Assembly: GCA_043807885.1 (NCBI GenBank)
Contig: JAZDFN010000019.1
Span: 1-48,301 of the forward strand
Direction: 5' to 3'
Length of the DNA: 48,301 bases
Source of the DNA: a bacterium
GTDB lineage: Bacteria > Patescibacteriota > Patescibacteriia > UBA2591 > JAZDFN01
In this document: positions 1 to 48,301 of the stretch, one piece after another
Layout: each line of letters opens with the position of its first letter
How positions within the stretch are numbered: position 1 is the first letter of the stretch
Program-made: the position numbers and the translations under genes
The notes under the pieces: generated by a model
The model's database searches: none
What the model was told of the DNA's origin: nothing
Seen by the model: only the letters and a program-made list of their open reading frames with translations

Positions 1-1
1 C

Positions 2-592
2 GTTGCTGACCAGAACAAATACTATCCGGAAGCGCAAATAATCTCAAATTCTAAATGGCCCTATGATGGCGCAGTTGACGCCTGCGGCAATTCTTTGGAC
101 GGCAACGACGCGGTCAGCCGGGGACCGAATAAATTGGGCGGTGACAAAAAAGCCCAAGGTCAAGGCGTTGATGATTTCTTCTGGACTTTTTTCACCAATG
201 ACAAAATTGATTTGGCTCCGCCGAAAATTGATACAGTTGACCCGGCGCCAGATGCCTCTGGCATCGGCAAGGACAAAATCATCGACATCCTTTTCAGCAA
301 GCTGATGATGAAGAGCACTTTGAAGCCGGGGTGCAAATATCAAGACCAGGACGGCAAGGATATCTGCTACATTTCGCTTTTAGACGACAAGGTCGGCTAC
401 TGGATCAACGCCTATGACGAGACCGGAAAAACCCATGCCCAAATCGACCACACAGATTTTCTGGTCGGCACGGACTACAGCGTGGAAGTCACTTCCGAAG
501 TCAAGGATATTTTCCAGAACTGCTATCAACCCTGTTGCGGACCGACTGGCGGAGAAGCCACGCCCTTGCCGAGCGCCAACCAGTGCCAATGA
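2..592 (+). CDS. C-terminal part of a gene that begins upstream of the window; hypothetical extracellular Cys-containing protein
   Basis: Frame 2 has no stop from base 2 to TGA 590-592, so the 95..592 track ORF is only the tail from an internal TTG. Ends CYQPCCGPTGGE...NQCQ. No family recognised. Confidence 0.5.
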   Translation, partial: VADQNKYYPEAQIISNSKWPYDGAVDACGNSLDGNDAVSRGPNKLGGDKKAQGQGVDDFFWTFFTNDKIDLAPPKIDTVDPAPDASGIGKDKIIDILFSKLMMKSTLKPGCKYQDQDGKDICYISLLDDKVGYWINAYDETGKTHAQIDHTDFLVGTDYSVEVTSEVKDIFQNCYQPCCGPTGGEATPLPSANQCQ

Positions 593-644
593 TTTATTAA
601 TTATCCTAGATTCCCGCTCCCCGATCGGAGTCGAGGACAAGTTT

Positions 645-680
645 CGCCTGCCTTGCCTGATAGCGGTCAAGGCGGGCGGG
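645..680. repeat. GC-rich imperfect hairpin directly 5' of the giant ORF; copy of a GC-rich element also present at the tRNA-Pro locus
   Basis: CGCCTGCCTTG (645-655) pairs with CAAGGCGGGCG (668-678, one G-U). GTCAAGGCGGGCGGG (666-680) is the exact reverse complement of CCCGCCCGCCTTGAC at 39289-39303. Confidence 0.6.
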
Positions 681-681
681 A

Positions 682-3600
682 ATGACAGATTTAATGGCAA
701 ATAAAAATAAAAAACTTTTTTTCGTCTGGCTGCCAATGATTTTGGCCGGGTTTGTTTTTTCCGCCCTGCCGGCTTGGGGCGCGGATTTTGGTTTGAGCCA
801 AATTGGCAATGCCATTGGTCTGGGGGGCGATGACCCGCGGGTGATGATCGCCCGCATCATCAACATCGCTTTGGGGTTTCTGGGCGTCATTGCTTTGGGG
901 TTTGTCCTTTATGCCGGCTTCCTTTGGCTGACTTCGGCCGGCGACGAGGAGAAGATAAACAAGGCCAAGAAAATTTTGATCAGCGCGGTCGTTGGCTTGG
1001 CCATCATTCTTTCCGCTTGGGGCATCACTTTGTTTGTTTTGCAAAAATTGGGCGCGGTCACCGGCGTTAACATCAACGGGGGCGGCGACGACAATGGCGA
1101 CGGCAACGGACCGCCGGCCAGCGCTTTGTTGGTCAAGAGTATTACGCCCCAAGGCGAAGTCCAGATTTGCAATCCGGTGGCGAGGATAAAGTTCAACAAG
1201 AGCATTGATCCCAATACGGTTGAAGGCAATATCATCATCAGCGCCAACAGCTCCGCCGGCTGGCGGACGATTGCCGGCACTTTGAAAATTGACGGCGCTT
1301 GGGTGGAGTTTAGGCCGAACAGCGATTGCCCGGCGCCTTATGGCGACAAGAAATGCTGGCAGTTCAATGATGACCCGACGACGGAATATTCAATCAATGT
1401 TTCTAACGGCGTTAAAGCCGCCGATGGCAGTTCTCTCTGGTGCGGTATCGGCTATGAATGCAATGGCAGTTTCACGATTTTGCAGGGCTGTTTTGTCGAC
1501 GCCAGCAGTCCGATTGTCCGAATGACCTATCCTTTTAACGGCCAGCCGATTTGCAGCGATGGCACCGCTGTCAAAGCCTTAGCTAAAGACGATACAGGCA
1601 TTGGCCGGGTGGATTTTTATGTGGACAATAATTATTTGGACGGCGACGCGCCAAGCGAAGCCAATTCAGAATCTTTTGAAGCCGAGGTTTGGTGGGAAAC
1701 CGGCGGATTGGCCATTGGTTCCAGCCACAAGCTGAAGGCCCAAGCTTTTGATTTGGATGACAATAACGCCTGGTCGAAAGAAACGTCGGTTAAGATTTTT
1801 CCGGCCCATTGCTGCAATGGTGTCCAAGACAGCGGCGAAACCGGAATTGATTGCGGCGGCGAATGCCTGGCTTGCACAGGCGATGATTGCGACAGCGGCG
1901 ATGATAATTTGGATACTTGCGTCCAGCCCGATCATCAGCAATGTATCTCCCAGTATTGCCGGGCGGACAATTGTTCCTGCTTGGCCCTGCCTTTGATTAC
2001 AGATGTCAATCCGATGGATGGCGCTTTCGGCAACTTGATTACGATTTGGGGCCAGGATTTTGGCCAAGAAGCGGGCAAAGTAATATTTTTAGGCGGAGAC
2101 GAAAATGAAAATTGTCTGGGTCTGGCGCCGAAGTCGGTTAACAGCGCTTGTACTGATTATTGGCAAAATGACCAAATTATCATCGTGGTACCCAGTTGCG
2201 GCCAGACCGGACCGATAAAGGTAGTGACGAATGTCGGCTTGTATGACCGGACTGATGATTGGCGCGGGCCGGATTTGGGCGATTTTGAAATCAATGATAT
2301 TGTCCGGCCGGGCCTTTGCTTGTTGGATCCCAGCCAAGGCCGTTTTAATGATGCCATTACTTTGCAAGGCATTAATTTTGGCGCCCAAGCCAAGCAGGTT
2401 TGGTTCGGCAATCCCTTGGGCAAAAACAAAATTAAAGCCCAGGCAATCAATAATTGGTCTAACCAGACCATTACGGCAGTCGTGCCCAATTTGAAATCCG
2501 GCAAAGTGCCGGTCTACGCGGAAGCTTTTAGCGGGCAATTCAGCAATGGCGTTAATTTTAAAGTCAGCTCAACCGACGCTGGTCAGAAAACACCCTGTGA
2601 CAGCAACCCGGGCACCAGCCAGTGCGATGCTGATAGCGACTTGTGTCCGGCTGGCGAATTTTGTGATTCAAATACTTGTTTGTGCGCAGTCGGCGATGGC
2701 AATGACGGGAATCCGCCAGCCGGCGGAGAATATTGCGACGCTGATGCCAATAATCCTGGCTGCCAAACCGATGTTAATTTATGTTCAACGGCCAAGCCCT
2801 TCTGCGACCAATTGTCCTGCGAGTGCCAGCCCTATCAGGACTGCAGTTATGTTTGGTCTTTTACTACGGCCGAAAGGACGCTTTGCGACAGTGATTCGGC
2901 CAACCCCGGCTGTCAGGCGGACCGCAACCTTTGCGCCGAAGGCGAAGAATGCCGGGAAGATTGTTTTTGCTATGCCGAAGAAACCCCGCCGACTCCGCCC
3001 GACGGCGAAGTCGAATACTGCGACAGCGACGCCCAAAATCCGGGTTGCCAAGCCGACGCGGATATGTGTTCGGCGGAACAGCCTTTCTGCGACCAATTGT
3101 CTTGTGAGTGCCAGCCCTATCAGAGTTGTAAATATGTCTGGACTTTCAAAACCGGCAGTCCTTTCGTCATTGAAGAATGCGTTGATTACAACAAAGAAGG
3201 CGCGCCTTCGCCCAGCCCCACGCCTTGGAGCAAAGTGAGCAGTAATGTTTGCATTAATGTTCTGGTTTCCGCCCGCTTCAGTGAGCCGGTGGATGAACAG
3301 TCGGTAAAGAACAACGTCAAAGTCCAGATTGACTGTTCCGGCGCCAAATCAGAAGCCGATTGTCCGGCTGAAGGCGATGGTTGTTATTGGGCCAACAGCC
3401 AGTGCGTTTCCCAGCCGTTGGCCGGCTATGTCCATGTCTATGAATGGGATACGGACAACCATTACGGCGCTTTTAAGTTCTACAAAGGAGTTATTAATTC
3501 TAGCGACCGGAGCGAAAATTATTTGCCTAACACTAAATACCAAGTCACTTTGATTGGCGGGCCCAATGGCATCAAAACCAAGGCCGGCGTGCCTTTGATT

Positions 3601-6600
3601 GACGACTATATCTGGTCATTTCAAACTCGGGATTCCAACCAGCTTTGCAAGTTGGACAAAGTGAAAGTGGTGCCGTTTAATGCCAAACTGGTCATCAAGG
3701 ACGCTTTGCAGAATTATTTAGGTGAAACCTACACCAAAGAAGATTCTTGCTTACTGCTTAATTCTGACAGCTATGATTGGGATTGGTGGTCGGAAGACGC
3801 AAGCAAAGGTAAGATTGACGATCAGGATAGCGATCCGAAAAACAGCAAGAACAATGTTCGGGCGGTTGGCGAATCTCCTTCGCCGATCAAGATCTATGCC
3901 CGCATTGAGTCGGAGAAAAAAGAAGGCTATGGCAATTTGATTATTGAGTTTGCCAATTTCGTGCTTTTGAAGCATTGGCCTTGCGGAGACGCCAATGGTC
4001 AGAACGTTTGTCCTAATGCTTTGATCGGCGCTGAATTCAACCGCCAAGTTGACCGGAAATCTTTCGGCGTCAATGAAAGCGACGGGTCGGTTAGTGGCGA
4101 CAGCATCCAAATTTATTCTTGCGACAAAGGGTCTGACTGCAACTTGAACATCTTGCCTTTCAGTAAAGGCAGTAATTGGGATAGAGAACAAAACTTGCGC
4201 GCTGATTTCTTTTTTGACGCCGGCACGGGCAATGAAGAAATCAATGTTTCCACGACGCCGTCGCTTTTGAAGATCGGCAATTATTACCGCATTATTTTCA
4301 AAGATAACAGCCAAGGCATCAAAAATTATTTGGGTGAAGAACTGGACAATCCCAACTATGACAGCGCTCGGGGCGAAGAGTGCGAAGGGGAGAGCGCTAT
4401 TTGCAAAAATTGTCTGAACCAAGGTTTGACTGTCGCTTGTTCGGAAACAACCAAAACCAATTGTTGCGGGGACAAGATCAAGGAGCCGGGCGAAGATTGC
4501 GACGATGGCAACAACTATCCGGGCGACGGCTGTTCCAATGTTTGTTTGAACGAAGGCTCTAATTTCAAAAATCAATGCGGCAATGGCAATGACCAGGATT
4601 TGGGCGAAGATCCGGGTTGCGACACGGCCAATGGTATTTTCTCGGGTTGCAACGATCATTGCGTTTTCAAGGGCTCTTTTGCTCCGGCGATTTGCGGGGA
4701 CGGCGTTGTTGACAAAGCTCATGGCGAAGAATGCGACCAGAAAGGCCAAGCCACTAATGGCGACGGCTGTTCTGGCAAGTGCTTGTTCGAGGGTATTATC
4801 AAAAATGAAGAAGGAGAAGAAGATCCAACCAAATCAACCAAAGAATGCGAACCCAACACCCAAGGCTGTGATGCCAAGGGCGTGCATCTGGGCACTTTGC
4901 CCAAGGTAACCTGCGGGAACGGCAAGATTGAAATTGGCGAAGATTGCGATGATGGTAATACGATTAAAGGCGACGGTTGTTCTGATTTCTGTCTGAATGA
5001 AGGTTCAAACAAGTTCTGGGGCAGTACTTGTGGCAACAAGGTCGTGGAAGGCCCGGAACTGGACAGTTATTCCTGGTATTTCAGGGTCAAAGAAACTCCC
5101 GGTCTCTGCCAATTGTCTAGCGTTGATGTCAAACCGGAGAAAATGACCGCTGAAGTCAATGAAACAATCAATTATCAGGCCGACGCTTATGGCGAAACTG
5201 ATGTTTGCGAGCCCAAAGGCCAGAAATTAAGGCCGGAAGATTATCTTTGGAATTGGTGGTCGGGCGACGCGAAAAAAGCGGTTGTTAATCCTTCAAGCAA
5301 TAATCAAACTGCGGTAATGACCATCGCGGAAACGGGCGATACTCCGGTTAAAGTTTTTGCTTCAGTTAAAGATAAATCCGGCGATAACGCCAAAAATGAT
5401 TTCGGCGAATTGTCCATTGTCGGCCAAGGCATCAAAGGCGGGGAATTGTGCGAGGCAAAAAAACCGAATTATCAATATAATCCCGATGCTCCGGCTGTTT
5501 GCCCGGTGGAAGTGCCGGATTGCGGTCCGGTTGAGATTTATCAGTGTTTGGTCGGTGATACTACCGGTGATGTTTGCAAAACTTATGATGATTGCCCTCG
5601 TTGTTGCTGTGAACCCAAGAAAAAATACAAGAACTTGACTTGTGAGCCAGACCAGGATGAATGCACTGGCTCAACCCGGGGCCTTTATTGCGGTTGCCAA
5701 AAAGACCTTGATTGCACCGAGGTTTATGGCGATAAATACGGCTGCGGATTTAGCGACCCGGCCAAATGCTGCCATCCTCGGCCGTGGATTACTGATTGCG
5801 ACCCGACTTTGGAGTTTACCGGCGTTCAATCGAGCGAAGATACTTGGTGCAAGAGCGGCAATAATAATTTCTGCCCCAATGGCTTAATCAAGGTTTATTT
5901 CGACCAAGTAATCAAACCCGAATCACTGGCCAACAATAATTTTGCAGTGGTTACTCGGTTAATCACCAAAGACGACGGAGAGTGTCCTAAAGGGACGATT
6001 CCGACCGGCCAGATTGATTTAGCTTTTAATAATTCTGAAGAAAATGGTTTTTTTAGCCGGGCTTTGGGCGCCCTGAATGATGGTTTGAATAAATTGTTTG
6101 GTCGTGAGGCCAAAGCGGAAATGGTTGAATTTTGCCAAGTAACCGGCGATATTTACGCTTATCAGTTGTCGGCCAAAGATGAAACAACCGAAGAAGTTAA
6201 ATATTTTACGGAAGCGATTTTCAGCCCTGATGAGAATTTGGAGTTCAGTCGGGTTTATTATGCTTTGGTGGCCGGTGATGATTTAGGAACAGGCGATGAG
6301 GGCGAGGGCGTGGTCAGCATTAAGGGTGTGGGTATGGATTTAAAAGAATCATCCAATGGCGGATGGGTGCCGGCCGGTCAAAAATCAGGCAACAACTTTT
6401 TTTGGTCATTCACGACCAAGGCCGATTTTTGTCCGATTGATCGCGTCAATGTTTACATTAACGGTAATGAAAAGCCGGCGATTTCCGATTTGTTCAATTG
6501 CACCAAGGATGATTGCCCCGACGACTTTAGCCAAAGCAAAACCGGCAACCAGCATCATTACTATGCCGAAGCGTTAGACAAGGACGGCCAAGAAATTAAA

Positions 6601-7995
6601 GCTGATTTTAAGTGGCAGGAGATTGATGCCGGTGGAGCGATTGAGGTAGGGGAGGTAGATACTGACCAACCCGACCAGAAAATAAGATATATTACGGCCA
6701 ATCCCAAAGAAGACGCCCAGGCCTATCTGGATGTTATTGCCAGCGAGGACTTTGCCAACAGCACGGCCAACCAGCTGATTGACGTCCGGGTTTTTGACTG
6801 CGCCAATCCTTGGCCGGCTTTGCCGGATGATATTTATTCTTGGCAGCCGTGGCAGGACGATGTTACCAATTTTCAATTTTATTACTGCCGCGACCGAGGC
6901 GCGATTGGCACAAGTGATGATTTACCGGCCTTGGCTAATCCGCCAGTCATTGTCAATGGTACGGGTGAAATCTTAAAAGAATTTCTTTTTGCTGTTTTAG
7001 ATAGCGACGTGGTTGGTTTCCGAGTTTTGAAAAATGCCGGCAAAAACCAAAAAATTTGTTCCAATGATTGCCAAAAGAGCTGCCTTGACGATACTGAGTG
7101 CAGTGGCGGTTATTGCCTCCGGCAATTTGCTCATTTATCACCTGGACTTTGGTATACTTTCCCTTGCAATGTGCCGGACCCGGGCAGTCCCCAGTCATTG
7201 GAAGTTGACGGCTACAAAGCCGTGCGCGATGGCCGGACAACTTATGCTTCCGCGGCCAATTCCACGCCCGCTGAAATTTTCACCAATATCTATCTGGTTT
7301 CTTACAATGAAGGCGCCAAGGCCGATACCCAAACCATCTACAACCAGATTCTTGGCCATTGGCATTTTAATACCAATTTGGATGATTATCGCGCCTGCCG
7401 GGATGCTGACGGCGAATTGTTGACTTTCGTGCCTTGCGATAATGATTTGGTTTGCCAACCATTGGGTTATTGCGACGCTCGGAAAACCAAAATTACCCGC
7501 GATACCATCCGCTTGGGCGATTTGAATGATCTGGCGCATCTTTTGGAGGCCTATTACAAAAAGAAAGAAGCCAAAGAAGGCCAGGGCGATTATCCGGCCT
7601 TGGCTGGCGGCAGTTATATTAAGGGCTTGTCCACCAGCAAATGGCCGATTTCTTGGGGTTTAACTTTGAAAGGCGAATTAGGCAAGGATTTGCCTCTTGA
7701 CCCGCTTAATCTTTTTGGCGCGGATTGCTCGTTAAAAGACGGTTATGAGGCCTCAACTTGCTGGAATGAAACCAAAAAAGATTTTTATTTGTCGCCTTAT
7801 TCCGATATTTATATTTATAAATATTTTCCCCTGACAACATCAGCGCCGGTGAATTACCATCTCTGTGCGGAATTGGAGTTTAGAGGAGATGGTTTTGGCT
7901 TGCATAATATGGCTGACCAGTGGTTCGGCTTGCCCGATTCCGCGGTTTGGGACTATAAACAGCTTAAATTCGGCCTTAGCCAATGCTATCCTTAA
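682..7995 (+). CDS. Giant (2437 aa) Cys-rich cell-surface protein with N-terminal TrbC/VirB2-like (T4SS_pilin-type) membrane head, Ig-like/IPT-TIG-like domains and Cys-rich repeats
   Basis: Uninterrupted 7.3 kb ORF. The N-terminus has a signal-like segment plus two hydrophobic helices around LYAGFLWLTSAGDEEKINKAKK. IPT/TIG-like segments: ITDVNPMDGAFGNLITIWGQDFG and LLDPSQGRFNDAITLQGINFG. Also CCNGVQDSGETGIDCGGEC, CDxDxxNPGCQxD modules and CGxGxxExGExCDDGNxxxGDGCSxxC repeats. Alternative start ATG 694 (MANKNKK). Confidence 0.85.
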   Translation: MTDLMANKNKKLFFVWLPMILAGFVFSALPAWGADFGLSQIGNAIGLGGDDPRVMIARIINIALGFLGVIALGFVLYAGFLWLTSAGDEEKINKAKKILISAVVGLAIILSAWGITLFVLQKLGAVTGVNINGGGDDNGDGNGPPASALLVKSITPQGEVQICNPVARIKFNKSIDPNTVEGNIIISANSSAGWRTIAGTLKIDGAWVEFRPNSDCPAPYGDKKCWQFNDDPTTEYSINVSNGVKAADGSSLWCGIGYECNGSFTILQGCFVDASSPIVRMTYPFNGQPICSDGTAVKALAKDDTGIGRVDFYVDNNYLDGDAPSEANSESFEAEVWWETGGLAIGSSHKLKAQAFDLDDNNAWSKETSVKIFPAHCCNGVQDSGETGIDCGGECLACTGDDCDSGDDNLDTCVQPDHQQCISQYCRADNCSCLALPLITDVNPMDGAFGNLITIWGQDFGQEAGKVIFLGGDENENCLGLAPKSVNSACTDYWQNDQIIIVVPSCGQTGPIKVVTNVGLYDRTDDWRGPDLGDFEINDIVRPGLCLLDPSQGRFNDAITLQGINFGAQAKQVWFGNPLGKNKIKAQAINNWSNQTITAVVPNLKSGKVPVYAEAFSGQFSNGVNFKVSSTDAGQKTPCDSNPGTSQCDADSDLCPAGEFCDSNTCLCAVGDGNDGNPPAGGEYCDADANNPGCQTDVNLCSTAKPFCDQLSCECQPYQDCSYVWSFTTAERTLCDSDSANPGCQADRNLCAEGEECREDCFCYAEETPPTPPDGEVEYCDSDAQNPGCQADADMCSAEQPFCDQLSCECQPYQSCKYVWTFKTGSPFVIEECVDYNKEGAPSPSPTPWSKVSSNVCINVLVSARFSEPVDEQSVKNNVKVQIDCSGAKSEADCPAEGDGCYWANSQCVSQPLAGYVHVYEWDTDNHYGAFKFYKGVINSSDRSENYLPNTKYQVTLIGGPNGIKTKAGVPLIDDYIWSFQTRDSNQLCKLDKVKVVPFNAKLVIKDALQNYLGETYTKEDSCLLLNSDSYDWDWWSEDASKGKIDDQDSDPKNSKNNVRAVGESPSPIKIYARIESEKKEGYGNLIIEFANFVLLKHWPCGDANGQNVCPNALIGAEFNRQVDRKSFGVNESDGSVSGDSIQIYSCDKGSDCNLNILPFSKGSNWDREQNLRADFFFDAGTGNEEINVSTTPSLLKIGNYYRIIFKDNSQGIKNYLGEELDNPNYDSARGEECEGESAICKNCLNQGLTVACSETTKTNCCGDKIKEPGEDCDDGNNYPGDGCSNVCLNEGSNFKNQCGNGNDQDLGEDPGCDTANGIFSGCNDHCVFKGSFAPAICGDGVVDKAHGEECDQKGQATNGDGCSGKCLFEGIIKNEEGEEDPTKSTKECEPNTQGCDAKGVHLGTLPKVTCGNGKIEIGEDCDDGNTIKGDGCSDFCLNEGSNKFWGSTCGNKVVEGPELDSYSWYFRVKETPGLCQLSSVDVKPEKMTAEVNETINYQADAYGETDVCEPKGQKLRPEDYLWNWWSGDAKKAVVNPSSNNQTAVMTIAETGDTPVKVFASVKDKSGDNAKNDFGELSIVGQGIKGGELCEAKKPNYQYNPDAPAVCPVEVPDCGPVEIYQCLVGDTTGDVCKTYDDCPRCCCEPKKKYKNLTCEPDQDECTGSTRGLYCGCQKDLDCTEVYGDKYGCGFSDPAKCCHPRPWITDCDPTLEFTGVQSSEDTWCKSGNNNFCPNGLIKVYFDQVIKPESLANNNFAVVTRLITKDDGECPKGTIPTGQIDLAFNNSEENGFFSRALGALNDGLNKLFGREAKAEMVEFCQVTGDIYAYQLSAKDETTEEVKYFTEAIFSPDENLEFSRVYYALVAGDDLGTGDEGEGVVSIKGVGMDLKESSNGGWVPAGQKSGNNFFWSFTTKADFCPIDRVNVYINGNEKPAISDLFNCTKDDCPDDFSQSKTGNQHHYYAEALDKDGQEIKADFKWQEIDAGGAIEVGEVDTDQPDQKIRYITANPKEDAQAYLDVIASEDFANSTANQLIDVRVFDCANPWPALPDDIYSWQPWQDDVTNFQFYYCRDRGAIGTSDDLPALANPPVIVNGTGEILKEFLFAVLDSDVVGFRVLKNAGKNQKICSNDCQKSCLDDTECSGGYCLRQFAHLSPGLWYTFPCNVPDPGSPQSLEVDGYKAVRDGRTTYASAANSTPAEIFTNIYLVSYNEGAKADTQTIYNQILGHWHFNTNLDDYRACRDADGELLTFVPCDNDLVCQPLGYCDARKTKITRDTIRLGDLNDLAHLLEAYYKKKEAKEGQGDYPALAGGSYIKGLSTSKWPISWGLTLKGELGKDLPLDPLNLFGADCSLKDGYEASTCWNETKKDFYLSPYSDIYIYKYFPLTTSAPVNYHLCAELEFRGDGFGLHNMADQWFGLPDSAVWDYKQLKFGLSQCYP
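2593..3153 (+). repeat. Four tandem Cys-knot-like coding modules inside the giant ORF (two are close copies)
   Basis: EYCDADANNPGCQTDVNLCSTAKPFCDQLSCECQPYQDCSYVWSFTT (2728-2868) versus EYCDSDAQNPGCQADADMCSAEQPFCDQLSCECQPYQSCKYVWTFKT (3013-3153). More diverged modules PCDSNPGTSQCDADSDLCPAGEFC and LCDSDSANPGCQADRNLCAEGEEC. Confidence 0.8.
4462..5004 (+). repeat. Cys-rich CGxG...DCDDGN..GDGCS..C repeats (myxococcal cysteine-rich repeat / DUF4215-like) inside the giant ORF
   Basis: CCGDKIKEPGEDCDDGNNYPGDGCSNVCLNEG; CGDGVVDKAHGEECDQKGQATNGDGCSGKCLFEG; CGNGKIEIGEDCDDGNTIKGDGCSDFCLNEG; one degenerate copy CGNGNDQDLGEDPGCD... Confidence 0.7.
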
Positions 7996-8003
7996 TAGCG
8001 GTA

Positions 8004-8033
8004 TTGGCCAAGTTTGATTATTTGAGGTATAAT
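8004..8033 (+). promoter_or_regulatory. Candidate sigma70-type promoter for the 8070 gene
   Basis: TTGGCC (8004-8009), 18-nt spacer, TATAAT (8028-8033), about 37 nt upstream of ATG 8070. Confidence 0.35.
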
Positions 8034-8069
8034 ATAAAAGTAAGTTAATAATTAATAAAAATCAAAATT

Positions 8070-8792
8070 ATGTTTGACCAACCTAACCCCATGGCGCCTA
8101 AAGAACCAACCTTGCCGCCTGATAATCCAGGATTGGTAGAGGATATTTTTGATTCTTTTGAGCCAGTCGGCGCTGGCGCGCCGCTCGCTGTTCCGCCGGG
8201 CGGAATTGTCGGAAACGGAATCAATCCGCCCGCTGGCGGACCGCCGGCCGGAAGTGGTTTATCTTCAAATAATTCGGGACCTTTTTCTTCAGGATCGGCG
8301 CCGAAAGCGCCTCAAACCCGGCCGGGCTTGATTGCCAACAAAAAATTCTTCATCATTGGCCTGTCAGCCGTCGTCATCGTGGTTTTGGGAGTTGGCGGTT
8401 GGCTGGCTTACGCCCGATTTTTTCAGGCCCGGCCGGAAGTAACCGTCAACCTTAATCAAGCGCCAATTAATGAGGCGGTTAACGCCAACCAGAATCTCAA
8501 TTTGGAAAACCCGGAAGCCAATTTGAATATCAATGGGCCGGAACTGGCCGGTCCAATTGATACTGACGCTGACGGCTTGACTGACGAAGAAGAAGCTCGG
8601 ATTAATACTGACCCAACTTCGGTTGATACGGACAATGATGGCTTGTTTGACCGGGAAGAGATCAAAGTTTACAAAACCGACCCCAGCGACGCGGATACGG
8701 ACGATGACGGCTATTTGGACGGCGCGGAAGCCAGGGCCGGCTATGATCCGAGAGGCCCGGGTAAATTATTCAGCGTGGAAACCGCCCAATAA
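8070..8792 (+). CDS. Membrane-anchored protein with Pro-rich N-terminus, one TM helix, Asn-rich linker and acidic thrombospondin-type-3-like Ca-binding repeats
   Basis: FFIIGLSAVVIVVLGVGGWLAY TM segment; DTDADGLTDEEE, DTDNDGLFDREE and DADTDDDGYLDGAE repeats. Confidence 0.75.
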   Translation: MFDQPNPMAPKEPTLPPDNPGLVEDIFDSFEPVGAGAPLAVPPGGIVGNGINPPAGGPPAGSGLSSNNSGPFSSGSAPKAPQTRPGLIANKKFFIIGLSAVVIVVLGVGGWLAYARFFQARPEVTVNLNQAPINEAVNANQNLNLENPEANLNINGPELAGPIDTDADGLTDEEEARINTDPTSVDTDNDGLFDREEIKVYKTDPSDADTDDDGYLDGAEARAGYDPRGPGKLFSVETAQ

Positions 8793-8801
8793 TTACGAAT
8801 T

Positions 8802-9761
8802 ATGAATCAAGAACCGAAAAATAACCTTGGTCAACCGTCGACGGCCCCGCCGGTCGGCGGGCAGGTAGGCGGACCGCTGGACATTCATGTTATGCCCCAA
8901 AAGTTTTTGGCGGCTGATAGCGCCGGCCGGAAGGCCAAAATAATCGGCCTGATCATCATCATCAGCGTTTTAGGCGTGGCCTTGACCGCGGCCGCTTTTT
9001 ATTTGAATTACACTTTGCAGAATTCCAAGACCACCCTGCCGGCCGGCAAGCAGGCCAACGCCAATCAGGTTAGCCAGAAAAACGCTAAGGTTAACCAAAC
9101 AAATCAAAAAACCGCCAATCAAAATACCAATGTTAACCAAAATGAGGCGGTTGATGCCAATCTCAACAGCAATGTTAAGGCCAATGGAGAAGAGCCGATA
9201 GTTTTGTCGTCTGGACGGGACAGTGATAATGACGGTCTGACTGACGAGGAAGAAATCCTTTATGCCACCGGTATCAATAATGATGATATTGACGGCGACG
9301 GTTATTCAGACGGCGCTGAAGTCGTTAATCTTTACAACCCGACCGGCGCCGGCCAGCTGATCAGCTCGGCGGCGGTTGATGTTTTCACCAGCTCGGCTTT
9401 TGACTATTCCGTGCTCTATCCAATTAATTGGACTTTGGAAGTGACCGAAGTTGCCGGGCAGGAAGTGATGTTTACCAGCCAGACCGGCGAATTCGTCAAA
9501 ATTTTTGTCCAGGACAATCCCCAGCAGCTTTCAGCCAAAGATTGGTATTGGGCGCAATGGCCGGATTCGCCGGATTCCAGCCCGCTTGAACAAATTGAAG
9601 TTAACGGACTGGAAGGGGTTTGGAGTTTTGACAAATTGAACGTTTATCTGGCTAAAGACGATAAGCTCTATGTGATCGCCTATAATATCGGTGAACGGCC
9701 AACCGCTAACTTTCAGACCACTTTTCAAATGATGGTCAAAAGTTTTGAATTAAAGGATTAG
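8802..9761 (+). CDS. Membrane-anchored protein, same architecture as the 8070 gene plus a globular C-terminal domain
   Basis: TM segment IIGLIIIISVLGVALTAAAFYL, N/Q-rich linker, DSDNDGLTDEEE...DIDGDGYSDGAE repeats, roughly 130-aa C-terminal domain. Confidence 0.75.
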   Translation: MNQEPKNNLGQPSTAPPVGGQVGGPLDIHVMPQKFLAADSAGRKAKIIGLIIIISVLGVALTAAAFYLNYTLQNSKTTLPAGKQANANQVSQKNAKVNQTNQKTANQNTNVNQNEAVDANLNSNVKANGEEPIVLSSGRDSDNDGLTDEEEILYATGINNDDIDGDGYSDGAEVVNLYNPTGAGQLISSAAVDVFTSSAFDYSVLYPINWTLEVTEVAGQEVMFTSQTGEFVKIFVQDNPQQLSAKDWYWAQWPDSPDSSPLEQIEVNGLEGVWSFDKLNVYLAKDDKLYVIAYNIGERPTANFQTTFQMMVKSFELKD

Positions 9762-9765
9762 CCGG

Positions 9766-10134
9766 ATGATTGTTTTAGAGATAAATAATTTAGCTAAAGC
9801 TCGTTTTAATAAAAAATATTTGATTAAGGTTGCCCAACGGACCGGCGCGCGCTTGAAACTTAAAGGCAAACGGCTGGTTTCGCTGGCTTTAGTCGGGACA
9901 ATTGCCAGCCAAAAGCTGAACCGGCAATATCGCCGTCTTGACCGGCCAACTGATGTTTTGTCTTTTAGGGCATCCGCCAGCGGGCGGATTAAATCGGAGT
10001 ATTTAGGAGAGATAATCATCTGTTACCCTTTGGCTCAAACCCAAGCGCGTGATTATAAAATCAGCGTTCAGTCGGAATTAGAGCGATTATTGATTCATGG
10101 CCTGCGGCACTTAACCGGCCATCACCATTATTGA
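9766..10134 (+). CDS. ybeY: rRNA maturation endoribonuclease YbeY (short form)
   Basis: C-terminal HGLRHLTGHHH matches the YbeY metal motif H-G-x-L-H-L-x-G-x-x-H (His at positions 1, 5 and 11). Sits directly upstream of ftsA. Confidence 0.75.
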   Translation: MIVLEINNLAKARFNKKYLIKVAQRTGARLKLKGKRLVSLALVGTIASQKLNRQYRRLDRPTDVLSFRASASGRIKSEYLGEIIICYPLAQTQARDYKISVQSELERLLIHGLRHLTGHHHY

Positions 10135-10145
10135 AATAATAATTT

Positions 10146-11417
10146 ATGTTTGAAAAAATTTTTTCTAAATTGAAAAACAAGATATCCCGAGAAGAGATTA
10201 TTGTCGGTTTAGATATCGGCTCTTCGGCCATCCGCTTGGTGGTTGGCCAAAAAAGCGCGCCGGAACAGCCGTTAAAAATCATCGGGGCGGTGGAAGCGCC
10301 AGCTGAAGGCATTACTCGGGGCGTGATTAACAGCATTGAGGATGCCATTTCTTCCATTTCCGCCTGTTTGGAAAAAGCCGAACGGCTGGTCGGTTTGCCT
10401 TTGGAGCAGGCCTGGGTGGGCATTTCCGGCAGCCATATCATTTCCGAAGAAAGCCAGGGCGTGGCGATTATTTCCAAACCCAATGCCGAGATCCAGGCCG
10501 AGGACGTGGAGCGGGCGATTGAAGCGGCTCGGGCGGTGGCGACCCCGCCCAATTACGAAATTTTGCATATTGTCCCCCGCAGTTTCATGGTTGACGGGCA
10601 GTCGGGCATTAAAGACCCGATCGGCATGACCGGCATCCGCTTGGAAGCGACCGCTCAGATTATCATGGGCCTGTCGGCGCAAGTAAAGAATTTGACCAAA
10701 TGCGTTTATCGCACCACCTTGGACATCAACGATTTGGTGCTGTCGATTTTGGCGGCCGCCGAGGCGGCCTTGGACAGCCGGCAGAAAAATTTAGGCGTTG
10801 TTTTGATTAACATCGGCGCTTTTACCACCAATCTGGTGGTCTTTGAAGAAGGCGAGATTCTGCAGACGGCGGTTCTGCCCATCGGCTCCGGCCATATTAC
10901 CAATGATATTGCCATCGGTTTGAGGATTCCGCTGGATATTGCCGAACAAATCAAGCTGGATTACGGCCACGCTTTGGCGGCCAATTTCAATAAACATGAT
11001 GACTTGGATTTAAGCGAGTTCAGCCAAGGCGAAACGGGCTTGGTGTCTAAAAAATATATTGCGGAAATTATTGCCGCCCGGGTGGAAGAAATTTTTGCCG
11101 GCGTGGACCGGGAATTGAAGCGCGTCGGCCGTTCCGGCAACCTGCCGGCCGGAGCGGTTTTAATCGGGGGTGGCGCAAAATTGCCGGGTCTGGTAGAATT
11201 AGCCAAGAAGGGATTGCGCCTGCCAGCGGCTTTGGGGCAAATCGTCAAATTGCCGACCGTGGCCGACAAGGCGGATGATCTGTCTTTTGCCAGCGCTCTG
11301 GGCCTGGTTTTATGGGGTGAACAGCTGCAACGGCGGGGCGGCAAATTTTCTTCTTTCAGCAACGTCGGCAAAACCGTCGGCGGCATCAAATACTGGCTGA
11401 AAAATCTTTTATCCTAA
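10146..11417 (+). CDS. ftsA: Cell division protein FtsA
   Basis: Actin-like ATPase N-terminus IVGLDIGSSAIRLVVGQ, ...GGGAKLPGL...; immediately precedes ftsZ. Confidence 0.92.
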   Translation: MFEKIFSKLKNKISREEIIVGLDIGSSAIRLVVGQKSAPEQPLKIIGAVEAPAEGITRGVINSIEDAISSISACLEKAERLVGLPLEQAWVGISGSHIISEESQGVAIISKPNAEIQAEDVERAIEAARAVATPPNYEILHIVPRSFMVDGQSGIKDPIGMTGIRLEATAQIIMGLSAQVKNLTKCVYRTTLDINDLVLSILAAAEAALDSRQKNLGVVLINIGAFTTNLVVFEEGEILQTAVLPIGSGHITNDIAIGLRIPLDIAEQIKLDYGHALAANFNKHDDLDLSEFSQGETGLVSKKYIAEIIAARVEEIFAGVDRELKRVGRSGNLPAGAVLIGGGAKLPGLVELAKKGLRLPAALGQIVKLPTVADKADDLSFASALGLVLWGEQLQRRGGKFSSFSNVGKTVGGIKYWLKNLLS

Positions 11418-11443
11418 AATAATATTTAAGAATTTTTAATCCT

Positions 11444-12604
11444 ATGGCGGAAGTTAAACCGGCAATTGAGACGTTTGCTAAAATCAAAGTGGTTGGCGTC
11501 GGGGGGAGCGGTGGCTCGGCGGTTAACCGGATGATTAAAGCCAAAATCAAAGGGGTTGATTTTTTAGCGGTTAATACCGATGTGCAGGCCCTGCATATTT
11601 CTCAGGCCCCGCATAAATTGCATATTGGCAAGAGCATCACTCGCGGTTTGGGCGCCGGCATGGATCCGGAACAGGGCCGGCGGGCGGCGGAAGAGAGCCA
11701 GAATGAAATCCGCGACGCCTTGCGCGGCGCCGATATGGTTTTCATCACCTGCGGTTTGGGCGGCGGCACCGGCACGGGCGCTTCGCCGATCGTGGCCGAG
11801 TTGGCTCGCGACGCCGGTTCTTTGACCGTAGCCGTAGTGACCAAACCCTTTTCCTGGGAAGGCGCCCAGCGCACGGCCATTGCCGAAAAAGGACTGGCTG
11901 ATTTAGTCGGCAAGGTTGACGCGATTATTACCATCCCCAATGATAAGATTTTACAGCTGGTTGACAAGAAAACGCCGATGCTGGATTCTTTTATGACCGT
12001 GGACGAGGTTTTGCGGCAAGGCGTGCAGGGCATTGCCGAAGCCATTACCATCCCCGGCTTGATTAATGTTGATTTCGCCGATGTCAAAGCCATTATGAAA
12101 GAGGCGGGCTCCGCTTTAATCGGCATTGGTGAAGCCAGCGGCGAGGAGCGCGCGGTGGAAGCGGCCAAGCTGGCCATTGCCAGCCCTTTGCTGGATATTT
12201 CCATGGATGGCGCCAAAGGCATTTTATTCATCGTCACCGGCGGGCCTGATTTGACCATGCACGAAGTTGACGAAGCGGCCAAAATTGTTACCGCTTCGGC
12301 CGACAACAACGCTAAAATTATTTTCGGCGCGGTGATTGACGAAAATATTAAAAACAAGGTGAGGATTACCGTGATTGCGACTGATTTTGGCGAACGGGCG
12401 ATGCCGGTTGTCCGCCGGACACCGGGGTTGGAACGGCCGATTTACGAGCCGACGGAATTTGCGACCAGAAGTTTGCCGATGGAAGAAGATTTCCGCCAGC
12501 TGGCGGATTTGGCGCCGGCGCCGAAGGCCAGGAAAGAAACGGCCAGAACCAAAGAAGAAGAGGAATTGGAAATACCGGCCTTTATCAGGAAAAAATTGCG
12601 ATAA
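11444..12604 (+). CDS. ftsZ: Cell division GTPase FtsZ
   Basis: Tubulin signature GGGTGTGASPIVAE, VGVGGSGGSAVNRM, C-terminal peptide LEIPAFIRKK. Confidence 0.97.
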   Translation: MAEVKPAIETFAKIKVVGVGGSGGSAVNRMIKAKIKGVDFLAVNTDVQALHISQAPHKLHIGKSITRGLGAGMDPEQGRRAAEESQNEIRDALRGADMVFITCGLGGGTGTGASPIVAELARDAGSLTVAVVTKPFSWEGAQRTAIAEKGLADLVGKVDAIITIPNDKILQLVDKKTPMLDSFMTVDEVLRQGVQGIAEAITIPGLINVDFADVKAIMKEAGSALIGIGEASGEERAVEAAKLAIASPLLDISMDGAKGILFIVTGGPDLTMHEVDEAAKIVTASADNNAKIIFGAVIDENIKNKVRITVIATDFGERAMPVVRRTPGLERPIYEPTEFATRSLPMEEDFRQLADLAPAPKARKETARTKEEEELEIPAFIRKKLR

Positions 12605-12733
12605 ATATAAAAATAAAATAGACCCGCCTTTTTTGTTAATCTTGTTTTATTAACATTTTCCTTACCATTAAAAGAGCGGAGTGAAAACCGAAATTAAAAA
12701 GTTAAGGACGGTTTTTATTTTTTGCTGTAAAAT

Positions 12734-14956
12734 ATGTCAACCACCAAACATCATTTTAAATTGATTGAGAAACGCAACGGCCAGATGGTTAAATTTGACC
12801 CGAAAAGGATTGCCATTGCGATTTATAAGGCGACCGACGCCATTGGCCAGCCCAACAAGCGTTTGTCCAGAATGCTGGCCGAGCAAGTGGTAGAATTATT
12901 GACGGCCCGTTTGCCTTGGGGCGAAACGCCGACCGTGGAGGGCGTGCAGGACATTGTCGAGGAAGTTTTGGTCAAGAGCCAGAAGGCCGACTTGGCCAAG
13001 ACCTACATTATCTATCGCCAGAAGCATAAGGAAATCAGGGAAGGCAAGATTCCGCCGATTGCCATCAAGGAAGAATTTAATTCTTCGCCCAATGCCCTGG
13101 TGGTTTTAAAAAAGCGTTATTTGAAAAAAGACGAGAAAAACGGCGAAACCGTGGAAACGCCATCGGAAATGTTCCAGCGGGTGGCCCGCAATATCGCTTA
13201 CGCCGACCATCTTTACAAGACGCTTTATTATCAAGACGTGGATGTCAATAAAACCGCCGAGGAATTTTTTCAAATCATGAATCAGGGTTATTTTATGCCC
13301 AATTCGCCGACCCTGATGAACGCCGGCCGGCCCCTCCAGCAGTTGTCCGCTTGTTTTGTTTTGCCGGTGGGCGATTCCATGGTGGAGATTTTTGACGCCA
13401 TCAAGTACACGGCTTTAATCCATCAGAGCGGGGGCGGCACCGGCTTTTCTTTCAGCCGTTTGCGGCCGGGCGGGGATCGGGTCAAAAGCACCCAGGGCGA
13501 ATCGTCAGGCCCCTTGTCTTTTATGAAGGTCTTCAACGCCGCCACCGAAGTGATTAAGCAAGGTGGCAAACGCCGCGGCGCCAATATGGGCATTTTGCGG
13601 GTTGACCATCCGGATATTCTGGATTTCGTCGTTTGCAAAAAAGACGTTAAGGATTTTAATAATTTTAACCTTTCGGTGGCCATCACCGACAAGTTTATGA
13701 TCGCGTTGAAGAATAATGAGGACTATGAATTAATGAATCCGAGGAACGGGGAAGTGGCCAGCACCTTGTCGGCCCGCAAGGTTTTTGACTTGATCGTTTC
13801 CATGGCTTGGCAGAATGGCGAACCCGGCGTGATTTTTATTGATACGATTAATAAATTTAATCCCACGCCGCAATTGGGTCAGATTGAGTCCACCAACCCT
13901 TGCGGCGAGGTCCCGCTTCTCCCTTATGAATCATGTAATCTCGGTTCAATTAACTTGACTAAGATGGTGACCAAGGACAAGCAGGTGGATTGGGAGAAAA
14001 TAAAAGAGGTGGTGCATTCAGCCGTTCATTTTTTGGATAATGTGATTGATATGAATCGCTATCCTTTGAAAGAAATTGAAGAAACCGTGGCCAAGACCAG
14101 GAAAATCGGTCTGGGCGTAATGGGCTGGGCGGATTTGCTGGCCCAATTGGAAATTCCTTATGATTCCCAAGAGGCCTTGGATTTGGCCGAGAAAGTGATG
14201 CTGTTTGTCAGCAACGAGGGTTATTGGACGAGCGAACAATTAGCCAAAGCCAGAGGGGTTTTCCCGGCTTGGCAAGGCGGTTGGTTTGACAAGCACAATG
14301 GGCCGAAGTTGCGTAACGCCACCCTGACCACGATTGCCCCGACCGGCACCATTTCCATTATTGCCAATGCTTCTTCGGGCATTGAGCCCTATTTTTCCAT
14401 TGCCTATACCCGAAAAAATTTATTGGACGCCGGCGATGAATTAGTGGAAGTTAATCCTTATTTTATGAAAGCCGCCAAAAAAGAAGGTTTTTATTCCGAG
14501 GAATTGATTAAAAAATTAGGCGAGCAGGGAAGCGTTAAAAACATTGAAGAAGTGCCGGAAAAGTGGCGCCGGATTTTTACCACCAGCCATGACATTGCGC
14601 CGGAATATCACTTGCGGATGCAGGCGGCTTTCCAAAAATACACCGATAATGCCGTTTCCAAAACTATTAATTTTCCCAACAGCGCCACTATCCAGGATAT
14701 TGAAAAGGCCTATTTAATGGCCTACGAATTGGGTTGCAAAGGCCTGACCGTTTATCGCGACAATAGCCGGGAAAAGCAGGTCTTGAATATCGGCGTTGTT
14801 GCCGAGGCCGAGGAATCAGCCGAGAAGCCAGTTAATGAATTATTGAAAAACGGCGACCATGTCAAGCGTTGTCCGGAGTGCAAAACACCGATGGAAATCA
14901 AGGAGGGTTGCGCCGTTTGCCCCAGCTGTGGTTACTCGGGCTGCAGCGTAAGTTAA
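12734..14956 (+). CDS. nrdJ: Adenosylcobalamin-dependent (class II) ribonucleotide reductase with N-terminal ATP-cone and C-terminal Zn-ribbon
   Basis: ATP-cone (KRNGQMVKFDPKRIAIAIYKA), PNSPTLMNAG, SACFVL, STNPCGE, TIAPTGTIS, C-terminal CPECKTPMEIKEGCAVCPSCG. Confidence 0.9.
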   Translation: MSTTKHHFKLIEKRNGQMVKFDPKRIAIAIYKATDAIGQPNKRLSRMLAEQVVELLTARLPWGETPTVEGVQDIVEEVLVKSQKADLAKTYIIYRQKHKEIREGKIPPIAIKEEFNSSPNALVVLKKRYLKKDEKNGETVETPSEMFQRVARNIAYADHLYKTLYYQDVDVNKTAEEFFQIMNQGYFMPNSPTLMNAGRPLQQLSACFVLPVGDSMVEIFDAIKYTALIHQSGGGTGFSFSRLRPGGDRVKSTQGESSGPLSFMKVFNAATEVIKQGGKRRGANMGILRVDHPDILDFVVCKKDVKDFNNFNLSVAITDKFMIALKNNEDYELMNPRNGEVASTLSARKVFDLIVSMAWQNGEPGVIFIDTINKFNPTPQLGQIESTNPCGEVPLLPYESCNLGSINLTKMVTKDKQVDWEKIKEVVHSAVHFLDNVIDMNRYPLKEIEETVAKTRKIGLGVMGWADLLAQLEIPYDSQEALDLAEKVMLFVSNEGYWTSEQLAKARGVFPAWQGGWFDKHNGPKLRNATLTTIAPTGTISIIANASSGIEPYFSIAYTRKNLLDAGDELVEVNPYFMKAAKKEGFYSEELIKKLGEQGSVKNIEEVPEKWRRIFTTSHDIAPEYHLRMQAAFQKYTDNAVSKTINFPNSATIQDIEKAYLMAYELGCKGLTVYRDNSREKQVLNIGVVAEAEESAEKPVNELLKNGDHVKRCPECKTPMEIKEGCAVCPSCGYSGCSVS

Positions 14957-14963
14957 AATCAAT

Positions 14964-15464
14964 ATGGCCATCCATCTTTATTGCGGCAACGGCAAAGGCA
15001 AAACCACGGCGGCGTTAGGTTTGGCCTTGCGGGCATTGGGGCAGAATCAGAAAGTCGCCCTGGTTCAGTTTATGAAAAAGGGCGAGTTTGGCGAAATTAA
15101 GGCCTTGAAAAAGTTTCCCAATATTATTATCAAACAATTCGGCCGGCAAGGATTTGTCAGAAAAGCCAATCCTCAAGACCGACGGTTGGCTCTGGCGGGG
15201 TTGGAGTTTGCCCAAAAAGTTTTAAAAAAGAAACCGGAAGTTTTAATTTTAGACGAATTAAATACGGCCGTCAGTTTAAAATTATTATCAGAACGAGAAG
15301 TTTTGGGTTTTTTAAAAAAGATTTCGCCAAAAGTTGAAATTATTATCACCGGCCGAGGAGAAAATAAAAAAATAAAAGCCCAAGCGGACTTGGTGACGGA
15401 AATGAAAGAAATCAAGCACTATTTCAAGAAAGGCCTTAAAGCCAGAAGGGGGATAGAATTTTGA
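14964..15464 (+). CDS. cobO: Cob(I)yrinic acid a,c-diamide / corrinoid adenosyltransferase (CobO/BtuR type)
   Basis: GNGKGKTTAALGLALRALG P-loop, LDELNTAV, IITGRG and VTEMKEIKHYFKKG align along the length with E. coli BtuR as I recall it. Confidence 0.88.
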   Translation: MAIHLYCGNGKGKTTAALGLALRALGQNQKVALVQFMKKGEFGEIKALKKFPNIIIKQFGRQGFVRKANPQDRRLALAGLEFAQKVLKKKPEVLILDELNTAVSLKLLSEREVLGFLKKISPKVEIIITGRGENKKIKAQADLVTEMKEIKHYFKKGLKARRGIEF

Positions 15465-15478
15465 TTTCTTGTTGTTTG

Positions 15479-15487
15479 TGATATAAT
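15479..15487 (+). promoter_or_regulatory. Extended -10 promoter element (TGaTATAAT)
   Basis: TG 15479-15480, TATAAT 15482-15487, about 70 nt upstream of ATG 15560. The same TGATATAAT nonamer occurs at 24704-24712. Confidence 0.4.
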
Positions 15488-15559
15488 ACTCTCATGGAAA
15501 ACTAAGACCAAAACAAATTAGCGCCCCCCAGTAACAATTTTGTCTCTAATACGGCTAAA

Positions 15560-15799
15560 ATGGCAGAGGGCTATGATCAGCCAGAATTACGGGAATTGCT
15601 GGAAGAGAACCTGAAATACGCCAAAGCCATATATTGGTCCGTGGAAAAAGTCCGGCGCCACCTTTTTTGGCAAAGGGTTTTTACTTTAATATATATTCTT
15701 GTGCTTATTGTCTTACCTTTGGTTGTCGCCGTCATTTATTTGCCGCCGTTCATCAGCGCCTACCTTAGCCCGTATTTGGAGCTTTTGCAAGGAAAATAA
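15560..15799 (+). CDS. Small membrane protein, hypothetical
   Basis: 79-aa ORF with charged N-terminus and one long hydrophobic segment FTLIYILVLIVLPLVVAVIYLPPFI. Confidence 0.55.
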   Translation: MAEGYDQPELRELLEENLKYAKAIYWSVEKVRRHLFWQRVFTLIYILVLIVLPLVVAVIYLPPFISAYLSPYLELLQGK

Positions 15800-15825
15800 A
15801 ATAATTAACCCATTTATCAACCACT

Positions 15826-15963
15826 ATGCCCACTTGCGAGGAATGCAAATTCTACAAGCCGGTGAGCGAAAGAGAGGGTGATTGTTTTGGCCATCGGATT
15901 CCGTCGGAAATGGACGCTGAAGAATGTCCGACCCAGTCGTTTCAGCCGGAAGAAGAGAAATAA
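15826..15963 (+). CDS. Candidate 45-aa CxxC small protein (below the ORF-track cutoff)
   Basis: ATG 15826 to TAA 15961-15963: MPTCEECKFYKPVSEREGDCFGHRIPSEMDAEECPTQSFQPEEEK. Four Cys. Followed by a hairpin terminator. No clear SD. Confidence 0.35.
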   Translation: MPTCEECKFYKPVSEREGDCFGHRIPSEMDAEECPTQSFQPEEEK

Positions 15964-15992
15964 CCGGGCTTGATCCGTCGATTGGCGGAAAT

Positions 15993-16019
15993 AACCAGGT
16001 ATTAAATACCATGGTTTTT
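15993..16019 (+). terminator. Intrinsic terminator-like hairpin
   Basis: AACCAGGTAT-TAA-ATACC(A)TGGTT stem with one bulge, followed by TTTTT. Confidence 0.5.
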
Positions 16020-16047
16020 AGTCGTCTAATTATTAATCGTTAAAATT

Positions 16048-17292
16048 ATGGAAGACCAAAAATCCTTAAAAAAATTTTTACTGCTGGCTTTGGTCATTAG
16101 CTTGCTGGTCGGCGGTTTGGCCGGCTTTTCCGCCGGCTTGGGTAGCAGTTTGCTTTTAAGCGATTATATTTCGCCTTGGCTGGTTAAGCAGGGCATTAAT
16201 TTGCCGGTAGCCAAGCCCCAGCCACAGACTGAAGAAAATTCGCCAGTGGGCGGACAGGTCGGTCAGCCGGCCGGCGATACCGTGGTCAATGCCGTCCGAA
16301 AAGTCAAGCCGGCCGTGGTTAGTATTGTGGTTACCAAGGATCTGAGCCAGTACCAAGGCGCCACTTCCCCTTTTGGCGATTTTTTCGGTTTTAATCTCCC
16401 CCAAATCCAATTACCACAGGGCGAGCAGCAAATCGGCGGCGGCACCGGTTTTATCATCTCGGCTGATGGCCTGATTTTAACCAATAAACATGTGGTCATT
16501 GATTCGGAAGCGAAATATACAGTGGTGGCTAATGATGAGCAAAAATACGAGGCCAAGATTTTAGCCACTGACCCATTTAACGATATCGGCATTTTGAAAA
16601 TTGAAGCCAATGGCTTGCCAATCGTGACTTTAGGCGACTCGGATAAGCTGGAGGTCGGCCAGACCGTCATTGCCATTGGTAATTCCTTGGGCGAATATCA
16701 GAATACCGTCACCCAGGGCATTATTTCCGCCATTGGCCGGCGAGTGACCGCTGGCAATAATCTGGGCAGCAGCGAGGTTTTGGAAGAAGTGATTCAGACC
16801 GACGCGGCGATTAATCCGGGCAATTCCGGCGGGCCGTTGATTAATCTGGCCGGTGAGGTAATCGGGGTTAATACCGCCATTTCCCAAGCCGGTCAGTCAA
16901 TTGGCTTTGCCATTCCGATTAATCAAGCCAAAAAGACCGCGGAGAGCGTGAAAAAATACGGCCGGATTATCCGGCCCTATCTGGGCATCCGTTATGTGCC
17001 GATTACGCCGGCTTTGGCGGAGAAAAACAAATTAAACGTTGATTACGGCGCTTTGATTGTCCGGGGACAAAACGCCGGCGAATTGGCCATTGTGCCGGGC
17101 AGTCCGGCGGACAAAGCGGGTTTGGAAGAAAATGACATTATTCTGGAGATTAACGGCCAAAAAATTGATTCCGGGCGCTCCTTAGCCAAAGAAATCGCCA
17201 AATTCAACCCGGGCGACAAAATTAAATTGAAAATCCTGCACGACGGAGGTGAAAAAGAAGTGGAAGCGGTTTTGGAGGAGTATAAAGAGTAA
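16048..17292 (+). CDS. htrA: HtrA/DegP-family serine protease with PDZ domain
   Basis: N-terminal TM, trypsin-like core (LTNKHVV, DIGILKI, GNSGGPLINL catalytic Ser motif), C-terminal PDZ-like segment. Confidence 0.9.
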   Translation: MEDQKSLKKFLLLALVISLLVGGLAGFSAGLGSSLLLSDYISPWLVKQGINLPVAKPQPQTEENSPVGGQVGQPAGDTVVNAVRKVKPAVVSIVVTKDLSQYQGATSPFGDFFGFNLPQIQLPQGEQQIGGGTGFIISADGLILTNKHVVIDSEAKYTVVANDEQKYEAKILATDPFNDIGILKIEANGLPIVTLGDSDKLEVGQTVIAIGNSLGEYQNTVTQGIISAIGRRVTAGNNLGSSEVLEEVIQTDAAINPGNSGGPLINLAGEVIGVNTAISQAGQSIGFAIPINQAKKTAESVKKYGRIIRPYLGIRYVPITPALAEKNKLNVDYGALIVRGQNAGELAIVPGSPADKAGLEENDIILEINGQKIDSGRSLAKEIAKFNPGDKIKLKILHDGGEKEVEAVLEEYKE

Positions 17293-17310
17293 TTATTGCG
17301 ACAAATGCGT

Positions 17311-17474
17311 TGGTTCAAATCTCCTGATTTGAACCATTATGTTCTATCCGTCGGTTCAATTCTCTGAATTGAATCGCATTGAGAGACGCAAAATTTTGCG
17401 TCTCTAGGGGTTTGGGTCAGGAGACCCAAACCAAAATCGCAGAACATTAAGGTTCAGGTCAGGAGACCTGAACC
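17311..17474. repeat. Array of five 24-nt hairpins between convergent htrA and glnA; four belong to one family with covarying stems
   Basis: 17312-17335 GGTTCAAATC-TCCT-GATTTGAACC. 17353-17375 GGTTCAATTC-TCT-GAATTGAATC. 17382-17405 perfect palindrome AGAGACGCAAAATTTTGCGTCTCT. 17409-17432 GGTTTGGGTC-AGGA-GACCCAAACC. 17451-17474 GGTTCAGGTC-AGGA-GACCTGAACC. Confidence 0.85.
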
Positions 17475-17486
17475 AACGCTATGGTT

Positions 17487-18803
17487 TTATAAATATTTTT
17501 TCACTTCCCACGGCGTGACTTCCAAACGCGCTTCGTCAATGTCGGTTTTGGCCGCCTGGATAATCGCCTGGAAAGCGTGTTTGCCTAAAAGATTTTTCAA
17601 TATTTCATCCTGTTTTAATTCTTCAATCGCTTCAATTAAATTAGCGGGCAGGGTTTTTATGCCTTTGCTGATTCTTTCTTCTTCAGTCAGTAAATAAACA
17701 TTTTCTTCAACCGCTAACGGCGGGGTGATTTTATTTTTCACGCCGTCCAAACCGCAGGCGAGCATGGCGGCAAAAGCCAGATAAGGATTAGCCAAAGGAT
17801 CCGGGCATCTTAATTCCAGCCGGGTGGCAGAATCGCGGCCTTGGCTGATTTTGGGAATCCGGATCAGGGCCGAGCGGTTGGTCTGGCCCCAGGAGATATT
17901 GACCGGCGCTTCATAGCCCGGCACCAGCCGTTTGTAGGAATTAACCGTGGGCGCGACAATGGCCGATAAAGCGCGGGCGTGCTTCAGTTGGCCAGCCAGA
18001 AAATTATAGGCCAATTCAGACAATTGGTATTTGTCATCAGCTTGGTAAAAAGCGTTGCGGTTGTCCTTAAAAAAGCTTTGGTGGACATGCATGCCCGAGC
18101 CGTTAATGCCCTGGAGGGGCTTGGGCATAAATGTGACTTTGAGCGATTCTGGGCCGGCATAGGCCTTGAGGGCGGATTTGAGCGTCAGGATATTATCCGC
18201 GCTTTTTAAGGCCTTATCATAGCGGATATCAATTTCATGCTGGCCTTCAGCCACTTCGTGATGGTAGCTTTCGCCTCTAATATCAAAAGCCCTTAAAGAA
18301 TCCATGACTTTCCGGCAGATGCGCGAGGCCCGGCTGGTGGGCGTATGGTCAAAATAGCTTTTGCGGTCATGGGGCACCAAGCAAGGCAGTTCGCTTCTTT
18401 CAAACAGGAAAAATTCCAGTTCCGCGGCCGTGTAGTATTCGTAGCCCAACTCGGTCACTTCCTTTAAGGTTTTTTTCAAAATAAACCGCGGGTCGCCGTC
18501 AAAGGGCAGGCCATTGGGCAGATAGATGTCACAGATGAGCCGGGCGGACTTGAATTCGGTGTTGGTCCAAGGCAGAACGGCAAAAGTTTCCAAATCCGGC
18601 TTGAGGAGCATGTCGCTTTCGCAGATGCGGGCGTGGCCTTCCACTGACGAGCCGTCATACCAAGCGCCGGATTCAACGATATCCCGGAAGCGGTGCGACT
18701 CCACTTCCACTACTTTGATGCGGCCGGTTAAGTCGGAAAATTGCAGGAGCAATACCTTGACGCCCTCCTGTTTGATTAGGTCCTCAATTTGTTCATAGGT
18801 CAT
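17487..18803 (-). CDS. glnA: Glutamine synthetase (type I, about 438 aa)
   Basis: MTYEQIEDLIKQEGVKVLLLQFSDLTGR..., FMPKPLQGINGSGMHVHQS, NSYKRLVPGYEAP, RLELRCPD. Start taken at ATG 18803, since the longer track ORF (to 19010) adds a non-homologous extension running into the divergent promoter region. Confidence 0.9.
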   Translation of the reverse strand: MTYEQIEDLIKQEGVKVLLLQFSDLTGRIKVVEVESHRFRDIVESGAWYDGSSVEGHARICESDMLLKPDLETFAVLPWTNTEFKSARLICDIYLPNGLPFDGDPRFILKKTLKEVTELGYEYYTAAELEFFLFERSELPCLVPHDRKSYFDHTPTSRASRICRKVMDSLRAFDIRGESYHHEVAEGQHEIDIRYDKALKSADNILTLKSALKAYAGPESLKVTFMPKPLQGINGSGMHVHQSFFKDNRNAFYQADDKYQLSELAYNFLAGQLKHARALSAIVAPTVNSYKRLVPGYEAPVNISWGQTNRSALIRIPKISQGRDSATRLELRCPDPLANPYLAFAAMLACGLDGVKNKITPPLAVEENVYLLTEEERISKGIKTLPANLIEAIEELKQDEILKNLLGKHAFQAIIQAAKTDIDEARLEVTPWEVKKYL

Positions 18804-18827
18804 AGGTTTGAGATTAATAATTAATAA

Positions 18828-18858
18828 ATAAAAAGCGAAAAGCCCCTTGGAGGGGTTT
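18828..18858 (-). promoter_or_regulatory. Terminator-like hairpin plus U-tract inside the glnA 5' leader (possible attenuator)
   Basis: Minus strand reads CCCCT-CCA-AGGGG followed by CTTTTCGCTTTTTATTT. Lies between the predicted promoter and ATG 18803. Confidence 0.35.
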
Positions 18859-18864
18859 TCTTTT

Positions 18865-18892
18865 ATTTTATCAGAAAGCTTAACCCGGGCAA
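18865..18892 (-). promoter_or_regulatory. Candidate glnA promoter with extended -10
   Basis: Minus strand TTGCCC (18892-18887), 16-nt spacer ending TGA, TAAAAT (18870-18865). Confidence 0.4.
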
Positions 18893-18995
18893 GAGGGGAG
18901 GTGTGGATAAATTGAAAGAAGTTTTTGGGAGATAATTTTTGAGCCGGGCTTTTTTTATTGACTTCCGCCCCATAGCGTGGGAAAATAAAAGGACC

Positions 18996-20339
18996 ATGAA
19001 TCAACAGCAAGCTTTGGAAATATTAAAACTGGGCCACAACGCCTATCTCACCGGCCCGGCCGGTAGCGGGAAGACGTATCTATTAAATCAATACATTGCC
19101 TTTTTAAAGAACAAAAATGTCAATGTGGGCGTCACCGCTTCCACTGGCATTGCCGCCACCCACATGAACGGCCGGACCATCCATTCCTGGAGCGGATTGG
19201 GCATCAAAGATCAATTGCGCAAAAAAGACATCGAGGACATGTTAAAAAAATCATATTTGGTCAGCCGGTTAAGAAGCGCCGGGGTTTTGATCATTGACGA
19301 GATTTCCATGTTCCATAATTTCCATTTGGACATGGTTGACGAGATTTGCCGGTCTTTAAGGGGATTGGACCTGCCTTTCGGCGGATTACAGGTAATCCTT
19401 TGCGGGGATTTCTTCCAATTGCCCCCGGTCAACCGGAACGGCTCGGGTTCGGATTTTGTCGTTAATTCGCAAGCGTGGCAAGAGATGGATATTAAAATTT
19501 GTTATTTAGACCAGCAGTTTAGGCAGGCGGACGCCGAGTTTCTGAAATTGTTGACTGAAATCAGGCAAAACCAAATCAGCGAGGAGTGCTTGAACAATCT
19601 GCTGACTAGGATTAAAGAGCCGGTTGACGGTCCGCTCACGCCCACCAAGCTTTACACCCACAATGCGGATGTGGACGCGGTCAACAATCTGGAATTGGCC
19701 ATGATTAAAAATGATCCAATGACTTATGAAATGACTTCCCGGGGCAACAAAAATTTGGTCAGGATTTTAAAAGACAGCTGTCTGGCGCCCCAAACTTTGA
19801 TATTGAAAGAAGGCGCTTTGGTGATGTTTGTGCAGAATAATTTTGAAAAGGGCTATGTCAACGGCACCTTGGGCAAAATTATCGGTTTTGATAACAGTAA
19901 TCTGCCAATTGTGGAAACCAAGTCAGGGGACCGGATAACGGCCAGCCCGGGTATTTGGACCATAGAAGAAGGGGGATCAATGATTGCCAAAATCAGCCAG
20001 ATCCCTTTAAGATTGGCTTGGGCCATTACCGTCCACAAGAGTCAGGGCATGAGTTTGGATTCAGCCGAGATTGATTTGAGCAAAGCATTTGCCCTAGGCA
20101 TGGGCTACGTGGCGCTTTCGCGCGTCAGGACTTTGGAGGGCATAAAACTGTTGGGTATTAATGATATGGCCTTAAAGGTTGATCCGGCCATCGTAGAGCT
20201 GGACCAGGAATTCAGCCGGCAGTCCCAAACGCTCGCCGAGCAGTTGGGCAAAATGAAGGCAAAAGCAAAGAAACAGAAGCAGGAAGAGTTTTTGAAGAGG
20301 GCAAGGTTAAGTATTAGGGGGAGGGGGTTTTTGGGGTAG
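18996..20339 (+). CDS. PIF1/RecD-like SF1B ATP-dependent DNA helicase
   Basis: Walker A GPAGSGKTYLL, Walker B VLIIDEISM, ILCGDFFQLPPV, C-terminal ITVHKSQGMSLD and ALSRV motifs. Start at ATG 18996 (AAAGGA 6 nt upstream). Confidence 0.85.
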   Translation: MNQQQALEILKLGHNAYLTGPAGSGKTYLLNQYIAFLKNKNVNVGVTASTGIAATHMNGRTIHSWSGLGIKDQLRKKDIEDMLKKSYLVSRLRSAGVLIIDEISMFHNFHLDMVDEICRSLRGLDLPFGGLQVILCGDFFQLPPVNRNGSGSDFVVNSQAWQEMDIKICYLDQQFRQADAEFLKLLTEIRQNQISEECLNNLLTRIKEPVDGPLTPTKLYTHNADVDAVNNLELAMIKNDPMTYEMTSRGNKNLVRILKDSCLAPQTLILKEGALVMFVQNNFEKGYVNGTLGKIIGFDNSNLPIVETKSGDRITASPGIWTIEEGGSMIAKISQIPLRLAWAITVHKSQGMSLDSAEIDLSKAFALGMGYVALSRVRTLEGIKLLGINDMALKVDPAIVELDQEFSRQSQTLAEQLGKMKAKAKKQKQEEFLKRARLSIRGRGFLG

Positions 20340-20413
20340 GGTTTGGTTGACTTTTTTAGGGAAAAGTAGGAAGATTGAGGCAGATAAAATATCTTCAAAT
20401 ATATAATTATTAA

Positions 20414-20608
20414 CAAAATGCCTATGAAAATGAACAAGATCATTATGTGGCCGGGCCGGAATTGTTGGCGGAATGCCGAACCCTGGGCGGCTGCCAAAAA
20501 GGCGAAGCTAAAATAACCAAGGGCTATAATCTCCCCGCCAAGTATGTTATCCATACGGTCGGCCCGATTTATGGCCATGAAAACGGCCAGGAAGACAATA
20601 TATATTGA
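20414..20608 (+). pseudogene. Relic of a macro-domain (ADP-ribose/O-acetyl-ADP-ribose hydrolase) gene
   Basis: Frame 2 reads ...[55 protein letters not shown], the conserved central macro-domain block. No in-frame start: a stop lies at 20411-20413 and there is no ATG. N- and C-terminal parts are missing. Confidence 0.7.
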
Positions 20609-20661
20609 CACCAAAAATAGCTGTGATATTATTAAATTAACCGTTTCAGTTTTTCTACAAT

Positions 20662-21324
20662 ATGATAGAAAAATTGAAACGAATAATTCCTATTAATATG
20701 GCCAAAAAATTACAAAGTATAGCTGTGGAAGAAAAACTTAAAACCTTGGGGCTGGCAGTGTTCACGCCTCGGGAATTTCAAGGCGTTTTTGATGTGCCCA
20801 AAAAAACCGCTTCCATGTTTATTCTAAACAACGTGAAAAGCGGCTTGTTTATAAAATTGCGCAACAACTTTTATGCGATTAAGGATAGCAACCCCGACTA
20901 TTCTTTTATCGCCAACAAATTATATCAACCTTCATATATATCGCTGGAAACCGCCTTATCGCATTATAATATTATTCCCGAAGTAGTATATGGCACCACT
21001 TCCATTACCACCAAAGCGCCTCGGGAATTCAAAACGCCGATAGGTAATTTCACCTACCAACACATTAAAACAGAAGCCTTTACCGGCTATCAATTGCAGG
21101 AAATTGATAGATATAAAGCACTGTTTGCGGAGCCGGAAAAAGCCCTGGCTGATTATTTATATTTTGTTGACCTTAAGAAAGTATCGCTTAACGATCGCTT
21201 AAAATTAAAGGGCGTTAATAGGATAAAATTGGTTGAATACGCCAAACTATTTAAACGGCCAAGCATGTTAAAACTGATTAATCAAATCTATGCTGACTCG
21301 CGCCAACCTCGAACAATTTACTAA
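20662..21324 (+). CDS. abiEi: AbiEi-family antitoxin/transcriptional regulator (type IV TA)
   Basis: wHTH-like N-terminus, conserved YISLETALSHYNIIPE block, overlaps the downstream AbiEii gene by 35 nt. Confidence 0.7.
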   Translation: MIEKLKRIIPINMAKKLQSIAVEEKLKTLGLAVFTPREFQGVFDVPKKTASMFILNNVKSGLFIKLRNNFYAIKDSNPDYSFIANKLYQPSYISLETALSHYNIIPEVVYGTTSITTKAPREFKTPIGNFTYQHIKTEAFTGYQLQEIDRYKALFAEPEKALADYLYFVDLKKVSLNDRLKLKGVNRIKLVEYAKLFKRPSMLKLINQIYADSRQPRTIY

Positions 21325-22024
21325 GCAGTCTCAGGCTAAGCTTGAGAATATTGTCAGGGAATACTGCCAACATTTGTTTTTGGCATATCTTTATCAACAG
21401 CCGGGCTCCGAGCATCTGCTGTTCAAAGGCGGTACGGCTTTGCGAATTATTTTCCATAGCTCTCGCTATTCAGAGGATTTGGATTTTACCGGGGTTAATA
21501 TAACCCAAAGGGAAGTGGAAGAAATTTTTACCAATACACTTGCTGCTTTAGAAAAAACCGGCGTTGGCGTTGAGCTGGAGGAAGGCAAGCCGACCACTGG
21601 AGGATATTTAGGCATTGTAGTTTTTCAAACATATGGAAAAAATATCCATATTCAAATTGAAGTTTCTTTAAGAAATGGCAAAAAAGCGAAAGGTATAAGC
21701 AAGCTAATTGAAAATGATTATATCCCCGCCTATACTCTTATTCACTTGGCAGAAGAAGAAATTATCAAAAGTAAGATTCAAGCTCTAATCAACCGCTATA
21801 AACCCAGAGATTTTTATGATTATTTTTTTCTACTCTCTGGCAATTTTCCGATTGTGAAAGAAAAAGAAAATCTAGCCAAAACTCTTAAATTATTACGAAG
21901 CTCAAAAATTGATTTTCGACGCGAACTTAGAGAATTTTTGCCGGCGGGCCACCTTATGCATCTGCGTAATTTCCCAAAGTTATTGGAGGAAAAAATTTTA
22001 AATTTTTTGGGTAAAGCGCGCTAA
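21290..22024 (+). CDS. abiEii: AbiEii/AbiGii-family nucleotidyltransferase toxin (DUF1814)
   Basis: LLFKGGTALRIIFHSSRYSEDLDFT matches the AbiEii NTase core motif (GGTAL...R.S.DLDF). C-terminal RDFYDYFFL block. Confidence 0.8.
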   Translation: MLTRANLEQFTKQSQAKLENIVREYCQHLFLAYLYQQPGSEHLLFKGGTALRIIFHSSRYSEDLDFTGVNITQREVEEIFTNTLAALEKTGVGVELEEGKPTTGGYLGIVVFQTYGKNIHIQIEVSLRNGKKAKGISKLIENDYIPAYTLIHLAEEEIIKSKIQALINRYKPRDFYDYFFLLSGNFPIVKEKENLAKTLKLLRSSKIDFRRELREFLPAGHLMHLRNFPKLLEEKILNFLGKAR

Positions 22025-22120
22025 AGAAATTTCAAACGGACAAGCAATCAGCCAATGGAGATTTTGGAAGTTAGGTATTAATTTTATAATTAAATAAATT
22101 ATTCATAACCATAAAATACC

Positions 22121-23059
22121 ATGAAGCCAATAATCAAAGAGGCAAAAAGGGGATGGCTGAACCTTACGATTTGGAGCCGGAATGTAGATAAAAAGATTTT
22201 AAAAATCTCTAAGCATTTCGGCATAACCTTCATTGTGATATTTATTATTACCGCCTCAGCGATTACCATTGGGAATGAAATAATGGATGTAGTGCTCGGC
22301 GACGAGTATGATTCTGAAGGTTCTTACGCCGACGAAAGTTATGGCGAAGAATCAAATTGCAATGTTTTGGGGATAAATATCCATGGCGATATAGCCACTT
22401 ATATTTCCAAAGAATATTATGATAAGGATGTAGATGGTTATTTGGTGGACCAGACCGCTTCGGAAGATGTTGTCTCTTACATCCAATCGGCGCAAACAGA
22501 TGAAGACATTAAAGCTATTTTTTTAGAGATTGATTCTACCGGTGGTTCTCCTACGGCCGGCGAAGAGATAGCTAATACCTTAAAACTAACAACCAAGCCC
22601 ACGGTGGTTATGATTAGGAACGCCGGGCTTTCCAGCGCCTATTATGCCGCTACTGGCGCGGATGTTATTTTCGCCTCGCAACATTCTGACGTGGGGAGCA
22701 TTGGCGTCACTTGGTCATATTTGGATTATGCTGAAAAAAATAAGAAAGAAGGGTCGACCTATAATCAAGTAAGTAGCGGGGTATTCAAAGATATGGGCGA
22801 TCCTGACAAGCCGTTAACGGCCGCCGAGAAAGAATTAGCCATGCGGGATATTAATATTATGAAAGAGAATTTTATCAAAGCCGTGGCGGAAAACAGAAAG
22901 TTGGATATTGAAAAGGTGAGGCGAATGGCCGACGGTTCAACCATGCTTGGCCAGATGGCTTTGGAAAACGGCTTGGTTGATAAAATCGGCGGAATCAATG
23001 AAGTTCAGGATTATCTCACAGAGACCATTGGCGAAGAGCCGGAGTTTTGCTGGCAGTAA
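22121..23059 (+). CDS. sppA: Signal peptide peptidase SppA (S49, 36K type)
   Basis: N-terminal TM, IFLEIDSTGGSPTAGEEI, GLSSAYYAATGAD (catalytic Ser region), GSIGV, C-terminal GLVDKIGG. Confidence 0.8.
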   Translation: MKPIIKEAKRGWLNLTIWSRNVDKKILKISKHFGITFIVIFIITASAITIGNEIMDVVLGDEYDSEGSYADESYGEESNCNVLGINIHGDIATYISKEYYDKDVDGYLVDQTASEDVVSYIQSAQTDEDIKAIFLEIDSTGGSPTAGEEIANTLKLTTKPTVVMIRNAGLSSAYYAATGADVIFASQHSDVGSIGVTWSYLDYAEKNKKEGSTYNQVSSGVFKDMGDPDKPLTAAEKELAMRDINIMKENFIKAVAENRKLDIEKVRRMADGSTMLGQMALENGLVDKIGGINEVQDYLTETIGEEPEFCWQ

Positions 23060-23085
23060 ACATAAATAAAGTCATTATAACTTTT

Positions 23086-23469
23086 ATGCCCTACCTCGGC
23101 GTTATCATTGAAGAAAGCTTAAAAGACAAAAACATCCTAAAAGATGTCAAAGTTTTAAGTACTAAAATAGAGGAAGCCGGGGCTGAAGAGGGGACGCCTA
23201 ACCTTGCCCATTGGACCATGCATACTGTTGAAATCCCTGAAGGTGAAGAAGAGGCGATTGCTCAAAAACTCAGCCAGTCGTTATATGCCAATAATAACGG
23301 CCATTGGTATGCCGACTACAAAAACGCCACTCATCACTATATCATCTTTCCCGGCAAAATATTCTACATTGACCGGGCCAAAAAGGAAGAATATGACGAA
23401 GCGACCAAATACGGCATCTCTGTAGGCGTTCCGGCGCATCAATTGGGTTTTTCTCTGGAAGTAATTTAA
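23086..23469 (+). CDS. Hypothetical protein (127 aa)
   Basis: ATG 23086 (MPYLGVIIEESLKD...). The track start 23047 is a TTG overlapping sppA. Contains YKNATHHYIIFPGK, whose coding sequence is repeated at 24626-24663. Confidence 0.6.
   Translation: MPYLGVIIEESLKDKNILKDVKVLSTKIEEAGAEEGTPNLAHWTMHTVEIPEGEEEAIAQKLSQSLYANNNGHWYADYKNATHHYIIFPGKIFYIDRAKKEEYDEATKYGISVGVPAHQLGFSLEVI
23323..23360 (+). repeat. Left copy of a 38-bp direct repeat bracketing the MerR-GHKL/STAS cassette
   Basis: AACGCCACTCATCACTATATCATCTTTCCCGGCAAAAT versus AACGCCACCCACCACTATATCATCTTCCCCGGCAAAAT at 24626-24663. 35 of 38 identical; all 3 differences are synonymous third-codon positions. Confidence 0.85.
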
Positions 23470-23500
23470 GAAATCAAAAAATCGGCTGTAAGTGAGAGGA

Positions 23501-23569
23501 GTAGAAAATGAGTAGATTCGTGTATTTTTGGGTAGATTTGACATATACTTGTGTAGATTTGGATAGTAT
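23501..23569 (+). promoter_or_regulatory. Phased GTAGATT(TG) direct repeats overlapping a long-spacer promoter upstream of the MerR-family gene
   Basis: GTAGAAA 23501, GTAGATT 23512, GTAGATTTG 23532 and GTAGATTTG 23553 (20-21 bp phasing). TTGACA 23538-23543, 20-nt spacer, TAGTAT 23564-23569. Confidence 0.45.
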
Positions 23570-23583
23570 GATACCATTAATAT

Positions 23584-24303
23584 ATGGAAGAAAAATTGCT
23601 AACAATCAGCCAAGCGGCTGAATATTTGGGTATTTCTATAAATACGCTTCGCCGTTGGGATGAAAGCGGTAAGTTAACCGCGATCAAAAAAGATGGCGGC
23701 ACGCACAGATATTACCAAGAAAAGGATTTAGAGATCTTTGCCAGTGATTTAATGAAGTTTGCTTCCGAATGGATTGAGGATGGCGTGGAGTTCCCAGGCA
23801 CATTCTATTGCCCGACCAGCTCGATTTTTAACGCCAGATTGACAAAGATGGAGTATGCTTTGATGCAAAAGCCGGGGTTTGAAAAACTATACTCCCTGAT
23901 CGTTTTAATTGCCGGGGAAATCGGCGATAATTCATTCGCTCATAATTTAGGGAAATGGCCGGATACGGCAGGAATTTTCTTTGGCTACGATCTGGCCAAA
24001 GGCATTATCGTGCTGGCTGATAGAGGACTGGGTATTTTAGAAACGTTACGCCAAATTCGTCCGGAACTTCCGAACCATGTTACGGCCGTAACGGTTGCTT
24101 TTACTGAATTTATTTCCGGCCGGGCGCCGGAAAAACGCGGGAATGGCCTTAAGTTGGTCCGTGAAGTGGTTATTGACCAGCCGATTGATTTATTTTATAC
24201 CAGTGGCGATGCCGAAGTGCGCATGAAGGGCCAGAATAAGATATTTCAGGTTACGCGCGGCCAGCGTATTGTGCGAGGATGCTTGGCAAAAATAGAATTT
24301 TAA
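23584..24303 (+). CDS. Fusion protein: N-terminal MerR-type HTH plus C-terminal RsbW/SpoIIAB-like GHKL ATPase/kinase domain
   Basis: LTISQAAEYLGISINTLRRWDESGKL (MerR HTH). GHKL N-box EIGDNSFAH, G1 box DRGLG, G2 box GNGLKL. Confidence 0.7.
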   Translation: MEEKLLTISQAAEYLGISINTLRRWDESGKLTAIKKDGGTHRYYQEKDLEIFASDLMKFASEWIEDGVEFPGTFYCPTSSIFNARLTKMEYALMQKPGFEKLYSLIVLIAGEIGDNSFAHNLGKWPDTAGIFFGYDLAKGIIVLADRGLGILETLRQIRPELPNHVTAVTVAFTEFISGRAPEKRGNGLKLVREVVIDQPIDLFYTSGDAEVRMKGQNKIFQVTRGQRIVRGCLAKIEF

Positions 24304-24324
24304 TAAATTTTAATAGGTAAATAT

Positions 24325-24618
24325 ATGAAATTACAGCTGGAAAAATTTGGTAAAACATTAATATCGCGGGAATTGGGCAGTGAAGCCCTTAAGGCATTTC
24401 AGCCGACTCTGCGAGAGCTTTCAAAAGACGAAGAACTGGAAATAGATTTTTCCGGAGTATTGACATTGTCGCCTTCTTGGGCTGATGAATTTTTAAGCCC
24501 GCTGTTAAATCAATTGGGCGATCGCTTGGTGCTTTTGCCAAGTGATAATCTTTCAGTAGGCGCAACAATTAGGATTCTTCAGGAGGCCAATAAACAATCA
24601 TTTGGGATTAGGGCCTGA
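24325..24618 (+). CDS. STAS-like small protein (DUF4325-like), probable partner of the upstream GHKL protein
   Basis: 97 aa: LISRELGSEALKAFQPTLRELSKDEELEIDFSGVLTLSPSWADEFLSPLL, as recalled for DUF4325/STAS-like proteins. Confidence 0.6.
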   Translation: MKLQLEKFGKTLISRELGSEALKAFQPTLRELSKDEELEIDFSGVLTLSPSWADEFLSPLLNQLGDRLVLLPSDNLSVGATIRILQEANKQSFGIRA

Positions 24619-24669
24619 TTTCTACAACGCCACCCACCACTATATCATCTTCCCCGGCAAAATGATTTA
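24614..24669 (+). pseudogene. Short relic of a paralogue of the 23086 gene (carries the right copy of the 38-bp repeat)
   Basis: Reads PDFYNATHHYIIFPGKMI*, compared with ADYKNATHHYIIFPGKIFY in the intact gene. Begins at the STAS gene stop. Confidence 0.7.
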
Positions 24670-24680
24670 AGAAGTTCTAA

Positions 24681-24705
24681 AGATCGCCTCCCTGGCGATT
24701 TTTTG
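24681..24705 (+). terminator. Intrinsic terminator
   Basis: ATCGCC-TCCCT-GGCGAT stem-loop followed by TTTTTT. The same ATCGCC/GGCGAT stem is used at 39469-39486. Confidence 0.65.
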
Positions 24706-24712
24706 ATATAAT
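24704..24712 (+). promoter_or_regulatory. Extended -10 element TGATATAAT upstream of the 24783 gene
   Basis: TG 24704-24705, TATAAT 24707-24712, about 70 nt upstream of ATG 24783. Confidence 0.4.
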
Positions 24713-24782
24713 GAAAACAATAAAACAAAAACCCTGGTCCCGATAAATTGAAATGGTGGCGTTGGCAAGATAAAAAATAATT

Positions 24783-25490
24783 ATGAATGCGATTATCAAA
24801 AAAATCCGAAAGGAACTAAAGCAAAACAGCGATCCACACACTAAAGCCACGTGGCCGAGGTTTTTTAAGGAAAAAGTGAAAATCCATGGCGTCAAAACCC
24901 CTCTGGTCATTAAGGCCGGCCGGGCGTTCAATCGGGAAATTATGGCCATGGACAAAAAAGCGGTCTTCGCCCTATGTGAAGAGCTGTGGCAGTCGGGCTA
25001 TATGGAAGAGTCGTTTATCGCTTGCCATTGGTCGTACCTTATCCGTAAAAAATATCAACCGGCGGATTTCAAGGTATTTGAAAAGTGGGTGGCTGATTAT
25101 GTCACCAACTGGGCGTCATGCGATAATTTTTGCAACCATACTGTCGGCGCGTTTGTCGAAAAGTATCCCAATTATTTGAAAAATTTCAAACAATGGGCCA
25201 AGTCCAAAAATCGCTGGATGCGCCGGGCTTCGGCCGTAACCCTGATAGTCCCGGCCCGGCAGGGGAAATTTTTAAAAGATATTTTCAAAATCGCCGATAT
25301 TCTGCTCTTGGACCGCGATGACTTGGTGCAAAAAGGCTATGGCTGGATGCTTAAAGTCGCCAGCGAGGCGCATCAAAAAGAAGTCTTTGGCTATGTCATG
25401 AAAAACAAAGACCAAATGCCCCGGACAGCGCTCCGTTACGCGATAGAGAAAATGCCCCCCGGTTTGAGGGCAAAAGCCATGAAAAAATAA
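24783..25490 (+). CDS. DNA alkylation repair protein (AlkD/AlkC-like HEAT-repeat family)
   Basis: N-terminal IKKIRKELKQNSDPHTKATWPRFFKEKVKIHGVKTP, ...NWASCDNFC..., SKNRWMRRASAVTL and GYGWMLK, as recalled for the DNA_alkylation family. Confidence 0.7.
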   Translation: MNAIIKKIRKELKQNSDPHTKATWPRFFKEKVKIHGVKTPLVIKAGRAFNREIMAMDKKAVFALCEELWQSGYMEESFIACHWSYLIRKKYQPADFKVFEKWVADYVTNWASCDNFCNHTVGAFVEKYPNYLKNFKQWAKSKNRWMRRASAVTLIVPARQGKFLKDIFKIADILLLDRDDLVQKGYGWMLKVASEAHQKEVFGYVMKNKDQMPRTALRYAIEKMPPGLRAKAMKK

Positions 25491-25570
25491 AATAATAAAT
25501 AAGAAACCTGGGTGGCCTTTGCCACAATTTTACAATTGACGATTACTTATTTGAACAGATAATATGGTTT

Positions 25571-25632
25571 TGTTAACCGCGTTTGACAAACAGGTTAACA
25601 TTTGTTAACCTTATAATATCTTAAGGTTAACA
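25571..25632. promoter_or_regulatory. Four copies of the 8-mer TGTTAACC/GGTTAACA (each containing palindromic GTTAAC) upstream of an HTH gene: probable operator array
   Basis: TGTTAACC 25571-25578, GGTTAACA 25593-25600, TGTTAACC 25603-25610, GGTTAACA 25625-25632. They flank TTGACA (25583-25588) and TATAAT (25612-25617). Confidence 0.55.
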
Positions 25633-25640
25633 ACGATTTT

Positions 25641-25919
25641 ATGCAAAATAACCATCAAAAAACCCATATTTCCGTGGCTGAACTGGCAAAAATGCTGGGC
25701 ATCAGCCGGATTGCCGTCTTTAAACGAATTAAAAAGGGACAAATTCCCGCTGAAAGAATCGGGCGGTCTTATGTTATTTCCATAAATGACGTTAATGAAA
25801 TCACCCAGGGAATCGGCCCGAAAATATTAACCAAAGAAAAAAAAGAGGTTATAGAAAAAGCGGTTAAAAAGACGGTCAAAGAATACGGGGAAACTTTAAA
25901 GCTTTTAGGCAAAGAATAA
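25641..25919 (+). CDS. Excisionase/MerR-superfamily HTH DNA-binding protein
   Basis: ISVAELAKMLGISRIAVFKRIKKGQIPAERIGRSYVI resembles the excisionase-family HTH; Lys/Glu-rich tail. Confidence 0.6.
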   Translation: MQNNHQKTHISVAELAKMLGISRIAVFKRIKKGQIPAERIGRSYVISINDVNEITQGIGPKILTKEKKEVIEKAVKKTVKEYGETLKLLGKE

Positions 25920-25922
25920 AAT

Positions 25923-25985
25923 ATGCGCATTGAGAGAATTACTATCTTGGATGTTGAATATGTGGCCCAATTGAAACTTTTTTAA
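25923..25985 (+). CDS. 20-codon ORF, possibly the stump of a toxin-like partner gene
   Basis: MRIERITILDVEYVAQLKLF* starts 3 nt after the HTH gene stop. The resemblance to Doc/Fic N-termini is weak. Confidence 0.15.
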   Translation: MRIERITILDVEYVAQLKLF

Positions 25986-26024
25986 ATACCTATATTTTGG
26001 ATTTATAACTAATAATTAACCATT

Positions 26025-26504
26025 ATGAACACCATCAAACCCACCGGCTGTTGTGAGCCGTTTGACCCCAAGCCCTGGGAAGACAAAGAAATCACTTGGC
26101 AGGACAAAATGTTCGTTAAAGACCACGTCACCAGTTTTTTACATATCCCCCTTAACTTCGGCCAGAAAGTGGTCAAAAACATGAAACTGATAGAATCAGC
26201 CGGCGCTGAAACGCCTTATCAATTAATGCTGACTGATGAAAAATCTCTCTGGGGTTCTGATATTTATATTGACGTGGGTAAAGCCGTGCCAAACGCGCAG
26301 ATGGCCACGCTTTCCGGCACCTTCTTGACCAAAGTTTTTGAAGGGCCTTACAAAAACGCGAGTCAGTGGGCGAAAGAGATGTCCGAGTACGTGAAGGGCA
26401 AAGGCAAAGAATTGAAAAAAATGTATTTTTCCTACACTACCTGCCCGAAGTGCGCCAAGGCCTACGGGAAAAATTACGTGGTGCTTTTCGCGCAGATAAA
26501 ATAA
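26025..26504 (+). CDS. Conserved hypothetical Cys-containing protein
   Basis: 159-aa ORF: N-terminal CCEPFDPKPWEDKEITW, C-terminal CPKCAKAYGKNY. No family named with confidence. Confidence 0.6.
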   Translation: MNTIKPTGCCEPFDPKPWEDKEITWQDKMFVKDHVTSFLHIPLNFGQKVVKNMKLIESAGAETPYQLMLTDEKSLWGSDIYIDVGKAVPNAQMATLSGTFLTKVFEGPYKNASQWAKEMSEYVKGKGKELKKMYFSYTTCPKCAKAYGKNYVVLFAQIK

Positions 26505-26520
26505 TTTCCGCATTAATATC

Positions 26521-26573
26521 GTAGGGACAGAACAGTGTTCTGTCCTTGGGACAGGACGATGTCCTGTCCCTAC
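26521..26573 (+). repeat. Twin covarying hairpins with an alternative outer helix in the 3' region of the 26025 gene
   Basis: GGACAGAAC-AGT-GTTCTGTCC (26525-26545) and GGGACAGGAC-GAT-GTCCTGTCCC (26548-26570). GTAGGGACAG (26521-26530) can alternatively pair with CTGTCCCTAC (26564-26573). Confidence 0.8.
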
Positions 26574-26580
26574 AACGGCG

Positions 26581-26607
26581 AAAAACAAGATTTAATTCTT
26601 GTTTTTT
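26581..26607 (+). terminator. A/T-rich intrinsic terminator
   Basis: AACAAGA-TTTAAT-TCTTGTT stem-loop flanked by an A-run and a T-run. Confidence 0.5.
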
Positions 26608-26613
26608 GTTATT

Positions 26614-26655
26614 GACCCGCCAAGATTTTGCTTCGCAAAAACTTAGGCGGGCAAG
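26614..26655. repeat. GC-clamped long hairpin GACCCGCC...GGCGGGCAA; same ends as the 39427-39446 micro-hairpin but with a nested hairpin in the loop
   Basis: CCCGCC-AAG-a-TTTTGC-TTC-GCAAAA-a-CTT-a-GGCGGG. Compare GACCCGCC-TTG-GGCGGGCAA at 39427-39446. Confidence 0.7.
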
Positions 26656-26724
26656 ACGAGGATTTAAAGGTTAGTTTAAAATAATAAACCTCGCAATATT
26701 GTCAAAGAGGGGTTACCTGTATGT

Positions 26725-26752
26725 TTGACAAAATCCTCTTTTCTGCTATTCT
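26725..26752 (+). promoter_or_regulatory. Candidate promoter of the first surface-protein paralogue
   Basis: TTGACA 26725-26730, 16-nt spacer ending TGc, TATTCT 26747-26752. Strong SD AAGGAGGAG precedes ATG 26828. Confidence 0.45.
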
Positions 26753-26827
26753 TGCCTTAAGGAGGGCAATCAAGCCGTTCCTTGAAAATTTAACCATTAT
26801 CTCAAAACCTTTATTAAGGAGGAGAAA

Positions 26828-29209
26828 ATGTCACGCAAGAATTTGTTTATAGCGACCATAATTATGGCGTTATGCTGGTTAAGTTCCATTGGTCAAGCCG
26901 AACAAATTGATTTTGCTCTGCGTCTTGAGCCAAGCCAAAACACTTTCAAGCCAAATGATGCTTTGCGGGTTTTCCTGGATTTGAATATTAACCAGGCGCC
27001 TGTTGTGTCGGACCTTTACTTTATTATAGCGTCGCCAAATGGATACTATTCCGCTTTTGATTGGCAAAAAGGCATAAGGCCCTTGTTACTGGCCTATCCT
27101 TTTTCCCAGAAATTGTCCATCCAAGACATACTGTTGTTAGAAATTATTTTGCCCAGCGATTTCCCGCCGATTGCCAATGCGGGCGATTATATTTTCGCTA
27201 TTGGCGCTTTTAAGCCCAACACCGGCAATTTGATTTCCAATATCGGCCAAGCAAGTTTTCATTATGAACAAGAAACCGAAGAACCATGGATTGATTTTAC
27301 TGACATTCCGGATTATGGCTCCCCCGGAGTATTGAAAGGTAAAGTCGGCGGCGTTAATTCGGCTGATTACGGAATATTGGTCTATATTGAAGTTGAGACC
27401 GTTTGGTGGACTAAACCGTATTTTAACGCACCGTTAACTACGATTAATACCGATGACACTTGGAGCTGTAATATCACGACTGGCGGCAATGATGCCTATG
27501 CTACTAAAATAGCTGCTTATTTAGTGCCTGTTGGCATTGACCCATTCCAATATCAATGCGGTCCCTGTTACCAGTTGCCGAAAATTCCCGAAGCAGTCGC
27601 TTCTAAGCAGGCGGACCGCAGTCCGCCGCAAAGAACAGTTGATTTTTCCGGTTATCAATGGAATATCAAACGGCGCGATTTTCCGGCCGGTCCCGGTCCC
27701 AATTATTTCTCGGATAAAAAAGAGGATATTTGGGTTGATGGAGAAGGCCTGCATTTGACCATTAAGGAACATGATGGCAAATGGAATTGCACTGAGGCGA
27801 TTAACACCGATTCCTTGGGCTATGGCACCTATGTTATCCAGACCCGCGGCCGGATAGATAATATGGGTTATATTCCGGTATTCGGCATCTTTACCTGGTG
27901 CACCGAAGCCAAGGAATACAACTACAAAGAAATTGACATTGAAGCGGCTCGCTGGGGCCATCTTGATGACACCAACTTTCAGTATGTGGTTCAGCCCTGT
28001 TCCCAATGTCCTGGTTGCGGCGATAATTGTGCCCGCTTTAATGTTGAATTGAGCGATGAAGATAGCAACCTGACCTACTACATAGCTTGGAAGTCGGGCC
28101 AAGCGGAATTTGCCACTTATTACGGTGAACATGGTAAAGGTACTCCGCCTGCCGAGGATTTAATTTATCATTGGGTCCATGCCAGTTCAGATGTCCCGCC
28201 AGCCGGTGGTGAAAACTTCCGATTTAATTTCTGGCTTTTTGGCGGCAATGCTCCGGATAAAGGAGAGCAGGAAGTAGTTGTTACTTATTTTGATTGGCGC
28301 GAAGATTATGTATTCCCCACGCCAACCCCAACTATGACTAAAACGATTACGCCAACCCATACTCCGATTTATCCATCTATGACCAAAACTGCCACCGCCA
28401 CTGCTACTCCGACTATGACAGCCACTAAAACCGCTACCGCCACCTTAACCAAGACGGCAACACCGACTCCGACGCCAACTCCGGGCTTGGAAATTACTAC
28501 TTATCCACCATATGGTTCGCCGGGTTATTTACAAGGCAAAGCGTTAGGCGTTAATCCCCAAGATTATAAGATAACGGTTTACATTTTTGTTCCGACTTCT
28601 TATCCGGTTGGCTGGTGGGTTAAACCGACTTTGGCTAATCCATTCACTTTGATTAATCCTGCCGGCGATTGGAGCTGTAATATTGCTACTGGCGGCGTTG
28701 ATACGGAAGCGACTATTCTGCGAGCTTATTTGATTCCTAATGGCGTTAATCCGCCTCTGGCAAACGGTTGGAATGAATTACCGGAAATTCCCGAAGCGGT
28801 CGCTATGGCAGAAGTATTTAGAACGCCAAACCCGACAGCTACGCCGAGTAATACGCCAACCCCGCCCGACCCTTGGATTATTTTCAGTTATGTGCCATCT
28901 AAAGGCAGTTATGATAATCTGCAAGGAACCGTAGGCGGTGTTAGTCCAATGAGCGATTATAAAGTGATGGTCTATATTTACTATTACGGTTGGTGGACCA
29001 AACCTTATTTTGACACGCCATTGACCTATATTGCCAGTAACGGCAGTTGGACTTGCGACATCACTACCGGTGGCTATGATCAGGATGCCACCAAAATCGC
29101 CGCTTATTTAGTACCGGCCAGCATTGACGCCAACAAATATCAATGTGGCGGTAGTTCAAATTTGCCGGACGTTCCCGAGTCAGTCGCCTTTATTGAAGTT
29201 GATAGGTAA
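26828..29209 (+). CDS. Secreted multidomain protein: shared N-terminal domain, novel about 110-aa repeat (x3), GH16-like beta-glucanase/lectin domain, Thr/Pro linkers
   Basis: Signal peptide MSRKNLFIATIIMALCWLSSIGQA. GH16-type catalytic motif KEIDIEAARWG (E-I-D-I-E). TPTPT linkers. Repeat units at about 27284-27602, 28484-28806 and 28868-29206. Confidence 0.85.
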   Translation: MSRKNLFIATIIMALCWLSSIGQAEQIDFALRLEPSQNTFKPNDALRVFLDLNINQAPVVSDLYFIIASPNGYYSAFDWQKGIRPLLLAYPFSQKLSIQDILLLEIILPSDFPPIANAGDYIFAIGAFKPNTGNLISNIGQASFHYEQETEEPWIDFTDIPDYGSPGVLKGKVGGVNSADYGILVYIEVETVWWTKPYFNAPLTTINTDDTWSCNITTGGNDAYATKIAAYLVPVGIDPFQYQCGPCYQLPKIPEAVASKQADRSPPQRTVDFSGYQWNIKRRDFPAGPGPNYFSDKKEDIWVDGEGLHLTIKEHDGKWNCTEAINTDSLGYGTYVIQTRGRIDNMGYIPVFGIFTWCTEAKEYNYKEIDIEAARWGHLDDTNFQYVVQPCSQCPGCGDNCARFNVELSDEDSNLTYYIAWKSGQAEFATYYGEHGKGTPPAEDLIYHWVHASSDVPPAGGENFRFNFWLFGGNAPDKGEQEVVVTYFDWREDYVFPTPTPTMTKTITPTHTPIYPSMTKTATATATPTMTATKTATATLTKTATPTPTPTPGLEITTYPPYGSPGYLQGKALGVNPQDYKITVYIFVPTSYPVGWWVKPTLANPFTLINPAGDWSCNIATGGVDTEATILRAYLIPNGVNPPLANGWNELPEIPEAVAMAEVFRTPNPTATPSNTPTPPDPWIIFSYVPSKGSYDNLQGTVGGVSPMSDYKVMVYIYYYGWWTKPYFDTPLTYIASNGSWTCDITTGGYDQDATKIAAYLVPASIDANKYQCGGSSNLPDVPESVAFIEVDR
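28316..28483 (+). repeat. Thr/Pro/Ala-rich low-complexity linker coding region
   Basis: PTPTPTMTKTITPTHTPIYPSMTKTATATATPTMTATKTATATLTKTATPTPTPTP. Confidence 0.8.
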
Positions 29210-29234
29210 AAGTGATCTTTTGATTTGAAATTAC

Positions 29235-29266
29235 GCCGACTCTGTTTTGCAGAGTCGGCTTTTTTA
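29235..29266 (+). terminator. Intrinsic terminator
   Basis: GCCGACTCTG-TTTTG-CAGAGTCGGC followed by TTTTTT. Confidence 0.85.
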
Positions 29267-29267
29267 T

Positions 29268-29295
29268 TTGACAAAAAGTTAAAAAAATGTAAGCT
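29268..29295 (+). promoter_or_regulatory. Candidate promoter of the second paralogue
   Basis: TTGACA 29268-29273, 16 nt, TAAGCT 29290-29295 (T-12, A-11 and T-7 conserved), preceded by TG. SD GAAGGAGAG precedes ATG 29359. Confidence 0.4.
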
Positions 29296-29358
29296 TTATA
29301 TACAGTTCATTGACAATTAATTAGTAACAAAAAACAGCTTTTCGCGAAGGAGAGTATC

Positions 29359-32031
29359 ATGAAAAGAAAGTTTTTAACCGCTTTGATTATCATCGTAATT
29401 TGTTGGCCTGTTTTTGCCATTAGCCAAAGCGAAAAAATCGCCTTGAATTTGTATCTAGAACCAATTCAGACAGTTTTTCACCCCAATGAAACCTTTAAGG
29501 TCATATTGGATGTGGGTATTAATGAAACCCCGATTATAACCGACTTCTACTTTATTATGGCGGCTTGGAATTCGGATAGATTCTATTCTTCCCCTGATTG
29601 GCAAGAAGGATTAAAGCCGTTACTGTTGGCTTATCCATTTCCCTTGCCTTTGTCAATTCATGGCATTTTAGCGTTGGAAATTACCTTGCCCGAAGATTTG
29701 CCGCCCATTGAAAGCTTTGGCAGTTACACTTTCGCCGTTGGCGCTTTTCAGCAGGGAGTTCTGGTTTCCAATATCGGTCGCGCTGATTTCTATTACCAAG
29801 AATATGTTCCGGAACCGACGCCGACAACAACGGCTACTGCCACAGAAATTTCAACCATAACCGCAACTCCAATCGTGACATTAACTAACACACTGACCCC
29901 GACCGCAACCGTTACTCCGACCAAAATGGCTACGATTACCTTGACGCCAACGCCAACCCAAACATTAACTCTAACCGCAACTCCAACTAAAACCCAGACG
30001 CCGACGACGACTCAGACAGCCACTGTTACTTTGACGCCAACACTAACCCCGACACCAACTCCCTATTCAGACTGGCCTATGTTCCGCCATGATGCTAAAC
30101 ACACTGGCAGAAGCATATATTTGGGGCCAGAAACTCCAGGACTATTATGGAAGTTTAAAACCGATAATGGAGTATTCTCTTCGCCAACCCTTGGCCCGGA
30201 TGGCACTGTTTATGTCGGTTCTGAAGATGGAAATTTTTATGCCCTGAATCTGGATGGCAGTTTGAAATGGAAATTTGAAACTCCAAAAGAAATTATGTGT
30301 TCACCGGCAATTAATTTTGACGGGACTGTCTATTTTGGCTCTATGGACGGTGATTTTTACGCTCTGAACCCTGACGGCAGTTTGAAATGGAAACTTGAAG
30401 ATGATTACTATGCTTATGCTTCGCCGAATATTGGTGCGGATAACACCGTTTATATTGCTTGCATGAGCGGCATTGTCTACGCTCTGAATCCGGACGGCAC
30501 TATTAAATGGCAATTTACGGCCGATGACGATGATATCAAATCATCACCGGCCATTGGCGCTGATGGCACTATCTATTTTGGTGACGTTACAAAAAGTTTC
30601 TACGCTCTGAATCCGGATGGCAGTTTGCAATGGAAATTTTCAGGGATAAACAACCACGTTGAGTCTTCGCCGGCTATTGGTCCGGATGGCACCATTTATA
30701 TTGGTGATTATAATTCAACCAATCAAGACAATAATTATCTCTATGCCCTGAATCCGGACGGTACCCTTAAGTGGCAGTTTAAGACCAGTAATTGGATTTT
30801 ATCTTCTCCAGCTATTGGCGCTGATGGCACTATCTATATTGTTTACCATATGGGCGGTGATCTCTATGCCCTGAATCCGGACGGCACAGAAAAATGGGAA
30901 TTTGAGATGAAAAATTGGGTCTATTCTTCGCCAACCCTTGGCGCTGATGGCACTATCTATATTGGTTCCATTGATAATTCTCTCTATGCTATAAACTCAG
31001 ATGGCACCTACAAATGGGAATTTAAGACTGATGGCTACGTTTTTTCTTCACCGACTATTGGTTCAAATGGCACTATCTATGTTGGTTCTGAGGATGGCTA
31101 TATTTACGCCATAAATACAAATGGAACAACGCCAACTATAACACCAACCCAGACGGCAACATTAACAAATACGCCAACTCAAACTCCAACGTTAACCCAA
31201 ACGCAGACCCAGACAGCCACTCAAACATCTACACCGACAGCAACGCCAACCCAAACGCAGACCCAGACAGCAACGCCAACCTGGACGCCAACGGGAACAC
31301 CGGGAATGGAATACACTTATGTTCCAGCTTACGGCTCCACTAGTAATCTGGAAGGTAAGGCCTATGGCGTTAATTTTAGTGATTATAAAGTAGTGGTTTA
31401 CATCAATGTGCCTGATTCCTATCCGACCGGCTGGTGGGTAAAACCTTATTACAACAATCCTTATACCACCATTGACGTTAATACCGGTGAATGGATCTGC
31501 GATATCACCACTAATACTTATGACAGCAAAGCCAATATTATCAGAGCCTATCTGATACCCAACAACGGCAATCCGCCGCTGGCTAATGGCTGGTGCTCAC
31601 CGCCTGATGTTACCAATGATCTGGCTTCAGTTGAGGCAGTGCGTTCGCAAATAAGTCCGACGCCGACTCCCACGCCGACTCCCAGCGGGCCTTGGATTGA
31701 ATTTGGCTATGTCCCGCCTATAGGCAACTACGATGATGTGGAAGGAGCAGCCGGCAATGTCAATACTGCGGATTACCGGTCGGCTGTTTACATTTATGTT
31801 CCCGGCTGGGGTTGGGTCTCTAAACCCTACCTTAATTGTCTAACGGTCACTTTGGGTGAAGACGGCTTTTGGGCTTGTGATTATACCACTGGCGGGAGCG
31901 ACCAAAACGCCACGAAAATCAGGGCCTACTTAGTTCCATCTGATCTTGATATGAGCCAGTACCAATGCAGTAAATGTTCTTCACCACCGGATATTCCCGA
32001 AGCTCTGGATTGGGTAGAAATTACCAGATAA
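29359..32031 (+). CDS. Secreted multidomain protein: shared N-terminal domain, Thr/Pro linker, PQQ/BamB-like beta-propeller, novel repeat (x2)
   Basis: Signal peptide MKRKFLTALIIIVICWPVFAIS. N-terminal 150 aa are collinear with the 26828 protein. At least 8 blades of the form YALNPDGSLKWKF...SSPAIG.DGTIY. C-terminal repeats at about 31303-31645 and 31687-32028. Confidence 0.88.
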   Translation: MKRKFLTALIIIVICWPVFAISQSEKIALNLYLEPIQTVFHPNETFKVILDVGINETPIITDFYFIMAAWNSDRFYSSPDWQEGLKPLLLAYPFPLPLSIHGILALEITLPEDLPPIESFGSYTFAVGAFQQGVLVSNIGRADFYYQEYVPEPTPTTTATATEISTITATPIVTLTNTLTPTATVTPTKMATITLTPTPTQTLTLTATPTKTQTPTTTQTATVTLTPTLTPTPTPYSDWPMFRHDAKHTGRSIYLGPETPGLLWKFKTDNGVFSSPTLGPDGTVYVGSEDGNFYALNLDGSLKWKFETPKEIMCSPAINFDGTVYFGSMDGDFYALNPDGSLKWKLEDDYYAYASPNIGADNTVYIACMSGIVYALNPDGTIKWQFTADDDDIKSSPAIGADGTIYFGDVTKSFYALNPDGSLQWKFSGINNHVESSPAIGPDGTIYIGDYNSTNQDNNYLYALNPDGTLKWQFKTSNWILSSPAIGADGTIYIVYHMGGDLYALNPDGTEKWEFEMKNWVYSSPTLGADGTIYIGSIDNSLYAINSDGTYKWEFKTDGYVFSSPTIGSNGTIYVGSEDGYIYAINTNGTTPTITPTQTATLTNTPTQTPTLTQTQTQTATQTSTPTATPTQTQTQTATPTWTPTGTPGMEYTYVPAYGSTSNLEGKAYGVNFSDYKVVVYINVPDSYPTGWWVKPYYNNPYTTIDVNTGEWICDITTNTYDSKANIIRAYLIPNNGNPPLANGWCSPPDVTNDLASVEAVRSQISPTPTPTPTPSGPWIEFGYVPPIGNYDDVEGAAGNVNTADYRSAVYIYVPGWGWVSKPYLNCLTVTLGEDGFWACDYTTGGSDQNATKIRAYLVPSDLDMSQYQCSKCSSPPDIPEALDWVEITR
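29812..30063 (+). repeat. Thr/Pro-rich linker coding region
   Basis: EPTPTTTATATEISTITATPIVTLTNTLTPTATVTPTKMATITLTPTPTQTLTLTATPTKTQTPTTTQTATVTLTPTLTPTPTP. Confidence 0.8.
30064..31125 (+). repeat. Tandem beta-propeller blade repeats (PQQ-like)
   Basis: Recurrent (F/L)YALNPDG(S/T)LKW(K/Q)F ... SSP(A/T)(I/L)G.DGT(I/V)Y(I/V)G at roughly 40-aa periodicity. Confidence 0.8.
31126..31302 (+). repeat. Thr/Pro/Gln-rich linker coding region
   Basis: TTPTITPTQTATLTNTPTQTPTLTQTQTQTATQTSTPTATPTQTQTQTATPTWTPTGTP. Confidence 0.8.
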
Positions 32032-32060
32032 AAGTTTGGTCTTTAATTTTAAAAATATTG

Positions 32061-32091
32061 CCGGTTCGCTTTTTAGTGAACCGGTTTTTTT
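32061..32091 (+). terminator. Intrinsic terminator
   Basis: CCGGTTCGC-TTTTTA-GTGAACCGG (one G-U) followed by TTTTTTT. Confidence 0.8.
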
Positions 32092-32126
32092 ATTGTATTT
32101 TTTTGTTTTTCTGTTAAAATAAGATT

Positions 32127-33179
32127 ATGGAACTGAAACCGCAAATTGAGCAATTGACCGATAAAACCGCTGCGTTGCGCGAGTTTTTTGATTTGGAGAA
32201 AATGGCCCATGAAATCAGGGAATTGGGAGGCGAGATGGCCAGTCCGAATTTTTGGCATAATCAAAACGAGGCCAAACACAAAGCCCAGCTGCTCAAAGAA
32301 TTGCAAGCGGAATATGATGGTTATCAAGACCTGATTAAGGAAAGCCAAGAGTTGGCTAAAAATCCGGATGAAAAATCATTGAAAGATTTAGCAAGAAAAT
32401 ATCAGCAGTTTGAATTGAAATTATTGTTTAATGGCCCGTATGACAGAGAGAACGCGGTTTTGGCGATTCATGCCGGCGCCGGCGGGGTAGATGCCCAGGA
32501 CTGGGCCGAAATGCTTTTGCGGATGTATTTAAGATATGCTGAACAAAAAAATTGGCCAGCCAAGATTTTGGATATTTCCAAGGGCGGGGAAGCCGGCGTG
32601 AAAAGCGTGACCATGGAAATCAGCGGCCGCTACGCTTACGGCCACTTGAAAGCCGAGAGTGGCGTGCATCGTTTGGTTCGCATTTCGCCGTTTGACGCCG
32701 AGAAGATGCGCCATACTTCCTTCGCCTTGGTTGATGTTTTGCCGGAACTGACCGAAGTTAAAGAGGTGGAAGTGAAGCCGGATGATTTGCGGATTGATGT
32801 TTTTCGGGCCGGCGGGCACGGCGGTCAGAGTGTCAATACCACCGATTCAGCGGTCCGGATCGTCCATTTGCCAACCGGCATTACGGTTTCCTGCCAGAAC
32901 GAACGCTCGCAGGCCCAGAACAAAGAAACCGCCCTGAAAATCTTAAAATCCAAGCTTTATCAATATTATCAAACCGAACAGGAAGAAGAGCGCCAGCGCT
33001 TAAGAGGGGAGTTTAAGGAAGCGGCCTGGGGCAATCAGATCCGTTCTTATGTGCTTCAACCCTACCAAATGGTCAAAGACCACCGCACGGACTTGGAAAC
33101 CGCTAATGTGGAAAAGGTTTTGGACGGCGATTTGGATGATTTTATTGAGGCGTATTTGCGCCAGAGTGTTAAAAAATAA
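32127..33179 (+). CDS. prfB: Peptide chain release factor 2, encoded in a single frame (no programmed +1 frameshift)
   Basis: SPF motif (RISPFD), GGQ motif (GGHGGQSVN), collinear with E. coli RF2 as I recall it. The ORF is continuous through the region where the frameshift site would lie (ALREFFDLEKM). Confidence 0.93.
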   Translation: MELKPQIEQLTDKTAALREFFDLEKMAHEIRELGGEMASPNFWHNQNEAKHKAQLLKELQAEYDGYQDLIKESQELAKNPDEKSLKDLARKYQQFELKLLFNGPYDRENAVLAIHAGAGGVDAQDWAEMLLRMYLRYAEQKNWPAKILDISKGGEAGVKSVTMEISGRYAYGHLKAESGVHRLVRISPFDAEKMRHTSFALVDVLPELTEVKEVEVKPDDLRIDVFRAGGHGGQSVNTTDSAVRIVHLPTGITVSCQNERSQAQNKETALKILKSKLYQYYQTEQEEERQRLRGEFKEAAWGNQIRSYVLQPYQMVKDHRTDLETANVEKVLDGDLDDFIEAYLRQSVKK

Positions 33180-33198
33180 ATCTTATTTGACGGGGTAA

Positions 33199-33711
33199 AT
33201 GGACTTTAAAGCAAAAATCAGGGAAATTCCGGACTGGCCCAAGCCGGGCATTTTGTTTTACGACATCACGCCATTATTGGAAGACGCGGAATGTTTCAAG
33301 GCGGTCAATGACCAAATGGCAAGGCCGTTTTTTGGCCAAAAAATAGACAAAGTGGTCGCCATTGACGCCCGCGGGTTTTTATTGGCGCCGGGCGTGGCTT
33401 ACCAGCTTAAAGCCGGCGTTTCCTTGGTGCGCAAGAAAGGCAAACTGCCCCACAAGACCGTGGCCCAGGAATATGATTTGGAATACGGCGCCAATTGCAT
33501 TGAGATGCACGAGGACACGATTAAGCCGGGGGAAAAGGTTTTGATTGTTGATGATGTCTTGGCGACCGGCGGCACGGCCCAGGCCGCGGTTGAACTGGTC
33601 AAGAAACTGGGCGGGGAAGTAGTGGGCGTCAGTTTTTTGATTGAGTTGGAGCTTTTGAAAGGCCGGGGAAAATTAACCGGCTTGGATGTTTTTTCTTTAA
33701 TTAAATACTAA
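33199..33711 (+). CDS. apt: Adenine phosphoribosyltransferase
   Basis: PRPP-binding motif VLIVDDVLATGGTA; DWPKPGILFYDITPLL. Confidence 0.92.
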   Translation: MDFKAKIREIPDWPKPGILFYDITPLLEDAECFKAVNDQMARPFFGQKIDKVVAIDARGFLLAPGVAYQLKAGVSLVRKKGKLPHKTVAQEYDLEYGANCIEMHEDTIKPGEKVLIVDDVLATGGTAQAAVELVKKLGGEVVGVSFLIELELLKGRGKLTGLDVFSLIKY

Positions 33712-33713
33712 AT

Positions 33714-34577
33714 ATGGCGGAACAAAATCAACAAGCCCGCCGTGACTCACCTGCCGGCGAGGCAGGCGAGCAGGCGAGGCAGGCCGAAATCGGGATTTTT
33801 GGCGGTTCGGGTTTTTATGATTTGCTGGAAAATTTACAGGAAGCTGAAATTGAAACTGAATACGGCCGGCCGAGCGACAAAATAATGCTGGGAGAATACC
33901 AGGGCAAAAAAATCTCGTTTTTGGCGCGGCATGGCCGGAATCATAATTTGCCGCCTCATCAGATAAATTACCGGGCCAATATCATGGCTTTCAAAAAATT
34001 GGGCGTGACCAGGATTATCGCCCCCTGCGCCGCCGGTTCGCTCCAGCCGAATATCAAGCCCGGCGATTTCGTGGCCTGCGCTCAATTTGTTGATCGGACC
34101 CGTAACCGGGTTGATTCTTTTTTCAACGGCCCGCAAGTGGCCCACATTGCCGGCGCCGACCCCTATTGCCCGCAACTGTCCCGATTAGCCATTGAGACAG
34201 CGAATAATTTAGGCATTAAGATCCATCCGTCAGGCACGGTGGTCGTGATCAACGGCCCGCGTTTTTCCACCCGGGCGGAAAGCCGTTGGTTTTCCCAACA
34301 GGGCTGGGAAGTAATTAACATGACCCAGTATCCGGAAGCGATTTTGGCCCGGGAAGCGGAGATTTGTTATACCGGCATTGCCTTGATTACCGATTTTGAC
34401 GCCGGTTTGGAAGGGATGCAGGATATTCCGCCAGTGACCATTGAAGAGGTCTTGAAAGTGTTTAAGGCCAATAACGAAAAAGCCAAGCAATTGATTTTGG
34501 CAATGACAACCGCGATGCCGGAGAACAGGGAGTGTCAATGCGCCAGCGCTTTAGCCGGAGCGATTATCTCAAAATAA
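33714..34577 (+). CDS. mtnP: S-methyl-5'-thioadenosine phosphorylase (PNP family)
   Basis: IGIFGGSGFYDL, FLARHGRNHNLPPHQINYRANI, INMTQYPEA. 25-aa charged N-terminal extension. Confidence 0.85.
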   Translation: MAEQNQQARRDSPAGEAGEQARQAEIGIFGGSGFYDLLENLQEAEIETEYGRPSDKIMLGEYQGKKISFLARHGRNHNLPPHQINYRANIMAFKKLGVTRIIAPCAAGSLQPNIKPGDFVACAQFVDRTRNRVDSFFNGPQVAHIAGADPYCPQLSRLAIETANNLGIKIHPSGTVVVINGPRFSTRAESRWFSQQGWEVINMTQYPEAILAREAEICYTGIALITDFDAGLEGMQDIPPVTIEEVLKVFKANNEKAKQLILAMTTAMPENRECQCASALAGAIISK

Positions 34578-35852
34578 ATGAATCATTTTATCCAACAGCT
34601 TAAAACCAGTACCGTGGTCAGAAACAGCGCCATTCTGTTTATCGGTACGATGATTTTTAATATTTTGAATTATGTTTATCATTTGGTGATGAGCCGGATG
34701 CTGTCAACCAATGACTTTGGCGAACTGGAATCATTGTTTGCTTTAATCTACCTCTTGGTAGTACCGGCGACCGCTCTGATGACCGTGGCCATGCGCTTCA
34801 GTTCGATTTACAAAGCGGAGAATAATTTGGCCAAGACCCGGCTTTTTTTAAAGAAGTTCAACCAATACCTGATTTTCATCAGTTTATTGATTATTTTGTC
34901 AGCGCTGATTTTCGGTTCGCTGATTGCCGGCTTCCTGAAATTGGAAAACCGCCAGCCCGTAGTTTTACTGGGTTTGTTCATGGCTTTTTATCTGTTCGCT
35001 CTTTTGGGGCAAGGCGTTCTGCAGGGCTGGCAGAAATTCAGTAGCGTGTCCGTGGCCCTGGTGGTCCAAGGCGTTTTGAAAGTGGGGTTGGCAATTCTTT
35101 TTGTCTGGCTGGCCTGGGGCGTCAGCGGAGCGATTGGCGGGGTGATGGCCGCGGCGCTGGCTTTTTTCCTGATGATTATCTATTTTCAGAAACGGCTGTT
35201 TAGACAAAATGATGAAAATAAGGCCACCCGGATCGAATATCAGGAAATTTGGCGATATTGCTGGCCGGTTTTTTTCACTCTTTTGGCCATCACCGCTTTG
35301 TATAATGTTGACATGATGCTGGTTAAGCATTTTTTTGACGCCGAGACCGCCGGCAATTACGGCGCTTTGGCGATATTGGGCAAAATTATTTTTTTCGCCA
35401 CCGCGCCTCTCATCAGCGTGATGTTCCCGATGGTGGCCGAGAGCCACCGTCTGCGGGGCGATTACCAGAAGGTTTTAAAGCAATCATTGGGGTTGGTTTT
35501 GGTCGTGGGCTTGTCGCCGGTAATTTTGTATTTCTGCTGGCCGAAATTGATTATCGCTCTTTTGGTGGGCAGTAAGTTTTTGGCCATGGCGCCTTATCTC
35601 GGTTGGTTGGGTCTAGCTATCTTTTTTGTCAGCTTGATTAATTTTTTAGCTAATTTTTTCCTCTCAATCCAAAAGAGGAAATTTATTTATTTTATCATTT
35701 TGGGTGTTTTGGCTTTAGTGGTTTTAATGAGTGTTTATCACCGGACTTTATGGCAAGTTATGGGGGTGATGAATGGCGTGATGGCGGGGATTTTTCTTTT
35801 GCTCTTGGGCTATTTTTTCAAATCCGCCGGCGGGCGGAAAAAAAGTGCCTGA
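34578..35852 (+). CDS. Wzx/MurJ-superfamily oligosaccharide/lipid flippase (polysaccharide biosynthesis protein)
   Basis: About 12 predicted TM segments throughout. ATG abuts the mtnP stop. Its stop overlaps the comEC start (TGATG). Confidence 0.7.
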   Translation: MNHFIQQLKTSTVVRNSAILFIGTMIFNILNYVYHLVMSRMLSTNDFGELESLFALIYLLVVPATALMTVAMRFSSIYKAENNLAKTRLFLKKFNQYLIFISLLIILSALIFGSLIAGFLKLENRQPVVLLGLFMAFYLFALLGQGVLQGWQKFSSVSVALVVQGVLKVGLAILFVWLAWGVSGAIGGVMAAALAFFLMIIYFQKRLFRQNDENKATRIEYQEIWRYCWPVFFTLLAITALYNVDMMLVKHFFDAETAGNYGALAILGKIIFFATAPLISVMFPMVAESHRLRGDYQKVLKQSLGLVLVVGLSPVILYFCWPKLIIALLVGSKFLAMAPYLGWLGLAIFFVSLINFLANFFLSIQKRKFIYFIILGVLALVVLMSVYHRTLWQVMGVMNGVMAGIFLLLLGYFFKSAGGRKKSA

Positions 35853-37303
35853 TGGCTAAGGCGAAAATTTTTCTTTGGCTCGGTTTGAGTTTTATTGCCG
35901 GCATCGCTCTCCGTTCCTGGCTGAACATTAATAATTTTCCGGCCTATTTAGCGTTTTTGGTTTGCTTGGCCTGGCTCATTATCTTTTGGCAAAATCGAAA
36001 AATTCGGTTGGTTGGATTAGGAGGGATTTTTTTATTTTTGGGAATTTTAAGGTTTAATTTGAATTTGCCGGTAATTGATGACCGGCATATTGCTTTTTAT
36101 CACAACCGGCCTTTAAATTTTGTCGGCGTAATTAAAAAAGAGCCGGACCAACGGCTTAATCAGGTTAAATTAACAATCGGCGATATCAATATTTTAGGTC
36201 AGGCGATTGAGGGGCAAGTATTAATCAGCGCCAATTTGTATCCGGCTTACCAGTATGGCGATAGGTTGAAAATAAATTGTGCTTTGACAGCGCCCGGCAA
36301 AATTGAGGATTTTGATTATGACCGGTATCTGGCGCGTTATGATATTTATTCGGTTTGCTATTACCCTAAAATAGAATTAATTGCTCAAAGGCAGGGCAGT
36401 AAATTCTATCAGGCAATCTTGAAAATAAAAGGTGAGTTGCAAACGGTTATCAATCAAACATTGCCTGAACCCCAGGCCGCCCTATTGAGCGGGATAATTT
36501 TGGGGGAGCGGGGGAATATTACGGCTGAATGGCAGCAGCGCTTTGCCCGCGCCGGCATCAGCCATATTATTGCCATTTCCGGTATGAACATTACTATCAT
36601 TGCCGGCTTATTGGTGAACTTAATGCTGTTACTGGCTATTGGCCGGCGGAAAGGTTTTTATTTAGCGGTTTTGGTTTTAATTGTTTTCATTATTTTGATC
36701 GGCGCGCCGGCTTCAGCCGTCCGCGCCGGCATCATGGGCATCCTGCTCCTTTTGGCCCAGCAAACCGGCCGGCTGGGCCAGCCGCTCAATATTTTGGTTT
36801 TCACGGCCGGCGTCATGCTGGCAATCAACCCCTTGCTCTTAAAGTCCGATGTCGGTTGGCAATTATCTTTTTTAGCCGTCCTGGGCATTCTTTATTTCAA
36901 GCCGTTTTTAGAAAAAATAAAATCAGAGAAAAGAGACAATTGGCAAATCAGGGAATCGCTGGAAATGACTTTAGCCGCCCAATTTATCACTTTGCCATTG
37001 TTAGTTTTTAATTTCGGCCAATGGTCGCTGATTGCCCCCTTAGCCAATCTTTTAATCCTGCCGGTCTTGCCTTTGTTAACCATGGCCGGCCTGTTGGCGC
37101 CTTTGCTCGGCTTATTGTGGTTGCCTTTGGCTAAGATTTTGTTCTGGCCAATCTGGCTGGTTTTAAGTTATATTCTAAAAGTGGTGGCCATTGCCGATGC
37201 TTTGCCTTTTGCCGCTTGGCAGATAAAATTTCCCTGGTGGCTGGTTGGTCTGGCCTATATTATAATTTTTTTCTGGCTTTGGCGGGAAAATCGCCGTTTA
37301 TGA
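35852..37303 (+). CDS. comEC: ComEC/Rec2 DNA-uptake channel, N-terminal (DUF4131/OB) and competence membrane domains only
   Basis: Start ATG 35852 (MAKAKIFLWLGLSFIAG). FARAGISHIIAISGMNITI competence-domain motif. Many TM helices. Ends in an ATGA overlap with the next gene. Confidence 0.85.
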   Translation: MAKAKIFLWLGLSFIAGIALRSWLNINNFPAYLAFLVCLAWLIIFWQNRKIRLVGLGGIFLFLGILRFNLNLPVIDDRHIAFYHNRPLNFVGVIKKEPDQRLNQVKLTIGDINILGQAIEGQVLISANLYPAYQYGDRLKINCALTAPGKIEDFDYDRYLARYDIYSVCYYPKIELIAQRQGSKFYQAILKIKGELQTVINQTLPEPQAALLSGIILGERGNITAEWQQRFARAGISHIIAISGMNITIIAGLLVNLMLLLAIGRRKGFYLAVLVLIVFIILIGAPASAVRAGIMGILLLLAQQTGRLGQPLNILVFTAGVMLAINPLLLKSDVGWQLSFLAVLGILYFKPFLEKIKSEKRDNWQIRESLEMTLAAQFITLPLLVFNFGQWSLIAPLANLLILPVLPLLTMAGLLAPLLGLLWLPLAKILFWPIWLVLSYILKVVAIADALPFAAWQIKFPWWLVGLAYIIIFFWLWRENRRL

Positions 37304-38151
37304 AAAATCAAAAATTATTTATTTTTTTAGCGATTGCCTTGATGGCGGTTTTGCTGGTCTTGGGCATTTTGTCCCGGCAAGCGCCAAAGGACAATTTTTT
37401 GGTGGCTTTTTTGAATGTCGGACAAGGCGATGCCATTTTCATCAGGACGCCGGATCAACGCCGGATTATCATCGACGGCGGGCCGGATAACAAAGCGCTG
37501 TCAGAACTGGGCCGGCATTTGCCTTTCTTCAAACAAAGGATTGATTTAATGATCTTGACCCATCCGGACAGCGACCATTTGACCGGCTTGGTGGAAATTT
37601 TGAAAAGGTATCCGACGAATCAAATTTTAACTACCGGCGTTTTGCACACTACGGCCGGTTATTTGGAATGGCTGAAATTGATTAAAGAGAAAAATATAGA
37701 GACCCAGATCGCTCGGGCCGGCCAGGAAATGGATTTTGGCGGGGCCAAATTGGCGGTTTTGTTTCCCATTCAGGATTTGAGCCAACAAAAAGTGGCGGAA
37801 CTTAATCAATCGTCAATTGTCATTAAATTAACTTACGGCCAGAATTGTTTTCTGTTAACCGGTGACGCCGACGCCGAGGTGGAAAAATTATTGTTGGCGT
37901 TGAAGATTGATTTGGCTTGCGAGGTCTTGAAAGTCAGTCATCATGGAAGCGACAGCGCTACCGGCGAAGAATTTTTAACAGCGGTTCAGCCGGCCTACGC
38001 CATTGTTTCAGTCGGGGAGAATCGATTTGGTTTGCCCTCCCGACGGATTATCAGTCGTCTTCGGCGGGCAGGGGCCGAGGTTTTGCAAACGAACGAATTG
38101 GGCGAAATTGTTTTTACCAGCGATGGCCAAGCTTTACAGGTTAGCCATTAA
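37300..38151 (+). CDS. ComEC-type metallo-beta-lactamase domain protein encoded as a separate ORF with its own TM anchor
   Basis: ATG 37300 overlaps comEC stop 37301-37303. FLNVGQGDAIFIRTP and THPDSDHLTGL (HxHxDH-type) motifs, plus KVSHHGS. Confidence 0.85.
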   Translation: MKNQKLFIFLAIALMAVLLVLGILSRQAPKDNFLVAFLNVGQGDAIFIRTPDQRRIIIDGGPDNKALSELGRHLPFFKQRIDLMILTHPDSDHLTGLVEILKRYPTNQILTTGVLHTTAGYLEWLKLIKEKNIETQIARAGQEMDFGGAKLAVLFPIQDLSQQKVAELNQSSIVIKLTYGQNCFLLTGDADAEVEKLLLALKIDLACEVLKVSHHGSDSATGEEFLTAVQPAYAIVSVGENRFGLPSRRIISRLRRAGAEVLQTNELGEIVFTSDGQALQVSH

Positions 38152-38191
38152 TTGCTATAATTCAATCAATAGTTTTTTTAATTATTTTTCT

Positions 38192-38779
38192 ATGGAAAGA
38201 TCATTGGTTTTAATCAAACCCGACGGGATCCAGCGCAACTTAATCGGCGAGATTCTCAGCCGGTTTGAGAAAGTCGGTTTGAAACTGACGGCGCTCAAGT
38301 TTTTAATCCCGACCAAAGAGCAGGCCCATGACCATTATGTCAAGAACGAAGCGGAAATCACGGCTTTGGGTCGGCGCTCCATTGACGGCAAAAAGAAAGG
38401 CGGCCAAGTCGTCAATGACGACCCGACCGAATTGGGCAAACAGATTGTTGACCGCTTGGTTCGGTTTCTTTCTTCCGGCCCGATTGTGGCCATGGTTTTG
38501 GAAGGCAATCAGGCCATCGCCATTGTCCGCAAGCTGGTCGGTTCCACCGAGCCCTTGCAGTCGGATGTCGGCACCATCCGGGGCGATTACACTTTGGACA
38601 CTTATGCCATTGCCGACACTGACAACCGATCAGTCCGGAACTTAGTCCACGCTTCGGCCAGTCCCGAAGAGGCCGAGCAGGAAATCAAGGTTTGGTTTGA
38701 AGAAAAAGAAATTTACAAGTACAACAGCGTCCGCGATAAGATTCTTTACGATGTCAATCTGGATAATATTAATGAGTAG
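38192..38779 (+). CDS. ndk: Nucleoside diphosphate kinase (long form with an internal insertion)
   Basis: MERSLVLIKPDGIQRNLIGEILSRFEK, SGPIVAMVLEG, TIRGDY, NLVHASAS (active-site His). Start at ATG 38192, not the 38003 extension that overlaps the MBL gene. Confidence 0.88.
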   Translation: MERSLVLIKPDGIQRNLIGEILSRFEKVGLKLTALKFLIPTKEQAHDHYVKNEAEITALGRRSIDGKKKGGQVVNDDPTELGKQIVDRLVRFLSSGPIVAMVLEGNQAIAIVRKLVGSTEPLQSDVGTIRGDYTLDTYAIADTDNRSVRNLVHASASPEEAEQEIKVWFEEKEIYKYNSVRDKILYDVNLDNINE

Positions 38780-38780
38780 C

Positions 38781-38809
38781 TTGACATCAATTCGTCGGTT
38801 TGCTACAAT
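38781..38809 (+). promoter_or_regulatory. Near-consensus sigma70 promoter
   Basis: TTGACA 38781-38786, exactly 17 nt, TACAAT 38804-38809. The predicted +1 coincides with the A of ATG 38816. Confidence 0.7.
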
Positions 38810-38815
38810 CATATT

Positions 38816-38923
38816 ATGAAAACTTTTGAAATAAACAATAACCAACGGCCAAATTGGCAGTTTAGCAACCGCCAAACTTTTATGTTTGGTTATTTTTATT
38901 TTTCAAAGGTGGCTGATGGATAA
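38816..38923 (+). CDS. Candidate leaderless 35-aa micro-ORF (or the 5' part of a roughly 160-nt small RNA)
   Basis: ATG begins 7 nt after the -10 hexamer. MKTFEINNNQRPNWQFSNRQTFMFGYFYFSKVADG*. Terminator at 38949-38973. Confidence 0.3.
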   Translation: MKTFEINNNQRPNWQFSNRQTFMFGYFYFSKVADG

Positions 38924-38948
38924 TTAGATTAATTTGTCATTATTCAAA

Positions 38949-38973
38949 GGCCGCTCCAATGGGCGGTCTTTTT
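38949..38973 (+). terminator. Intrinsic terminator-like hairpin
   Basis: GGCCGC-TCCAATGG-GCGGTC (one G-U) followed by TTTTT. Confidence 0.5.
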
Positions 38974-39014
38974 AATTAGTTCTTTTCGCTAACAATTAAT
39001 TTTTGGAGGATGTG

Positions 39015-39149
39015 ATGCAAGAAGGAGAAGAGATCCTAAAAGAAGAACAGTCAACAAAGAAAGAAGGAAAAAGAATAGAGGATCTGACTGAAAAGGAGTT
39101 ATGGTCATTGTCTTTGCTTTTGGCGGAAATCGGCCAGCATGGTTGTTAA
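39015..39149 (+). CDS. Candidate 44-aa small protein (below the ORF-track cutoff)
   Basis: GGAGGA SD 5 nt upstream of ATG 39015. MQEGEEILKEEQSTKKEGKRIEDLTEKELWSLSLLLAEIGQHGC*. A strong terminator follows. Confidence 0.45.
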   Translation: MQEGEEILKEEQSTKKEGKRIEDLTEKELWSLSLLLAEIGQHGC

Positions 39150-39155
39150 TATCTC

Positions 39156-39197
39156 GGGCGGCTTAAATTTATTTAAGTCGCCCCTTTTATTTTTTTC
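39156..39197 (+). terminator. Intrinsic terminator
   Basis: GGGCGGCTTAAA-TTTA-TTTAAGTCGCCC (12 bp, one G-U) followed by CTTTTATTTTTTT. Confidence 0.8.
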
Positions 39198-39245
39198 TAA
39201 TCTCTGCTAAGCTGGTAGATATTGAAATTATCGGGGTGTCGCCTG

Positions 39246-39260
39246 TCCGCCTTGGGCGGA
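39246..39260. repeat. GC-rich micro-hairpin inserted in the D-stem of the outer tRNA copy
   Basis: TCCGCC-TTG-GGCGGA. Confidence 0.8.
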
Positions 39261-39306
39261 TATACCGGTAGTACGCATGCATGGGGTGCCCGCCCGCCTT
39301 GACTGC

Positions 39307-39377
39307 CGGGGTGTCGTATACCGGTAGTACGCATGCATGGGGTGCATGTAGACGGAGTTCAATTCTCCGCACCCCGA
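39307..39377 (+). tRNA. tRNA-Pro, anticodon GGG (CCA not encoded)
   Basis: Hand fold. Acceptor CGGGGTG/CACCCCG plus A73. U8. D-arm GTAT-ACCGGTA-GTAC. Anticodon arm CATGC-AT[GGG]GT-GCATG. 4-nt variable loop TAGA. T-arm CGGAG-TTCAATT-CTCCG. The C1-G72/A73 combination is typical of bacterial tRNA-Pro. Confidence 0.85.
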
Positions 39378-39413
39378 TAGTCAAGGCAGTCGGGCGGGCA
39401 TGTAGACCGGGTT

Positions 39414-39443
39414 TCCGCCCGTGGCGGACCCGCCTTGGGCGGG
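39414..39443. repeat. Two adjacent GC-rich micro-hairpins replacing the 5' T-stem of the outer tRNA copy
   Basis: TCCGCC-CGT-GGCGGA (39414-39428) and CCCGCC-TTG-GGCGGG (39429-39443). Confidence 0.8.
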
Positions 39444-39465
39444 CAATTCTCCGCACCCCGAAAAT

Positions 39466-39502
39466 AAAATCGCCTGTCTTGGCGATTTTATTTGTTTTTT
39501 TT
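39466..39502. terminator. Bidirectional terminator shared by the tRNA locus (+) and rpmB (-)
   Basis: AAAATCGCC-TGTCTT-GGCGATTTT followed by ATTTGTTTTTTTT on the plus strand. The 3' arm overlaps the rpmB stop codon. Confidence 0.7.
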
Positions 39503-39661
39503 CAGCGTTTTGAGGCACCGGTTGCAAATTCTCAGTCGTTTCCCGTCGACAGTTTTGGCTTGGAGATTAAGATATTGCTTTTTTCTGGTGGCGATCATGG
39601 AATGGCTGCGGGAAATTTTTATCTGGGGCCCGCGCCGGCAGATATCGCAAACTTTGGACAT
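39488..39661 (-). CDS. rpmB: 50S ribosomal protein L28 (57 aa; absent from the ORF track because it is under 60 aa)
   Basis: Hand translation of the minus strand: MSKVCDICRRGPQIKISRSHSMIATRKKQYLNLQAKTVDGKRLRICNRCLKTLKKNK*. L28 hallmarks M-x-K-x-C, SHS...T(R/K)K, NLQ. Confidence 0.85.
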   Translation of the reverse strand: MSKVCDICRRGPQIKISRSHSMIATRKKQYLNLQAKTVDGKRLRICNRCLKTLKKNK

Positions 39662-39726
39662 AACTTTGAAAAATTAAAAGAATTATGGTAGTATTATTGT
39701 AACGGAACAAAATTAATTTGTCAATT

Positions 39727-40350
39727 ATGGATTCCATTGTCTTGGTTTTTTCTTTCATTGCCGTCATCCTGTCCTTGAGCGTCCATGAGTACGCCCACGC
39801 CTGGATGGCCGACCATTTGGGAGATTCAACGGCTAAACAATATGGCCGGCTGACTTTGAACCCCTTAAAGCACATTGATTTGGTGGGCACGATTCTTTTA
39901 CCTTTGTTTTTGTTTTTGGCTTCCAGCCCGGCTTTGTTTGGCTATGCCAAGCCCGTGCCTTTTAATCCGTTTAATTTAAGGAGCCAAAAATGGGGCCCGG
40001 CTTGGGTCGGTCTGGCCGGTCCGATGGCCAATTTGCTGCTGGTCGTGGTTTTCGGCTTGTTAATTCGTTTTTTGCCCGTGTCCGGGCTGACTTCATTTTT
40101 TTTCATTATTGTTCTGGTCAATATCGGGCTGATGGTTTTCAATTTGATCCCGATTCCGCCTTTGGACGGATCCAAACTGGTTTACGCGCTTTTGCCGGTT
40201 TCTTTGGACAATTTCAAGTTTTGGCTGGAGCGCTGGGGTTTTATCGTCCTGCTGGGCTTGATTTTCTTGGTCCCCGGCTGGTTGAACTATATTTTGAGCC
40301 CGATTATGAATAGCTTGGTTTTTTGGCTGACCGGCTATTCGATAACTTGA
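39727..40350 (+). CDS. Site-2 protease family (M50) membrane metalloprotease
   Basis: HEYAHAWMADHLGD (HExxH) in the first TM region, NLIPIPPLDGSKL motif, multiple TM helices. ATG 39727 preferred; TTG 39718 possible. Confidence 0.85.
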   Translation: MDSIVLVFSFIAVILSLSVHEYAHAWMADHLGDSTAKQYGRLTLNPLKHIDLVGTILLPLFLFLASSPALFGYAKPVPFNPFNLRSQKWGPAWVGLAGPMANLLLVVVFGLLIRFLPVSGLTSFFFIIVLVNIGLMVFNLIPIPPLDGSKLVYALLPVSLDNFKFWLERWGFIVLLGLIFLVPGWLNYILSPIMNSLVFWLTGYSIT

Positions 40351-40374
40351 CTATTTTCCCCAGTTTATTATAAT
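40347..40374 (+). promoter_or_regulatory. Candidate rpsL promoter
   Basis: TTGACT 40347-40352, 16 nt, TATAAT 40369-40374. ATG 40403. Confidence 0.55.
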
Positions 40375-40402
40375 AACCACAATGAAATTAACTCATTAAG
40401 TT

Positions 40403-40819
40403 ATGCCTACGATTAACCAATTAGTCCGCAAAGGGCGGAAGACAACCAAAAAGAAAAGCAAGACCCCGGCTTTGGAAACGACTTTGAATACTTTAAGGCG
40501 CCGGCGGACGAAACTGTCCAAGGGCAGTTCTTTTAAGCGCGGGGTTTGTTTGAAAGTGACGACCAAGACCCCCAAAAAGCCGAACTCGGCTTTGCGCAAG
40601 GTGGCTCGGGTGCGCTTGAGCAACGGCATGGAAGTCACCGCCTATATTCCCGGCGAAGGCCATAACTTGCAGGAGCACAGCATTGTCTTGGTGCGGGGCG
40701 GGCGGGTCAAGGATTTGCCGGGCGTCCGCTATAAAGTGATTCGAGGCGTCTTTGATACTCAAGGCGTGGAAGCCCGCAAGCAGGCTCGGTCCCGTTACGG
40801 CACCAAACGGCCGAAATAA
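40403..40819 (+). CDS. rpsL: 30S ribosomal protein S12
   Basis: [13 protein letters not shown]..., [26 protein letters not shown]. Confidence 0.97.
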
Positions 40820-40858
40820 TATTTGAAATCTAATTAAATATTTTTTAACAACAAAACC

Positions 40859-42223
40859 ATGAATGCCCAAATCAAAAAAACCATCAGTTTAGGAGCGGTT
40901 TTGATTTTGGTTACGAGCGCTTTGGTTTTCCAAACGCCGACGGCCAGCGCCGTTCAAGCCGGGGATCTGGTGAAGATCCCGGGCAATACCGCCGTCTATT
41001 ACATCGGGGCTGACAACAAGCGCTATGTTTTTCCGCACTTCAGCGTCTATGACACCTGGTATCAGGATTATTCCCAAGTCAAGACCATTACTTTGGCTGA
41101 ACTGCAAACTTACGCCATTGGCGGAAACATAACGGTCAGACCGGGTACCAAACTGATCAAGATCCAGAGCGACCCGAGCGTCTATGCGGTCAGCACCAAC
41201 GGAGCGCTTCACAAGATTGATTCAGAAACCCGGGCCAAAACGCTTTACGGCGCCAATTGGGCCAAGCGGGTGATTGATGTGAGCGACGCTTTTTTCGTCA
41301 ATTACATCATGGATTCGGCAATCAGCTCCGACCAGCACCCGGACGGCACTTTGATCCAATATGATGTTCTGCCGGGCAACAAATATTTGGTTGGTTGGAA
41401 TGGCAAGAAACGGATTTTTAAGGATGATGCAACCTTCGCCCTCAATGGTTTTGTTTCAGACAATGTCATTACCACGACTTTGAATTATCCTGACAGTACC
41501 CAAATCGTTGAGAAAGAAAACACTTTGTCTGAACCAAAGGGTGTGTTTGATAAACCAATAGAAGAAACCAAGAAAATAGAAGTCGCCCAATTAATAGTGA
41601 CAACCGACCATAGCCAAATCGCCGCCAACGGCCAAGCCAAAGCGATTGTTACTGTCACCTTGAAGGATGCTAACGGCCAGATTGTTACTGATGCCAGCGA
41701 GCCGGTTTCTTTTAGTTCGAGTAATTCATTGGGGACTGTTTTGTCCACCAATTCCGCCGTGCCTTCAGCTGGTATTGCCAGTACGGTTTTAACGGCCGGC
41801 TATCAAGCCGGCGCCATTGAAGTGGTCGTCAGTTTGAATAATTTGAGTAAAGCCGTAACGATTAACATTGTTGGCGTGGATGTGGTTCAGCCGGGCGTAA
41901 CAATTATGTACGACCCTTCTTTAATATGGCCTTTATACAAAGATAGCGCCGGTTCAAACGAGGACTACACTTTGACTTGGAACAAGATAGAAAATGTCAG
42001 CATTGATTATTATATAGTTGAAGAGGCCACTAACAGCACTTTCACGGAAGGACTGGCCCAGTACACTGTTAATACCAACAGTATTACCTTAAATCACGCC
42101 TATCCGCAGACCAAAAAATATTTTTATCGCGTCAAGGGCGTCCATAATACCGTGGAGGGCTTGTGGAGCGGCAGTTTGGACGGCAATGTGGTGAATCATG
42201 AGGTGACCGGTACTGACATCTAA
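40859..42223 (+). CDS. Secreted protein with Big_1 (invasin/intimin-type Ig-like) and FN3-like domains, inserted between rpsL and rpsG
   Basis: Signal peptide [57 protein letters not shown] (Big_1-like). [21 protein letters not shown]...YFYRVKG (FN3-like). Confidence 0.75.
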
Positions 42224-42240
42224 CTATTTATTTTTTTATT

Positions 42241-42708
42241 ATGCGCGGCAAGCAAGCCATTAAGAGAAAAGGCAAACCCGATCATCGCTACAACAATCTT
42301 GAAGTGAATAAGTTTATTAATTACGTGATGGAACGGGGCAAAAAGACCGTGGCCCAAGCAATAGTTTACGGCGCTTTTGATATTATTGAGCAGAAAACCA
42401 AGCGCCGGCCCATTGAGGTTTTCGAAGAAGCGGTTAAGAACGTGGCGCCGGTTTTGGAAGTCAAGAGCAAAAGAGTCGGCGGAGCCAATTACCAGATTCC
42501 CATGCCGGTTCGGGGCGACCGGCGGTTGGCTTTGGCTTTGCGCTGGATTATCAAGGCCGCCCAGGCGCGCAAAGGCAAGCCGATGCGGGAAAAGTTGGCC
42601 ATGGAACTCTTGGACGCGGCCAATCGCGAAGGCGCGGCTGTTAAGAAGCGGGAAGATGTCCACCGAATGGCCGAAGCCAACAAGGCCTTTGCCCATTTTG
42701 CTCGATAA
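42241..42708 (+). CDS. rpsG: 30S ribosomal protein S7
   Basis: [10 protein letters not shown]...[22 protein letters not shown]..., [21 protein letters not shown], ...KAFAHFAR. Confidence 0.96.
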
Positions 42709-43314
42709 TTGTTTATTTTGTTTTTAGCCGTGGAAAAATATTTCAATCAAGACGGGAAGAAGGCATTGGTTATTGTCGCTCATCCGGATGATGAAACCAT
42801 CTGGCTCGGCGGCGCGATTTTGAAATTTAAAAATTTGGATTGGACGATTTTCTCGCTCTGCCGCGCCAAAGACTCGGATCGGGCGCCTAAATTTTTCAAG
42901 GTCTGCAAACATTATGGCGCGCGGGGTTTGATGGCGGACTTGGATGACGAGAACCGCTTGACTTTGAAAGAGTCATTGCCGGTGATTAAAAAAATTATCT
43001 TAAAAGAATTGCGCGGCAAGAGTTTTGATTTTATTTTCACTCACGGCGCCAATGGCGAATACGGCCACCCGCGGCATAAGGGCGTTCACCAAGCAGTTAA
43101 ACAATTAATTAAAGAAAAAAAATTGCCGACCAAATTTATTTTCTATTTTAATTATTACAATAAAAAAATAAAGCCGGATTTTTCATTAAAATTATCGCCT
43201 CGGGAATTTGCCGGCAAGAAAAAAATTATGTCCGAGCTTTACGGCTTTGACCCGCATGGCATTGACGCCAATTATTGCGCTAATCCGGAAGCGTTTAAAA
43301 TAGTAATTATATGA
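42709..43314 (+). CDS. PIG-L/LmbE-family N-acetylglucosaminyl deacetylase
   Basis: VIVAHPDDETIWLGG metal-binding motif; HPRHKGVHQA. Start uncertain (TTG 42709 versus GTG 42730). Confidence 0.75.
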   Translation: MFILFLAVEKYFNQDGKKALVIVAHPDDETIWLGGAILKFKNLDWTIFSLCRAKDSDRAPKFFKVCKHYGARGLMADLDDENRLTLKESLPVIKKIILKELRGKSFDFIFTHGANGEYGHPRHKGVHQAVKQLIKEKKLPTKFIFYFNYYNKKIKPDFSLKLSPREFAGKKKIMSELYGFDPHGIDANYCANPEAFKIVII

Positions 43315-44456
43315 AAATCGCTCTCCTTTACGCTTATCCGCCCGAGCCAGATGGTTTAAGCTTGCAGGGTGATTTGTTGTATCGCGGCCTAAAAGAAATT
43401 GGCATTGAAGTGATGCCTTGCCATTTCAGCCCGGGACTCCAAAAACAATGGCTATTCTCGGCTTTCAAGCCGGATATTGCCATTGGCGTGGGTTGTTGGA
43501 CCGCCGTGCCGGATATTGTTTTGAGCCCCCAACAAAACAATATTATTCCGGTACCGTGGTTTGTGGCTAACGGCTGGGTGGCTAATTATCATAAGGTGTT
43601 AAGCGACTTGCCTTTGGTTTTTACAACCAGTGATTGGGTCAGGCAAACCTACAAACGCGACGGCGTGGATGTTAAAAATTTTGAGGTCTTGCCGATTGGG
43701 TTTGACCCCAAAGAAATTCGGCCGATCGCCAAAACCGACCCGCAAGTCCAAAAATTCCGCGAGATGATTGGCGTGGGGCCTGAAGAAAAAATGATTTTGA
43801 CTATCGGCGGGGATACCACCAGCAAAGGCAGCCAAGAAATGATTAGAGCGCTGGCGGAAATAGACAAGGAATTTAAAAATTGGAAATATGTCTGCAAGGC
43901 CTCGGACAGCGAGTGCGCGGAAAATCATCACCGCGAAGAAGAGGCGTTAATTGAGGAACTGGGCTTGGATCCGGGTAAAATTATCTACCTGACCGGCATG
44001 TATTCCCATGATTTCATGCCCTATGTCATTTCCGCTTGCGACATTTACGCCGCGCCCAGCCGATTGGAGGGCTTTGGCATGATTCAACTGGAAGCGATGG
44101 CCTGCGGCGTGCCGGTGATTTCCATTAATGTCGGCGGCCCGGCCGAAACCATTATTCATAACCAGACCGGCTTTTTGGCTGAAGTCGGCGAGACCATTCA
44201 ACTAAACGAAGAATGGGCTTATGAAGATATGGGCTTTGACGCCAAGCATAAAATCAAATTTGACCAGCCGAAAATCTTTGCTTATCGCGCCAGCATTCCT
44301 GATTTGGCCAAATACACCAAACAATTATTAACCGATGACAAATTAAGGGAAGAGATGGGCAAAAAGGCGTTGGAACACGCTCTGGCCAATTACCAGTATG
44401 TAGATATTGCCAAAAGGGCGGTGAAAATAATCGGGGAAAAGTTGGGGTTGAGGTAA
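43311..44456 (+). CDS. GT4-family (GT-B) glycosyltransferase
   Basis: PSRLEGFGMIQLEAMACGVPVIS...GGPAETI (E-x7-E region). 4-nt overlap with the PIG-L gene. Confidence 0.85.
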   Translation: MKIALLYAYPPEPDGLSLQGDLLYRGLKEIGIEVMPCHFSPGLQKQWLFSAFKPDIAIGVGCWTAVPDIVLSPQQNNIIPVPWFVANGWVANYHKVLSDLPLVFTTSDWVRQTYKRDGVDVKNFEVLPIGFDPKEIRPIAKTDPQVQKFREMIGVGPEEKMILTIGGDTTSKGSQEMIRALAEIDKEFKNWKYVCKASDSECAENHHREEEALIEELGLDPGKIIYLTGMYSHDFMPYVISACDIYAAPSRLEGFGMIQLEAMACGVPVISINVGGPAETIIHNQTGFLAEVGETIQLNEEWAYEDMGFDAKHKIKFDQPKIFAYRASIPDLAKYTKQLLTDDKLREEMGKKALEHALANYQYVDIAKRAVKIIGEKLGLR

Positions 44457-44462
44457 TAATTA

Positions 44463-45233
44463 ATGAAAAACATGAGGGAAGGAAAACCTTATTTTGAAAC
44501 AAAACTTGAAAATATGATTGCTACCCCAAAAGATGAGCAATCATTTTTAGAGTTTAGGGATCCTCTTTTTAATTGGGAAAAACACCCCAATATGTCTCCA
44601 GAAGGCAAGTTAGAAATTAAAGAAGATAATTTTCAGGTAAATTTTGAATGGGGAGAGAGTAAAGATATTAATGCTATCCGCCAGCCCGGAGTTAAAAATG
44701 CAAAAAGTCAATGGGCTACTCTTAAAAATTTTTCAATTAGTACAAATGAGGGTGGACTTAACATTAATGACTTAATACCTGATGAATGGGCAATAATATT
44801 CAAAAGGGATCCCTACCGTTGGGGAGTAGGTGGAGATACAAAATTAGAAGAAAAAACAATTATAATGTCCTATGATATTACAACTCCTGAAGGTATTATT
44901 GTTCTATGCCACGAAGCCGGCCATGCTAATATTTTTGAAAAAATGACCGAAGAAGAAAGAAAAAGCTATTTGAAGGATAGGGAAAAATTTCAAACAAGTT
45001 TTTCATATAAGTTAGGGCCTATCAGCAATAAAGTAGTTGATAATATTGTTAAAAACGAACGGAATGCTTGGGCTTATGCCATGCGGAAGCTAAAACCATT
45101 ATTAAAGTCAAGCATTATTAAACAAGATGATATAAAAAATTATATCCATCATGAATCCCTTAAGACATATTCTGATGCTACTAGATCTTTGATTGAAAAC
45201 GGATTAATTGAAGATCTGGAGAGTATTAAATAA
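44463..45233 (+). CDS. Hypothetical protein with HExxH zinc-metallopeptidase-like motif
   Basis: VLCHEAGHANIF, and downstream NERNAWAYA as a possible third ligand region. The sequence is visibly more A/T-rich than its neighbours. Confidence 0.6.
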   Translation: MKNMREGKPYFETKLENMIATPKDEQSFLEFRDPLFNWEKHPNMSPEGKLEIKEDNFQVNFEWGESKDINAIRQPGVKNAKSQWATLKNFSISTNEGGLNINDLIPDEWAIIFKRDPYRWGVGGDTKLEEKTIIMSYDITTPEGIIVLCHEAGHANIFEKMTEEERKSYLKDREKFQTSFSYKLGPISNKVVDNIVKNERNAWAYAMRKLKPLLKSSIIKQDDIKNYIHHESLKTYSDATRSLIENGLIEDLESIK

Positions 45234-45255
45234 ATTTACAATAAAATTGATATAA

Positions 45256-45282
45256 AAAAAATCCCCTGAATGGGGATTTTTT
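45256..45282. terminator. Bidirectional intrinsic terminator between convergent genes
   Basis: AAAAAATCCCC-TGAAT-GGGGATTTTTT, with A-run and T-run on either side. Confidence 0.85.
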
Positions 45283-45323
45283 AGTATGGAATCCATGGTT
45301 GACACTCGGATATAAAATAATTT

Positions 45324-45644
45324 TTATTGGCGCTGTAATTCCAATTTAGCCACCCGATCTTCCAATCTTCTCACTTGACTGCCCAATACTAATAATTCCT
45401 GCTCTTGTTTTTTGTATAAAGAAATAAACTCATCAAGTTTAGTGAAGAGTTCACTAGAATTTTCTTTTATAACCTGAACGTCATCTTTTACTGTTTTTAA
45501 TTCAAATTCAACATTTGTCAAACGATTGTCTATATTATCAAGACGGTTATTCACTCCTTGAAAATCTTTCTGAATTGACTGGGCAAACGGTTCCAAGACC
45601 TCAATAACCGCTTCTTTTATATTTTGTTTTGTTTCTTCTGCCAT
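45324..45644 (-). CDS. Coiled-coil hypothetical protein
   Basis: 106 aa with heptad-like pattern: NRLDNIDNRLTNVEFELKTVKDDVQVIKENSSELFTKLDEF...RRLEDRVAKLELQ. Confidence 0.6.
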   Translation of the reverse strand: MAEETKQNIKEAVIEVLEPFAQSIQKDFQGVNNRLDNIDNRLTNVEFELKTVKDDVQVIKENSSELFTKLDEFISLYKKQEQELLVLGSQVRRLEDRVAKLELQRQ

Positions 45645-45653
45645 AATAACTTT

Positions 45654-45681
45654 ATTATAAGGTATAGAAAAATATTATCAA
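45654..45681 (-). promoter_or_regulatory. Candidate promoter giving a near-leaderless mRNA for the 45644 gene
   Basis: Minus strand TTGATA (45681-45676), 16 nt, TATAAT (45659-45654). ATG lies 9 nt after the -10. Confidence 0.45.
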
Positions 45682-45724
45682 GCAAAAGTTATCCACATTA
45701 AAATTTAGCAAGAAATCGCCGAGC

Positions 45725-45752
45725 TTGACTTTTTTTATAAATAGTGTAAGCT
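45725..45752 (+). promoter_or_regulatory. Candidate promoter for the 45872 gene
   Basis: TTGACT 45725-45730, 16 nt, TAAGCT 45747-45752 preceded by TG. Same layout as 29268-29295. Confidence 0.35.
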
Positions 45753-45871
45753 ATAAGCGCGCGGTTAGGCCTTGTCGCGCCAGAAATGAAGTATTTTATT
45801 ATGGCCGGAAGTCATAATAAAATGGCGCCGGAAACGCCCATTTCTCAATTAAAGGCGTAGGAGGTTTTGTT

Positions 45872-46450
45872 ATGTCCTTTTTATTATGGCGTCTTTTGCC
45901 CTTCAAGTTTCGTCATCCTCTAACCAAATTTTGGTTCAAAAGTAATATCCAGAGTTTAATCATAGAACTTGGCTCCTTGTTGTTTTATGGAGGGGCAATA
46001 ATTTTTGCCCTATTGTGGTTCATTACTAAGGAATCTATAGGGACAAAGTGTTTGGGTAGCTTTACTATGTTATTTATTGTTGCTGTACTTATGGTGTTGC
46101 ATGCGACTAGCCCGATACTATGCCCAATCATCAGATTTAGAAGGGACGCTAAATGTCTTGCTGAACTTTTGGAAAGCGATCTGGGTATTTTGAAGGATGA
46201 GTCAATTGAGAAGATAGCTTCTTGTGCTGAAAATTTACTTGTTGCTTTTGCACGAAAAGTTTTGGATATTGAAGAAAAGCATCCAGAAGTCCCTGTTTAT
46301 ATAGACAAGGACAAGCCATTAAAAGAATTGGAAGAATTGGAAGAGGTGAGAGCTGAGATTAAAAAAACCTATGATTTTTTTGTGAAGGAAATGGGTATCC
46401 CAATTAGAGAGGGATATAGATTATATTTCGATTTAGCAAAAAAATTATGA
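45872..46450 (+). CDS. Hypothetical membrane protein (2 TM) with acidic helical C-terminal domain
   Basis: Strong SD AGGAGG upstream of ATG 45872. Hydrophobic segments LIIELGSLLFYGGAIIFALLWFI and FTMLFIVAVLMVLHA. Confidence 0.65.
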   Translation: MSFLLWRLLPFKFRHPLTKFWFKSNIQSLIIELGSLLFYGGAIIFALLWFITKESIGTKCLGSFTMLFIVAVLMVLHATSPILCPIIRFRRDAKCLAELLESDLGILKDESIEKIASCAENLLVAFARKVLDIEEKHPEVPVYIDKDKPLKELEELEEVRAEIKKTYDFFVKEMGIPIREGYRLYFDLAKKL

Positions 46451-46460
46451 ATTTTATCAA

Positions 46461-46488
46461 GGGGATACGAAAGTATCCCTCTTTTTTT
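46461..46488. terminator. Intrinsic terminator between convergent genes
   Basis: GGGATAC-GAAA-GTATCCC followed by TCTTTTTTT. The T-run abuts the stop of the minus-strand gene. Confidence 0.7.
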
Positions 46489-47626
46489 ACCCAAAAAACA
46501 GCACCTTCTTCTGCTTGACGCACTGATAAGCGTAAATATACATGCCGATGGACCACGCCTGCCATTCGCTGCCGGTCGGCTGGCCGGTTTGGCCGTCCAA
46601 ACATTCATTAAAATCCCATTCATCTTTTTTACTTAGACGATTGGCTTCGGTTAATTTTTCCAGAGCGGCTTCGGCTTTTTTCAGATGGCCGGCTTTAATT
46701 AAGGCCACCACGTAAAACCCGCCGATGTAGGGCCAGATGCCGGCGTTAAGGTAGCGGTAAGGGTCGCGGGCGTCGCATTCGTTAAAATAAGACTCCCATT
46801 CAGGATCATTGGGCTTAATCGGCGGAAAAATCGCTTTGACCGGAAATGGTTTATCAATGCCGGCAGTTTCAATGTAATTGAGGATTTTTTCCGTTTGGTA
46901 TTTTTCTGCCAAGCCGAAAACAATCGCCAATAAATTTCCCAAAGAGTCAAACCAATTCTGCTGCTCGCGGTCGCCATTATGGTTTTTCCAAACCCACGGC
47001 AAATAGTAGCCGTGGCTCCGGTCAAACATCACCATATCCGGCCGGCCTTGGCCATTAACGGTTTTCTTGACCAGTTCCGCTTCTTTATTCTTGCCGTAAA
47101 ATTTTAACGCCTGATAATAGAGCGCCTGCGTGCTTAAGACATGGCCGTACTTGTGGGGGAAGGCGTCCTGCCAGTCCGAAGTCGGGTGCTGTTCCGGCAA
47201 GCCGTCTTCGCCCGTGTCCTGGCAAACCAGCCAGAAAAAAACCTTGTCAATCTGCTTTTTATATTTTTTAAATAAAGAATCGTCTTGGTAGGCCTGCCGA
47301 TAAACTTGCTGGCCAATCAAATACCATAAACTGGAATCAATAGTAGTGAAAGTGACATCCGAAGAGCGGTCAACATTAAAATCACCCACGCAGTTGGGAA
47401 TCTGGCCGCTCGTCGGCTGGTTTTTTGACAAAGTCGCCAAACTGAAATTAAAAACCTGTTTGAATTGGTCGTCAACCAAAGCCCCGCCCATTAAAGAGAT
47501 CATGGAATCGCGCGCCCAGACAGCCGCATAGCCGCCCGGCCCGCCCGAAGCGTAAATGCCTTTGGGCGTGACACAGCGGGTTAGTTTTTTTAATGCCTCC
47601 TGATAGGCCTGGTTAGTAAGTTTCAT
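46487..47626 (-). CDS. (alpha/alpha)6-barrel glycoside hydrolase, amylo-alpha-1,6-glucosidase / GH100 invertase-like
   Basis: GIYASGGPGGYAAVWARDSMISLMG, DSSLWYLIG, LPEQHPTSDWQD, GIWPYIGGFYVVALIKAG. Family-level call only. Confidence 0.6.
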   Translation of the reverse strand: MKLTNQAYQEALKKLTRCVTPKGIYASGGPGGYAAVWARDSMISLMGGALVDDQFKQVFNFSLATLSKNQPTSGQIPNCVGDFNVDRSSDVTFTTIDSSLWYLIGQQVYRQAYQDDSLFKKYKKQIDKVFFWLVCQDTGEDGLPEQHPTSDWQDAFPHKYGHVLSTQALYYQALKFYGKNKEAELVKKTVNGQGRPDMVMFDRSHGYYLPWVWKNHNGDREQQNWFDSLGNLLAIVFGLAEKYQTEKILNYIETAGIDKPFPVKAIFPPIKPNDPEWESYFNECDARDPYRYLNAGIWPYIGGFYVVALIKAGHLKKAEAALEKLTEANRLSKKDEWDFNECLDGQTGQPTGSEWQAWSIGMYIYAYQCVKQKKVLFFG

Positions 47627-47630
47627 AAAT

Positions 47631-48301
47631 TTATAATTTTTCCAAAGTTAAACGCGCCAACAAATAAGCAATCGTTGATTCCGCGCCTTCGTTTAAGTTC
47701 AAAGAATTTTTGCCCAAGCCGTCACGGCAACCGCCGGTGATTTCATTGTACATCATCTGCTGCAGGTCGTTATGTCCCAAAAACCACTTGAAAGCGCGAT
47801 GCGCTTTGGTTTTGTACAATTCTTTTTTAGTCGCCTGATAAGCCACGACCAAAGTTTCCACCATGGAGCCGGCATCTTCGGGCTGTTGGTCAAAATAGGC
47901 GCGCTTGCCTTTTTTATAATACCAGCCGTTCTGCCCGATGGGCGTAAAAGAGCCGTTGGTAAAATAAATTGACATCAAAAAATTCAAAGAGGTCTCCGCC
48001 AAAGACAAATACTTTTTATTTTTAGTCGCCAGATAAGCGTAATACAAGGCCTCGCTCAATTTGCTGTTGGAATAAGTCAGATAGGGCTCAAACCATTGCC
48101 ATTCGGCCATGGCTTGGTTTTGATAAAGTTCGCATAGATGGTCGGCAAAATTTTTCAATGAATTAACCGTCTGTTCATCCGGCTTGTTTTTATTGATAAA
48201 ATATAAACCGATAATGGCAAAAGCGACCGCCCGCGGCGATTTCAGCCAATCAATATTTTTTAAAGCTTTGTTTAAAATTAACTGGGCTTGTTCTTTCAGT
48301 T
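47631..48301 (-). CDS. C-terminal part of a gene whose 5' end lies beyond the window; helical-repeat, glycoside-hydrolase-like hypothetical protein
   Basis: The minus-strand frame stays open from 48299 to stop 47631. The track start at 48158 is an internal TTG. Upstream in-frame peptide: ...LKEQAQLILNKALKNIDWLKSPRAVAFAIIGLYFINKNKPDEQTVNS. Confidence 0.55.
   Translation of the reverse strand, partial: LKEQAQLILNKALKNIDWLKSPRAVAFAIIGLYFINKNKPDEQTVNSLKNFADHLCELYQNQAMAEWQWFEPYLTYSNSKLSEALYYAYLATKNKKYLSLAETSLNFLMSIYFTNGSFTPIGQNGWYYKKGKRAYFDQQPEDAGSMVETLVVAYQATKKELYKTKAHRAFKWFLGHNDLQQMMYNEITGGCRDGLGKNSLNLNEGAESTIAYLLARLTLEKL

Follow-up and report, generated by a model that had tools for sequence, protein, structure and literature searches.

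Neisseria NTS/dRS3 repeats and the SRM are targets of the SsnA single-strand GIY-YIG nucleases (Nat Commun 2025, PMC11893778), and extensions of the loop in Ssn targets are reported still to permit cutting (PMC11893778). The repeats described here also resemble MITEs and REP/BIME elements, since they are small, palindromic, non-autonomous, multi-copy and nesting, and their genome contains a RAYT. We have analysed a window of 48,301 nt from a member of the Patescibacteria, in which a gene for a giant, T4SS-pilin-headed surface protein (694..7995, plus strand; PF18895 and Ig-like domains; best homologue 41-43% identical) is preceded by a strong hairpin. This hairpin is ordinary selfish DNA, and is to be taken neither for a tRNA relic nor for a designed leader. 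In the spacer that separates the upstream ORF from the giant gene, small non-autonomous palindromic repeats are stacked over positions 589-689, and we consider the full account of their nesting given below to be probably correct.

The NTS-like hairpin repeat, Fam1, occurs at 18 loci in the genome. A complete Fam1 repeat measures about 82 nt and consists of a terminal inverted repeat (TIR) hairpin, a middle of ~26 nt and a second TIR hairpin, with 28-nt inverted hairpin ends. About nine copies are full, and the family has the terminal inverted repeats, the small size and the copy number of a MITE; direct repeats indicating a target-site duplication are not evident at its flanks. Every one of the 16 genome sites that fit the SRM pattern HGTCWYN(0-2)YYVSBRHN(0-5)WNVSBRGN(0-2)RNCYNB (PMC11893778) is a Fam1 hairpin; ten first-order Markov resamples gave 1.4 +/- 1.7 sites, and reversed-pattern controls gave 0 matches in 55 genomes. 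Twelve genome sites lie within two mismatches of NTS.

The likeness to the Neisseria repeats extends to several features. The Fam1 hairpin TGTCATTCCCGCGAAAGCGGGAATCCAC shares 26-27 positions with the 28-nt NTS consensus and conforms to the SRM pattern, the multi-copy family forms inverted pairs that resemble NTS-gene-NTS units, and the genome has a small GIY-YIG gene between related hairpins. The latter is a 97-aa single-domain ORF (C7:6581-6796; 60 bits to PF01541), with GTCATTCTGGAGC...GATAGAATCC hairpins (GTCATTC...GAATCC) on both sides that are related to Fam1 but belong to a different subtype. However, there are also clear differences. The host is one of the Patescibacteria, which are not mentioned in PMC11893778, Fam1 pairs enclose 26 nt rather than a gene, the candidate local nuclease is flanked by the other hairpin subtype, and the copy in the window has a 58-nt branched insert as its loop.

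Repeat identities, copy numbers and nesting can be read directly from the genome. In the spacer, the outer layer is the middle and one terminal hairpin of the Fam1 double-hairpin repeat. An AT-rich remnant of the middle segment (589..607, plus strand) overlaps the stop codon of the upstream ORF (590-592), and 589-618 matches C30:3555-3584, which forms the middle and the right hairpin arm in a complete Fam1 copy, at 27/30 bases; a left TIR upstream of the remnant is not recognisable (15/30 by eye). The terminal hairpin appears on the minus strand as a look-alike of the NTS/Ssn-related motif, GTCATTCCCGC-loop-GCGGGAATC. One of its arms lies at 606..617 (minus strand) and reads CTAGATTCCCGC on the plus strand and GCGGGAATCTAG on the minus strand, which is the motif's 3' arm and tail. 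These columns are invariant in the alignment with four Fam1 copies, and 606-618 (CTAGATTCCCGCT) is an exact 13-mer copy of C42:4149-4137. The other arm, with its conserved flank, lies at 676..689 (minus strand; GCGGGAATGACAGA on the plus and TCTGTCATTCCCGC on the minus strand), recurs as an exact 12-14-mer at about 20 sites across the genome and overlaps the final 5 nt (GCGGG) of the GC hairpin. The arm 606-618 pairs with 676-689, and ATTCCCGC...GCGGGAAT covers 610-683.

A 4-nt loop is retained by 14 of the 18 Fam1 hairpins, which therefore serve as paralogous empty sites. In the window copy this normal loop seems to have been swapped for 58 nt, made up of an 18-nt filler and a short copy of a second repeat, the GC-helix family. 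If the 4-nt family loop is put back, the minus strand becomes TGTCATTCCCGCGAAAGCGGGAATCTAG, one mismatch from the NTS consensus CGTCATTCCCGCGMAVGCGGGAATCYRG. Judged by sequence, the window copy is an interrupted SRM/NTS member, and it fits only after the 58-nt insert has been replaced in this way. Other Fam1 loops are filled as well, at C6 by a 17-nt GC mini-hairpin and at C26 by a 114-nt long-form GC-helix element, the latter a clean loop insertion that kept the loop TTTC. Two SRM hairpins with filled loops (L078, L080) were found in another genome. The filler within the window copy (618..635, not assigned to a strand) includes the mini-palindrome CTCC-CCGATC-GGAG (617-630), which forms a small stem in the folds; no significant repeat of it was detected elsewhere in the genome.

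The GC-helix copy itself is a short, interior-less member (636..681, plus strand) that is 33/36 identical to C41:17579-17614. Its 5' lead GGACAAGTTT occupies 636-644, its left arm CGCCTGCCTTGCC 645-657, its loop 658-664 and its right arm GGTCAAGGCGGGCGGG 665-680; this right arm is the conserved right end of the family. Folded as RNA, 642-681 reaches -26.7 kcal/mol (z = -4.87), and none of 200 shuffles folds as well. As DNA the hairpin gives -13.4 kcal/mol on the plus strand and -11.1 kcal/mol on the minus strand. In the fold of the single-stranded minus strand the NTS-like stem still closes, around two inner hairpins. No Rfam family matched (best score 19.9 bits, gathering score 130).

Roughly 25-30 copies of the GC-helix family are present in the genome, most of them in ORFs or in intergenic DNA. 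The family occurs in three forms, namely a bare short hairpin, a unit of ~110 nt with an AT-rich interior of ~70 nt, and a unit that carries a tRNA. Long forms measure 105-124 nt in total, and the conserved ends CCYGCCCGACT(TC)GCCTTGAC ... GGC(GA)AGTCAAGGCGGGCGGG pair in two registers. Helices A and C are paired at 96.7% of positions, compared with 30-48% when the partner is slid, and include 2 compensated pairs; helix B is retained in the tRNA-Pro-bearing forms via a matching 2-nt deletion on both sides. That the short form in the spacer and the long forms make up one family is our judgement, based on shared arms and not on full-length alignment. At least 15 copies lie in ORFs with a minimum of 120 aa and occupy two sense frames and one antisense frame, and relative to genes 11 copies have the same and 6 the opposite orientation. 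One example lies in PilB, which has a 37-aa segment at a point that is 13 aa long in a solved PilB. The window contains another short GC-helix-type hairpin (33736..33767, minus strand), which falls within the opening codons of ORF 33714-34577, in antisense orientation to that frame. Beyond this genome the family was found in 14/401 genomes of the class (reversed controls 0), and a scan of all 185,579 GTDB species for the long form yielded 37 loci, every one in a Patescibacteria/CPR MAG. We found no published description of it. A search for a phage vector found the 18-mer in only 2 IMG/VR contigs.

The tRNA-bearing form is represented in the window by a long member at 39287..39400 (minus strand), which has the ends GCCCGCCCGACTGCCTTGAC ... 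GGCAGTCAAGGCGGGCGGGC and sits inside a relic of the tRNA that it carries; its interior is tRNA-Pro(GGG) at 39307-39377 (plus strand). Such units carry tRNA-Pro, tRNA-Ile or tRNA-Leu, and the orientation of this cargo does not vary. The cargo is in each case surrounded by a relic of the tRNA that is carried, and in 4/4 Ile loci the break lies within the anticodon. ARAGORN at relaxed thresholds found nothing above the shuffled-control rate when AT-rich interiors were searched as decayed tRNAs, and removal of the hairpin +/-3 nt from short forms restored no hidden tRNA at 11 loci. For twelve of about 39 GC-helix copies, a tRNA gene is no more than 300 nt away. In addition, two of roughly 30 copies in this genome lie in NTS-like loops, which by arithmetic sum to ~72 nt of the 622-kb assembly. 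The share of copies near tRNA genes and the copies in NTS-like loops suggest that targeting is non-random.

No transposase could be tied to the GC-helix family, and no gene family recurs beside the 73 element loci. Target-site duplications were not seen for its copies. Only 2 loci have a small GIY-YIG ORF within about 600 nt, and in neither does it lie between the GC-helix ends; the genome has no hits to PF00589 or PF07282, that is, neither an integrase nor a TnpB-type domain. The RAYT of the genome (79.9 bits to NF047646, cut-off 80) is flanked by hairpins of another family (GGTT-N4-TC...GA-N4-AACC). Two further candidate roles of the repeat were rejected. The TTGAC in the left end does not read as a promoter element, its spacing to any -10-like hexamer being inconsistent among copies by eye. 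An integron attC does not fit, since the cores are CCTTGAC/GTCAAGG and not RYYYAAC...GTTRRRY and there is no tyrosine recombinase hit.

Several described elements are similar to the GC-helix repeat in part. Like Rickettsia palindromic elements (RPE) and comparable palindromes inside genes, short GC-helix hairpins lie in frame within protein genes, in several frames and as tolerated extra loops, and others lie within RNA genes. However, they are about 25-45 nt long instead of 100-150 nt, GC-rich in a genome of 46% GC, found in an unrelated phylum and accompanied by cargo-bearing long forms. The comparison with RPE is an analogy and not a membership, with size and sequence being unrelated. REP/BIME elements differ by their GTAG-type head, which was not seen here, and no partner enzyme was seen for the GC-helix family, the RAYT standing beside different hairpins. 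As in the mobile tRNA introns and split tRNAs of archaea (Thermoproteales, Nanoarchaeum), a GC-rich helix interrupts the tRNA at D loop and anticodon positions and links both tRNA halves. In contrast to the archaeal introns, the host is a bacterium, the tRNA copies that have been interrupted are relics in decay, and the insert itself contains a complete spare tRNA. An archaeal-type tRNA intron was also rejected on other grounds, as PF01974 was not found in the 92%-complete genome and the junctions are continuous helices with no bulge-helix-bulge. Finally, integrative elements that target tRNA genes likewise break their target and keep its function through element-borne sequence, but the unit described here has only ~115 nt and carries the entire tRNA and not just its 3' part, and no integrase was found (no PF00589 hit).

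How the GC-helix element came to lie in the Fam1 loop can be approached from these observations. We infer that it arrived as DNA and that it may favour the single-stranded loops of hairpin-forming DNA, such as the loops of tRNA genes and of NTS-like hairpins; its effect on the giant gene would be a by-product. More generally, the GC-helix repeat may be a Patescibacteria-specific, structure-seeking mini mobile element that lands in tRNA D and anticodon loops as well as in NTS-like loops and can carry a whole tRNA, a tentative reading to which we give somewhat less than even chances. Since the element can carry a whole tRNA, the surviving hits in essential tRNA genes would be those whose cargo replaces the broken gene. 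A DNA search in 40 relatives returned similarity to the pilin head only and no orthologous empty site for the spacer, because no close relative is available (the best protein hit being only as similar as given above).

An earlier note on this DNA had connected the hairpin with the tRNA-Pro locus. Part of its description is borne out: the 15-mer GTCAAGGCGGGCGGG (666-680, plus strand) is the exact reverse complement of 39289-39303, the imperfect left arm pairs with the right arm in a strong hairpin, and this hairpin and the helix flanking tRNA-Pro at 39.3 kb are members of one repeat family. A further copy of the 15-mer, with 2 mismatches, lies at 39380-39394. The term cargo-less is also apt for the interior-less form, which is found in several other genomes. 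The exact 15-mer, a tRNA-like stub within about 40 nt of the helix and the enrichment of the family near tRNA genes could be taken to mean that the tRNA-Pro locus gave rise to a second attachment-type site in the spacer, in which helix and tRNA 3' stub were kept from an element that once carried or targeted tRNA-Pro here. We regard this as highly improbable, and such a derivation is largely refuted by the nature of the stub. Its 606-618 part, 13 bases, is an exact NTS-like repeat arm that pairs with 676-689, and the similarity of 608-625 to the tRNA 3' end, claimed as 15 of 18 columns, comes to 15 matching positions in an alignment of 19 columns that includes one gap. Hits this good to the tRNA 19-mer are no more than chance would give, since the window has three others with an edit distance <=4 and dinucleotide shuffles have 1.5 +/- 1.1, and a tRNA-derived relic at 608-625 was thus rejected. 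Nor is the 15-mer private to the tRNA locus. The 622-kb assembly has 5 exact copies and 11 with <=1 mismatch; copies stand equally at C26, C41 and C42, none at a tRNA, the nearest sister (C41:17579-17614) sits inside an ORF, and the 15-mer recurs in 6/54 other genomes of the order (reversed-pattern control 0). The pentamer GATAG is indeed present at 659-663 and 39376-39380, but as a link it is a chance 5-mer, in place of which the C41 sister has GACGG. Because the family is dispersed through the genome, a specific link between 636-681 and the tRNA locus is unsupported; shared membership of the GC-helix family is the whole link. The position of the hairpin raises a different possibility, that of a selected cis-regulatory leader which throttles translation of the giant gene or shields the 3' end of the upstream mRNA, as some REP/Correia elements do. 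If transcribed, the hairpin would stand 12 nt before ATG 694 and could dampen initiation or stabilise the 3' end of the upstream transcript. ATG 694 is the likely start codon, lying behind an AT-rich leader at the beginning of the 2433-aa gene call. ATG 682 (682..684, plus strand) comes from the repeat arm GGGAATGACA and is probably not used; all Fam1 copies have this ATG, although no gene follows it there. The strength of the hairpin in a genome whose leaders are normally AT-rich and unstructured, and a G-U pair that gives the sense strand a more stable fold than its complement (the DNA values given above), speak for a regulatory role. However, a paralogue of the giant gene on C17 has a plain 18-nt AT-rich leader with no SD, and the family occurs in all contexts and in both orientations. 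An intrinsic terminator was rejected, as the hairpin is followed by AATGACAGATTTAATGG and no T-run, and a promoter and terminator scan found neither at the element and no terminator-like site in 640-700. Such a leader is therefore improbable. The occlusion of a ribosome-binding site, proposed in the earlier note, is weakly supported, because SD sites are rare (GGAGG precedes only ~3% of heuristic starts in this genome) and the likely start is at 694.

The history of the spacer might also have been different from a loop insertion. A former composite unit, with an SRM hairpin, a middle, a GC-helix element and a second SRM hairpin in this order, could have been reduced by deletion or recombination between GCGGG repeats, and the junction ...GGCGGGCGGG|AATGACAG could stem from a deletion between two such words. 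Arrangements of the required type exist in another Parcubacteria genome, JACPHD01, where a GC-helix element lies between two SRM hairpins (L063, L078, L080, L061), and in L063 and L078 the element has GAACAAGTTTC in front of it, a match to GGACAAGTTTC at 636-646 of the window. We nevertheless think this course of events unlikely, given that the arm 606-617 is oriented as the inner arm of the 676-689 hairpin and not as part of a left-hand hairpin, and that the clean insertion at C26 retained its TTTC loop. It is similarly improbable, to about the degree of the regulatory leader, that the NTS-like hairpin serves an Ssn-type single-strand nuclease as a functional target and delimits a surface-protein gene, in the way that NTS clusters flank variable genes in Neisseria, with the insert being tolerated and the identity of the loop irrelevant. 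The small GIY-YIG protein encoded between related hairpins, the cutting of targets with loop extensions (PMC11893778) and the closing of the NTS-like stem on the single-stranded minus strand would all agree with such a function. However, the candidate nuclease is flanked by the different hairpin subtype, and the giant gene is accompanied by a single copy and not by a cluster.

The preferred reading therefore remains that of nested selfish repeats, and its broader meaning concerns the genomes in which they live. Ultra-small CPR genomes are usually thought to be streamlined, and here they carry several interlocking families of hairpin repeats. One of these resembles the Neisseria NTS/Ssn motif, and a second one, which has conserved ends, is able to deliver a tRNA gene into a broken copy of that tRNA. 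If the GC-helix element does seek structures, 636-681 would be a cargo-less member in the loop of a non-tRNA hairpin, and its target would be a structure and not a tRNA sequence. Structure targeting, if true, would account for the colonisation of essential single-copy RNA genes without killing the cell, and it would also account for the short GC-rich inserts that often disturb tRNA and ORF predictions in CPR genomes.

The outer layer of the region 589-689, which lies ahead of the gene for a giant T4SS-pilin-headed surface protein, belongs to Fam1, a MITE-like repeat. Its anatomy was read from a short-word BLAST of positions 560-720 against the whole 622-kb assembly, in which the window is contig C19. 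Fam1 is a double hairpin of ~82 nt with the layout TGTCATTCCCGCGAAAGCGGGAATCCAC, ~26 nt, GTGGATTCCCGCTTTCGCGGGAATGACA, and the genome holds ~9 full copies. Positions 589-618, the middle and inner arm, match a repeat on contig C30 at 27 of 30 positions, the inner arm CTAGATTCCCGCT (606-618) has an identical counterpart in a repeat arm on C42, and the outer arm GCGGGAATGACAG(A) (676-689) occurs ~20 times in the genome. ATTCCCGC...GCGGGAAT span 610-683, with 58 nt separating the arms. In an alignment with four full Fam1 copies (alignment A1) both window arms are invariant and the insert stands opposite a 54-column gap. A normal 4-nt loop is present in 14 of 18 Fam1 hairpins, and these therefore serve as paralogous empty sites. 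Among 54 other genomes of the order, 6 contain the Fam1 hairpin (reversed controls, 0).

The insert contains a short copy (636-681) of the GC-helix family, dispersed GC-rich palindromic repeats. As the earlier note had stated, its 15-mer GTCAAGGCGGGCGGG (666-680) is identical to 39289-39303 when reverse-complemented, at a tRNA-Pro locus. The second arm of that locus is a copy of the 15-mer with 2 mismatches. Together with the imperfect left arm at 645-657, the window 15-mer forms a strong hairpin (RNA fold of 642-681, -26.7 kcal/mol, z = -4.87). The 15-mer is not confined to the tRNA locus: the 622-kb assembly has 5 exact copies and 11 with at most one mismatch, and those on C26, C41 and C42 lie away from tRNAs. 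Since these sites share the 15-mer equally, the description as a cargo-less copy of the tRNA-locus helix is right for the family and wrong for the locus. GATAG is indeed found at both sites, but it is a mere 5-mer and reads GACGG in the closest sister of the window hairpin (C41:17579-17614, identity 33/36). With looser arm patterns, ~25-30 hairpins of the type CCGCCTGCCTCGC-N-GTCAAGGCGGGC are found in the genome. Most of these hairpins fall within long ORFs; two sense frames (PPASRQGGP-like and GLPRGKAG-like) and one antisense frame are used, the mark of DNA insertions that coding sequence tolerates. One example is PilB, where a hairpin-coded NPPASPSQDGLADG sits within a segment of 37 residues against 13 in a solved PilB. 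C26 and C40 (reverse complement) end in the same ~100 nt; this shared sequence is part of a GC-helix element lodged in a Fam1 hairpin, which suggests that the assembly breaks at that repeat.

In other genomes the 15-mer is the right end of an element with conserved ends, CCYGCCCGACT(TC)GCCTTGAC ... GGC(GA)AGTCAAGGCGGGCGGG; of 401 genomes in the class, 14 have it (reversed controls, 0). A scan of 185,579 species, one genome each, gave 37 loci of the long form, all in Patescibacteria/CPR MAGs (Parcubacteria; Doudna-, Kuenen-, Falkow-, Buchanan- and Tagabacteria; Paceibacterota; some labelled Saccharibacteria). The literature searched yielded no published account of such elements in Patescibacteria. 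The element takes three forms: a bare hairpin of 38-39 nt, a unit of 105-117 nt with an AT-rich interior of ~63-75 nt, and a form of about the same size as the second (up to 124 nt; 184 nt in the Leu form) with a tRNA gene as its interior. Interiors of the second form differ between subfamilies and are common to the copies of one genome, sometimes to several genomes. In the CAYWOB01 MAG (L069-L090), at least 10 long-form copies have a common interior of ~65 nt, in which a small hairpin covaries (AGG..CCT / GGG..CCC), and common AT-rich flanks of the type TCATTTTGATTTTTGA; the same interior subfamily occurs in a Doudnabacteria MAG (L068). The ends of the element can pair in either of two registers: A+C, which leaves a 6-nt bulge, or A+B, which leaves one of 5 nt. 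A+C pairing reaches 96.7% over 16 distinct copies versus 30-48% with the partner slid, and includes two compensated pairs; helix B is maintained through T-A replacements and, in the tRNA-Pro-bearing forms, through a matching 2-nt deletion on both sides (ACTGCC/GGCAGT). The left arm recurrently carries a T that yields G-U pairing on just one of the strands; one strand therefore folds better, at the window copy the + strand.

The tRNAs carried as cargo are Pro-GGG, Pro-CGG, Ile-GAT, Ile-TAT and Leu-CAA, always in the same orientation relative to the ends, and each is framed by the two halves of a diverged second copy of itself. At all four Ile loci the 5' half stops at the second anticodon base. 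The window locus 39287-39400 is one such tRNA-bearing element. Its inner tRNA-Pro(GGG) was found by ARAGORN and is absent from the list of the RF00005 genome search; only 28 tRNA genes were found in this 92%-complete assembly. Of ~39 GC-helix copies, 12 lie within 300 nt of a tRNA gene, where chance is estimated to give a few per cent.

By its sequence, the outer hairpin is a look-alike of the Neisseria Transformation Sequence (NTS), defined as CGTCATTCCCGCGMAVGCGGGAATCYRG, and of the degenerate Ssn-related motif (SRM), whose pattern is given in the same paper (PMC11893778). The Fam1 hairpin matches the NTS at 26-27 of 28 positions, and the SRM pattern has 16 sites in the genome, every one in Fam1, compared with 1.4 +/- 1.7 for resampled sequence. 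If a normal loop takes the place of the insert, the window copy reads TGTCATTCCCGCGAAAGCGGGAATCTAG on the minus strand, one mismatch from the NTS. SsnA is a 94-aa single-domain GIY-YIG protein, encoded between NTS/SRM hairpins, that cuts the motif as single-stranded DNA and tolerates loop extensions (PMC11893778). The genome has three small GIY-YIG ORFs. One on C7 (97 aa) has on either side hairpins of a related family with 33 copies, GTCATTCTGGAGC...GATAGAATCC, and exchangeable tips of 13-44 nt. Another (90 aa, MYYVYII...; C6:27100-27520) lies between a tRNA-Ser 5' relic and an intact tRNA-Ser(GCT), into which the ORF extends; the relic is GGAGGGGTGGCTGA, followed by three GC mini-hairpins. 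The third, of the MYYVY type (C53:300-700), lies in a hairpin, between the arms of a perfect 17-bp inverted repeat (CCCTCCCAACTTTTTGG). Directly after that repeat comes an apparent RNase P RNA (GGAGGGAGGAAAGTCCG...), with its own TCCGCCCAAGGCGGA mini-hairpin.

Filled loops recur. Besides the window copy, with its GC-helix hairpin within the 58-nt insert, a Fam1 hairpin on C26 holds a 114-nt long-form GC-helix element with the TTTC loop kept, one on C6 holds a 17-nt GC mini-hairpin, the SRM hairpin ahead of the GIY-YIG gene on C7 has a CCTGCCACAGGCAGG tip, and two SRM hairpins of a Parcubacteria genome carry GC hairpins in their loops. In the relic tRNA-Pro at 39233-39461 GC mini-hairpins occupy the D loop (TCCGCCTTGGGCGGA) and the T loop (TCCGCCCGTGGCGGA and CCCGCCTTGGGCGGG), and at C27:3320-3400 a GC-helix hairpin sits in the D loop of a tRNA 5' fragment, GCGGGGATGTGGCGGAATTG[CCCGCCCGCTTCGCCTTGCGAAGCAAGGCGGGCGGG]GCAGAC, which is followed closely by an intact tRNA-Leu(CAG). 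Two of ~30 GC-helix copies fall in the ~72 nt of total Fam1 loop sequence in the 622-kb assembly, which by our own arithmetic is far from chance.

No partner gene recurs beside GC-helix elements, and searches of the genome for an integrase, a TnpB-type domain or a splicing endonuclease gave no hit. A RAYT-like ORF of 166 aa (C18:3049-3549, minus strand; HLHLIV, YIHDNPIKRDYV..WYWSS) scores 79.9 bits to NF047646, with a cut-off of 80. It is flanked on both sides by hairpins GGTTCAAATC(TCC/AGG)TGATTTGAACC and GGTTCAGGTC..GACCTGAACC, of the same GGTT-N4-TC...GA-N4-AACC family as five tandem hairpins at 17311-17474, and this array therefore most likely represents the REP sequences of the RAYT-like ORF. 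The words TCCGCC(A/G)GCTGGCGGA and variants are the most over-represented GC-rich 11-mers genome-wide (~45 copies, frequently with an A/T run on either side) and could be bidirectional terminators or uptake-type sequences.

How did the region arise? That it is a tRNA-derived relic is highly improbable. The alignment of the claimed tRNA-Pro 3' stub covers 15 of 19 columns with one gap, and three more matches that good occur in the window versus 1.5 +/- 1.1 in shuffles; from the identity of the arm with Fam1 copies and the hairpin spanning 610-683 it follows that the stub is the inner arm of Fam1. A different rearrangement history, with the window layout left by deletion from an SRM/GC-helix composite, is unlikely and yet deserves some weight. 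A Parcubacteria MAG (JACPHD01; L061, L063, L078, L080) has four composite units of SRM hairpin, ~26 nt, 107-nt GC-helix element and SRM hairpin, with differing flanks, which resemble a mobile unit made up of the two kinds of repeat. Ahead of the long form there stands GAACAAGTTTC, a match to GGACAAGTTTC at 636-646; this layout and lead give the deletion route its weight. An active Ssn site at the border of the surface gene seems rather improbable. In its favour, the NTS-like stem is predicted to close around two inner hairpins in minus-strand single-stranded DNA of 604-692.

We likewise think it improbable that the element is a selected leader. The hairpin, if transcribed, would lie 12 nt upstream of the start, where it could hinder 30S loading or stop 3' exonucleases. 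Leaders in this genome are AT-rich (25-30% GC), and that of the paralogous giant gene is AT-rich and 18 nt long. A scan of the element gave no promoter-like or terminator-like site, and it matched no Rfam family. The gene call for the giant protein (2433 aa) places the start at ATG 694, ATG 682 belongs to the outer arm and is found in every Fam1 copy, and Shine-Dalgarno motifs are scarce in the genome, with GGAGG ahead of only ~3% of heuristic starts. Thus the hairpin covers no required Shine-Dalgarno site, contrary to the occlusion suggested before.

The nearest known system for the outer hairpin is NTS/SRM with Ssn, and for the inner hairpin RPE-like intragenic palindromes and MITEs; for the tRNA-bearing form, archaeal mobile tRNA introns and integrative elements that restore tRNAs serve as analogies. 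The region is most likely nested selfish palindromic DNA, and its effects on the surface gene would probably be incidental.

Follow-up and report, generated by a model that had tools for sequence, protein, structure and literature searches.

A VirB2-like pilin head on a giant cysteine-rich protein in a class-wide patescibacterial locus: a candidate cell-surface contact fibre

The giant gene and its pilin-like head

We analyzed a stretch of 48,301 nucleotides from a member of the Patescibacteria, referred to below as the window. On its forward strand, positions 682 to 7995 hold a single uninterrupted open reading frame of 2437 codons plus stop, with no internal stops, which we call G; the public gene model (P0002) uses an alternative start four codons downstream, at 694, yielding 2433 aa. 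The 127 cysteines (5.2%) of the product agree with the 2437-aa cysteine-rich protein that an earlier sequence-only reading had proposed here. The giant gene is far beyond chance, and 59 full-length relatives were recovered with E-values between 1e-30 and 1e-240. Because public annotation describes such genes only as "IPT/TIG domain-containing protein" or "cysteine-rich repeat protein", their pilin head is now hidden from database users, and our literature search found no description of this giant pilin-headed protein. A self-BLAST of G at an E-value of 1e-3 found no internal repeats, and motifs were located with regular expressions in its place.

Hydropathy analysis of the whole protein gave hydrophobic segments at aa 11-34, 52-88 and 94-127 and no others. 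Since all three are N-terminal, some 2,300 residues of G should lie outside the cell. No C-terminal anchor was found: there is no hydrophobic segment past aa 127 and no LPXTG motif, and the protein ends in ...LKFGLSQCYP. The N-terminus (aa 1-34, 682..783) has the features of a Sec-type signal peptide, with a K-rich n-region, a hydrophobic core and a predicted cleavage site between ALPAWG and the following A. It precedes a VirB2/TrbC-like two-helix hairpin (aa 52-127, 835..1062), in which helix 1 and helix 2 are joined by the short basic loop TSAGDEEKINKAKK, and then a linker rich in Gly, Asp and Asn, flexible as judged from its composition (aa 128-147, 1063..1122). Leader, two hydrophobic helices and short charged loop thus follow the layout of T4SS pilins of the PF18895 family.

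The sequence-only reading had located a pilin-like head in the first ~125 aa and had named profile searches of it beforehand as the test. These searches bore the assignment out: T4SS_pilin (PF18895) matched aa 56-116 with 36.6 bits in the whole protein and 43.3-43.5 bits in a genome scan or with the head alone (curated cut-off 26.6 bits), and the motif LYAGFLWLTSAGDEEKINKAKK was found by regular expression at aa 75-96. Among 23 related heads, all matched PF18895 and seven also matched PF04956 (TrbC/VirB2; best E-value 5e-6); PF04956 did not match G's own head, and the partner gene at locus L015 gave a weak TrbC match. The NCBIfam model for the Mbov_0395 pilin-like conjugal transfer protein matched the hairpin weakly (29.6 bits, under cut-off). 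A head profile run against PDB sequences matched no solved conjugative pilin, and sequence and profile searches of the PDB with the whole protein, the C-terminal block, the pilin-like domain and the head profile returned no pilin and nothing informative.

Ectodomain and distal end of G

The ectodomain begins with two Ig-like domains detected by Pfam, Big_5 (aa 148-251) and Big_7 (aa 277-323), which together occupy 1123..1650. They are followed by a cysteine box (aa 376-436, 1807..1989) whose cysteines are invariant across the family and which contains CCNG..ETGIDCGGEC at aa 377, and by two IPT/TIG domains (aa 437-630, 1990..2571; Pfam, best stretch 549-627), a region that shows internal duplication in relatives by BLAST. 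Next comes a variable, lineage-specific block of cysteine knots (aa 640-810, 2599..3111) with three CD.D..NPGCQ units, located at aa 685, 735 and 780 with the expression CD[AS]D..NPGCQ; this block aligns in just 4-11 of 57 relatives. The adjoining stalk block (aa 820-1230, 3139..4371) is kept in 43-54 of the 57; it had no Pfam match, and by eye its sequence suggests Big_5-like or Big_2-like Ig domains.

Three acidic cysteine-rich repeats of the myxo_disulf_rpt/DUF4215 type span aa 1231-1460 (4372..5061), with CG..E.CD...GDGCS..C at aa 1262, 1338 and 1411. A DUF4215 or myxococcal repeat had been predicted from the sequence, and the two profiles differed: TIGR02232 (NCBIfam) recognized the three repeats with 63 bits against a cut-off of 20.8, and DUF4215 (Pfam) hit three stretches with 26.0 bits, slightly under its cut-off of 27. 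In a search for related loci, made with an alignment of 7 sequences, these repeats were the sole part of G common to proteins of Myxococcota or other non-CPR organisms. Further stalk of Ig-like modules (aa 1461-1910, 5062..6411) includes a variable cysteine-rich block at about aa 1550-1650. It leads to an Ig-like domain (aa 1911-2040, 6412..6801) delimited on an AF2 model, for which Foldseek returned domains of the S-layer proteins SbsC and Sap, of Rib and of cadherin at E-values of about 1e-3; a 538-residue AF2 model of G gave only generic Ig-like matches in PDB and BFVD. Every disulfide-type motif quoted in the sequence-only reading was thus found, as were the Ig-like and TIG domains that it had named. 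We identified no ligand-binding domain in this G protein. Its relatives, checked for the same head on other ectodomains, do carry it on ectodomains that differ widely in length and make-up, some containing VWA, LamG, malectin or fn3; the relatives measure 2159 to 4092 aa where found by a word-index search, and the longest from a head search has 4834 aa.

The distal end comprises two parts. The first (aa 2041-2230, 6802..7371) is a conserved alpha/beta domain, assigned to no family, with the motif CxNPWP...YYCRD...DDLP...DAIGIRV...VDGY.A.RDGRT.Y; it is 42-45% identical across the family, is modelled by AF2 with pLDDT mostly 75-95 apart from one 27-residue low-confidence insertion, and has no consistent match in Pfam or PDB. 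The second (aa 2262-2405, 7465..7896) carries type-IV-pilin-like sequence motifs: the 33-residue helix TRDTIRLGDLNDLAHLLEAYY is followed by LP.DPLN and by a Y.Y...Y.L.A.LE hairpin, and there is no hydrophobic alpha1-N segment. Aligned with hhalign to the genome's own major type IV pilin, it gave 84% probability and an E-value of 7.9e-6 over just 25 columns, and an HMM of the domain searched against 2481 own ORFs returned that pilin as the sole non-self match (E-value 5.2e-4, in two collinear pieces). One relative gave a weak T2SSG match (E-value 0.07). In the AF2 model of the isolated domain (pLDDT 77), the 33-residue helix is followed by a short strand, then by another helix and a beta-hairpin. 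Foldseek of this model against the PDB found no pilin (best E-value 2.8), so the assignment is unconfirmed and we treat the likeness to type IV pilins as a sequence hint. A headless domain of this kind could dock onto type IV pili. We considered a derivation of the C-terminal module from a true type IV pilin gene and found it unsupported: stand-alone copies have ordinary signal peptides and no prepilin motifs.

A conserved gene pair and its neighbourhood

Upstream of G, the 3' end of a second gene, U, lies at 2..592 on the same strand (196 codons, open at the contig start, with a Big_5 match). Its 5' part was found on contig C17 (minus strand, bases 1008-1), in an ORF whose head matches PF18895 and is 66% identical to that of G. 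An orthologue at locus L013 bridges the two pieces, its aa 4-356 aligning to C17:1026-1 and its aa 435-621 to window positions 50-559, which leaves a gap of ~78 aa, or about 0.25 kb, between C17 and the window contig, C19. U is hence a protein of ~630 aa with a VirB2-like head and Big_5 domains, and G is the second gene of a pilin-headed pair. Downstream, a promoter-like site (TTGGCC-18-TATAAT, 8004..8033, forward strand; 10/12, a consensus match only) separates G from tsp1 (8070..8792, forward strand), which encodes a 240-aa protein. Its N-terminus is rich in Pro and Gly, and it has one TM helix, a linker rich in Asn and calcium-binding repeats of the TSP3 type. The 319-aa product of the following gene, tsp2 (8802..9761, forward strand), likewise has one TM helix and TSP3 repeats; its linker is rich in Asn and Gln, and its C-terminal domain measures ~130 aa. 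That G is flanked by plainly secreted proteins, as first proposed, needs amending: the frame at 2-592 is the end of the second pilin-headed protein, and those at 8070 and 8802 encode single-pass TSP3 membrane proteins. The accompanying suggestion of a surface-appendage or adhesion locus fits the conserved four-gene module of U, G, tsp1 and tsp2.

The order lepB-hisS-U-G-tsp1-tsp2-ybeY-ftsA-ftsZ is repeated in most of 33 related species, counted over the 33 loci with enough flanking DNA, and tsp1 is syntenic in most of these loci. The C-terminal module of G is present in 251 of the 269 good genomes searched within the class; among 58 genomes of other classes it turned up once. Rather than being an accessory island, the locus is part of the vertically inherited core and is found class-wide. 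A gene that is nearly universal, class-specific and fixed in position between lepB-hisS and ybeY-ftsA-ftsZ might instead build the envelope, as an S-layer-like or wall-spanning coat or scaffold, possibly coordinated with division, that would be a housekeeping part of the unusual envelope of this class. The resemblance of the Ig-like domains to S-layer SbsC and Sap, and Big_5 being an SbsA-type Ig domain, point the same way. We nevertheless consider this unlikely: the ectodomain is fast-evolving, and its length and modules (VWA, LamG, malectin) vary, a pattern commoner in interaction proteins than in lattice coats, we identified no S-layer self-assembly domain in G, and the order beside ftsAZ may be mere inheritance.

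Conservation is distributed unevenly along the protein, with mean identities of 52% for the hairpin (the highest), 29-46% for the ectodomain blocks and 24% for the signal peptide (the lowest). The U and G heads of one genome are 62% identical to each other, against 47% to their orthologues; in a tree covering 27 genomes, the two heads from the same genome group together for at least 14, and the similarity between U and G ends where the head ends. Judged by these comparisons, the two heads evolve in concert. In the present genome their similarity does not stem from fresh gene conversion, since third codon positions are only 52% identical; a recent event of this kind was rejected, the same codon being used at only 39 of 72 identical residues.

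That the head is highly conserved and evolves in concert speaks for a lasting role, and so against the view that the hairpin is an export or tether device only and that cleavage within the linker frees the ectodomain to act as a soluble or host-directed factor. The flexible Gly/Asp linker after the hairpin would suit such a release, as would the split gene in some genomes (L102, L103), where the distal module is encoded separately and secreted behind a signal peptide of its own. Profile searches of G found neither a protease site nor a catalytic domain, and we regard release as very improbable.

Proposed role and comparison with known systems

We propose, at about an even chance, that G is a cell-surface contact (adhesion) fibre anchored in the cytoplasmic membrane by its VirB2-type hairpin. 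G would be exported by Sec and its signal peptide cut off; helix 1 would span the membrane inward, the basic loop would be cytoplasmic and helix 2 would span back outward, so that the Gly/Asp linker and the ectodomain of ~2,300 residues would thus be outside. The ectodomain would form a disulfide-stabilized stalk of Ig-like, TIG and Cys-rich modules that ends in the conserved alpha/beta and pilin-like domains, and the protein may bind a host cell or another surface. The hairpin would be more than a passive anchor, because it is the best-conserved part of G and is kept matched to that of U; for the same reason the two heads probably pack together in the membrane or dock on a common partner. The conserved products of tsp1 and tsp2, membrane proteins with Ca2+-binding TSP3 repeats, are probably part of this surface assembly too.

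We favour this contact-fibre reading because the ectodomain is built of adhesin-type modules, here and in relatives, with Ig-like domains resembling those of S-layer proteins, Rib and cadherin, and because the head matches PF18895 and the hydrophobic segments are solely N-terminal. The conservation of the hairpin, the matching of U and G heads by genome, the syntenic, class-wide four-gene module and a DsbA/MdbA-like oxidoreductase encoded in the genome argue in the same direction. Against it stand the failure to identify a ligand-binding domain in G or to find VKOR in this genome, and the lack of a sequence match between the head and any solved conjugative pilin.

The distribution of T4SS genes bears both on this reading and on its main alternative. 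Profile searches found none in the 48-kb window, as had been noted from the sequence, and none beside the U/G pair in 33 of 33 loci examined; T4SS genes do occur elsewhere in the genome, in two loci on contigs C43 and C6. VirB4 was detected in 71 of 74 good genomes of the class (55-60% identity), and three good genomes, all draft MAGs, have the giant gene and no VirB4 match even at an E-value of 1e-3. The absence from the 33 loci and these three genomes favour the membrane-anchored contact fibre. As VirB4 and the giant gene are both near-universal in the class, their co-occurrence does not separate the anchor and pilus readings, and a T4SS link of the giant gene may exist. In complete genomes of the class, PF18895 genes number 7-13 apiece and include tandem small-pilin arrays alongside mid-size pilin-headed proteins, and in genome G032 two of the latter (436 and 439 aa) lie directly 3' of virB4. 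The idea that the present genome has solely ectodomain-bearing VirB2-like proteins was dropped, given the small pilins in complete relatives, the 92% completeness of the present genome and a further divergent hairpin on its contig C58.

The alternative is that U and G are the first modular VirB2-type pilins. The T4SS (VirB4, VirB6, VirB3-like) would extract the hairpin from the membrane into a conjugative-type pilus that is primed or capped by the matched pair, probably as rare tip or priming subunits, with small array pilins polymerizing beneath; the adhesin of 2,000-4,800 residues at the tip would be shown to host cells and supply what a T4SS that otherwise has no adhesin, and that is essential in Saccharibacteria, lacks for attaching to a host. 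Head conservation and concerted evolution fit pilus polymerization equally well as membrane anchoring: the head genuinely belongs to PF18895 and is the most constrained region of G, and the heads of U and G are kept matched. The core status of VirB4, the two T4SS loci of the genome itself, the small-pilin arrays of complete relatives and the two mid-size proteins encoded beside virB4 in G032 also speak for a pilus, as do published findings of essential VirB2-like pilin arrays in Saccharibacteria (PMC10633639), of no detected PrgB-like adhesin in CPR (PMC12102498) and of adhesion modules grafted on type IV pilins (PMC8179133). Set against these are the 33 loci in which the pair never adjoins T4SS genes, the retention of the giant gene in the three draft MAGs without detectable VirB4, which is weak evidence, and a cargo of ~250 kDa on a pilin C-terminus, without precedent in VirB2 pili. 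Incorporation of G into a T4SS pilus is plausible; the full reading, with U and G as tip subunits and missing adhesin, we hold only tentatively, as a possibility to which we give clearly less weight than to the anchored contact fibre.

The pilin-headed pair, conserved across the class, is a specific candidate, open to testing, for the apparatus with which these cells may make contact with a host and hold it. Patescibacteria make up a large share of bacterial diversity, and the cultivated members live attached to host cells. To our knowledge, little is understood of this attachment beyond a few cultured Saccharibacteria. The T4SS of Patescibacteria is essential in the sole species tested, unusually has VirB2-like pilins and has no identified adhesin (PMC10633639, PMC12102498, PMC12857230). 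If the pilus reading were true, the modular pilin principle would extend from type IV pili to conjugative-type pilins.

Among known systems, PrgB-type and other giant Ig-repeat adhesins resemble G in being large, repeat-built, extracellular and adhesion-like, the PrgB type also being tied to monoderm T4SS, but the sortase-anchored PrgB type ends in a C-terminal LPXTG motif whereas G has an N-terminal pilin-hairpin anchor. A survey of Patescibacteria T4SS reported no PrgB-like adhesin in the CPR (Quinonero-Coronel et al., 2025, PMC12102498). Myxococcal cysteine-rich acidic repeat proteins (TIGR02232/DUF4215) have the same repeat, present in three copies in G, but only ~230 aa are common to both, and the rest of the G architecture is specific to its class. 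Canonical VirB2, TrbC and TraA (PF04956) share the two-helix hairpin topology and a cleaved leader, the latter predicted in G; they lack an ectodomain, and the head-to-tail cyclisation seen in some of them is impossible for G.

The PF18895 T4SS pilins of Patescibacteria are of the same family as the head of G, with the same signal peptide, two helices and basic loop, in the same phylum and in genomes with a monoderm-type T4SS; an array of such pilins in the T4SS locus of Southlakia epibionticum is essential (Wang et al., 2023, PMC10633639). These pilins are small (~120-210 aa), often in tandem and often by virB4, whereas G has 2437 aa with an ectodomain of 2,300 aa; its gene lies among housekeeping genes, apart from those of the T4SS, and is paired in a fixed arrangement with another pilin-headed gene. 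We found no mention of fusions between a pilin hairpin and a giant ectodomain in either of these two studies. The modular type IV pilins, such as PilB and PilC of Streptococcus sanguinis (Raynaud et al., 2021, PMC8179133), are alike in plan, with a small N-terminal pilin module, a short linker and grafted adhesion modules (vWA or lectin, probably at the filament tip). They belong to type IV pili and carry a class III signal peptide (IPR012902), whereas G has a Sec signal peptide and a VirB2-type hairpin, and the prepilin motif (G followed by F-T-L-x-E) that the true type IV pilins of the same genome carry is absent from its N-terminus. They also differ in size, the largest quoted modular type IV pilin having 860 residues against 2,437 in G and up to ~4,800 in its relatives.

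Domains, topology and relatives of the giant protein

The giant gene G spans 682-7995 (+) of the window as one uninterrupted frame of 2,437 codons, as the sequence-only reading had it; the public gene model uses an alternative start at 694, four codons downstream (2,433 aa). An intergenic GC-rich inverted repeat (GCCTGCCTTGCC...GGTCAAGGCGGGCGGG) at 645-680 touches the ATG at 682 and could influence start-codon choice or translation. Using Pfam, we located T4SS_pilin (PF18895) over residues 56-116 (score 36.6 bits, curated cut-off 26.6; 43.3 bits at the same residues in a whole-genome scan), Big_5 at 148-251, Big_7 at 277-323, TIG in two stretches (best 549-627) and DUF4215 in three stretches (26.0 bits, slightly below the cut-off of 27). 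The Cys-rich repeats were confirmed with NCBIfam as TIGR02232 myxo_disulf_rpt (three repeats; 63 bits, cut-off 20.8), the whole protein containing 127 cysteines, and the head (the N-terminal VirB2-like hairpin region) gave a below-threshold NCBIfam match to the mycoplasma "Mbov_0395 pilin-like conjugal transfer protein". The pilin-like head and the TIG, Big and DUF4215 domains suspected from the sequence alone were thereby recovered, and every Cys-rich and head motif quoted there was found in its place.

Hydrophobic segments are confined to aa 11-34 (signal peptide) and to the hairpin helices at aa 52-88 and 94-127, which are joined by the basic loop TSAGDEEKINKAKK, and over the full protein no C-terminal anchor was found. 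From the hairpin and the basic loop, the entire C-terminal 2,300 residues are predicted to be extracellular. That G acts as a released factor we consider very improbable.

A word-indexed search yielded 59 relatives of G (2,159-4,092 aa) from Patescibacteria, Uhrbacteria and Falkowbacteria MAGs, publicly named only "IPT/TIG domain-containing protein", "cysteine-rich repeat protein" or the like. Nearly all combine PF18895 with Big_5, TIG and DUF4215, and some add VWA, LamG, malectin or fn3 domains. BLAST mapping on relatives delimited collinear conserved blocks (aa 1-640, 800-1150, 1230-1540 and 1660-2400) and lineage-specific ones (aa 650-800 and 1550-1650), most relatives extending 600-1,200 residues past the end point of G. 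We then searched 1.84 billion representative proteins with the head only (135 residues), which retrieved 29,300 proteins at E<=1e-3, of which 6,500 also passed E<=1e-10. The best 148 of these 29,300 matches include 39 proteins longer than 2,000 aa, 17 of 1,000-2,000 aa and 27 of 500-1,000 aa, in which the head occupies the N-terminus at about 50-58% identity, so the same head is indeed carried by very different ectodomains, a point that the sequence-only reading had raised. The same search returned metagenomic tandem "polypilins" (P0083, 1775 aa; P0071, 820 aa; P0066, 606 aa) with 17, 8 or 7 VirB2-like hairpins head to tail in one chain, connected by short Cys-containing linkers. We know of no description of such fused arrays.

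The locus, its distribution and the distal ectodomain

We compared 33 loci, taken from representatives of different species (Uhrbacteria, Komeilibacteria, Falkowbacteria, Buchananbacteria and Parcubacteria-labelled MAGs). Where flanking DNA sufficed, most keep the order lepB - hisS - (few small genes) - U - G - tsp1 - tsp2 - ybeY - (dagK) - ftsA - ftsZ, which the window matches from G onward. U, a smaller pilin-headed protein of about 634 aa in relatives, is represented in the window by its tail (2-592, a 5'-open ORF with Big_5); its 5' part lies on the minus strand of contig C17 of the source genome, where it follows lepB and hisS. The U orthologue of locus L013 maps with aa 4-356 to C17:1026-1 and with aa 435-621 to window 50-559; some 78 codons thus fall in the gap between the two contigs. 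The products of the downstream genes tsp1 (8070-8792) and tsp2 (8802-9761) have a Pro/Gly-rich N-terminus and a single transmembrane helix, and both also contain an Asn/Gln-rich linker and TSP3 calcium-binding repeats. A promoter-like site (TTGGCC-18-TATAAT, 8004-8033, 10/12 consensus match) right after the G stop, 37 nt before tsp1, suggests that tsp1 and tsp2 may be transcribed separately from G. Several of the 33 records are mislabelled "Gammaproteobacteria": many public TPA MAG records with this Patescibacteria-specific locus (L017, L020, L022, L023, L025-L028 and others) are titled "uncultured Gammaproteobacteria bacterium", which looks like a record labelling error. Elsewhere in the window, 40859-42223 encodes a 454-aa protein with Invasin_D3/Big_1 Ig-like domains, another surface-type gene, placed between rpsL and rpsG within a normally invariant operon.

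The C-terminal 398 residues of G, used as a query, were matched in 267 of the 301 sampled genomes of the class and in 219 of 238 genera, mostly in frames of 2,000-4,900 aa. With 251/269 class genomes at least 90% complete matched, against 1/58 genomes outside the class in a phylum-wide sample, G is a near-universal, class-specific core gene rather than an accessory island. In some genomes of the class, as at L102 (G173:C27) and L103 (G134:C2), G is split into two adjacent genes within the C-terminal alpha/beta domain; the first has the CxNPWP...YYCRD...DDLP part followed by further domains to its end, and the second, which begins at "DAIGIRV", brings a signal peptide of its own.

The AlphaFold modelling of segments proposed in the sequence-only reading was carried out on aa 1900-2437, with 20 orthologous segments from related loci, and on the last domain. 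The former model (pLDDT 73, pTM 0.76) comprises an Ig-like domain, an alpha/beta domain, a small Cys knot and a 33-residue helix followed by short strands. The alpha/beta domain (aa 2041-2230; pLDDT mostly 75-95, save a 27-residue low-confidence insertion) is the best-conserved ectodomain block after the Cys-rich repeats (42-45% against 46%), and no family assignment was obtained for it. All Foldseek matches of this model were Ig-like (S-layer SbsC and Sap, Rib, cadherins, phage fibre domains). Such S-layer matches and the ftsA-ftsZ neighbourhood bear on a reading of G as an S-layer-like or division-linked envelope scaffold, which we nevertheless judge unlikely.

The last domain carries the motifs RD..R..D...I...L..Y, LP.DP.N and Y.Y....Y.L.A.LE, which are typical of type IV pilins and pseudopilins; a pilin-like domain at this place is a lead rather than a finding. 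Aligned with hhalign, it matched the major type IV pilin of the source genome (84% probability, E 7.9e-6), and this pilin was the sole non-self match of its HMM among 2,481 ORFs of that genome (E 5.2e-4, in two collinear pieces). Modelled separately with AF2 (pLDDT 77), the domain had no pilin match in the PDB, and stand-alone copies of the C-terminal module in other genomes bear ordinary signal peptides.

Concerted evolution of the U and G heads

Mean pairwise identity in a 23-protein alignment is 52% in the hairpin (aa 52-127), 24% in the signal peptide and 29-46% in the ectodomain blocks. All 23 heads match PF18895, and 7 match the canonical TrbC/VirB2 family PF04956 (best E 5e-6). Where both genes are present (27 genomes), we found 62% identity (range 42-93%) between U and G heads from a single genome, against 47% between genomes, alike for G-G, U-U and U-G comparisons. 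In a maximum-likelihood tree, at least 14 genomes have their U and G heads as strongly supported pairs, and the U/G labels require 19 changes, no fewer than shuffled labels. The likeness is restricted to the head, the BLAST alignment of the source genome's own pair stopping at aa 129. Those two heads share 70% of nucleotides, 52% of third positions and the same codon at only 39 of 72 identical residues; with this codon-level divergence, the match is taken to be maintained and not left by a fresh gene conversion.

Such constraint and co-evolution would not be expected of a passive anchor, and a direct contact between the U and G heads, or of both with a shared partner, is probable. In the best-supported reading, to which we give about an even chance, G is a hairpin-anchored, disulfide-stabilised contact fibre: its head would pack with that of U in the membrane, disulfides would stabilise the ectodomain, and G, U and the two TSP3 proteins would build a surface assembly for attachment to hosts or surfaces. 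The surface-appendage or adhesion interpretation offered earlier is in this respect supported, and the observation behind it confirmed.

Relation to type IV secretion and to known pilins

As first noticed from the sequence, the 48-kb window holds no T4SS machinery, its remaining genes being housekeeping and accessory. The source genome (a MAG of 621 kb in 58 contigs, 92% complete) has one T4SS locus on C43 (VirB6-like, PrgI/VirB3-like, VirB4), another on C6:6311-27072 and VirD4-like genes on C13 and C12. The C6 locus encodes a 3,525-aa giant, a 188-aa protein, VirB6-like (976 aa), a 687-aa protein, PrgI/VirB3-like (144 aa), TrsD-like (234 aa), VirB4 (630 aa; 58% identical to that of C43), a 221-aa protein and ComF. 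Its giant, directly upstream of the 188-aa protein, is Cys-rich (4%) with an N-terminal TM helix and has no similarity to G by BLAST. Two more VirB2-like hairpin proteins with C-terminal extensions are encoded in this genome, a 275-aa PF18895 member ending in a Cys-rich tail (C41:10702-11529) and a 296-aa frame from position 2313 of C58 with a divergent hairpin (IGGIIWLTSAGSADKIGQAR) that the Pfam scan did not pick up. Five complete genomes from the class each carry 7-13 PF18895 genes, among them tandem arrays of small pilins (120-210 aa), mid-size pilin-headed proteins and the U/G pair.

G might instead be a true modular VirB2 pilin that a T4SS builds into a pilus as tip or priming subunit, an alternative we hold possible but doubtful. 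Of 74 good genomes from the class, 71 encode VirB4 (55-60% identity), and since G and T4SS are both near-universal, their co-occurrence cannot discriminate between the readings. Three G-bearing genomes (100, 98 and 92% complete) gave no VirB4 match even at E 1e-3, which argues against strict T4SS dependence, weakly, because these are draft MAGs. Genome G032 encodes mid-size pilin-headed proteins (436 and 439 aa) directly downstream of virB4, so ectodomain-bearing pilin heads can be T4SS-linked, whereas T4SS genes never lie beside the U/G pair in the 33 loci examined. In this large uncultivated class, G is a concrete attachment-apparatus candidate, and with it one can test directly whether CPR T4SS pili bear adhesins.

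Full-text literature searches on T4SS_pilin, CPR giant proteins and VirB2 brought up no account of pilin-headed giant proteins. The conserved U/G pair and its co-evolving heads are established in this analysis, and the class statistics, full synteny, C17-window contig join, codon-level test and C-terminal module are new here. VirB2-like pilins of Patescibacteria T4SS loci have been treated by Wang et al. (2023, PMC10633639), who report an essential pilin array, by Quinonero-Coronel et al. (PMC12102498) and in a review (PMC12857230). For type IV pili, modular pilins have been described (Raynaud et al., 2021, PMC8179133); here a pilin module of the VirB2 type serves as the base of giant surface proteins.

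Follow-up and report, generated by a model that had tools for sequence, protein, structure and literature searches.

A probable REP/REPIN-type hairpin cluster between convergent htrA and glnA genes, and its cognate RAYT, in a Patescibacteria genome

The DNA between the convergent genes htrA and glnA of a Patescibacteria genome most probably (probability about 0.85) holds one copy of a non-autonomous, BIME-like repeat of the REP/REPIN type. This reading rests on the anatomy of the element, its dispersal through the genome, the identity of a REP-associated tyrosine transposase (RAYT) encoded between hairpins of the same kind, the association of hairpin and enzyme in other genomes, and an empty site in a relative.

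The window is the whole stretch of DNA that was analysed, 48,301 nucleotides long. It comes from a genome of 621,650 bases in 58 contigs (45.8% G+C, 92% complete), which are cited below by number; the window lies on C19. Patescibacteria are named as the source of the nearest homologues of its proteins. A first-pass annotation of the window had offered three readings for the region: an RNA element, a protein-binding array, or REP-like repeats. Because the hairpins form a dispersed family with a cognate RAYT, the third is the correct one of the three; the reading as an RNA element is not supported.

Anatomy of the element

The stop codons of htrA and glnA are 194 nt apart, and five hairpins lie between them. 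Hairpin A begins 19 nt past the htrA stop codon, and hairpin D begins 12 nt past that of glnA. The features are as follows.

16048 to 17292, plus strand: HtrA/DegP-type serine protease gene, left flank (Pfam Trypsin_2 and PDZ).
17307 to 17479, no strand: the whole composite REP cluster (REPIN/BIME-like), 173 nt, delimited by end-to-end alignment with four other genomic copies.
17309 to 17335, plus strand: REP unit A, unpaired head GTT (17309 to 17311) and hairpin 17312 to 17335, GGTTCAAATC-TCCT-GATTTGAACC.
17336 to 17349, plus strand: A-B linker ATTATGTTCTATCC, T-rich and containing CT, the counterpart of WTWAGGTTCTGC in the other copies.
17350 to 17375, plus strand: REP unit B, head GTC and hairpin 17353 to 17375, GGTTCAATTC-TCT-GAATTGAATC, with one G.T mismatch.
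17382 to 17405, no strand: central perfect palindrome outside the family, AGAGACGCAAAATTTTGCGTCTCT, a nested putative copy of a second REP family.
17409 to 17435, minus strand: REP unit C, inverted, hairpin 17409 to 17432, GGTTTGGGTC-AGGA-GACCCAAACC (loop TCCT on the minus strand), head TTT.
17433 to 17450, minus strand: D-C linker, TTAATGTTCTGCGATTTT in minus-strand reading.
17451 to 17477, minus strand: REP unit D, inverted, head GTT (complement of AAC, 17475 to 17477) and hairpin 17451 to 17474, GGTTCAGGTC-AGGA-GACCTGAACC (loop TCCT on the minus strand).
17487 to 19010, minus strand: glutamine synthetase gene glnA, right flank, convergent with htrA (Pfam Gln-synt_N and Gln-synt_C).

The hairpins are thus four related ones of 23-24 nt and an unrelated perfect palindrome, at the positions where the first-pass annotation had placed them. 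It had fitted all four related hairpins to one frame, GGTTnnnnTC-loop-GAnnnnAACC. Three match the frame exactly, where shuffled sequences lead one to expect 0.01 matches in the window, but B misses it by its G.T mismatch.

The arrangement differs from the one first described, which was tandem, with a single member reversed. With a strand-specific profile each hairpin scores in a single orientation, which is plus for A and B and minus for C and D. The element therefore consists of two head-to-tail doublets that face each other, two hairpins against two, with the central palindrome nested between them. This layout is that of the inverted pairs and alternating clusters of REPINs and BIMEs, as a variant of the simple inverted pair. 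As a whole, the 173 nt form an imperfect palindrome whose 39-nt outer arms (A side and D side) are 85% complementary. Its ends, set by alignment with the four other copies, read GTTGG...CCAAC.

Two further observations concern the sequences at this locus. The left arm of hairpin A, GGTTCAAATC, resembles a tRNA T-arm, which is taken as coincidence. The glnA reading frame as listed has a TTG start and 507 aa, and it overlaps the start of a divergent PIF1-like helicase reading frame (18939-20339). Since the first Pfam domain starts at residue 84 and the orthologue in the relative L128 has 438 aa, the true start of glnA is probably about 70 codons downstream.

Folding and compensated stems

Hairpins of this family have a 10-bp stem and a loop of 3-4 nt, and each folds as single-stranded DNA with -7.3 to -11.5 kcal/mol (-10.6 for A), as REP stem-loops. 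The composite folds with -57 kcal/mol (z = -12.5) as single-stranded DNA. Two folds are favoured: either the five hairpins form separately, with a sum of -51.4 kcal/mol, or A and D pair into an outer stem that encloses three inner hairpins, at the -57 kcal/mol just given.

The compensated stem variation that had been seen in the window extends to the whole genome. Across all 24 family hairpins (13 distinct), 99.2% of stem cells are paired, with changes on both sides at 5 of the 10 stem pairs, in 19 cells. None of 500 shuffles reaches the observed covariation score, and pairing falls to 43-56% when the partner columns are slid by one.

Variation is not spread evenly over the four positions. The stem of A is unchanged in all seven genomic copies, and that of B is constant apart from the mismatch in the window. 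D is identical in six of seven copies, the one on C52 being off by one base. The most variable position is C, where the stems of the five copies differ at four positions and every difference is compensated: GATTCGGGTC, GGTTTGGGTC, GATTTGGGTC and GGTTCAGATC each have a matching 3' arm.

Covariation had been taken as a sign of selection on structure, and this holds. The structure selected is most likely the single-stranded DNA hairpin as a transposase substrate, rather than an RNA.

A structured non-coding RNA gene, or an array bound by a host protein, would have a cellular function independent of transposition. E. coli BIMEs have been reported as sites for a nucleoid protein or gyrase. Both the very strong predicted folds and the stems that stay conserved while linkers drift would suit such an origin, and the RNA folds are about equally strong on the two strands (z = -14.4 and -11.4). 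Nevertheless this reading is improbable. Scanned at a permissive E-value, Rfam 15 gives no match at threshold for the region, the best being the MIR530 precursor model with 28.3 bits against a required 85. Only sub-threshold microRNA-precursor matches arise because positions 17307-17479, as an imperfect palindrome, look like any long hairpin. A promoter-like site is absent from the region, copies sit in unrelated contexts and both orientations, and the element is missing from 40 genomes of the same order and from the syntenic relative L128 (see below).

Dispersal in the genome

A genome-wide search for the hairpin frame, as the first-pass annotation had proposed, found it at six further places. 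In all, 24 family hairpins occur at seven sites on six contigs, always between reading frames, and account for about one third of the perfect 10-bp hairpins that the genome contains. They are thus dispersed and extragenic like REPs, though their number is low; Proteobacteria typically carry more than 100 REP units per genome. A profile search with nhmmer, using the 24 units, found no further degenerate copies in the genome.

Besides the window copy, full copies lie at C13:5880-6019, C26:19471-19618, C52:613-748 and C58:2199-2340. All five have the same A-B-C-D order. The other four are 75-84% identical to the window copy end to end, so there is no sign of recent movement, and similarity among them begins at (Y)GTTGG and ends at CCAAC(R). 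The window copy alone has an insert, of 31 nt, at the exact centre; it bears the fifth palindrome.

Once oriented, every one of the 24 hairpins shows a loop of pyrimidines (TCT, TCC or TCCT). The heads of the outer units A and D read (Y)GTT and that of B reads GTC, while the head of C is not conserved. A conserved unpaired GT[AG]G foot is absent from the family. Outer and inner hairpins are joined by a conserved T-rich linker, WTWAGGTTCTGC. A set of 113 oriented instances shows an enrichment of C and T at +9 and +10, counted from the end of the hairpin; the frequency of the head in this sample is circular, since the sample was selected on a GTT head.

The copies share no flanking context. Three of the five full copies (C19, C26 and C58) lie within 20 nt of a stop codon, while those on C13 and C52 directly follow the T-run of an ordinary GC-rich terminator. 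There is no consistent target-site duplication: a flanking direct repeat is missing from four of the five full copies, and the fifth has one of 19 nt.

That fifth case is the C26 copy, bracketed by AAAAATCAAAGAACGCTTT at C26:19452-19470 and 19641-19659. One of the two repeats is the true 3' coding end of a glycosyltransferase gene, whose product now ends in ...KAFFDFLKLKK*, while ...KAFFDFWKIKKEE* would be encoded by the other. It seems that the insertion duplicated the end of the gene and gave the protein a new tail.

The genome also holds a second dispersed repeat, which is GC-rich: GCCTGCCTCGC ... GTCAAGGCGGGC. Its 12-mer occurs 15 times, at 666-677 and 39292-39303 of the window, at C52:790-801 (about 40 nt from the REP element there) and at 12 other places.

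The cognate RAYT

Contig C18 carries the enzyme that belongs to the hairpins. A reading frame of 166 aa at C18:2839-3339, minus strand, lies between inverted two-hairpin doublets of the family (C18:2757-2827 and C18:3352-3434), so that REPs flank the gene as they do RAYT genes. Its motifs are NHLH and YIHDNP...WYWSS. The NCBIfam model NF047646 (REP_Tyr_transpos, REP-associated tyrosine transposase) matches over its full length with E = 1.7e-22 and 79.9 bits, 0.1 bit below the curated cut-off of 80; Pfam Y1_Tnp matches weakly, below threshold.

Structure prediction gives the same answer. An AlphaFold2 model built on 34 homologues has a mean pLDDT of 92.6, and its best match in the PDB is 4ER8, E. 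coli TnpA-REP with a REP hairpin (E = 1e-7, TM 0.68/0.69, 158 columns). Transposases of IS200/IS605 are the next matches. Residues H61, H63, Y132, N136 and P137 are invariant across the 34 homologues. The reading frame thus encodes a RAYT, the cognate enzyme of the hairpin family. It is a single copy and the sole HUH-Y1 gene of the assembly, which is 92% complete: searches with the protein and with PF01797 at E <= 1 each gave one match.

A CRISPR-like or TIGR-like array was also considered and rejected, from the features already described. The units lie in both orientations, and what looks "variable" in them is self-complementary; the arrays are scattered, and the RAYT is the sole gene associated with them.

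Hairpin and RAYT in other genomes

Public metagenomes contain more than 440 homologues of the C18 RAYT; many are from Paceibacterota, Moranbacteria and Parcubacteria, and several are named RayT by JGI. The homologues L010, L011 and L013, which are 66-70% identical to it, each lie between inverted GTT-GGTTCAnnTC hairpins with a tail like ATAAATTTCT.

When one genome per species was scanned for the pattern GTTGGTTCAnnTC-N3-4-GAnnTGAACC, at least 114 stretches were found. Among the matches listed, the nn positions are complementary in 131 of 149. These listed matches come from Patescibacteria, Myxococcota, Desulfobacterota, Ca. Anammoxibacter, Bacteroidota and Chloroflexota, and some genomes have many copies. 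Homologues of the RAYT adjoin the hairpin in listed stretches from Moraniibacteriota (71% identical), Anammoxibacter (40%), Opimibacter (35%), Saprospiraceae (33%) and Aquiflexum (30%). The hairpin flanks most of these genes on both sides, and only upstream in the cut or partial loci L071 and L021. More distant CPR RAYTs from relatives in the same order (L002, L003 and L004) have quite different hairpins. The type of REP thus follows the lineage of the RAYT: this hairpin stands beside homologues of 30-71% identity in at least three phyla.

The distribution of the hairpin is patchy. The hairpin is absent from all 40 same-order genomes searched, against 18 exact matches in G000 and 0 for a reversed control pattern, and none of the 40 has a RAYT more than 36% identical. 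Gene and repeat travel together.

Several side observations belong here. The GTT-GGTTCA-RR-TC hairpin is abundant in the Myxococcota MAG CAXXHC, in two Ca. Anammoxibacter MAGs and in several Desulfobacterota MAGs. Its 3' tail is specific to the lineage, for instance ACATCTGACnTTAACGCAACTCTG in Anammoxibacter, and many copies in delta-proteobacterial MAGs are "double-foot" (GTT...AAC). In the same-order relative L004 (G013:C12) the RAYT is 28% identical and has a hairpin of its own, GGTA-GGTTGGAGC-CTCT-GCTCCAACC. This hairpin lies at 1174-1195 and 1769-1790, both upstream of the RAYT gene and inside it.

Inverted ends, a length of about 140-170 nt, a lack of coding content and a dispersed distribution are also what one would expect of a MITE, derived from a DDE-type insertion sequence with terminal inverted repeats GTTGGTTCA/TGAACCAAC and moved by it. 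This origin is largely refuted and has a very small chance of being right. The supposed terminal repeats are simply the outer hairpin arms, and a target-site duplication of fixed length is absent. The only gene bracketed by such ends encodes an HUH-Y1 RAYT, not a DDE transposase, and in several phyla it is RAYT genes that these hairpins flank.

The htrA/glnA site

Two relatives allow a comparison at this site. L128, which has the closest HtrA homologue with known context (78% identical), shows the same order of a CobA-like gene, a small reading frame, HtrA and convergent GlnA. Its stop-to-stop gap measures 13 nt and holds no hairpin, against 194 nt in the window. In L254 (HtrA 69% identical) an ordinary terminator hairpin follows htrA, and the family hairpin is absent from the 54 nt available there. 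Thus, the cluster is not a conserved feature of the htrA/glnA pair, and the 13-nt gap speaks against the role specific to this locus that had been implied at first. The alternative to an insertion here is a deletion in the L128 lineage, which may have occurred, as the relative is a distant one at 78% protein identity. A search of metagenome contigs for a strain with an empty site, by an exact pattern with the htrA and glnA ends at most 30 nt apart, found none.

The cluster might nevertheless have been exapted as a bidirectional terminator, or as a protector of mRNA 3' ends, for htrA and glnA. This role is rather unlikely, and it would be compatible with a REP/REPIN-type repeat as an added function. 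REPs in E. coli do stabilise mRNA 3' ends and attenuate transcription (PMC2817692, PMC3733652). The outer hairpins lie close behind the stop codons, no other terminator is present between the two genes, and each transcript first meets an outer hairpin and then a T-rich linker. A lenient consensus scan flags A (plus strand) and D (minus strand) as terminator-like, with the tails TTATGTTCTA and TTAATGTTCT.

That scan counted linkers as tails, and the two flagged hairpins have 4 and 6 G-C pairs. The stems are rich in AT. The T-tracts are interrupted, in agreement with the initial remark that none of the hairpins has a strong U-tract. L128 manages with 13 nt and no hairpin, and the copies on C13 and C52 have a proper terminator beside them, GC-rich and with a T-run, so that the element is not needed for termination there.

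The central palindrome

The central palindrome had been singled out as different from the other hairpins. It is indeed perfect and outside the family, but it seems to belong to another REP family, of the "double-foot" GTAG kind. It is unique in the genome. Exact matches to the minus-strand 25-mer TAGAGACGCAAAATTTTGCGTCTCT (17382-17406) are present in more than 120 metagenome contigs, whose flanks are unrelated and whose GC content is 28-60%. In those contigs the palindrome is almost always G-...-AC, that is, GTAGAGACGCAAAATTTTGCGTCTCTAC. The feet of the window copy are degenerate, TG...AG, against the GT...AC of the consensus G-TAGAGACGCAAAATTTTGCGTCTCTA-C.

A motif search found RAYT-like reading frames (NH[VI]HG ... 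YIxxNP) in 13 of those contigs that carry the in-frame peptide VETQNFASL. Where the coordinates overlap, the palindrome falls inside the RAYT-like reading frame. This arrangement has been described by Quentin et al. 2018 (PMC6006769) in subclass 2.4, in which a "double-foot" GTAG REP is inserted in tnpA-REP genes. REPs of that subclass, for example GTAGAGACAAGGCATGCCTTGTCTCTAC, have the outer frame GTAGAGAC...GTCTCTAC in common with the window palindrome. They differ in that the window palindrome has mutated feet, is a single copy in its genome and lies in a genome with no second Y1 gene. From its sequence, we read the central palindrome as an orphan "double-foot" GTAG REP, nested at the centre of symmetry of the first family.

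A separate observation concerns the constancy of GTAGAGACGCAAAATTTTGCGTCTCTAC, which is the same letter for letter across rumen, gut, groundwater and other contigs (L131-L250). This is unusual for a REP.

Proposed mechanism

By analogy with E. coli TnpA-REP and IS200/IS605, the following steps can be proposed. The RAYT would bind the hairpins in single-stranded DNA, for example at a replication fork, with the unpaired GTT head used as a guide. It would cut and rejoin the DNA with the catalytic Y132 and the HUH residues H61 and H63, and the point of cleavage may lie within the conserved T-rich linker. The cluster would thereby be copied or moved to intergenic DNA without a fixed target duplication. 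Since only hairpins that fold would be substrates, changes in a stem would need compensation. The differences among the stems of A to D could prevent the 173-nt element from becoming one perfect long palindrome.

One copy would have landed between convergent htrA and glnA. The orphan hairpin of the second family may have been acquired at the centre later, or may have been carried already. Any influence on the 3' ends of transcripts would be secondary.

Tentatively, this account can be taken further. The four-hairpin element could be a true miniature IS200-like transposon, whose left end (A, B) and right end (C, D) are told apart by the RAYT through the identity of their stems. It would be part of a REPtron lineage that passes from phylum to phylum and keeps its hairpin GTT-GGTTCA-RR-TC almost unchanged. 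Both parts are possible, and doubtful as yet. If the first is true, it explains why the copies retain a distinct stem at each of the four positions. If the second is true, this REPtron stands in contrast to the vertically inherited, species-specific REPINs of Proteobacteria.

The probable nature of the repeat has some general consequences. A striking apparent RNA covariation would here be the DNA-level signature of a hairpin-cutting transposase, which matters for the annotation of intergenic "structured" elements in candidate-phyla-radiation genomes. The family adds a documented REP class without GTAG, together with its RAYT, in a genome of 0.6 Mb. The hairpin is common to Patescibacteria, Planctomycetota, Myxococcota, Desulfobacterota, Bacteroidota and Chloroflexota, which bears on the question whether the inheritance of REP/RAYT pairs is strictly vertical. 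In the searchable literature no paper was found that links REPs or RAYTs with Patescibacteria, and text searches for either hairpin sequence returned no relevant paper.

Comparison with known systems

Proteobacterial REPtrons. In E. coli and Pseudomonas, REPs, BIMEs and REPINs together with a RAYT (TnpA-REP) form "REPtrons" (Nunvar 2010 PMC2817692; Bertels & Rainey 2011 PMC3116915). The Patescibacteria family resembles them in its short extragenic hairpins with an unpaired 5' head, which occur in inverted pairs and clusters. It also has a single-copy HUH-Y1 gene between inverted hairpins of the same kind, and the predicted structure of its RAYT is nearest to 4ER8.

Several features set it apart. 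E. coli TnpA-REP depends on GT[AG]G to bind and to cleave at a CT dinucleotide (Messing 2012 PMC3479197; PDB 4ER8), whereas the head here is GTT or GTC. The inverted unit is a two-hairpin doublet, which results in a four-hairpin element with position-specific stems. There are only 24 units, and the host is a Patescibacteria with a 0.6-Mb genome. While proteobacterial REPs are species-specific, this hairpin is nearly the same across several phyla.

Heterodimeric REPs. Di Nocera et al. 2013 reported that REP dimers are often heterodimers with different stems, and suggested that perfect long hairpins are unstable. The position-specific stems of the present family fit this observation.

TnpA-Y1 subclass 2.6. 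In subclasses 2.6 and 3, Quentin et al. 2018 (PMC6006769) admit REPs that lack GT[AG]G. The first of these, which corresponds to Bertels group 5, is found mostly in Bacteroidetes and has "atypical secondary structures" of this sort. Their Table S1 gives for AFL82922.1 a 122-nt composite palindrome that contains GGTCCAAGTC-TGAA-GACTTGAACC-AAAC, a hairpin of the same type as the window family. The Patescibacteria system shares with this subclass the HuH motif NH[LIV]H, a Y motif near YIH[QN]NP and the lack of GT[AG]G, and the motifs of 2.6 (NHIH, WQQ and YIH[NQ]NP) are present in Bacteroidota homologues flanked by the hairpin of the window family. Unlike subclass 2.6, which has WQ, the Patescibacteria clade has YIH[DE]NP and a W followed by a variable residue and K. 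The C18 RAYT itself has NHLH, W-G-K and YIHDNP (the clade consensus is YIHENP), and its 166 aa compare with a median of 179 in subclass 2.6. Since it has YIH[DE]NP and lacks WQ, the Patescibacteria clade is best called 2.6-like, pending a tree.

IS200/IS605 elements. Like IS608 and ISDra2, the system described here combines an HUH-Y1 enzyme with subterminal hairpins, putative guide bases 5' of the hairpin foot and an absence of target duplication. Unlike them, its transposase is a single copy, its hairpins spread without the enzyme, and there is no tnpB. Finally, its left and right ends are built from one hairpin family.

Follow-up and report, generated by a model that had tools for sequence, protein, structure and literature searches.

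A two-gene cassette of 1.1 kb, encoding a DNA-binding GHKL kinase-like protein and a small STAS partner, lies in the window, i.e. the whole 48,301-nt stretch of DNA analysed. An earlier, sequence-only reading had called two genes here, the second of 97 aa, and both ORFs were borne out, each with an ATG start:

23584..24303, + strand: gene 1, 239 aa; BldC/MerR-type HTH, two-helix linker, GHKL kinase-like domain
23596-23739, + strand: HTH of gene 1, aa 5-52, BldC/MerR-type
Gene 1, aa 55-99: linker of 45 residues, two helices in the AF2 model
23881-24300, + strand: GHKL kinase-like domain of gene 1, aa ~100-239
23917-23943, + strand: N box EIGDNSFAH, residues 112-120
24019-24033, + strand: G1 box DRGLG, residues 146-150
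Gene 1, aa 181-185: flexible ATP lid
24139-24156, + strand: G2 box GNGLKL, residues 186-191
24325..24618, + strand: gene 2, 97 aa; single STAS domain (Pfam DUF4325)
24469-24480, + strand: S49-P50-S51-W52 motif of gene 2, N-terminus of helix alpha2; candidate phospho-acceptor site

The genes are separated by 21 nt and are in the same frame. The sequence-only reading had staked its case on the two co-occurring in other genomes, and the linkage proved strict: the STAS gene directly follows gene 1 in 79/79 assessable loci, and the pairing is also found in two subfamilies that are only ~50 % identical. The pair is nearly restricted to MAGs labelled as Patescibacteria/CPR (>4,300 protein clusters), and its proteins are 80-90 % conserved at the amino-acid level across CPR lineages. 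The dN/dS ratios of 0.075 (gene 1) and 0.107 (gene 2), calculated with synonymous sites saturated in most pairs, indicate that the cassette genes are real.

Residues 5-52 of gene 1 match the Pfam families HTH_17, MerR and MerR_1 (E 1e-10 to 2e-9), in agreement with the MerR-type HTH proposed earlier. This domain is 38-40 % identical to BldC and superposes on BldC-DNA complexes, its nearest structures, with a TM score of 0.70-0.74 and an rmsd of 1.7-1.9 Å. The matches of gene 1 in Pfam, NCBIfam and PADLOC were confined to the HTH; phmmer and hmmsearch of the PDB retrieved HTH proteins only, even at E up to 10, and residues 56-239 had no direct sequence match in Pfam, NCBIfam or the PDB. A weak NCBIfam match to the MerR-type HTH of IS607-like serine recombinases was discarded as an identification of gene 1, since the protein has no resolvase domain and its fold is GHKL.

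The N, G1 and G2 boxes of the C-terminal domain were found where they had first been noted. Among 49 relatives (29-52 % identity), residues E112, N116, H120, N121, D146, G148, G150, R185, G186, G188 and L189 are invariant, and four of the 49 match HATPase_c_2 or HATPase_c weakly (E ~1e-3). In a Foldseek search, the AF2 model of gene 1 (pLDDT 86.9, pTM 0.77) recovered the GHKL ATPase domains of TRAP1/Hsp90, GyrB and ParE (probability 0.9-1.0, E ~1e-3). The invariant boxes and these structural matches uphold the GHKL call despite the lack of a direct Pfam match; as modelled, gene 1 contains a GHKL (Bergerat) fold with intact ATP-binding motifs. For the whole-chain model, Foldseek ranks ATPases of the Hsp90 and GyrB types highest, not kinases; we infer kinase rather than ATPase activity from homology to the CapK and VapK kinases (see below) and from the adjacent STAS protein.

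Gene 2 scores 25.4 bits against the Pfam family DUF4325 (gathering threshold 23), and many of its homologues are precomputed as PF14213. In its AF2 model (pLDDT 88.3), one STAS fold fills all 97 aa and matches RsbS, SpoIIAA, RsbV and the STAS domains of SLC26 with TM scores of 0.6-0.7, so that the STAS/DUF4325-like assignment of the partner also stands. No HTH was detected in a Pfam search of the 97-aa protein, and the model has no C-terminal tail. Both S49 and S51 of the S49-P50-S51-W52 motif are invariant.

To which family of kinases and STAS substrates does the pair belong? CapS and VapS were among the top three PDB sequence matches of the gene 2 STAS profile. In hhalign comparisons, the gene 1 profile matched CapK with a probability of 75.5 % (E 2.4e-5, 106 columns) and VapK with 84.8 % (E 6.6e-6, 123 columns), both alignments starting at residue 106-107, while gene 2 matched CapS (66 %, E 5.5e-5) and VapS (E 3e-4); taken together, the matches to these four proteins are moderate (probability 39-85 %). 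E112, N116 and H120 of gene 1 align with E214, N218 and H222 of CapK, N218 being needed for CapS phosphorylation (PMC13373217), and S51 of gene 2 aligns with the phosphoserine S54 of CapS. SpoIIAB, included as a control, gave a probability of 0.5 % and E 0.12, compared to 75-85 % for CapK/VapK. The SpoIIAB/RsbW-like kinship suggested by the sequence-only reading is thus not sustained and gene 1 was not filed there: the motifs are collinear but the hhalign match is not significant. Among characterised proteins, the CapK/VapK kinases and their CapS/VapS substrates come closest by profile comparison. It should be noted that W63 of gene 1 was considered as a counterpart of the ssDNA-stacking residues W68 of CapK and F54 of VapK, and then dropped; by eye, this stretch is like the VapK linker (…LTQNW134I…) and unlike the internal STAS domain.

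The region upstream of gene 1 is conserved and contains a repeated motif:

23507..23583, + strand: conserved cassette promoter/operator region; three direct repeats, then a -10-like box
23509-23518, 23529-23538 and 23550-23559, + strand: three TGnGTAGATT direct repeats, spaced 20 and 21 nt
23567-23572, + strand: -10-like TATGAT, 11 nt 5' of the gene 1 ATG

BldC binds direct repeats as head-to-tail multimers. The operator repeats are kept across 77 aligned upstream regions. In the window, the tandem pattern occurs at the cassette promoter only (0 expected), and all 159 tandem pairs in 973 kb sit at cassette promoters (159/159); no second operator for neighbouring genes was found in these 973 kb, nor within ~6 kb in any locus. 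Residue 20 of the HTH co-varies with the repeat: N20 is found with G-TAG in 39/43 loci and D20 with CA-TAG in 30/30 (Fisher 1.7e-16, a statistic that ignores phylogenetic non-independence). The code holds in the ~50 %-identical subfamilies, where Q goes with TA-TAG, D with CA-TAG and T with AG-TAGG. This co-variation argues for autoregulation, and the cassette appears to repress its own promoter.

The following features bear on how the cassette reached this locus:

20662..22024, + strand: AbiEi/AbiEii pair, a neighbour outside the cassette, within the same low-GC accessory stretch
23047..23469, + strand: orf140, upstream host gene; likely start ATG 23086 (127 aa); no Pfam family
23314..23360, + strand: left repeat copy, 47 nt, inside intact orf140 (codons for DYKNATHHYIIFPGK)
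24617..24663, + strand: right repeat copy, 47 nt, an out-of-context orf140 relic (DFYNATHHYIIFPGKMI*) starting at the STAS stop codon
24683..24705, + strand: terminator-like hairpin and T-run (ATCGCC-tccct-GGCGAT-TTTTT), read from the sequence
24783..25490, + strand: AlkD-type DNA alkylation repair gene (PF08713, E 5e-62), downstream host gene

In three distant loci, orf140 and alkD are directly adjacent without the cassette, which is absent from all 29 of the orf140 loci examined (29/29). By this comparison, the cassette is an insertion that splits the orf140-alkD pair in the window. Nucleotide homology with most of the loci from 80 other genomes begins at ~23500-23530 (near the ATG in ~10 of them), and the discrete homology block holds the two genes alone. 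A search of metagenomes for the exact empty-site pattern of locus L001 gave 0 hits. The closest relative, L081, has different flanks; a sequence similar to the hairpin is found 3' of its orf140 homologue by local alignment. The hairpin itself was not listed at 24683..24705 by the consensus scan. Cassettes are 85-88 % identical at the nucleotide level between MAGs labelled as different CPR lineages, which indicates that the cassette has crossed between these lineages.

The left and right 47-nt direct repeats are 85 % identical, confirming that the module is bracketed by a repeat, as was first noticed; the repeat reads as a relic of target duplication and not as an att site or transposon end. 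Long, locus-specific direct repeats flank the cassette in 14/64 loci (22%) compared to 3/595 controls (0.5%; p ~1e-12), and repeats of at least 36 nt in 9/64 loci vs. 0/595 controls. In ten loci the repeat period is 1130-1303 nt; at 78 % of loci there is no flanking repeat. Site-specific att sites or transposon ends were rejected: each locus has flanking repeats of its own, and no terminal inverted repeat was noticed on reading the cassette ends by eye. A phage-borne element was also rejected, as a single one of 2.9 million IMG/VR contigs carries a relative (49 % identity). Insertion with long target duplication has a precedent in restriction-modification (RM) units (Nobusato 2000; Furuta 2010, PMC2853133), and the flanking repeat of the cassette is a relic of target duplication, part of a general insertion signature.

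The AbiE system reported nearby was confirmed. More generally, the cassette is often found near RM, AbiE, Fic and RhuM genes, and in one locus two copies of it flank AbiE genes. Neighbouring families were recorded as raw counts, covering the 25 Pfam families that occur most often directly upstream or downstream. RM-type genes are the commonest annotated neighbours; no PIN domain occurs among these 25 families, the neighbour clusters contain no conserved third gene, and neither the listed families nor the neighbour clusters examined include a sigma-factor family. Downstream genes are very heterogeneous (ArgS, MurE, L21 and tRNA methyltransferase among them), and many copies of the cassette have inserted between housekeeping genes. 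The gene downstream has the same orientation as the cassette in 78 % of cases, with a median gap of 142 nt; co-orientation is equal upstream (56/72) and thus probably reflects a strand bias that these genomes have in general. That the neighbours are accidental is shown by the insertion evidence.

We propose that the cassette is probably a self-contained, autoregulated kinase-substrate switch, a minimal form within the CapK/CapS and VapK/VapS superfamily that travels as a mobile unit of 1.1-1.2 kb. The HTH-kinase would bind the repeats head-to-tail and repress its own operon, while its GHKL domain would bind ATP and the STAS partner and phosphorylate the latter on S51 (or S49). When the STAS protein is bound or phosphorylated, the kinase-repressor may change its oligomeric state or its binding to DNA, by which means a stress signal would de-repress the operon. 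The internal STAS domain that provides the ssDNA groove of CapK/VapK is missing here, so the activating signal need not be ssDNA. Apart from regulating itself, the cassette might act by read-through into whichever gene is downstream, by phosphorylating a host target or through addiction of a toxin-antitoxin-like kind. Its pattern of mobility is shared with RM units, which favours a selfish or defence-type role.

Two other readings give the cassette such a role outright. In one, which is possible but rather unlikely, the pair would be a toxin-antitoxin or abortive-infection addiction module, the HTH-kinase or its phosphorylated target being toxic and the STAS protein a neutralising pseudo-substrate, as VapS is for VapC. 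The cassette would then persist and spread because its loss is costly or because phage infection is aborted; this overlaps with the switch proposed above and differs mainly in output. The compact two-gene operon with its tight predicted autoregulation is in keeping with such a module, as are the insertion signature of RM units, themselves classical addiction modules, the frequent nearness to RM, AbiE, Fic and RhuM genes, the locus with a copy on each side of AbiE genes, and the kinship with the phage-protective toxin-antitoxin system VapKSC. However, there is no recognisable toxin domain and no PADLOC model matches the GHKL or STAS part; amino-acid conservation of 80-90 % is unusual for toxin-antitoxin pairs, many copies lie between housekeeping genes, and one relative on 2.9 million viral contigs gives no sign of a phage arms race. 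In a slightly less likely reading, the cassette would be a new selfish mobile unit of CPR bacteria, a minimal HTH-kinase/STAS sensor that spreads from lineage to lineage by inserting without a recombinase, with long target duplication. It would persist by serving on its own as an addiction or anti-phage switch, its effector being no adjacent gene but the kinase, which would phosphorylate some conserved target in the host; this would also explain the strong conservation of its proteins across CPR lineages.

Control of an adjacent pathway, as by CapK/CapS, is improbable. Homology to that pair, the co-orientation and median gap of downstream genes, RM-type genes as the commonest annotated neighbours (as with capKS) and the DNA-repair glycosylase downstream in the window would all fit, but the downstream genes are extremely varied, no locus has a second operator within ~6 kb, a terminator-like hairpin separates the cassette from alkD in the window, the equal upstream co-orientation probably reflects strand bias, and the insertion evidence shows the neighbours to be accidental. 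It is more improbable still that the GHKL domain serves as an ATPase or DNA clamp of the MORC, MutL or Hsp90-like type, with the STAS protein regulating its nucleotide state rather than being its substrate. Its best structural matches (Hsp90/TRAP1, GyrB and ParE) and its predicted tethering to DNA through the HTH are compatible with a clamp; against this, the domain is minimal (~140 aa) and lacks a transducer domain, it is related in sequence to the CapK/VapK kinases, and in the STAS protein encoded next to it the canonical acceptor position is occupied by invariant serines. We give least credence to classical anti-sigma partner switching, where the GHKL protein would sequester a sigma factor or other host protein and the STAS protein release it. 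The N box (ExxxNxxxH), G1 and PE..RGxGL lid/G2 segment are indeed collinear with SpoIIAB, the STAS model superposes on SpoIIAA and RsbV, and four of the 49 relatives touch HATPase_c_2. The SpoIIAB comparison is nevertheless not significant, no sigma-factor family is listed among the immediate neighbours, and gene 1 has a DNA-binding domain of its own with a co-evolving operator. Partner switching in the strict sense, as first suggested for this module, would need a sigma factor or some other alternative partner, for which there is no evidence.

Of the sequence-only reading, then, the domain calls and the co-occurrence of the genes hold, while the SpoIIAB/RsbW kinship and strict partner switching do not; that a kinase/STAS switch is coupled to DNA, as it proposed, is a reasonable idea. 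Its description of the function as uncharacterised is outdated, since CapK/CapS and VapK/VapS/VapC were characterised in 2026 (PMC13373217).

The CPR/Patescibacteria make up a large and almost uncultured share of bacterial diversity and have tiny genomes. As the cassette is found in thousands of these genomes and, though mobile, is better conserved than the majority of their proteins, it is probably of importance for the biology of these bacteria, whether for sensing stress or phages or in genome conflict. It would extend the CapK/VapK kinase-STAS principle to a third, minimal wiring, with the DNA-binding domain on the kinase, and offers a readable specificity code between HTH and operator, in which residue 20 (N, D, Q or T) corresponds to the bases 5' of TAG. 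It also adds a non-RM example to the poorly understood process of insertion with long target duplication. Like RM insertion units, the cassette is recombinase-free and flanked by direct repeats that are specific to the locus, measure tens of bp, vary in length and are often ends of neighbouring genes; here, however, the cargo is a kinase/STAS pair and the hosts are CPR bacteria.

As regards DNA binding, the HTH resembles BldC/Xis-type small MerR-like proteins in sequence (38-40 % identity to BldC) and in having a direct-repeat operator, but is the N-terminal module of a GHKL protein, whereas BldC is a stand-alone domain of ~70 aa. It differs from the MerR family sensu stricto in lacking a coiled-coil/effector domain and in facing three direct repeats instead of a palindromic operator in a long-spacer promoter. 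With SpoIIAB/SpoIIAA and RsbW/RsbV, the cassette shares a compact GHKL domain (ExxxNxxxH, DxGxG, GxGL) and a single-domain STAS protein of similar fold (TM 0.6-0.7); it is set apart by the kinase profile (E 0.12), the lack of a sigma factor, the fusion of an HTH to the kinase and the placing of gene 2 in DUF4325 rather than in the STAS/STAS_2 families.

CapK is an HTH-STAS-GHKL protein of 368 aa whose internal STAS domain forms an ssDNA-sensing groove, and CapS carries a wHTH and acts as a repressor that binds palindromes (PMC13373217). The capKS genes are often beside RM systems and are autoregulated at their own promoter (Chambers et al., EMBO J 2026, PMC13373217). The cassette likewise has a DUF4325-type STAS gene directly behind a GHKL kinase gene, an N-terminal HTH on the kinase, aligning N-box E/N/H residues and STAS serine (S51 with S54 of CapS), RM genes often adjacent and, as predicted here from the sequence, autoregulation at its own promoter. 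In contrast to CapK, gene 1 has no internal STAS domain, a 45-residue two-helix linker joining the HTH to the GHKL domain, and in contrast to CapS, gene 2 is without a wHTH, the direct repeats being matched by the MerR/BldC-type HTH of the kinase. The cassette is moreover mobile, has no fixed neighbour or effector and is found almost only in Patescibacteria/CPR-labelled MAGs.

VapK lacks an HTH and begins with a STAS domain, the C-terminal tail of VapS blocks the PIN toxin VapC, and the VapKSC toxin-antitoxin system gives protection from a phage (PMC13373217). VapK is the best profile match of the kinase domain, with an N box (EIYANSFEH) nearly identical to that of gene 1 (EIGDNSFAH), and VapS is likewise a small STAS partner with an S-P motif in almost the same place (S48-P49 vs. 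S49-P50 in gene 2). The cassette differs from VapKSC in that gene 2 has no tail, there is no third gene and gene 1 has an HTH. The cassette is a minimal, highly conserved relative of the damage-sensing switches CapK/CapS and VapK/VapS, with a distinct architecture of its own that places it in neither CapK/CapS nor VapK/VapS/VapC.

The two open reading frames claimed by the sequence-only reading lie exactly at 23584-24303 and 24325-24618; its motifs, domains, AbiE neighbour (AbiEi/AbiEii, 20662-22024) and bracketing repeat (47 nt, 85% identical) were all recovered, so the observation was confirmed. The cassette, i.e. the two genes with their own promoter, is flanked by the host genes orf140 and alkD:

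23086-23469, orf140, left of the cassette
23509-23518, 23529-23538 and 23550-23559, three direct repeats TGnGTAGATT, spaced 20 and 21 nt
23567-23572, conserved TATGAT, 11 nt before the gene 1 ATG
23584-24303, + strand, gene 1, 239 aa
24325-24618, + strand, gene 2 (STAS partner), 97 aa, 21 nt after gene 1
24783-25490, alkD, right of the cassette

Profile searches matched residues 5-52 of gene 1 to HTH_17, MerR and MerR_1 (E = 1e-10 to 2e-9); residues 56-239 gave no family match in Pfam, NCBIfam or PADLOC and no sequence match in PDB. The GHKL motifs quoted earlier are real: in an alignment of 49 relatives of merely 29-52% identity, the N box (E112, N116, H120, N121), G1 (D146, G148, G150) and G2 (R185, G186, G188, L189) residues are invariant. 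The AlphaFold2 model, built from 132 sequences (45-91% identity), was confident (pLDDT 86.9, pTM 0.77), its C-terminal part running N-box helix, two strands, G1, two helices, lid (disordered, residues 181-185), G2 helix and two long strands. Foldseek matched this part to the GHKL ATPase domains of TRAP1/Hsp90, GyrB, ParE and ASFV topoisomerase (probability 0.9-1.0, E about 1e-3), and the N-terminal part to BldC in DNA complexes (38-40% identity, rmsd 1.7-1.9 Å, TM 0.70-0.74 normalised to BldC). Gene 1 thus has the architecture proposed for it, a MerR-type HTH and a GHKL domain, with a 45-residue two-helix linker between them.

The STAS/DUF4325 assignment of gene 2 was likewise borne out: the protein scored above the DUF4325 gathering threshold (25.4 vs. 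23 bits), and its model (pLDDT 88.3) superposed on the STAS domains of RsbS, SpoIIAA, RsbV, TM1442 and SLC26 with TM 0.6-0.7. Residues S49-P50-S51-W52 are invariant and, because helix 2 begins at residue 50 in the model, occupy the canonical acceptor position.

Homologues of gene 1 form >4,300 clusters at 90% identity, and the named ones come nearly all from Patescibacteria/CPR MAGs. We sampled 80 loci, one genome per species, including Yanofsky-, Uhr-, Taylor-, Nomura-, Falkow-, Doudna-, Giovannoni-, Komeili-, Peregrini-, Berkel- and Kerfeldbacteria, among others. Linkage of the pair, which the sequence-only reading had proposed to check, is strict: the STAS gene directly follows gene 1 in 79/79 assessable loci, and also in two subfamilies that are merely ~50% identical. 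At the protein level the loci are 63-91% identical to the window, at the nucleotide level just 64-82%, and many pairs have reached saturation at synonymous sites (median pS 0.74). In pairs with dS <1, dN/dS is 0.075 (gene 1) and 0.107 (gene 2), so that strong purifying selection acts on both genes. The family of the C-terminal domain counts just 291 representatives at 50% clustering; some members, of about 195 aa, have no HTH, and in others the MerR-type HTH is replaced by one of XRE or MarR type.

At the nucleotide level, homology of the other loci to the window mostly sets in some 55-85 nt before the ATG (in about ten loci, at the ATG or close to it), and most loci lose it no more than about 30 nt from the STAS stop. 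The tandem repeat pattern in the promoter has a chance expectation of zero in the window, and 159/159 tandem pairs in 973 kb (window plus loci) sit in a cassette's own promoter. Two operator classes co-evolve with the HTH, tracking residue 20 at the start of its recognition helix: N20 is paired with G-TAG in 39/43 loci and D20 with CA-TAG in 30/30 (Fisher 1.7e-16, a statistic not corrected for phylogeny). Distant subfamilies pair Q20 with TA-TAG (L030, L112) and T20 with AG-TAGG (L082) at the same 21-nt spacing. These data provide strong comparative evidence that the gene 1 HTH binds the TGnGTAGATT repeats, so that the operon would be autoregulated. Such binding fits the BldC-like fold of the modelled HTH; BldC binds direct repeats head-to-tail.

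Cassette flanks are unrelated between loci, the immediate neighbours being RM genes, AbiE, Fic, DpnI and IS200, but also RpoC, EF-G, ArgS, MurE and L21. The 47-nt repeat comes from within orf140 (…DYKNATHHYIIFPGK…); its second copy stands out of context immediately behind the STAS stop. None of 29 metagenomic orf140 loci holds a cassette, and in 3 of them alkD comes straight after orf140. The closest relative, locus L081 (90% nucleotide identity over 23502-24596), has different flanks: a 5′ relic of window-type orf140 abuts the left end of its cassette, and a full copy, 65% identical, lies downstream. The window is no isolated case: locus-specific direct repeats (19-84 nt, 88-100% identical) were found on both sides of the cassette, within 400 nt, in 14/64 loci, vs. 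3/595 equally sized pseudo-units from the same loci (p about 1e-12); repeats of at least 36 nt surround nine cassettes and no pseudo-unit. Where readable, they are 5′ or 3′ ends of neighbour genes (the start of recJ in L072; ends of genes in L001, L013 and L021) or intergenic sequence, and in ten loci their period (1130-1303 nt) is the cassette plus little more. The cassette contains no recombinase, and no inverted terminal repeats were seen at its ends. RM units bear the same signature, termed 'insertion with long target duplication' (PMC2853133), and the comparison argues that the cassette is such an insertion. Cassettes from MAGs assigned to different CPR lineages (Niyogi- vs. Doudnabacteria; Uhr- vs. 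Parcubacteria) can share 85-88% nucleotide identity and cassette GC correlates with host GC (r = 0.69), two observations which suggest that cassettes moved between lineages and then stayed for long. Viral contigs are practically devoid of the cassette.

Several features of the surroundings deserve mention. Between 20000 and 27000, GC is 0.38-0.43 (vs. 0.46-0.54 across most of the first 20 kb) and the content is AbiE, an S49 peptidase, orf140, the cassette, alkD, an orphan HTH and a PF20603 hydrolase; on both grounds this appears to be an accessory or variable stretch. Conserved motifs of orf140, which has no Pfam family, are MPYxGVIIEESL… and WYADYKN.T.HYIIF; its adjacency to the AlkD-type DNA glycosylase gene in three unrelated metagenomic contigs (L092, L088, L095) suggests a functional link. 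At 25568-25969, the HTH_17 gene (25641-25919, 92 aa), with many GTTAAC repeats upstream, has a counterpart of 88% nucleotide identity in L081, where a Fic gene follows; it looks like the orphan of an HTH-Fic pair, since the window lacks roughly 340 nt holding most of Fic. A 25-nt inverted repeat (26521-26573, 84% complementary, 3-nt loop) just 3′ of the hydrolase gene is probably a terminator. A 793-aa ORF (26828-29209) combines a signal-like N-terminus with linkers rich in Pro and Thr and three copies of a roughly 100-aa module (…YGSPG.L.GKV.GV…WW.KPY…); a giant ORF (682-7995) encodes 2437 aa, and the + strand carries nearly every gene of the contig. Elsewhere, L074 (2021-8079) has two identical whole cassettes on the same strand, 5 kb apart, around a segment that includes AbiEi/AbiEii-like genes (4721-5402), a layout that resembles a composite or an amplification. 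In L059, AACATCCTTAyAnACTTGAGAATGT lies upstream of several genes (5636-5660, 7138-7162, 7474-7498), with one partial copy, AACATCCTTACAAAC, near 6020 of L071; the motif could be a promoter element.

The function had been held to be uncharacterised, but the kinase/STAS principle was published in 2026. CapK, an ssDNA-activated HTH-STAS-GHKL kinase, phosphorylates the STAS-wHTH repressor CapS at Ser54 and so lifts repression of an immune operon downstream; the target of VapK (STAS-GHKL) is VapS, whose phosphorylation releases the PIN toxin VapC (Chambers et al., EMBO J 2026, PMC13373217). Using sequences from the source files of that paper, hhalign aligned the kinase profile to VapK (probability 84.8%, E = 6.6e-6, 123 columns) and CapK (75.5%, E = 2.4e-5), with E112/N116/H120 on CapK E214/N218/H222; N218 is needed for CapS phosphorylation (PMC13373217). 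The STAS profile matched CapS (66%, E = 5.5e-5), S51 falling on the phospho-serine S54, and VapS (E = 3e-4). Against PDB, its three best matches, all weak, included 9z7o (VapS) and 9z71, a wHTH regulator taken to be CapS from the structure files of PMC13373217. SpoIIAB, its sequence checked against PDB 1TIL, gave just 0.5% (E = 0.12), although the motifs are collinear. Profile comparison thus indicates that the module belongs to the CapK/VapK-CapS/VapS superfamily; the earlier interpretation was partly right, in that a switch coupled to DNA is a reasonable reading, and specific membership of SpoIIAB/RsbW was rejected. Two gene 1 cysteines, C76 (23809-23811, in Y75-C76) and C233 (24280-24282, in G232-C233), invariant or near-invariant in the close family and missing at the aligned VapK position, could form a redox or metal site.

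We propose that the gene 1 protein, as a head-to-tail oligomer, would repress its own promoter, that its GHKL domain would phosphorylate the partner at S51 or S49, and that STAS binding or phosphorylation would toggle the repressor in response to a stress signal. Gene 1 lacks the internal STAS domain that forms the groove, so this signal need not be ssDNA. Classical anti-sigma switching, which the collinear SpoIIAB motifs recall, is very improbable beside the poor SpoIIAB score. Foldseek's topoisomerase and Hsp90 matches are what a non-kinase ATPase clamp would share, and the alignment to CapK and VapK makes us doubt such a clamp strongly. As to output, neighbours such as AbiE and RM genes would suit a selfish, defence-type or toxin-antitoxin-like role, those such as RpoC and L21 less so; as a separate claim, we think this rather unlikely. 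We find read-through control of accidental downstream genes improbable. The autorepressing kinase/STAS switch is the reading we retain.

Compared with CapK and VapK, gene 1 has only its linker in place of their internal STAS domain; the STAS protein lacks the wHTH of CapS and the tail of VapS, and neither a third gene nor an operon downstream is conserved with the cassette. The module therefore falls short of the defining features of each named system. What it adds to them is a minimal architecture in which the kinase carries the DNA-binding domain, CPR-wide spread with extreme conservation of the pair, a readable operator code, and evidence for a kinase/STAS pair as a mobile cassette.

Follow-up and report, generated by a model that had tools for sequence, protein, structure and literature searches.

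In the present work, we analyzed two adjacent genes, A and B, of a member of the Patescibacteria and found that their products carry five copies of a ~113-aa repeat domain, for which the working name DOM is used here. DOM is a genuine autonomous domain that is covered by no curated family. Because it is almost always fused to beta-1,3-glucan enzymes, DOM is most likely a new carbohydrate-binding module (CBM), and we hold with moderate confidence that its ligand would be beta-1,3- or mixed-linkage beta-glucan. The window is the whole 48,301-nucleotide stretch of DNA that was analyzed, and the coordinates of its relevant features are collected in Table 1.

Organization of the gene pair

Both open reading frames were confirmed, and the proteins proved to be tandem paralogs with a common frame, comprising signal peptide, N-terminal domain, Thr/Pro linkers and a C-terminal DOM pair, around different middles, as the preliminary description had proposed. 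In BLASTP comparisons, the N-termini (A3-153 vs. B2-153) were 49% identical (E=1e-41) and the C-terminal cassettes (A497-793 vs. B592-890) 52% identical (E=1e-95), and the first DOM copy of A matched the copies of B with E=2e-26 and E=4e-21. We rejected a recent duplication or gene conversion among the repeats, because DNA comparison detected nothing beyond the codon repeats of the linkers, the propeller blades, and short remnants of ~65-80%. The pair was missing at the syntenic site in the genomes of close relatives that were compared. Protein A is identical to NCBI entry MFH1225910.1, annotated as "hypothetical protein," and protein B to MFH1225911.1, annotated as "PQQ-binding-like beta-propeller repeat protein." The NCBI version of protein A begins at M13 and therefore misses the n-region of the signal peptide; we placed the start of gene A at 26828 because the Shine-Dalgarno sequence AAGGAGGAG precedes this ATG.

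Table 1. Features of genes A and B and their flanks within the window.
Feature	Position	Strand	Remarks
Promoter-like site 5' of gene A	26725..26752	+	TTGACA-16-TATTCT with TG; consensus match only, the region's total of such sites not being above shuffles
Shine-Dalgarno sequence AAGGAGGAG of gene A	26816..26824	+	read from sequence; before ATG at 26828
Gene A	26828..29209	+	793 aa; signal peptide, N-terminal domain, DOM, divergent GH16, TP linker, DOM(b), DOM(a)
Predicted Sec signal peptide of A	26828..26896	+	MSRK, hydrophobic core, GQA/EQ cleavage site; read from sequence
N-terminal domain of A	26897..27280	+	~128 aa; common to A and B only
DOM copy 1 of A	27281..27619	+	aa 152-264; subtype a, QYQC loop; joined directly to GH16-like domain
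Divergent GH16-like catalytic domain of A (putative)	27620..28315	+	aa 265-496; EIDIE at nt 27929-27943
Thr/Pro-rich linker of A	28316..28477	+	composition scan; ACN/CCN codon repeats
DOM copy 2 of A	28478..28822	+	aa 551-665; subtype b, NPPLANGW loop
DOM copy 3 of A	28868..29206	+	aa 681-793; subtype a; copy used for modeling
Terminator-like hairpin 3' of gene A	29235..29269	+	11-bp stem and T-run; sequence scan
Shine-Dalgarno sequence AAGGAGAG of gene B	29347..29354	+	read from sequence
Gene B	29359..32031	+	890 aa; signal peptide, N-terminal domain, TP linker, 8-bladed propeller, TP linker, DOM(b), DOM(a)
N-terminal domain of B	29431..29808	+	paralogous to that of A; BLASTP and pairwise comparison
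Long Thr/Pro-rich linker of B	29809..30063	+	composition scan; codon repeats
8-bladed PQQ-like beta-propeller of B	30064..31152	+	Pfam; eight YA[LI]N blade motifs; DNA repeats of ~120-nt period
DOM copy 1 of B	31297..31644	+	aa 647-762; subtype b
DOM copy 2 of B	31687..32028	+	aa 777-890; subtype a
Terminator-like hairpin 3' of gene B	32060..32095	+	11-bp stem and T-run; sequence scan

The leaders of both proteins, read from the sequence, have RK-rich n-regions, hydrophobic cores (mean Kyte-Doolittle value of 2.84 over 11 aa in A) and small-residue cleavage motifs, which suggests that A and B are secreted. The residues before Cys in the two signal peptides (MALC and IVIC) do not fit a canonical lipobox. 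The N-terminal domains that follow are 53% identical over the domain; a metagenome scan revealed no relative, nor did a word-indexed search, which apparently returns only proteins of about the query's length. A model predicted by AlphaFold2 (AF2) from the 2-sequence alignment was all-beta with low confidence (pLDDT 61), and its Foldseek matches were generic, including Ig/Fn3-like domains (GH3 Fn3-like domain), CARDB, RbmA, and NPC2. As far as these comparisons go, the N-terminal domain is lineage-specific.

A repeat domain outside curated families

The alignment of the five copies, three in A and two in B, spans ~113 aa with 23 invariant columns and pairwise identities of 38-56%; their HMM-defined boundaries fall within a few codons of those first reported. 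Both subtypes were recovered, the QYQC loop occurring in the two a copies of A and the a copy of B and the NPPLANGW loop in the b copy of each protein, and both C-termini run b, then a. It is mainly the loop that sets the subtypes apart, since overall identity separates them weakly (51% between the first a copy and the b copy of A).

The initial failure to place the repeat in a known family was borne out in every collection searched (Pfam, NCBIfam, PDB, and Foldseek). None of the five copies had a relevant Pfam match even at E<=10 or any NCBIfam match, and neither single copies nor profiles matched a PDB sequence. The precomputed Pfam annotation was empty in 119 of 120 listed homologs, the exception being GH17, and no description of DOM was found in the literature on GH17/GH16 accessory domains or under the motif WWTKP. 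The AF2 model of one copy (A 681-793) is an all-beta sandwich of high confidence (pLDDT 94.5, pTM 0.88), for which Foldseek returned only generic Ig/Fn3-like matches from PDB and BFVD (E>0.02). The best PDB matches were antibody V domains and neocarzinostatin (E about 0.03, TM 0.4-0.5), and no CBM was among the top 50, none of which reached E<1e-3.

The repeat goes far beyond chance: a profile of the five copies, built as the preliminary description had advised, retrieved 149 database proteins down to E=5e-34 among the matches listed, and revealed a large family that extends across bacteria and archaea and is not specific to the candidate phyla radiation (CPR). In an exhaustive profile search of 1.84 billion representatives, the family comprised at least 2380 clusters (50% identity) at E<1e-3 and 672 at E<1e-30, with 1-7 DOM copies per protein. 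With a 10-sequence alignment as query, we gathered 79 species-representative loci, nine of them archaeal and nine CPR. DOM is chiefly found in uncultured lineages of anaerobes, sediments, and groundwater, as well as in CPR and archaea, and a hydrophobic N-terminal segment was present in 89 of 113 long family members.

Catalytic partners of DOM

Most family members consist of a single DOM joined directly to a GH17 or GH16-like domain, at either end of the catalytic domain. Pfam GH17 was detected in 29 of 73 long members. Of the 150 listed matches, 134 were newly retrieved; clustering of their non-DOM parts gave 50 proteins with GH17, 38 with the divergent GH16-like domain of protein A, and a further small cluster that included canonical-GH16 proteins. 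Overall, about two thirds of the best-scoring members examined carry a beta-1,3-glucan-type catalytic domain (GH17 or GH16-type), and about 90% of the DOM genes in the 79 species-representative loci encode GH17-DOM or DOM-GH16-like proteins with zero-length junctions. The GH17 partner profile matched the Rhizomucor beta-1,3-glucanosyltransferase 4WTP (E=5e-55). By profile comparison, the GH17 and GH16-like partners are unrelated catalytic folds with a probable common substrate class and the same accessory domain. As the general CAZy definition asks of a CBM, DOM forms a discrete independent fold, seen in the confident model of an isolated 113-aa copy and in the existence of stand-alone and linker-separated copies, and it is appended to carbohydrate-active enzymes in its GH17 and GH16-type fusions.

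The assignment of the middle of A to a GH16-like domain was likewise upheld. Its EIDIE (aa 368-372) matches the GH16 motif ExDxE, whose E, D, and E are invariant in 18 homologs of the clade, and the clade profile matched 1,3-1,4-beta-glucanase (lichenase) structures in the PDB (E=7e-8) with ExDxE aligned to the lichenase EIDIE. The same jelly-roll signature is found in the GH16 lichenases and laminarinases (PDB 1MAC, 1BYH, and 1GBG), in contrast to which the clade of A is very divergent and always has DOM at its N-terminus. Protein A alone had no Pfam GH16 (PF00722) match and an NCBIfam BglS match at only E=0.008; the Pfam GH16 match was weak and found in one of 18 clade members. Between the source bacterium and ANME-2 or other archaea, the DOM-GH16-like cassette is 53-58% identical.

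GH16 covers many specificities, and DOM is also accompanied by PKD, Big_2, Flg_new_2, Calx-beta, NosD/beta-helix, DUF642, cohesin, and dockerin-type extracellular domains. Both facts would suit a DOM with a ligand different from beta-glucan, be it another glycan, a metal ion (for which the TTGG-D loop could conceivably be a site), or a protein; GH17 and GH16 would then accompany DOM because of a common localization and not because of a common substrate. The high share of beta-1,3-glucan-type partners speaks against such a ligand, which we regard as quite improbable.

Support, spacer or binding module

The zero-length junctions could also indicate that DOM lies against the catalytic domain and supports its structure. 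An Ig-like fold is typical of inert spacer domains too, which are usually poorly conserved. DOM might accordingly be a non-binding Ig-like element that stabilizes, orients or oligomerizes the catalytic domain, its extra copies in A and B serving as stalk extensions, and the generic Ig V or Fn3-type structural neighbors and the linker-free junctions with GH17 and GH16-like domains agree with this. Precedents exist, as Ig-like spacer modules adjoin GH16 and surface glycan-binding proteins in Bacteroidota (bioRxiv 10.1101/2023.09.07.556657) and the Vibrio vulnificus GH17 enzyme VvGH17 requires the region C-terminal to its catalytic domain for activity (PMC9026390). However, over 347 DOM instances from many phyla, W42, W43, K45, P46, T67, G68, and D71, with polar and aromatic residues among them, each reach a conservation of at least 90%, and archaeal and CPR copies share 40-60% identity over the entire domain; judged from the alignments, this conservation is too strong for a mere spacer. 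In addition, the stand-alone DOM lipoproteins and the linker-separated DOMs of B are unexpected for a support of catalytic domains, and the same DOM sits on two unrelated catalytic folds at opposite termini. A purely structural role is thus unlikely.

The propeller and the question of anchoring

In its middle, protein B has an 8-bladed PQQ-like propeller, in line with the 8-plus blades first described, with PF13570 at E=6.5e-64 (216.8 bits vs. a cut-off of 133) and PF13360 at E=3.7e-33; no glycosidase was found in B by Pfam. The eight blades and strong matches are those of PQQ-like/BamB-like propeller repeat proteins (PF13570 and PF13360), from which the propeller of B differs in its fusion partners, an N-terminal domain and a DOM tandem paralogous to those of the putative glucanase A. 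A propeller match occurred in one of 73 long family members, with the E-value of protein B, which is itself in the set. DOM also occurs on its own, namely behind long linkers in A and B, without a glycoside hydrolase in B, and in stand-alone proteins.

The preliminary description had suggested a surface-anchoring or glycan-binding module that displays exchangeable heads and could matter in an episymbiotic lifestyle. Its glycan-binding part is plausible and backed by domain co-occurrence, and its surface-anchor part, tied to episymbiosis, was not sustained. As an envelope anchor, the b-a tandem would bind the cell's own wall or S-layer polymer, or a host surface, and show the glucanase and the propeller on the CPR cell. 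Such a function would agree with the position of two DOMs at the extreme C-terminus of A and B behind long Thr/Pro linkers, the layout of many wall-binding repeats, with the retention of the tandem in B, which is devoid of a glycosidase, and with the affiliation of the source organism to the Patescibacteria. Nor was another anchor found in A or B: SLH, LysM, LPXTG, and CWB2 modules had no match in either (Pfam and NCBIfam), and a canonical lipobox was not seen.

Several observations nevertheless make anchoring unlikely. First, the family spans many bacterial and archaeal phyla, including diderms, monoderms, CPR, and archaea with unrelated envelopes, and its usual form is the direct fusion to GH17 or GH16-like domains described above. 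Second, relatives have anchors of their own: the stand-alone proteins P0010, P0034, P0038, and P0085 have lipobox-like N-termini, and P0231 (GH17-DOM-CarboxypepD_reg-SLH) possesses an SLH domain, distinct from DOM, as its wall anchor. Because of these lipoprotein-type N-termini and the SLH-bearing relative, we interpret DOM as a binding module and not as an anchor. Third, the co-occurrence with cell-wall or S-layer genes for which the preliminary description had advised a check was not seen. Among 119 flanking ORFs of 39 DOM loci, no family occurred more than three times, so that neither an operon nor a PUL nor a wall-gene context is conserved; sugar-utilization genes were not enriched in this set either. 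Finally, the pair itself is missing from the corresponding site in closely related genomes.

Comparison with known glucan-binding modules

CBM39, the N-terminal beta-1,3-glucan-recognition domain of insect betaGRP/GNBP3 (PDB 3AQX, 3AQY, 2KHA, and 3IE4), folds as a beta-sandwich of about 100-110 aa and directly precedes a GH16-type domain; it has a model in Pfam and is, to our knowledge, an invertebrate family. The DOM-GH16-like cassette has the same layout, an Ig-like sandwich N-terminal to a GH16-type domain without a linker, and, by this analogy of architecture only, CBM39 is the best functional analog for the possible role of DOM. Homology was rejected, with an hhalign probability of 1.3% against 3AQY, only a 12-column G-W--DIT coincidence, and no Pfam match, and CBM39 structures were absent from the top 50 Foldseek matches of DOM. 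Unlike CBM39, DOM is prokaryotic and pairs with GH17 too.

Glucan-binding beta-sandwiches unrelated to DOM are appended to bacterial GH17 (PMC9026390) and GH16 (bioRxiv 10.1101/2023.09.07.556657). The C-terminal beta-sandwich Uk-C of the V. vulnificus GH17 endo-beta-1,3-glucanase, about 150 aa long with a ~45-aa linker to GH17 and with reported homologs in Vibrio and other marine bacteria, binds laminarin and barley beta-glucan via Trp residues (PMC9026390). It occupies the same position on GH17 as DOM in GH17-DOM proteins, whereas DOM has ~113 aa and adjoins GH17 without a linker; homology to Uk-C (451-615) was rejected as well (hhalign probability 0.1%). In Christiangramia forsetii, laminarin is bound by CBMxx, a cleft-forming sandwich related to a GH50-appended module, and by CBMyy, a beta-barrel like 7KV7 (bioRxiv 10.1101/2023.09.07.556657). 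These modules follow the logic proposed for DOM, multivalent glucan capture combined with enzyme targeting, although they come from marine Bacteroidota and DOM from the lineages listed above; neither they nor 7KV7 appeared among the top 50 Foldseek PDB matches of DOM.

Proposed function and implications

From its architecture, homologies, fold class and domain co-occurrence, we infer that DOM would act as a non-catalytic, glycan-binding partner of secreted beta-1,3-glucan-active enzymes, and the near-invariant WW-K-P and TTGG-D-AT motifs probably provide the contact with glucan. Protein A is a putative secreted glucanase with the canonical DOM-GH16-like cassette and an intact ExDxE, to which the two extra C-terminal DOMs behind the flexible Thr/Pro linker would add avidity for polymeric glucan. 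Protein B is its tandem paralog with the propeller in place of the catalytic cassette. Since B keeps the leader, N-terminal domain, linkers, and DOM b-a, the same targeting module may bring a different head to the same glycan.

More tentatively, DOM could be a new beta-1,3-glucan CBM family whose presence in both bacteria and archaea apparently reflects joint horizontal transfer with its GH16-like partner. The b-a tandem would then have been co-opted here as a portable targeting cassette, with which both a glucanase and an unrelated propeller head reach a surface that bears glucan, for instance the wall of a host or eukaryotic cell or the matrix of a biofilm. By itself, the finding says nothing specific about episymbiosis.

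If DOM binds beta-glucan, it would constitute an unclassified CBM family in thousands of proteins of uncultured bacteria and archaea that current CAZyme annotation would miss. Lineages of sediment, groundwater, and anaerobic digesters would then be seen to harbor secreted glucanases targeted to their substrate, namely the members of a divergent GH16 clade and of a GH17 clade. Recognition of DOM would also improve the inference of carbon cycling from metagenome-assembled genomes, including those of CPR and ANME archaea. Furthermore, DOM would be available as a compact module that folds well, of use in detecting glucan or in engineering enzymes. In the source genome, a "hypothetical" and a "PQQ-like" gene would become a paralogous pair of glycan-targeted secreted proteins.

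Architecture of the Tandem Genes

BLASTP comparison of the two adjoining paralogues, A and B, revealed three collinear blocks. The N-termini (A3-153 vs B2-153) shared 49% identity (E=1e-41) and the C-terminal ~300 residues (A497-793 vs B592-890) 52% (E=1e-95), and the first internal copy of the ~113-residue repeat domain (DOM) in A matched the two C-terminal copies of B (E=2e-26 and E=4e-21). Protein A comprises a predicted Sec-type leader, an N-terminal domain, a cassette of DOM fused directly to a divergent GH16-like domain (EIDIE at residues 368-372), a Thr/Pro linker and two further DOM copies; Thr/Pro-rich linkers set the modules apart in both proteins. B has the same layout, but the cassette is swapped for an 8-bladed PQQ-like propeller (PF13570, E=6.5e-64) with eight YA[LI]N blades, which agrees with the preliminary description of one frame with exchangeable middles. 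The N-terminal domain of A (~128 aa) is beta-rich in a low-confidence model, and no relatives beyond A and B were found in the material searched.

Strong Shine-Dalgarno sequences lie 5' of both genes, that of A (AAGGAGGAG) preceding the ATG at 26828. At 26828-26866, the public record of A (MFH1225910.1), which begins at Met13, misses the charged signal-peptide n-region, while the start at 26828 restores a normal one. The hairpins after A and B are alike in form. GC skew is negative (-0.07, -0.06) solely over these genes (28001-32000) and positive elsewhere in the window, probably owing to ACN/CCN codons of the Thr/Pro linkers and not to a strand switch.

Features of the tandem genes and their surroundings (DOM copies in protein coordinates)
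Feature	Position	Strand	Remarks
Giant ORF	682-7995	+	2437 aa
AbiEii nucleotidyltransferase toxin	21290-22024	+	PF08843, E=1e-24
ORF A	26828-29209	+	793 aa
DOM copies in A	aa 152-264, 551-665, 681-793		HMM-defined
Terminator-like hairpin after A	29235-29269		11-bp stem; GCCGACTCTG...CAGAGTCGGC T-run
ORF B	29359-32031	+	890 aa; adjoins A, same strand
DOM copies in B	aa 647-762, 777-890		HMM-defined
Terminator-like hairpin after B	32060-32095		11-bp stem; GCCGGTTCGC...GTGAACCGGT T-run
RF2 gene (prfB)	32127-33179	+	single uninterrupted 350-aa ORF
tRNA-Pro(GGG)	39307-39377	+	sole tRNA in window

BLASTP, alignment and HMM analyses all bore out five DOM copies of two loop subtypes in the tandem ORFs. 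Their alignment has 23 invariant columns with pairwise identities of 38-56%; three copies carry a QYQC loop (subtype a) and two NPPLANGW (subtype b), and both proteins end in b, then a. Overall identity separates the subtypes weakly. The loop of subtype b is the mainstream form of the family, and QYQC was seen in A and B only among 347 DOM instances; other Cys-containing loop variants occur in ~30 further instances, and in 1 of 67 post-GH17 copies. The A/B copies resemble outside members (46-60% identity) no less than they resemble one another, and only remnants of similarity persist between copies at the DNA level; the duplications are therefore old.

Genomic Context

RF2, encoded next to the pair, shares 58-62% identity with its counterparts in Patescibacteria, Parcubacteria, Kuenen-, Falkow- and Uhrbacteria. 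The RF2 gene of E. coli holds a programmed +1 frameshift site, and the region matching its position reads in frame here (REFFDLEK). In the genomes with RF2 82-90% identical (L080-L083), compared with window 26500-32130, unrelated genes stand directly upstream of prfB, namely CobA-like and DNA_binding_1 genes or a 155-aa orphan, and the A/B pair is therefore an accessory, lineage-specific insertion in a variable region and not a conserved CPR feature.

Elsewhere in the window, the giant ORF opens with a T4SS-pilin-like N-terminus (PF18895) and continues with Big_5, Big_7, TIG and DUF4215; pilin-like surface giants with Ig domains are common in CPR genomes. Together with the RF2 similarity, this makes it likely that the MAG contig comes from a member of Patescibacteria. 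A 220-aa ORF without a Pfam match lies upstream of the AbiEii gene, and its end overlaps with that gene; from sequence the two (20662-22024, +) look like a type IV toxin-antitoxin pair. Rfam searches of the window gave no matches at gathering thresholds.

DOM Among Known Domains

The repeat had been described as unrecognised, and this proved correct: no match was found in Pfam-A or NCBIfam with whole proteins or with each copy alone at E<=10, nor in PDB sequences with the DOM profile. Precomputed Pfam domains were absent in 119 of 120 listed homologues, the remaining one having GH17, and full-text searches found no description in the literature. AlphaFold2 predicted copy A 681-793, from a 49-sequence alignment, as an all-beta sandwich (mean pLDDT 94.5, pTM 0.88). 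Foldseek against PDB gave nothing below E=1e-3; the best matches, antibody V domains and neocarzinostatin (TM 0.4-0.5, rmsd 6-9 A), reflect generic Ig-like similarity of the model, which also had no match in BFVD.

Distribution and Catalytic Partners

When 1.84 billion cluster representatives were scanned exhaustively with HMMER, 2380 DOM proteins were retrieved at E<1e-3, of which 672 reached E<1e-30; they carry 1-7 copies each. Scanning a single genome for each GTDB species gave 79 loci, from Planctomycetota, Acidobacteriota, Chloroflexota, Desulfobacterota, Ignavibacteria, Armatimonadota, Zixibacteria, Kiritimatiellia/Verrucomicrobiota, Firmicutes and Proteobacteria, as well as nine CPR genomes (Nealson-, Saccharibacteria, Paceibacterota, Falkow-, Parcubacteria) and nine archaeal ones (Methanosarcinales/ANME-2, Methanobacteriota, Bathyarchaeota). 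DOM is thus not CPR-specific, and the suggested link to episymbiosis found no support. Hydrophobic N-terminal segments in 89 of 113 long members are consistent with export.

Pfam GH17 was present in 29 of 73 long members. When the non-DOM segments of 134 newly retrieved proteins (among 150 listed matches) were clustered, GH17 appeared in 50 and the ~230-aa domain of A's middle in 38, and a further small cluster included canonical-GH16 proteins. Across the 79 species loci, GH17-DOM or DOM-GH16-like fusions account for ~90% of DOM genes, with essentially no linker at the junctions. DOM lies directly N-terminal of the GH16-like domain and directly C-terminal of GH17, except in several CPR genomes; in L046, L050 and L058 (Saccharibacteria, Nealsonbacteria) it precedes GH17, the reverse of most other phyla. 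The GH17 partner profile matched 4WTP, a Rhizomucor miehei beta-1,3-glucanosyltransferase (E=5e-55), and 6FCG, a Formosa GH17 (E=5e-11). The GH16-like profile matched Bacillus/Paenibacillus 1,3-1,4-beta-glucanases (E=7e-8), the catalytic ExDxE of both being in register, and all 18 clade members keep its E, D and E. Residues 152-492 of A are collinear with archaeal and deltaproteobacterial units at 53-58% identity, so the cassette is a conserved unit that evidently moves between domains of life. In archaea (ANME-2/Methanobacteriota; L039 5866-10536, L077 4145-7822), proteins of 1226-1557 aa open with a cassette that shares 57% identity with that of A and run on into long uncharacterised C-terminal regions.

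Proposed Role of DOM

One accessory domain is thus found on two unrelated catalytic folds, the GH17 TIM barrel and the GH16 jelly roll, which have in common that they act on beta-1,3 or mixed-linkage glucans. Such an arrangement is a classical hallmark of carbohydrate-binding modules; a module for a different ligand seems improbable. DOM also occurs autonomously: it can follow a long Thr/Pro linker, is present in B although that protein lacks a glycosidase, and makes up small stand-alone proteins. The latter have lipoprotein-like N-termini as read from sequence (FGLGC P0010, LVTSC P0034, SLVAC P0038, VFMGC P0085), and P0231 is GH17-DOM-CarboxypepD_reg-SLH. Since a lipid or an SLH domain serves as tether in these proteins, DOM would act there as binder rather than as anchor. 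Of the earlier proposal of an anchoring or glycan-binding module, glycan binding thus remains probable in view of the GH17/GH16 partners, whereas the anchor is not supported. No conserved neighbourhood emerged, every family occurring at most 3 times in 119 flanking ORFs, and so there is no link to wall/S-layer genes or to sugar-utilisation loci; a wall or host anchor is unlikely. The possibility that DOM is inert structural support is similarly doubtful: twelve positions are at least 90% conserved in 347 instances (P10, G20, I36, W42, W43, K45, P46, T67, G68, D71, A74, L81), far above expectation for an inert Ig-like spacer.

The closest architectural analogue of DOM-GH16-like is CBM39; in insect betaGRP/GNBP3 this Ig-like domain recognises beta-1,3-glucan and, as DOM does, stands N-terminal to a GH16-type domain. 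Membership was rejected by profile comparison (probability 1.3%), and Pfam gave no CBM39 match. The sole aligned stretch, DOM 57-68 vs CBM39 42-53, is a 12-residue G-W--DIT (dGxWxCDITTG vs EAGHWARDITKP) and not significant. In Vibrio vulnificus GH17, the Uk-C region, which binds glucan, is placed as DOM is in GH17-DOM proteins (PMC9026390) and is unrelated to it (probability 0.1%). CBMxx and CBMyy of Christiangramia forsetii bind laminarin with a similar multivalent logic, though their folds seem to differ (bioRxiv 10.1101/2023.09.07.556657). By analogy, DOM most plausibly works like a CBM, yet falls outside every family tested.

Taken together, we consider that DOM is probably a new CBM-like module that binds beta-glucans and is missing from curated libraries. 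Its class would not be new, as accessory binding modules on glycoside hydrolases are well known, and new CBM families are regular additions to the record.
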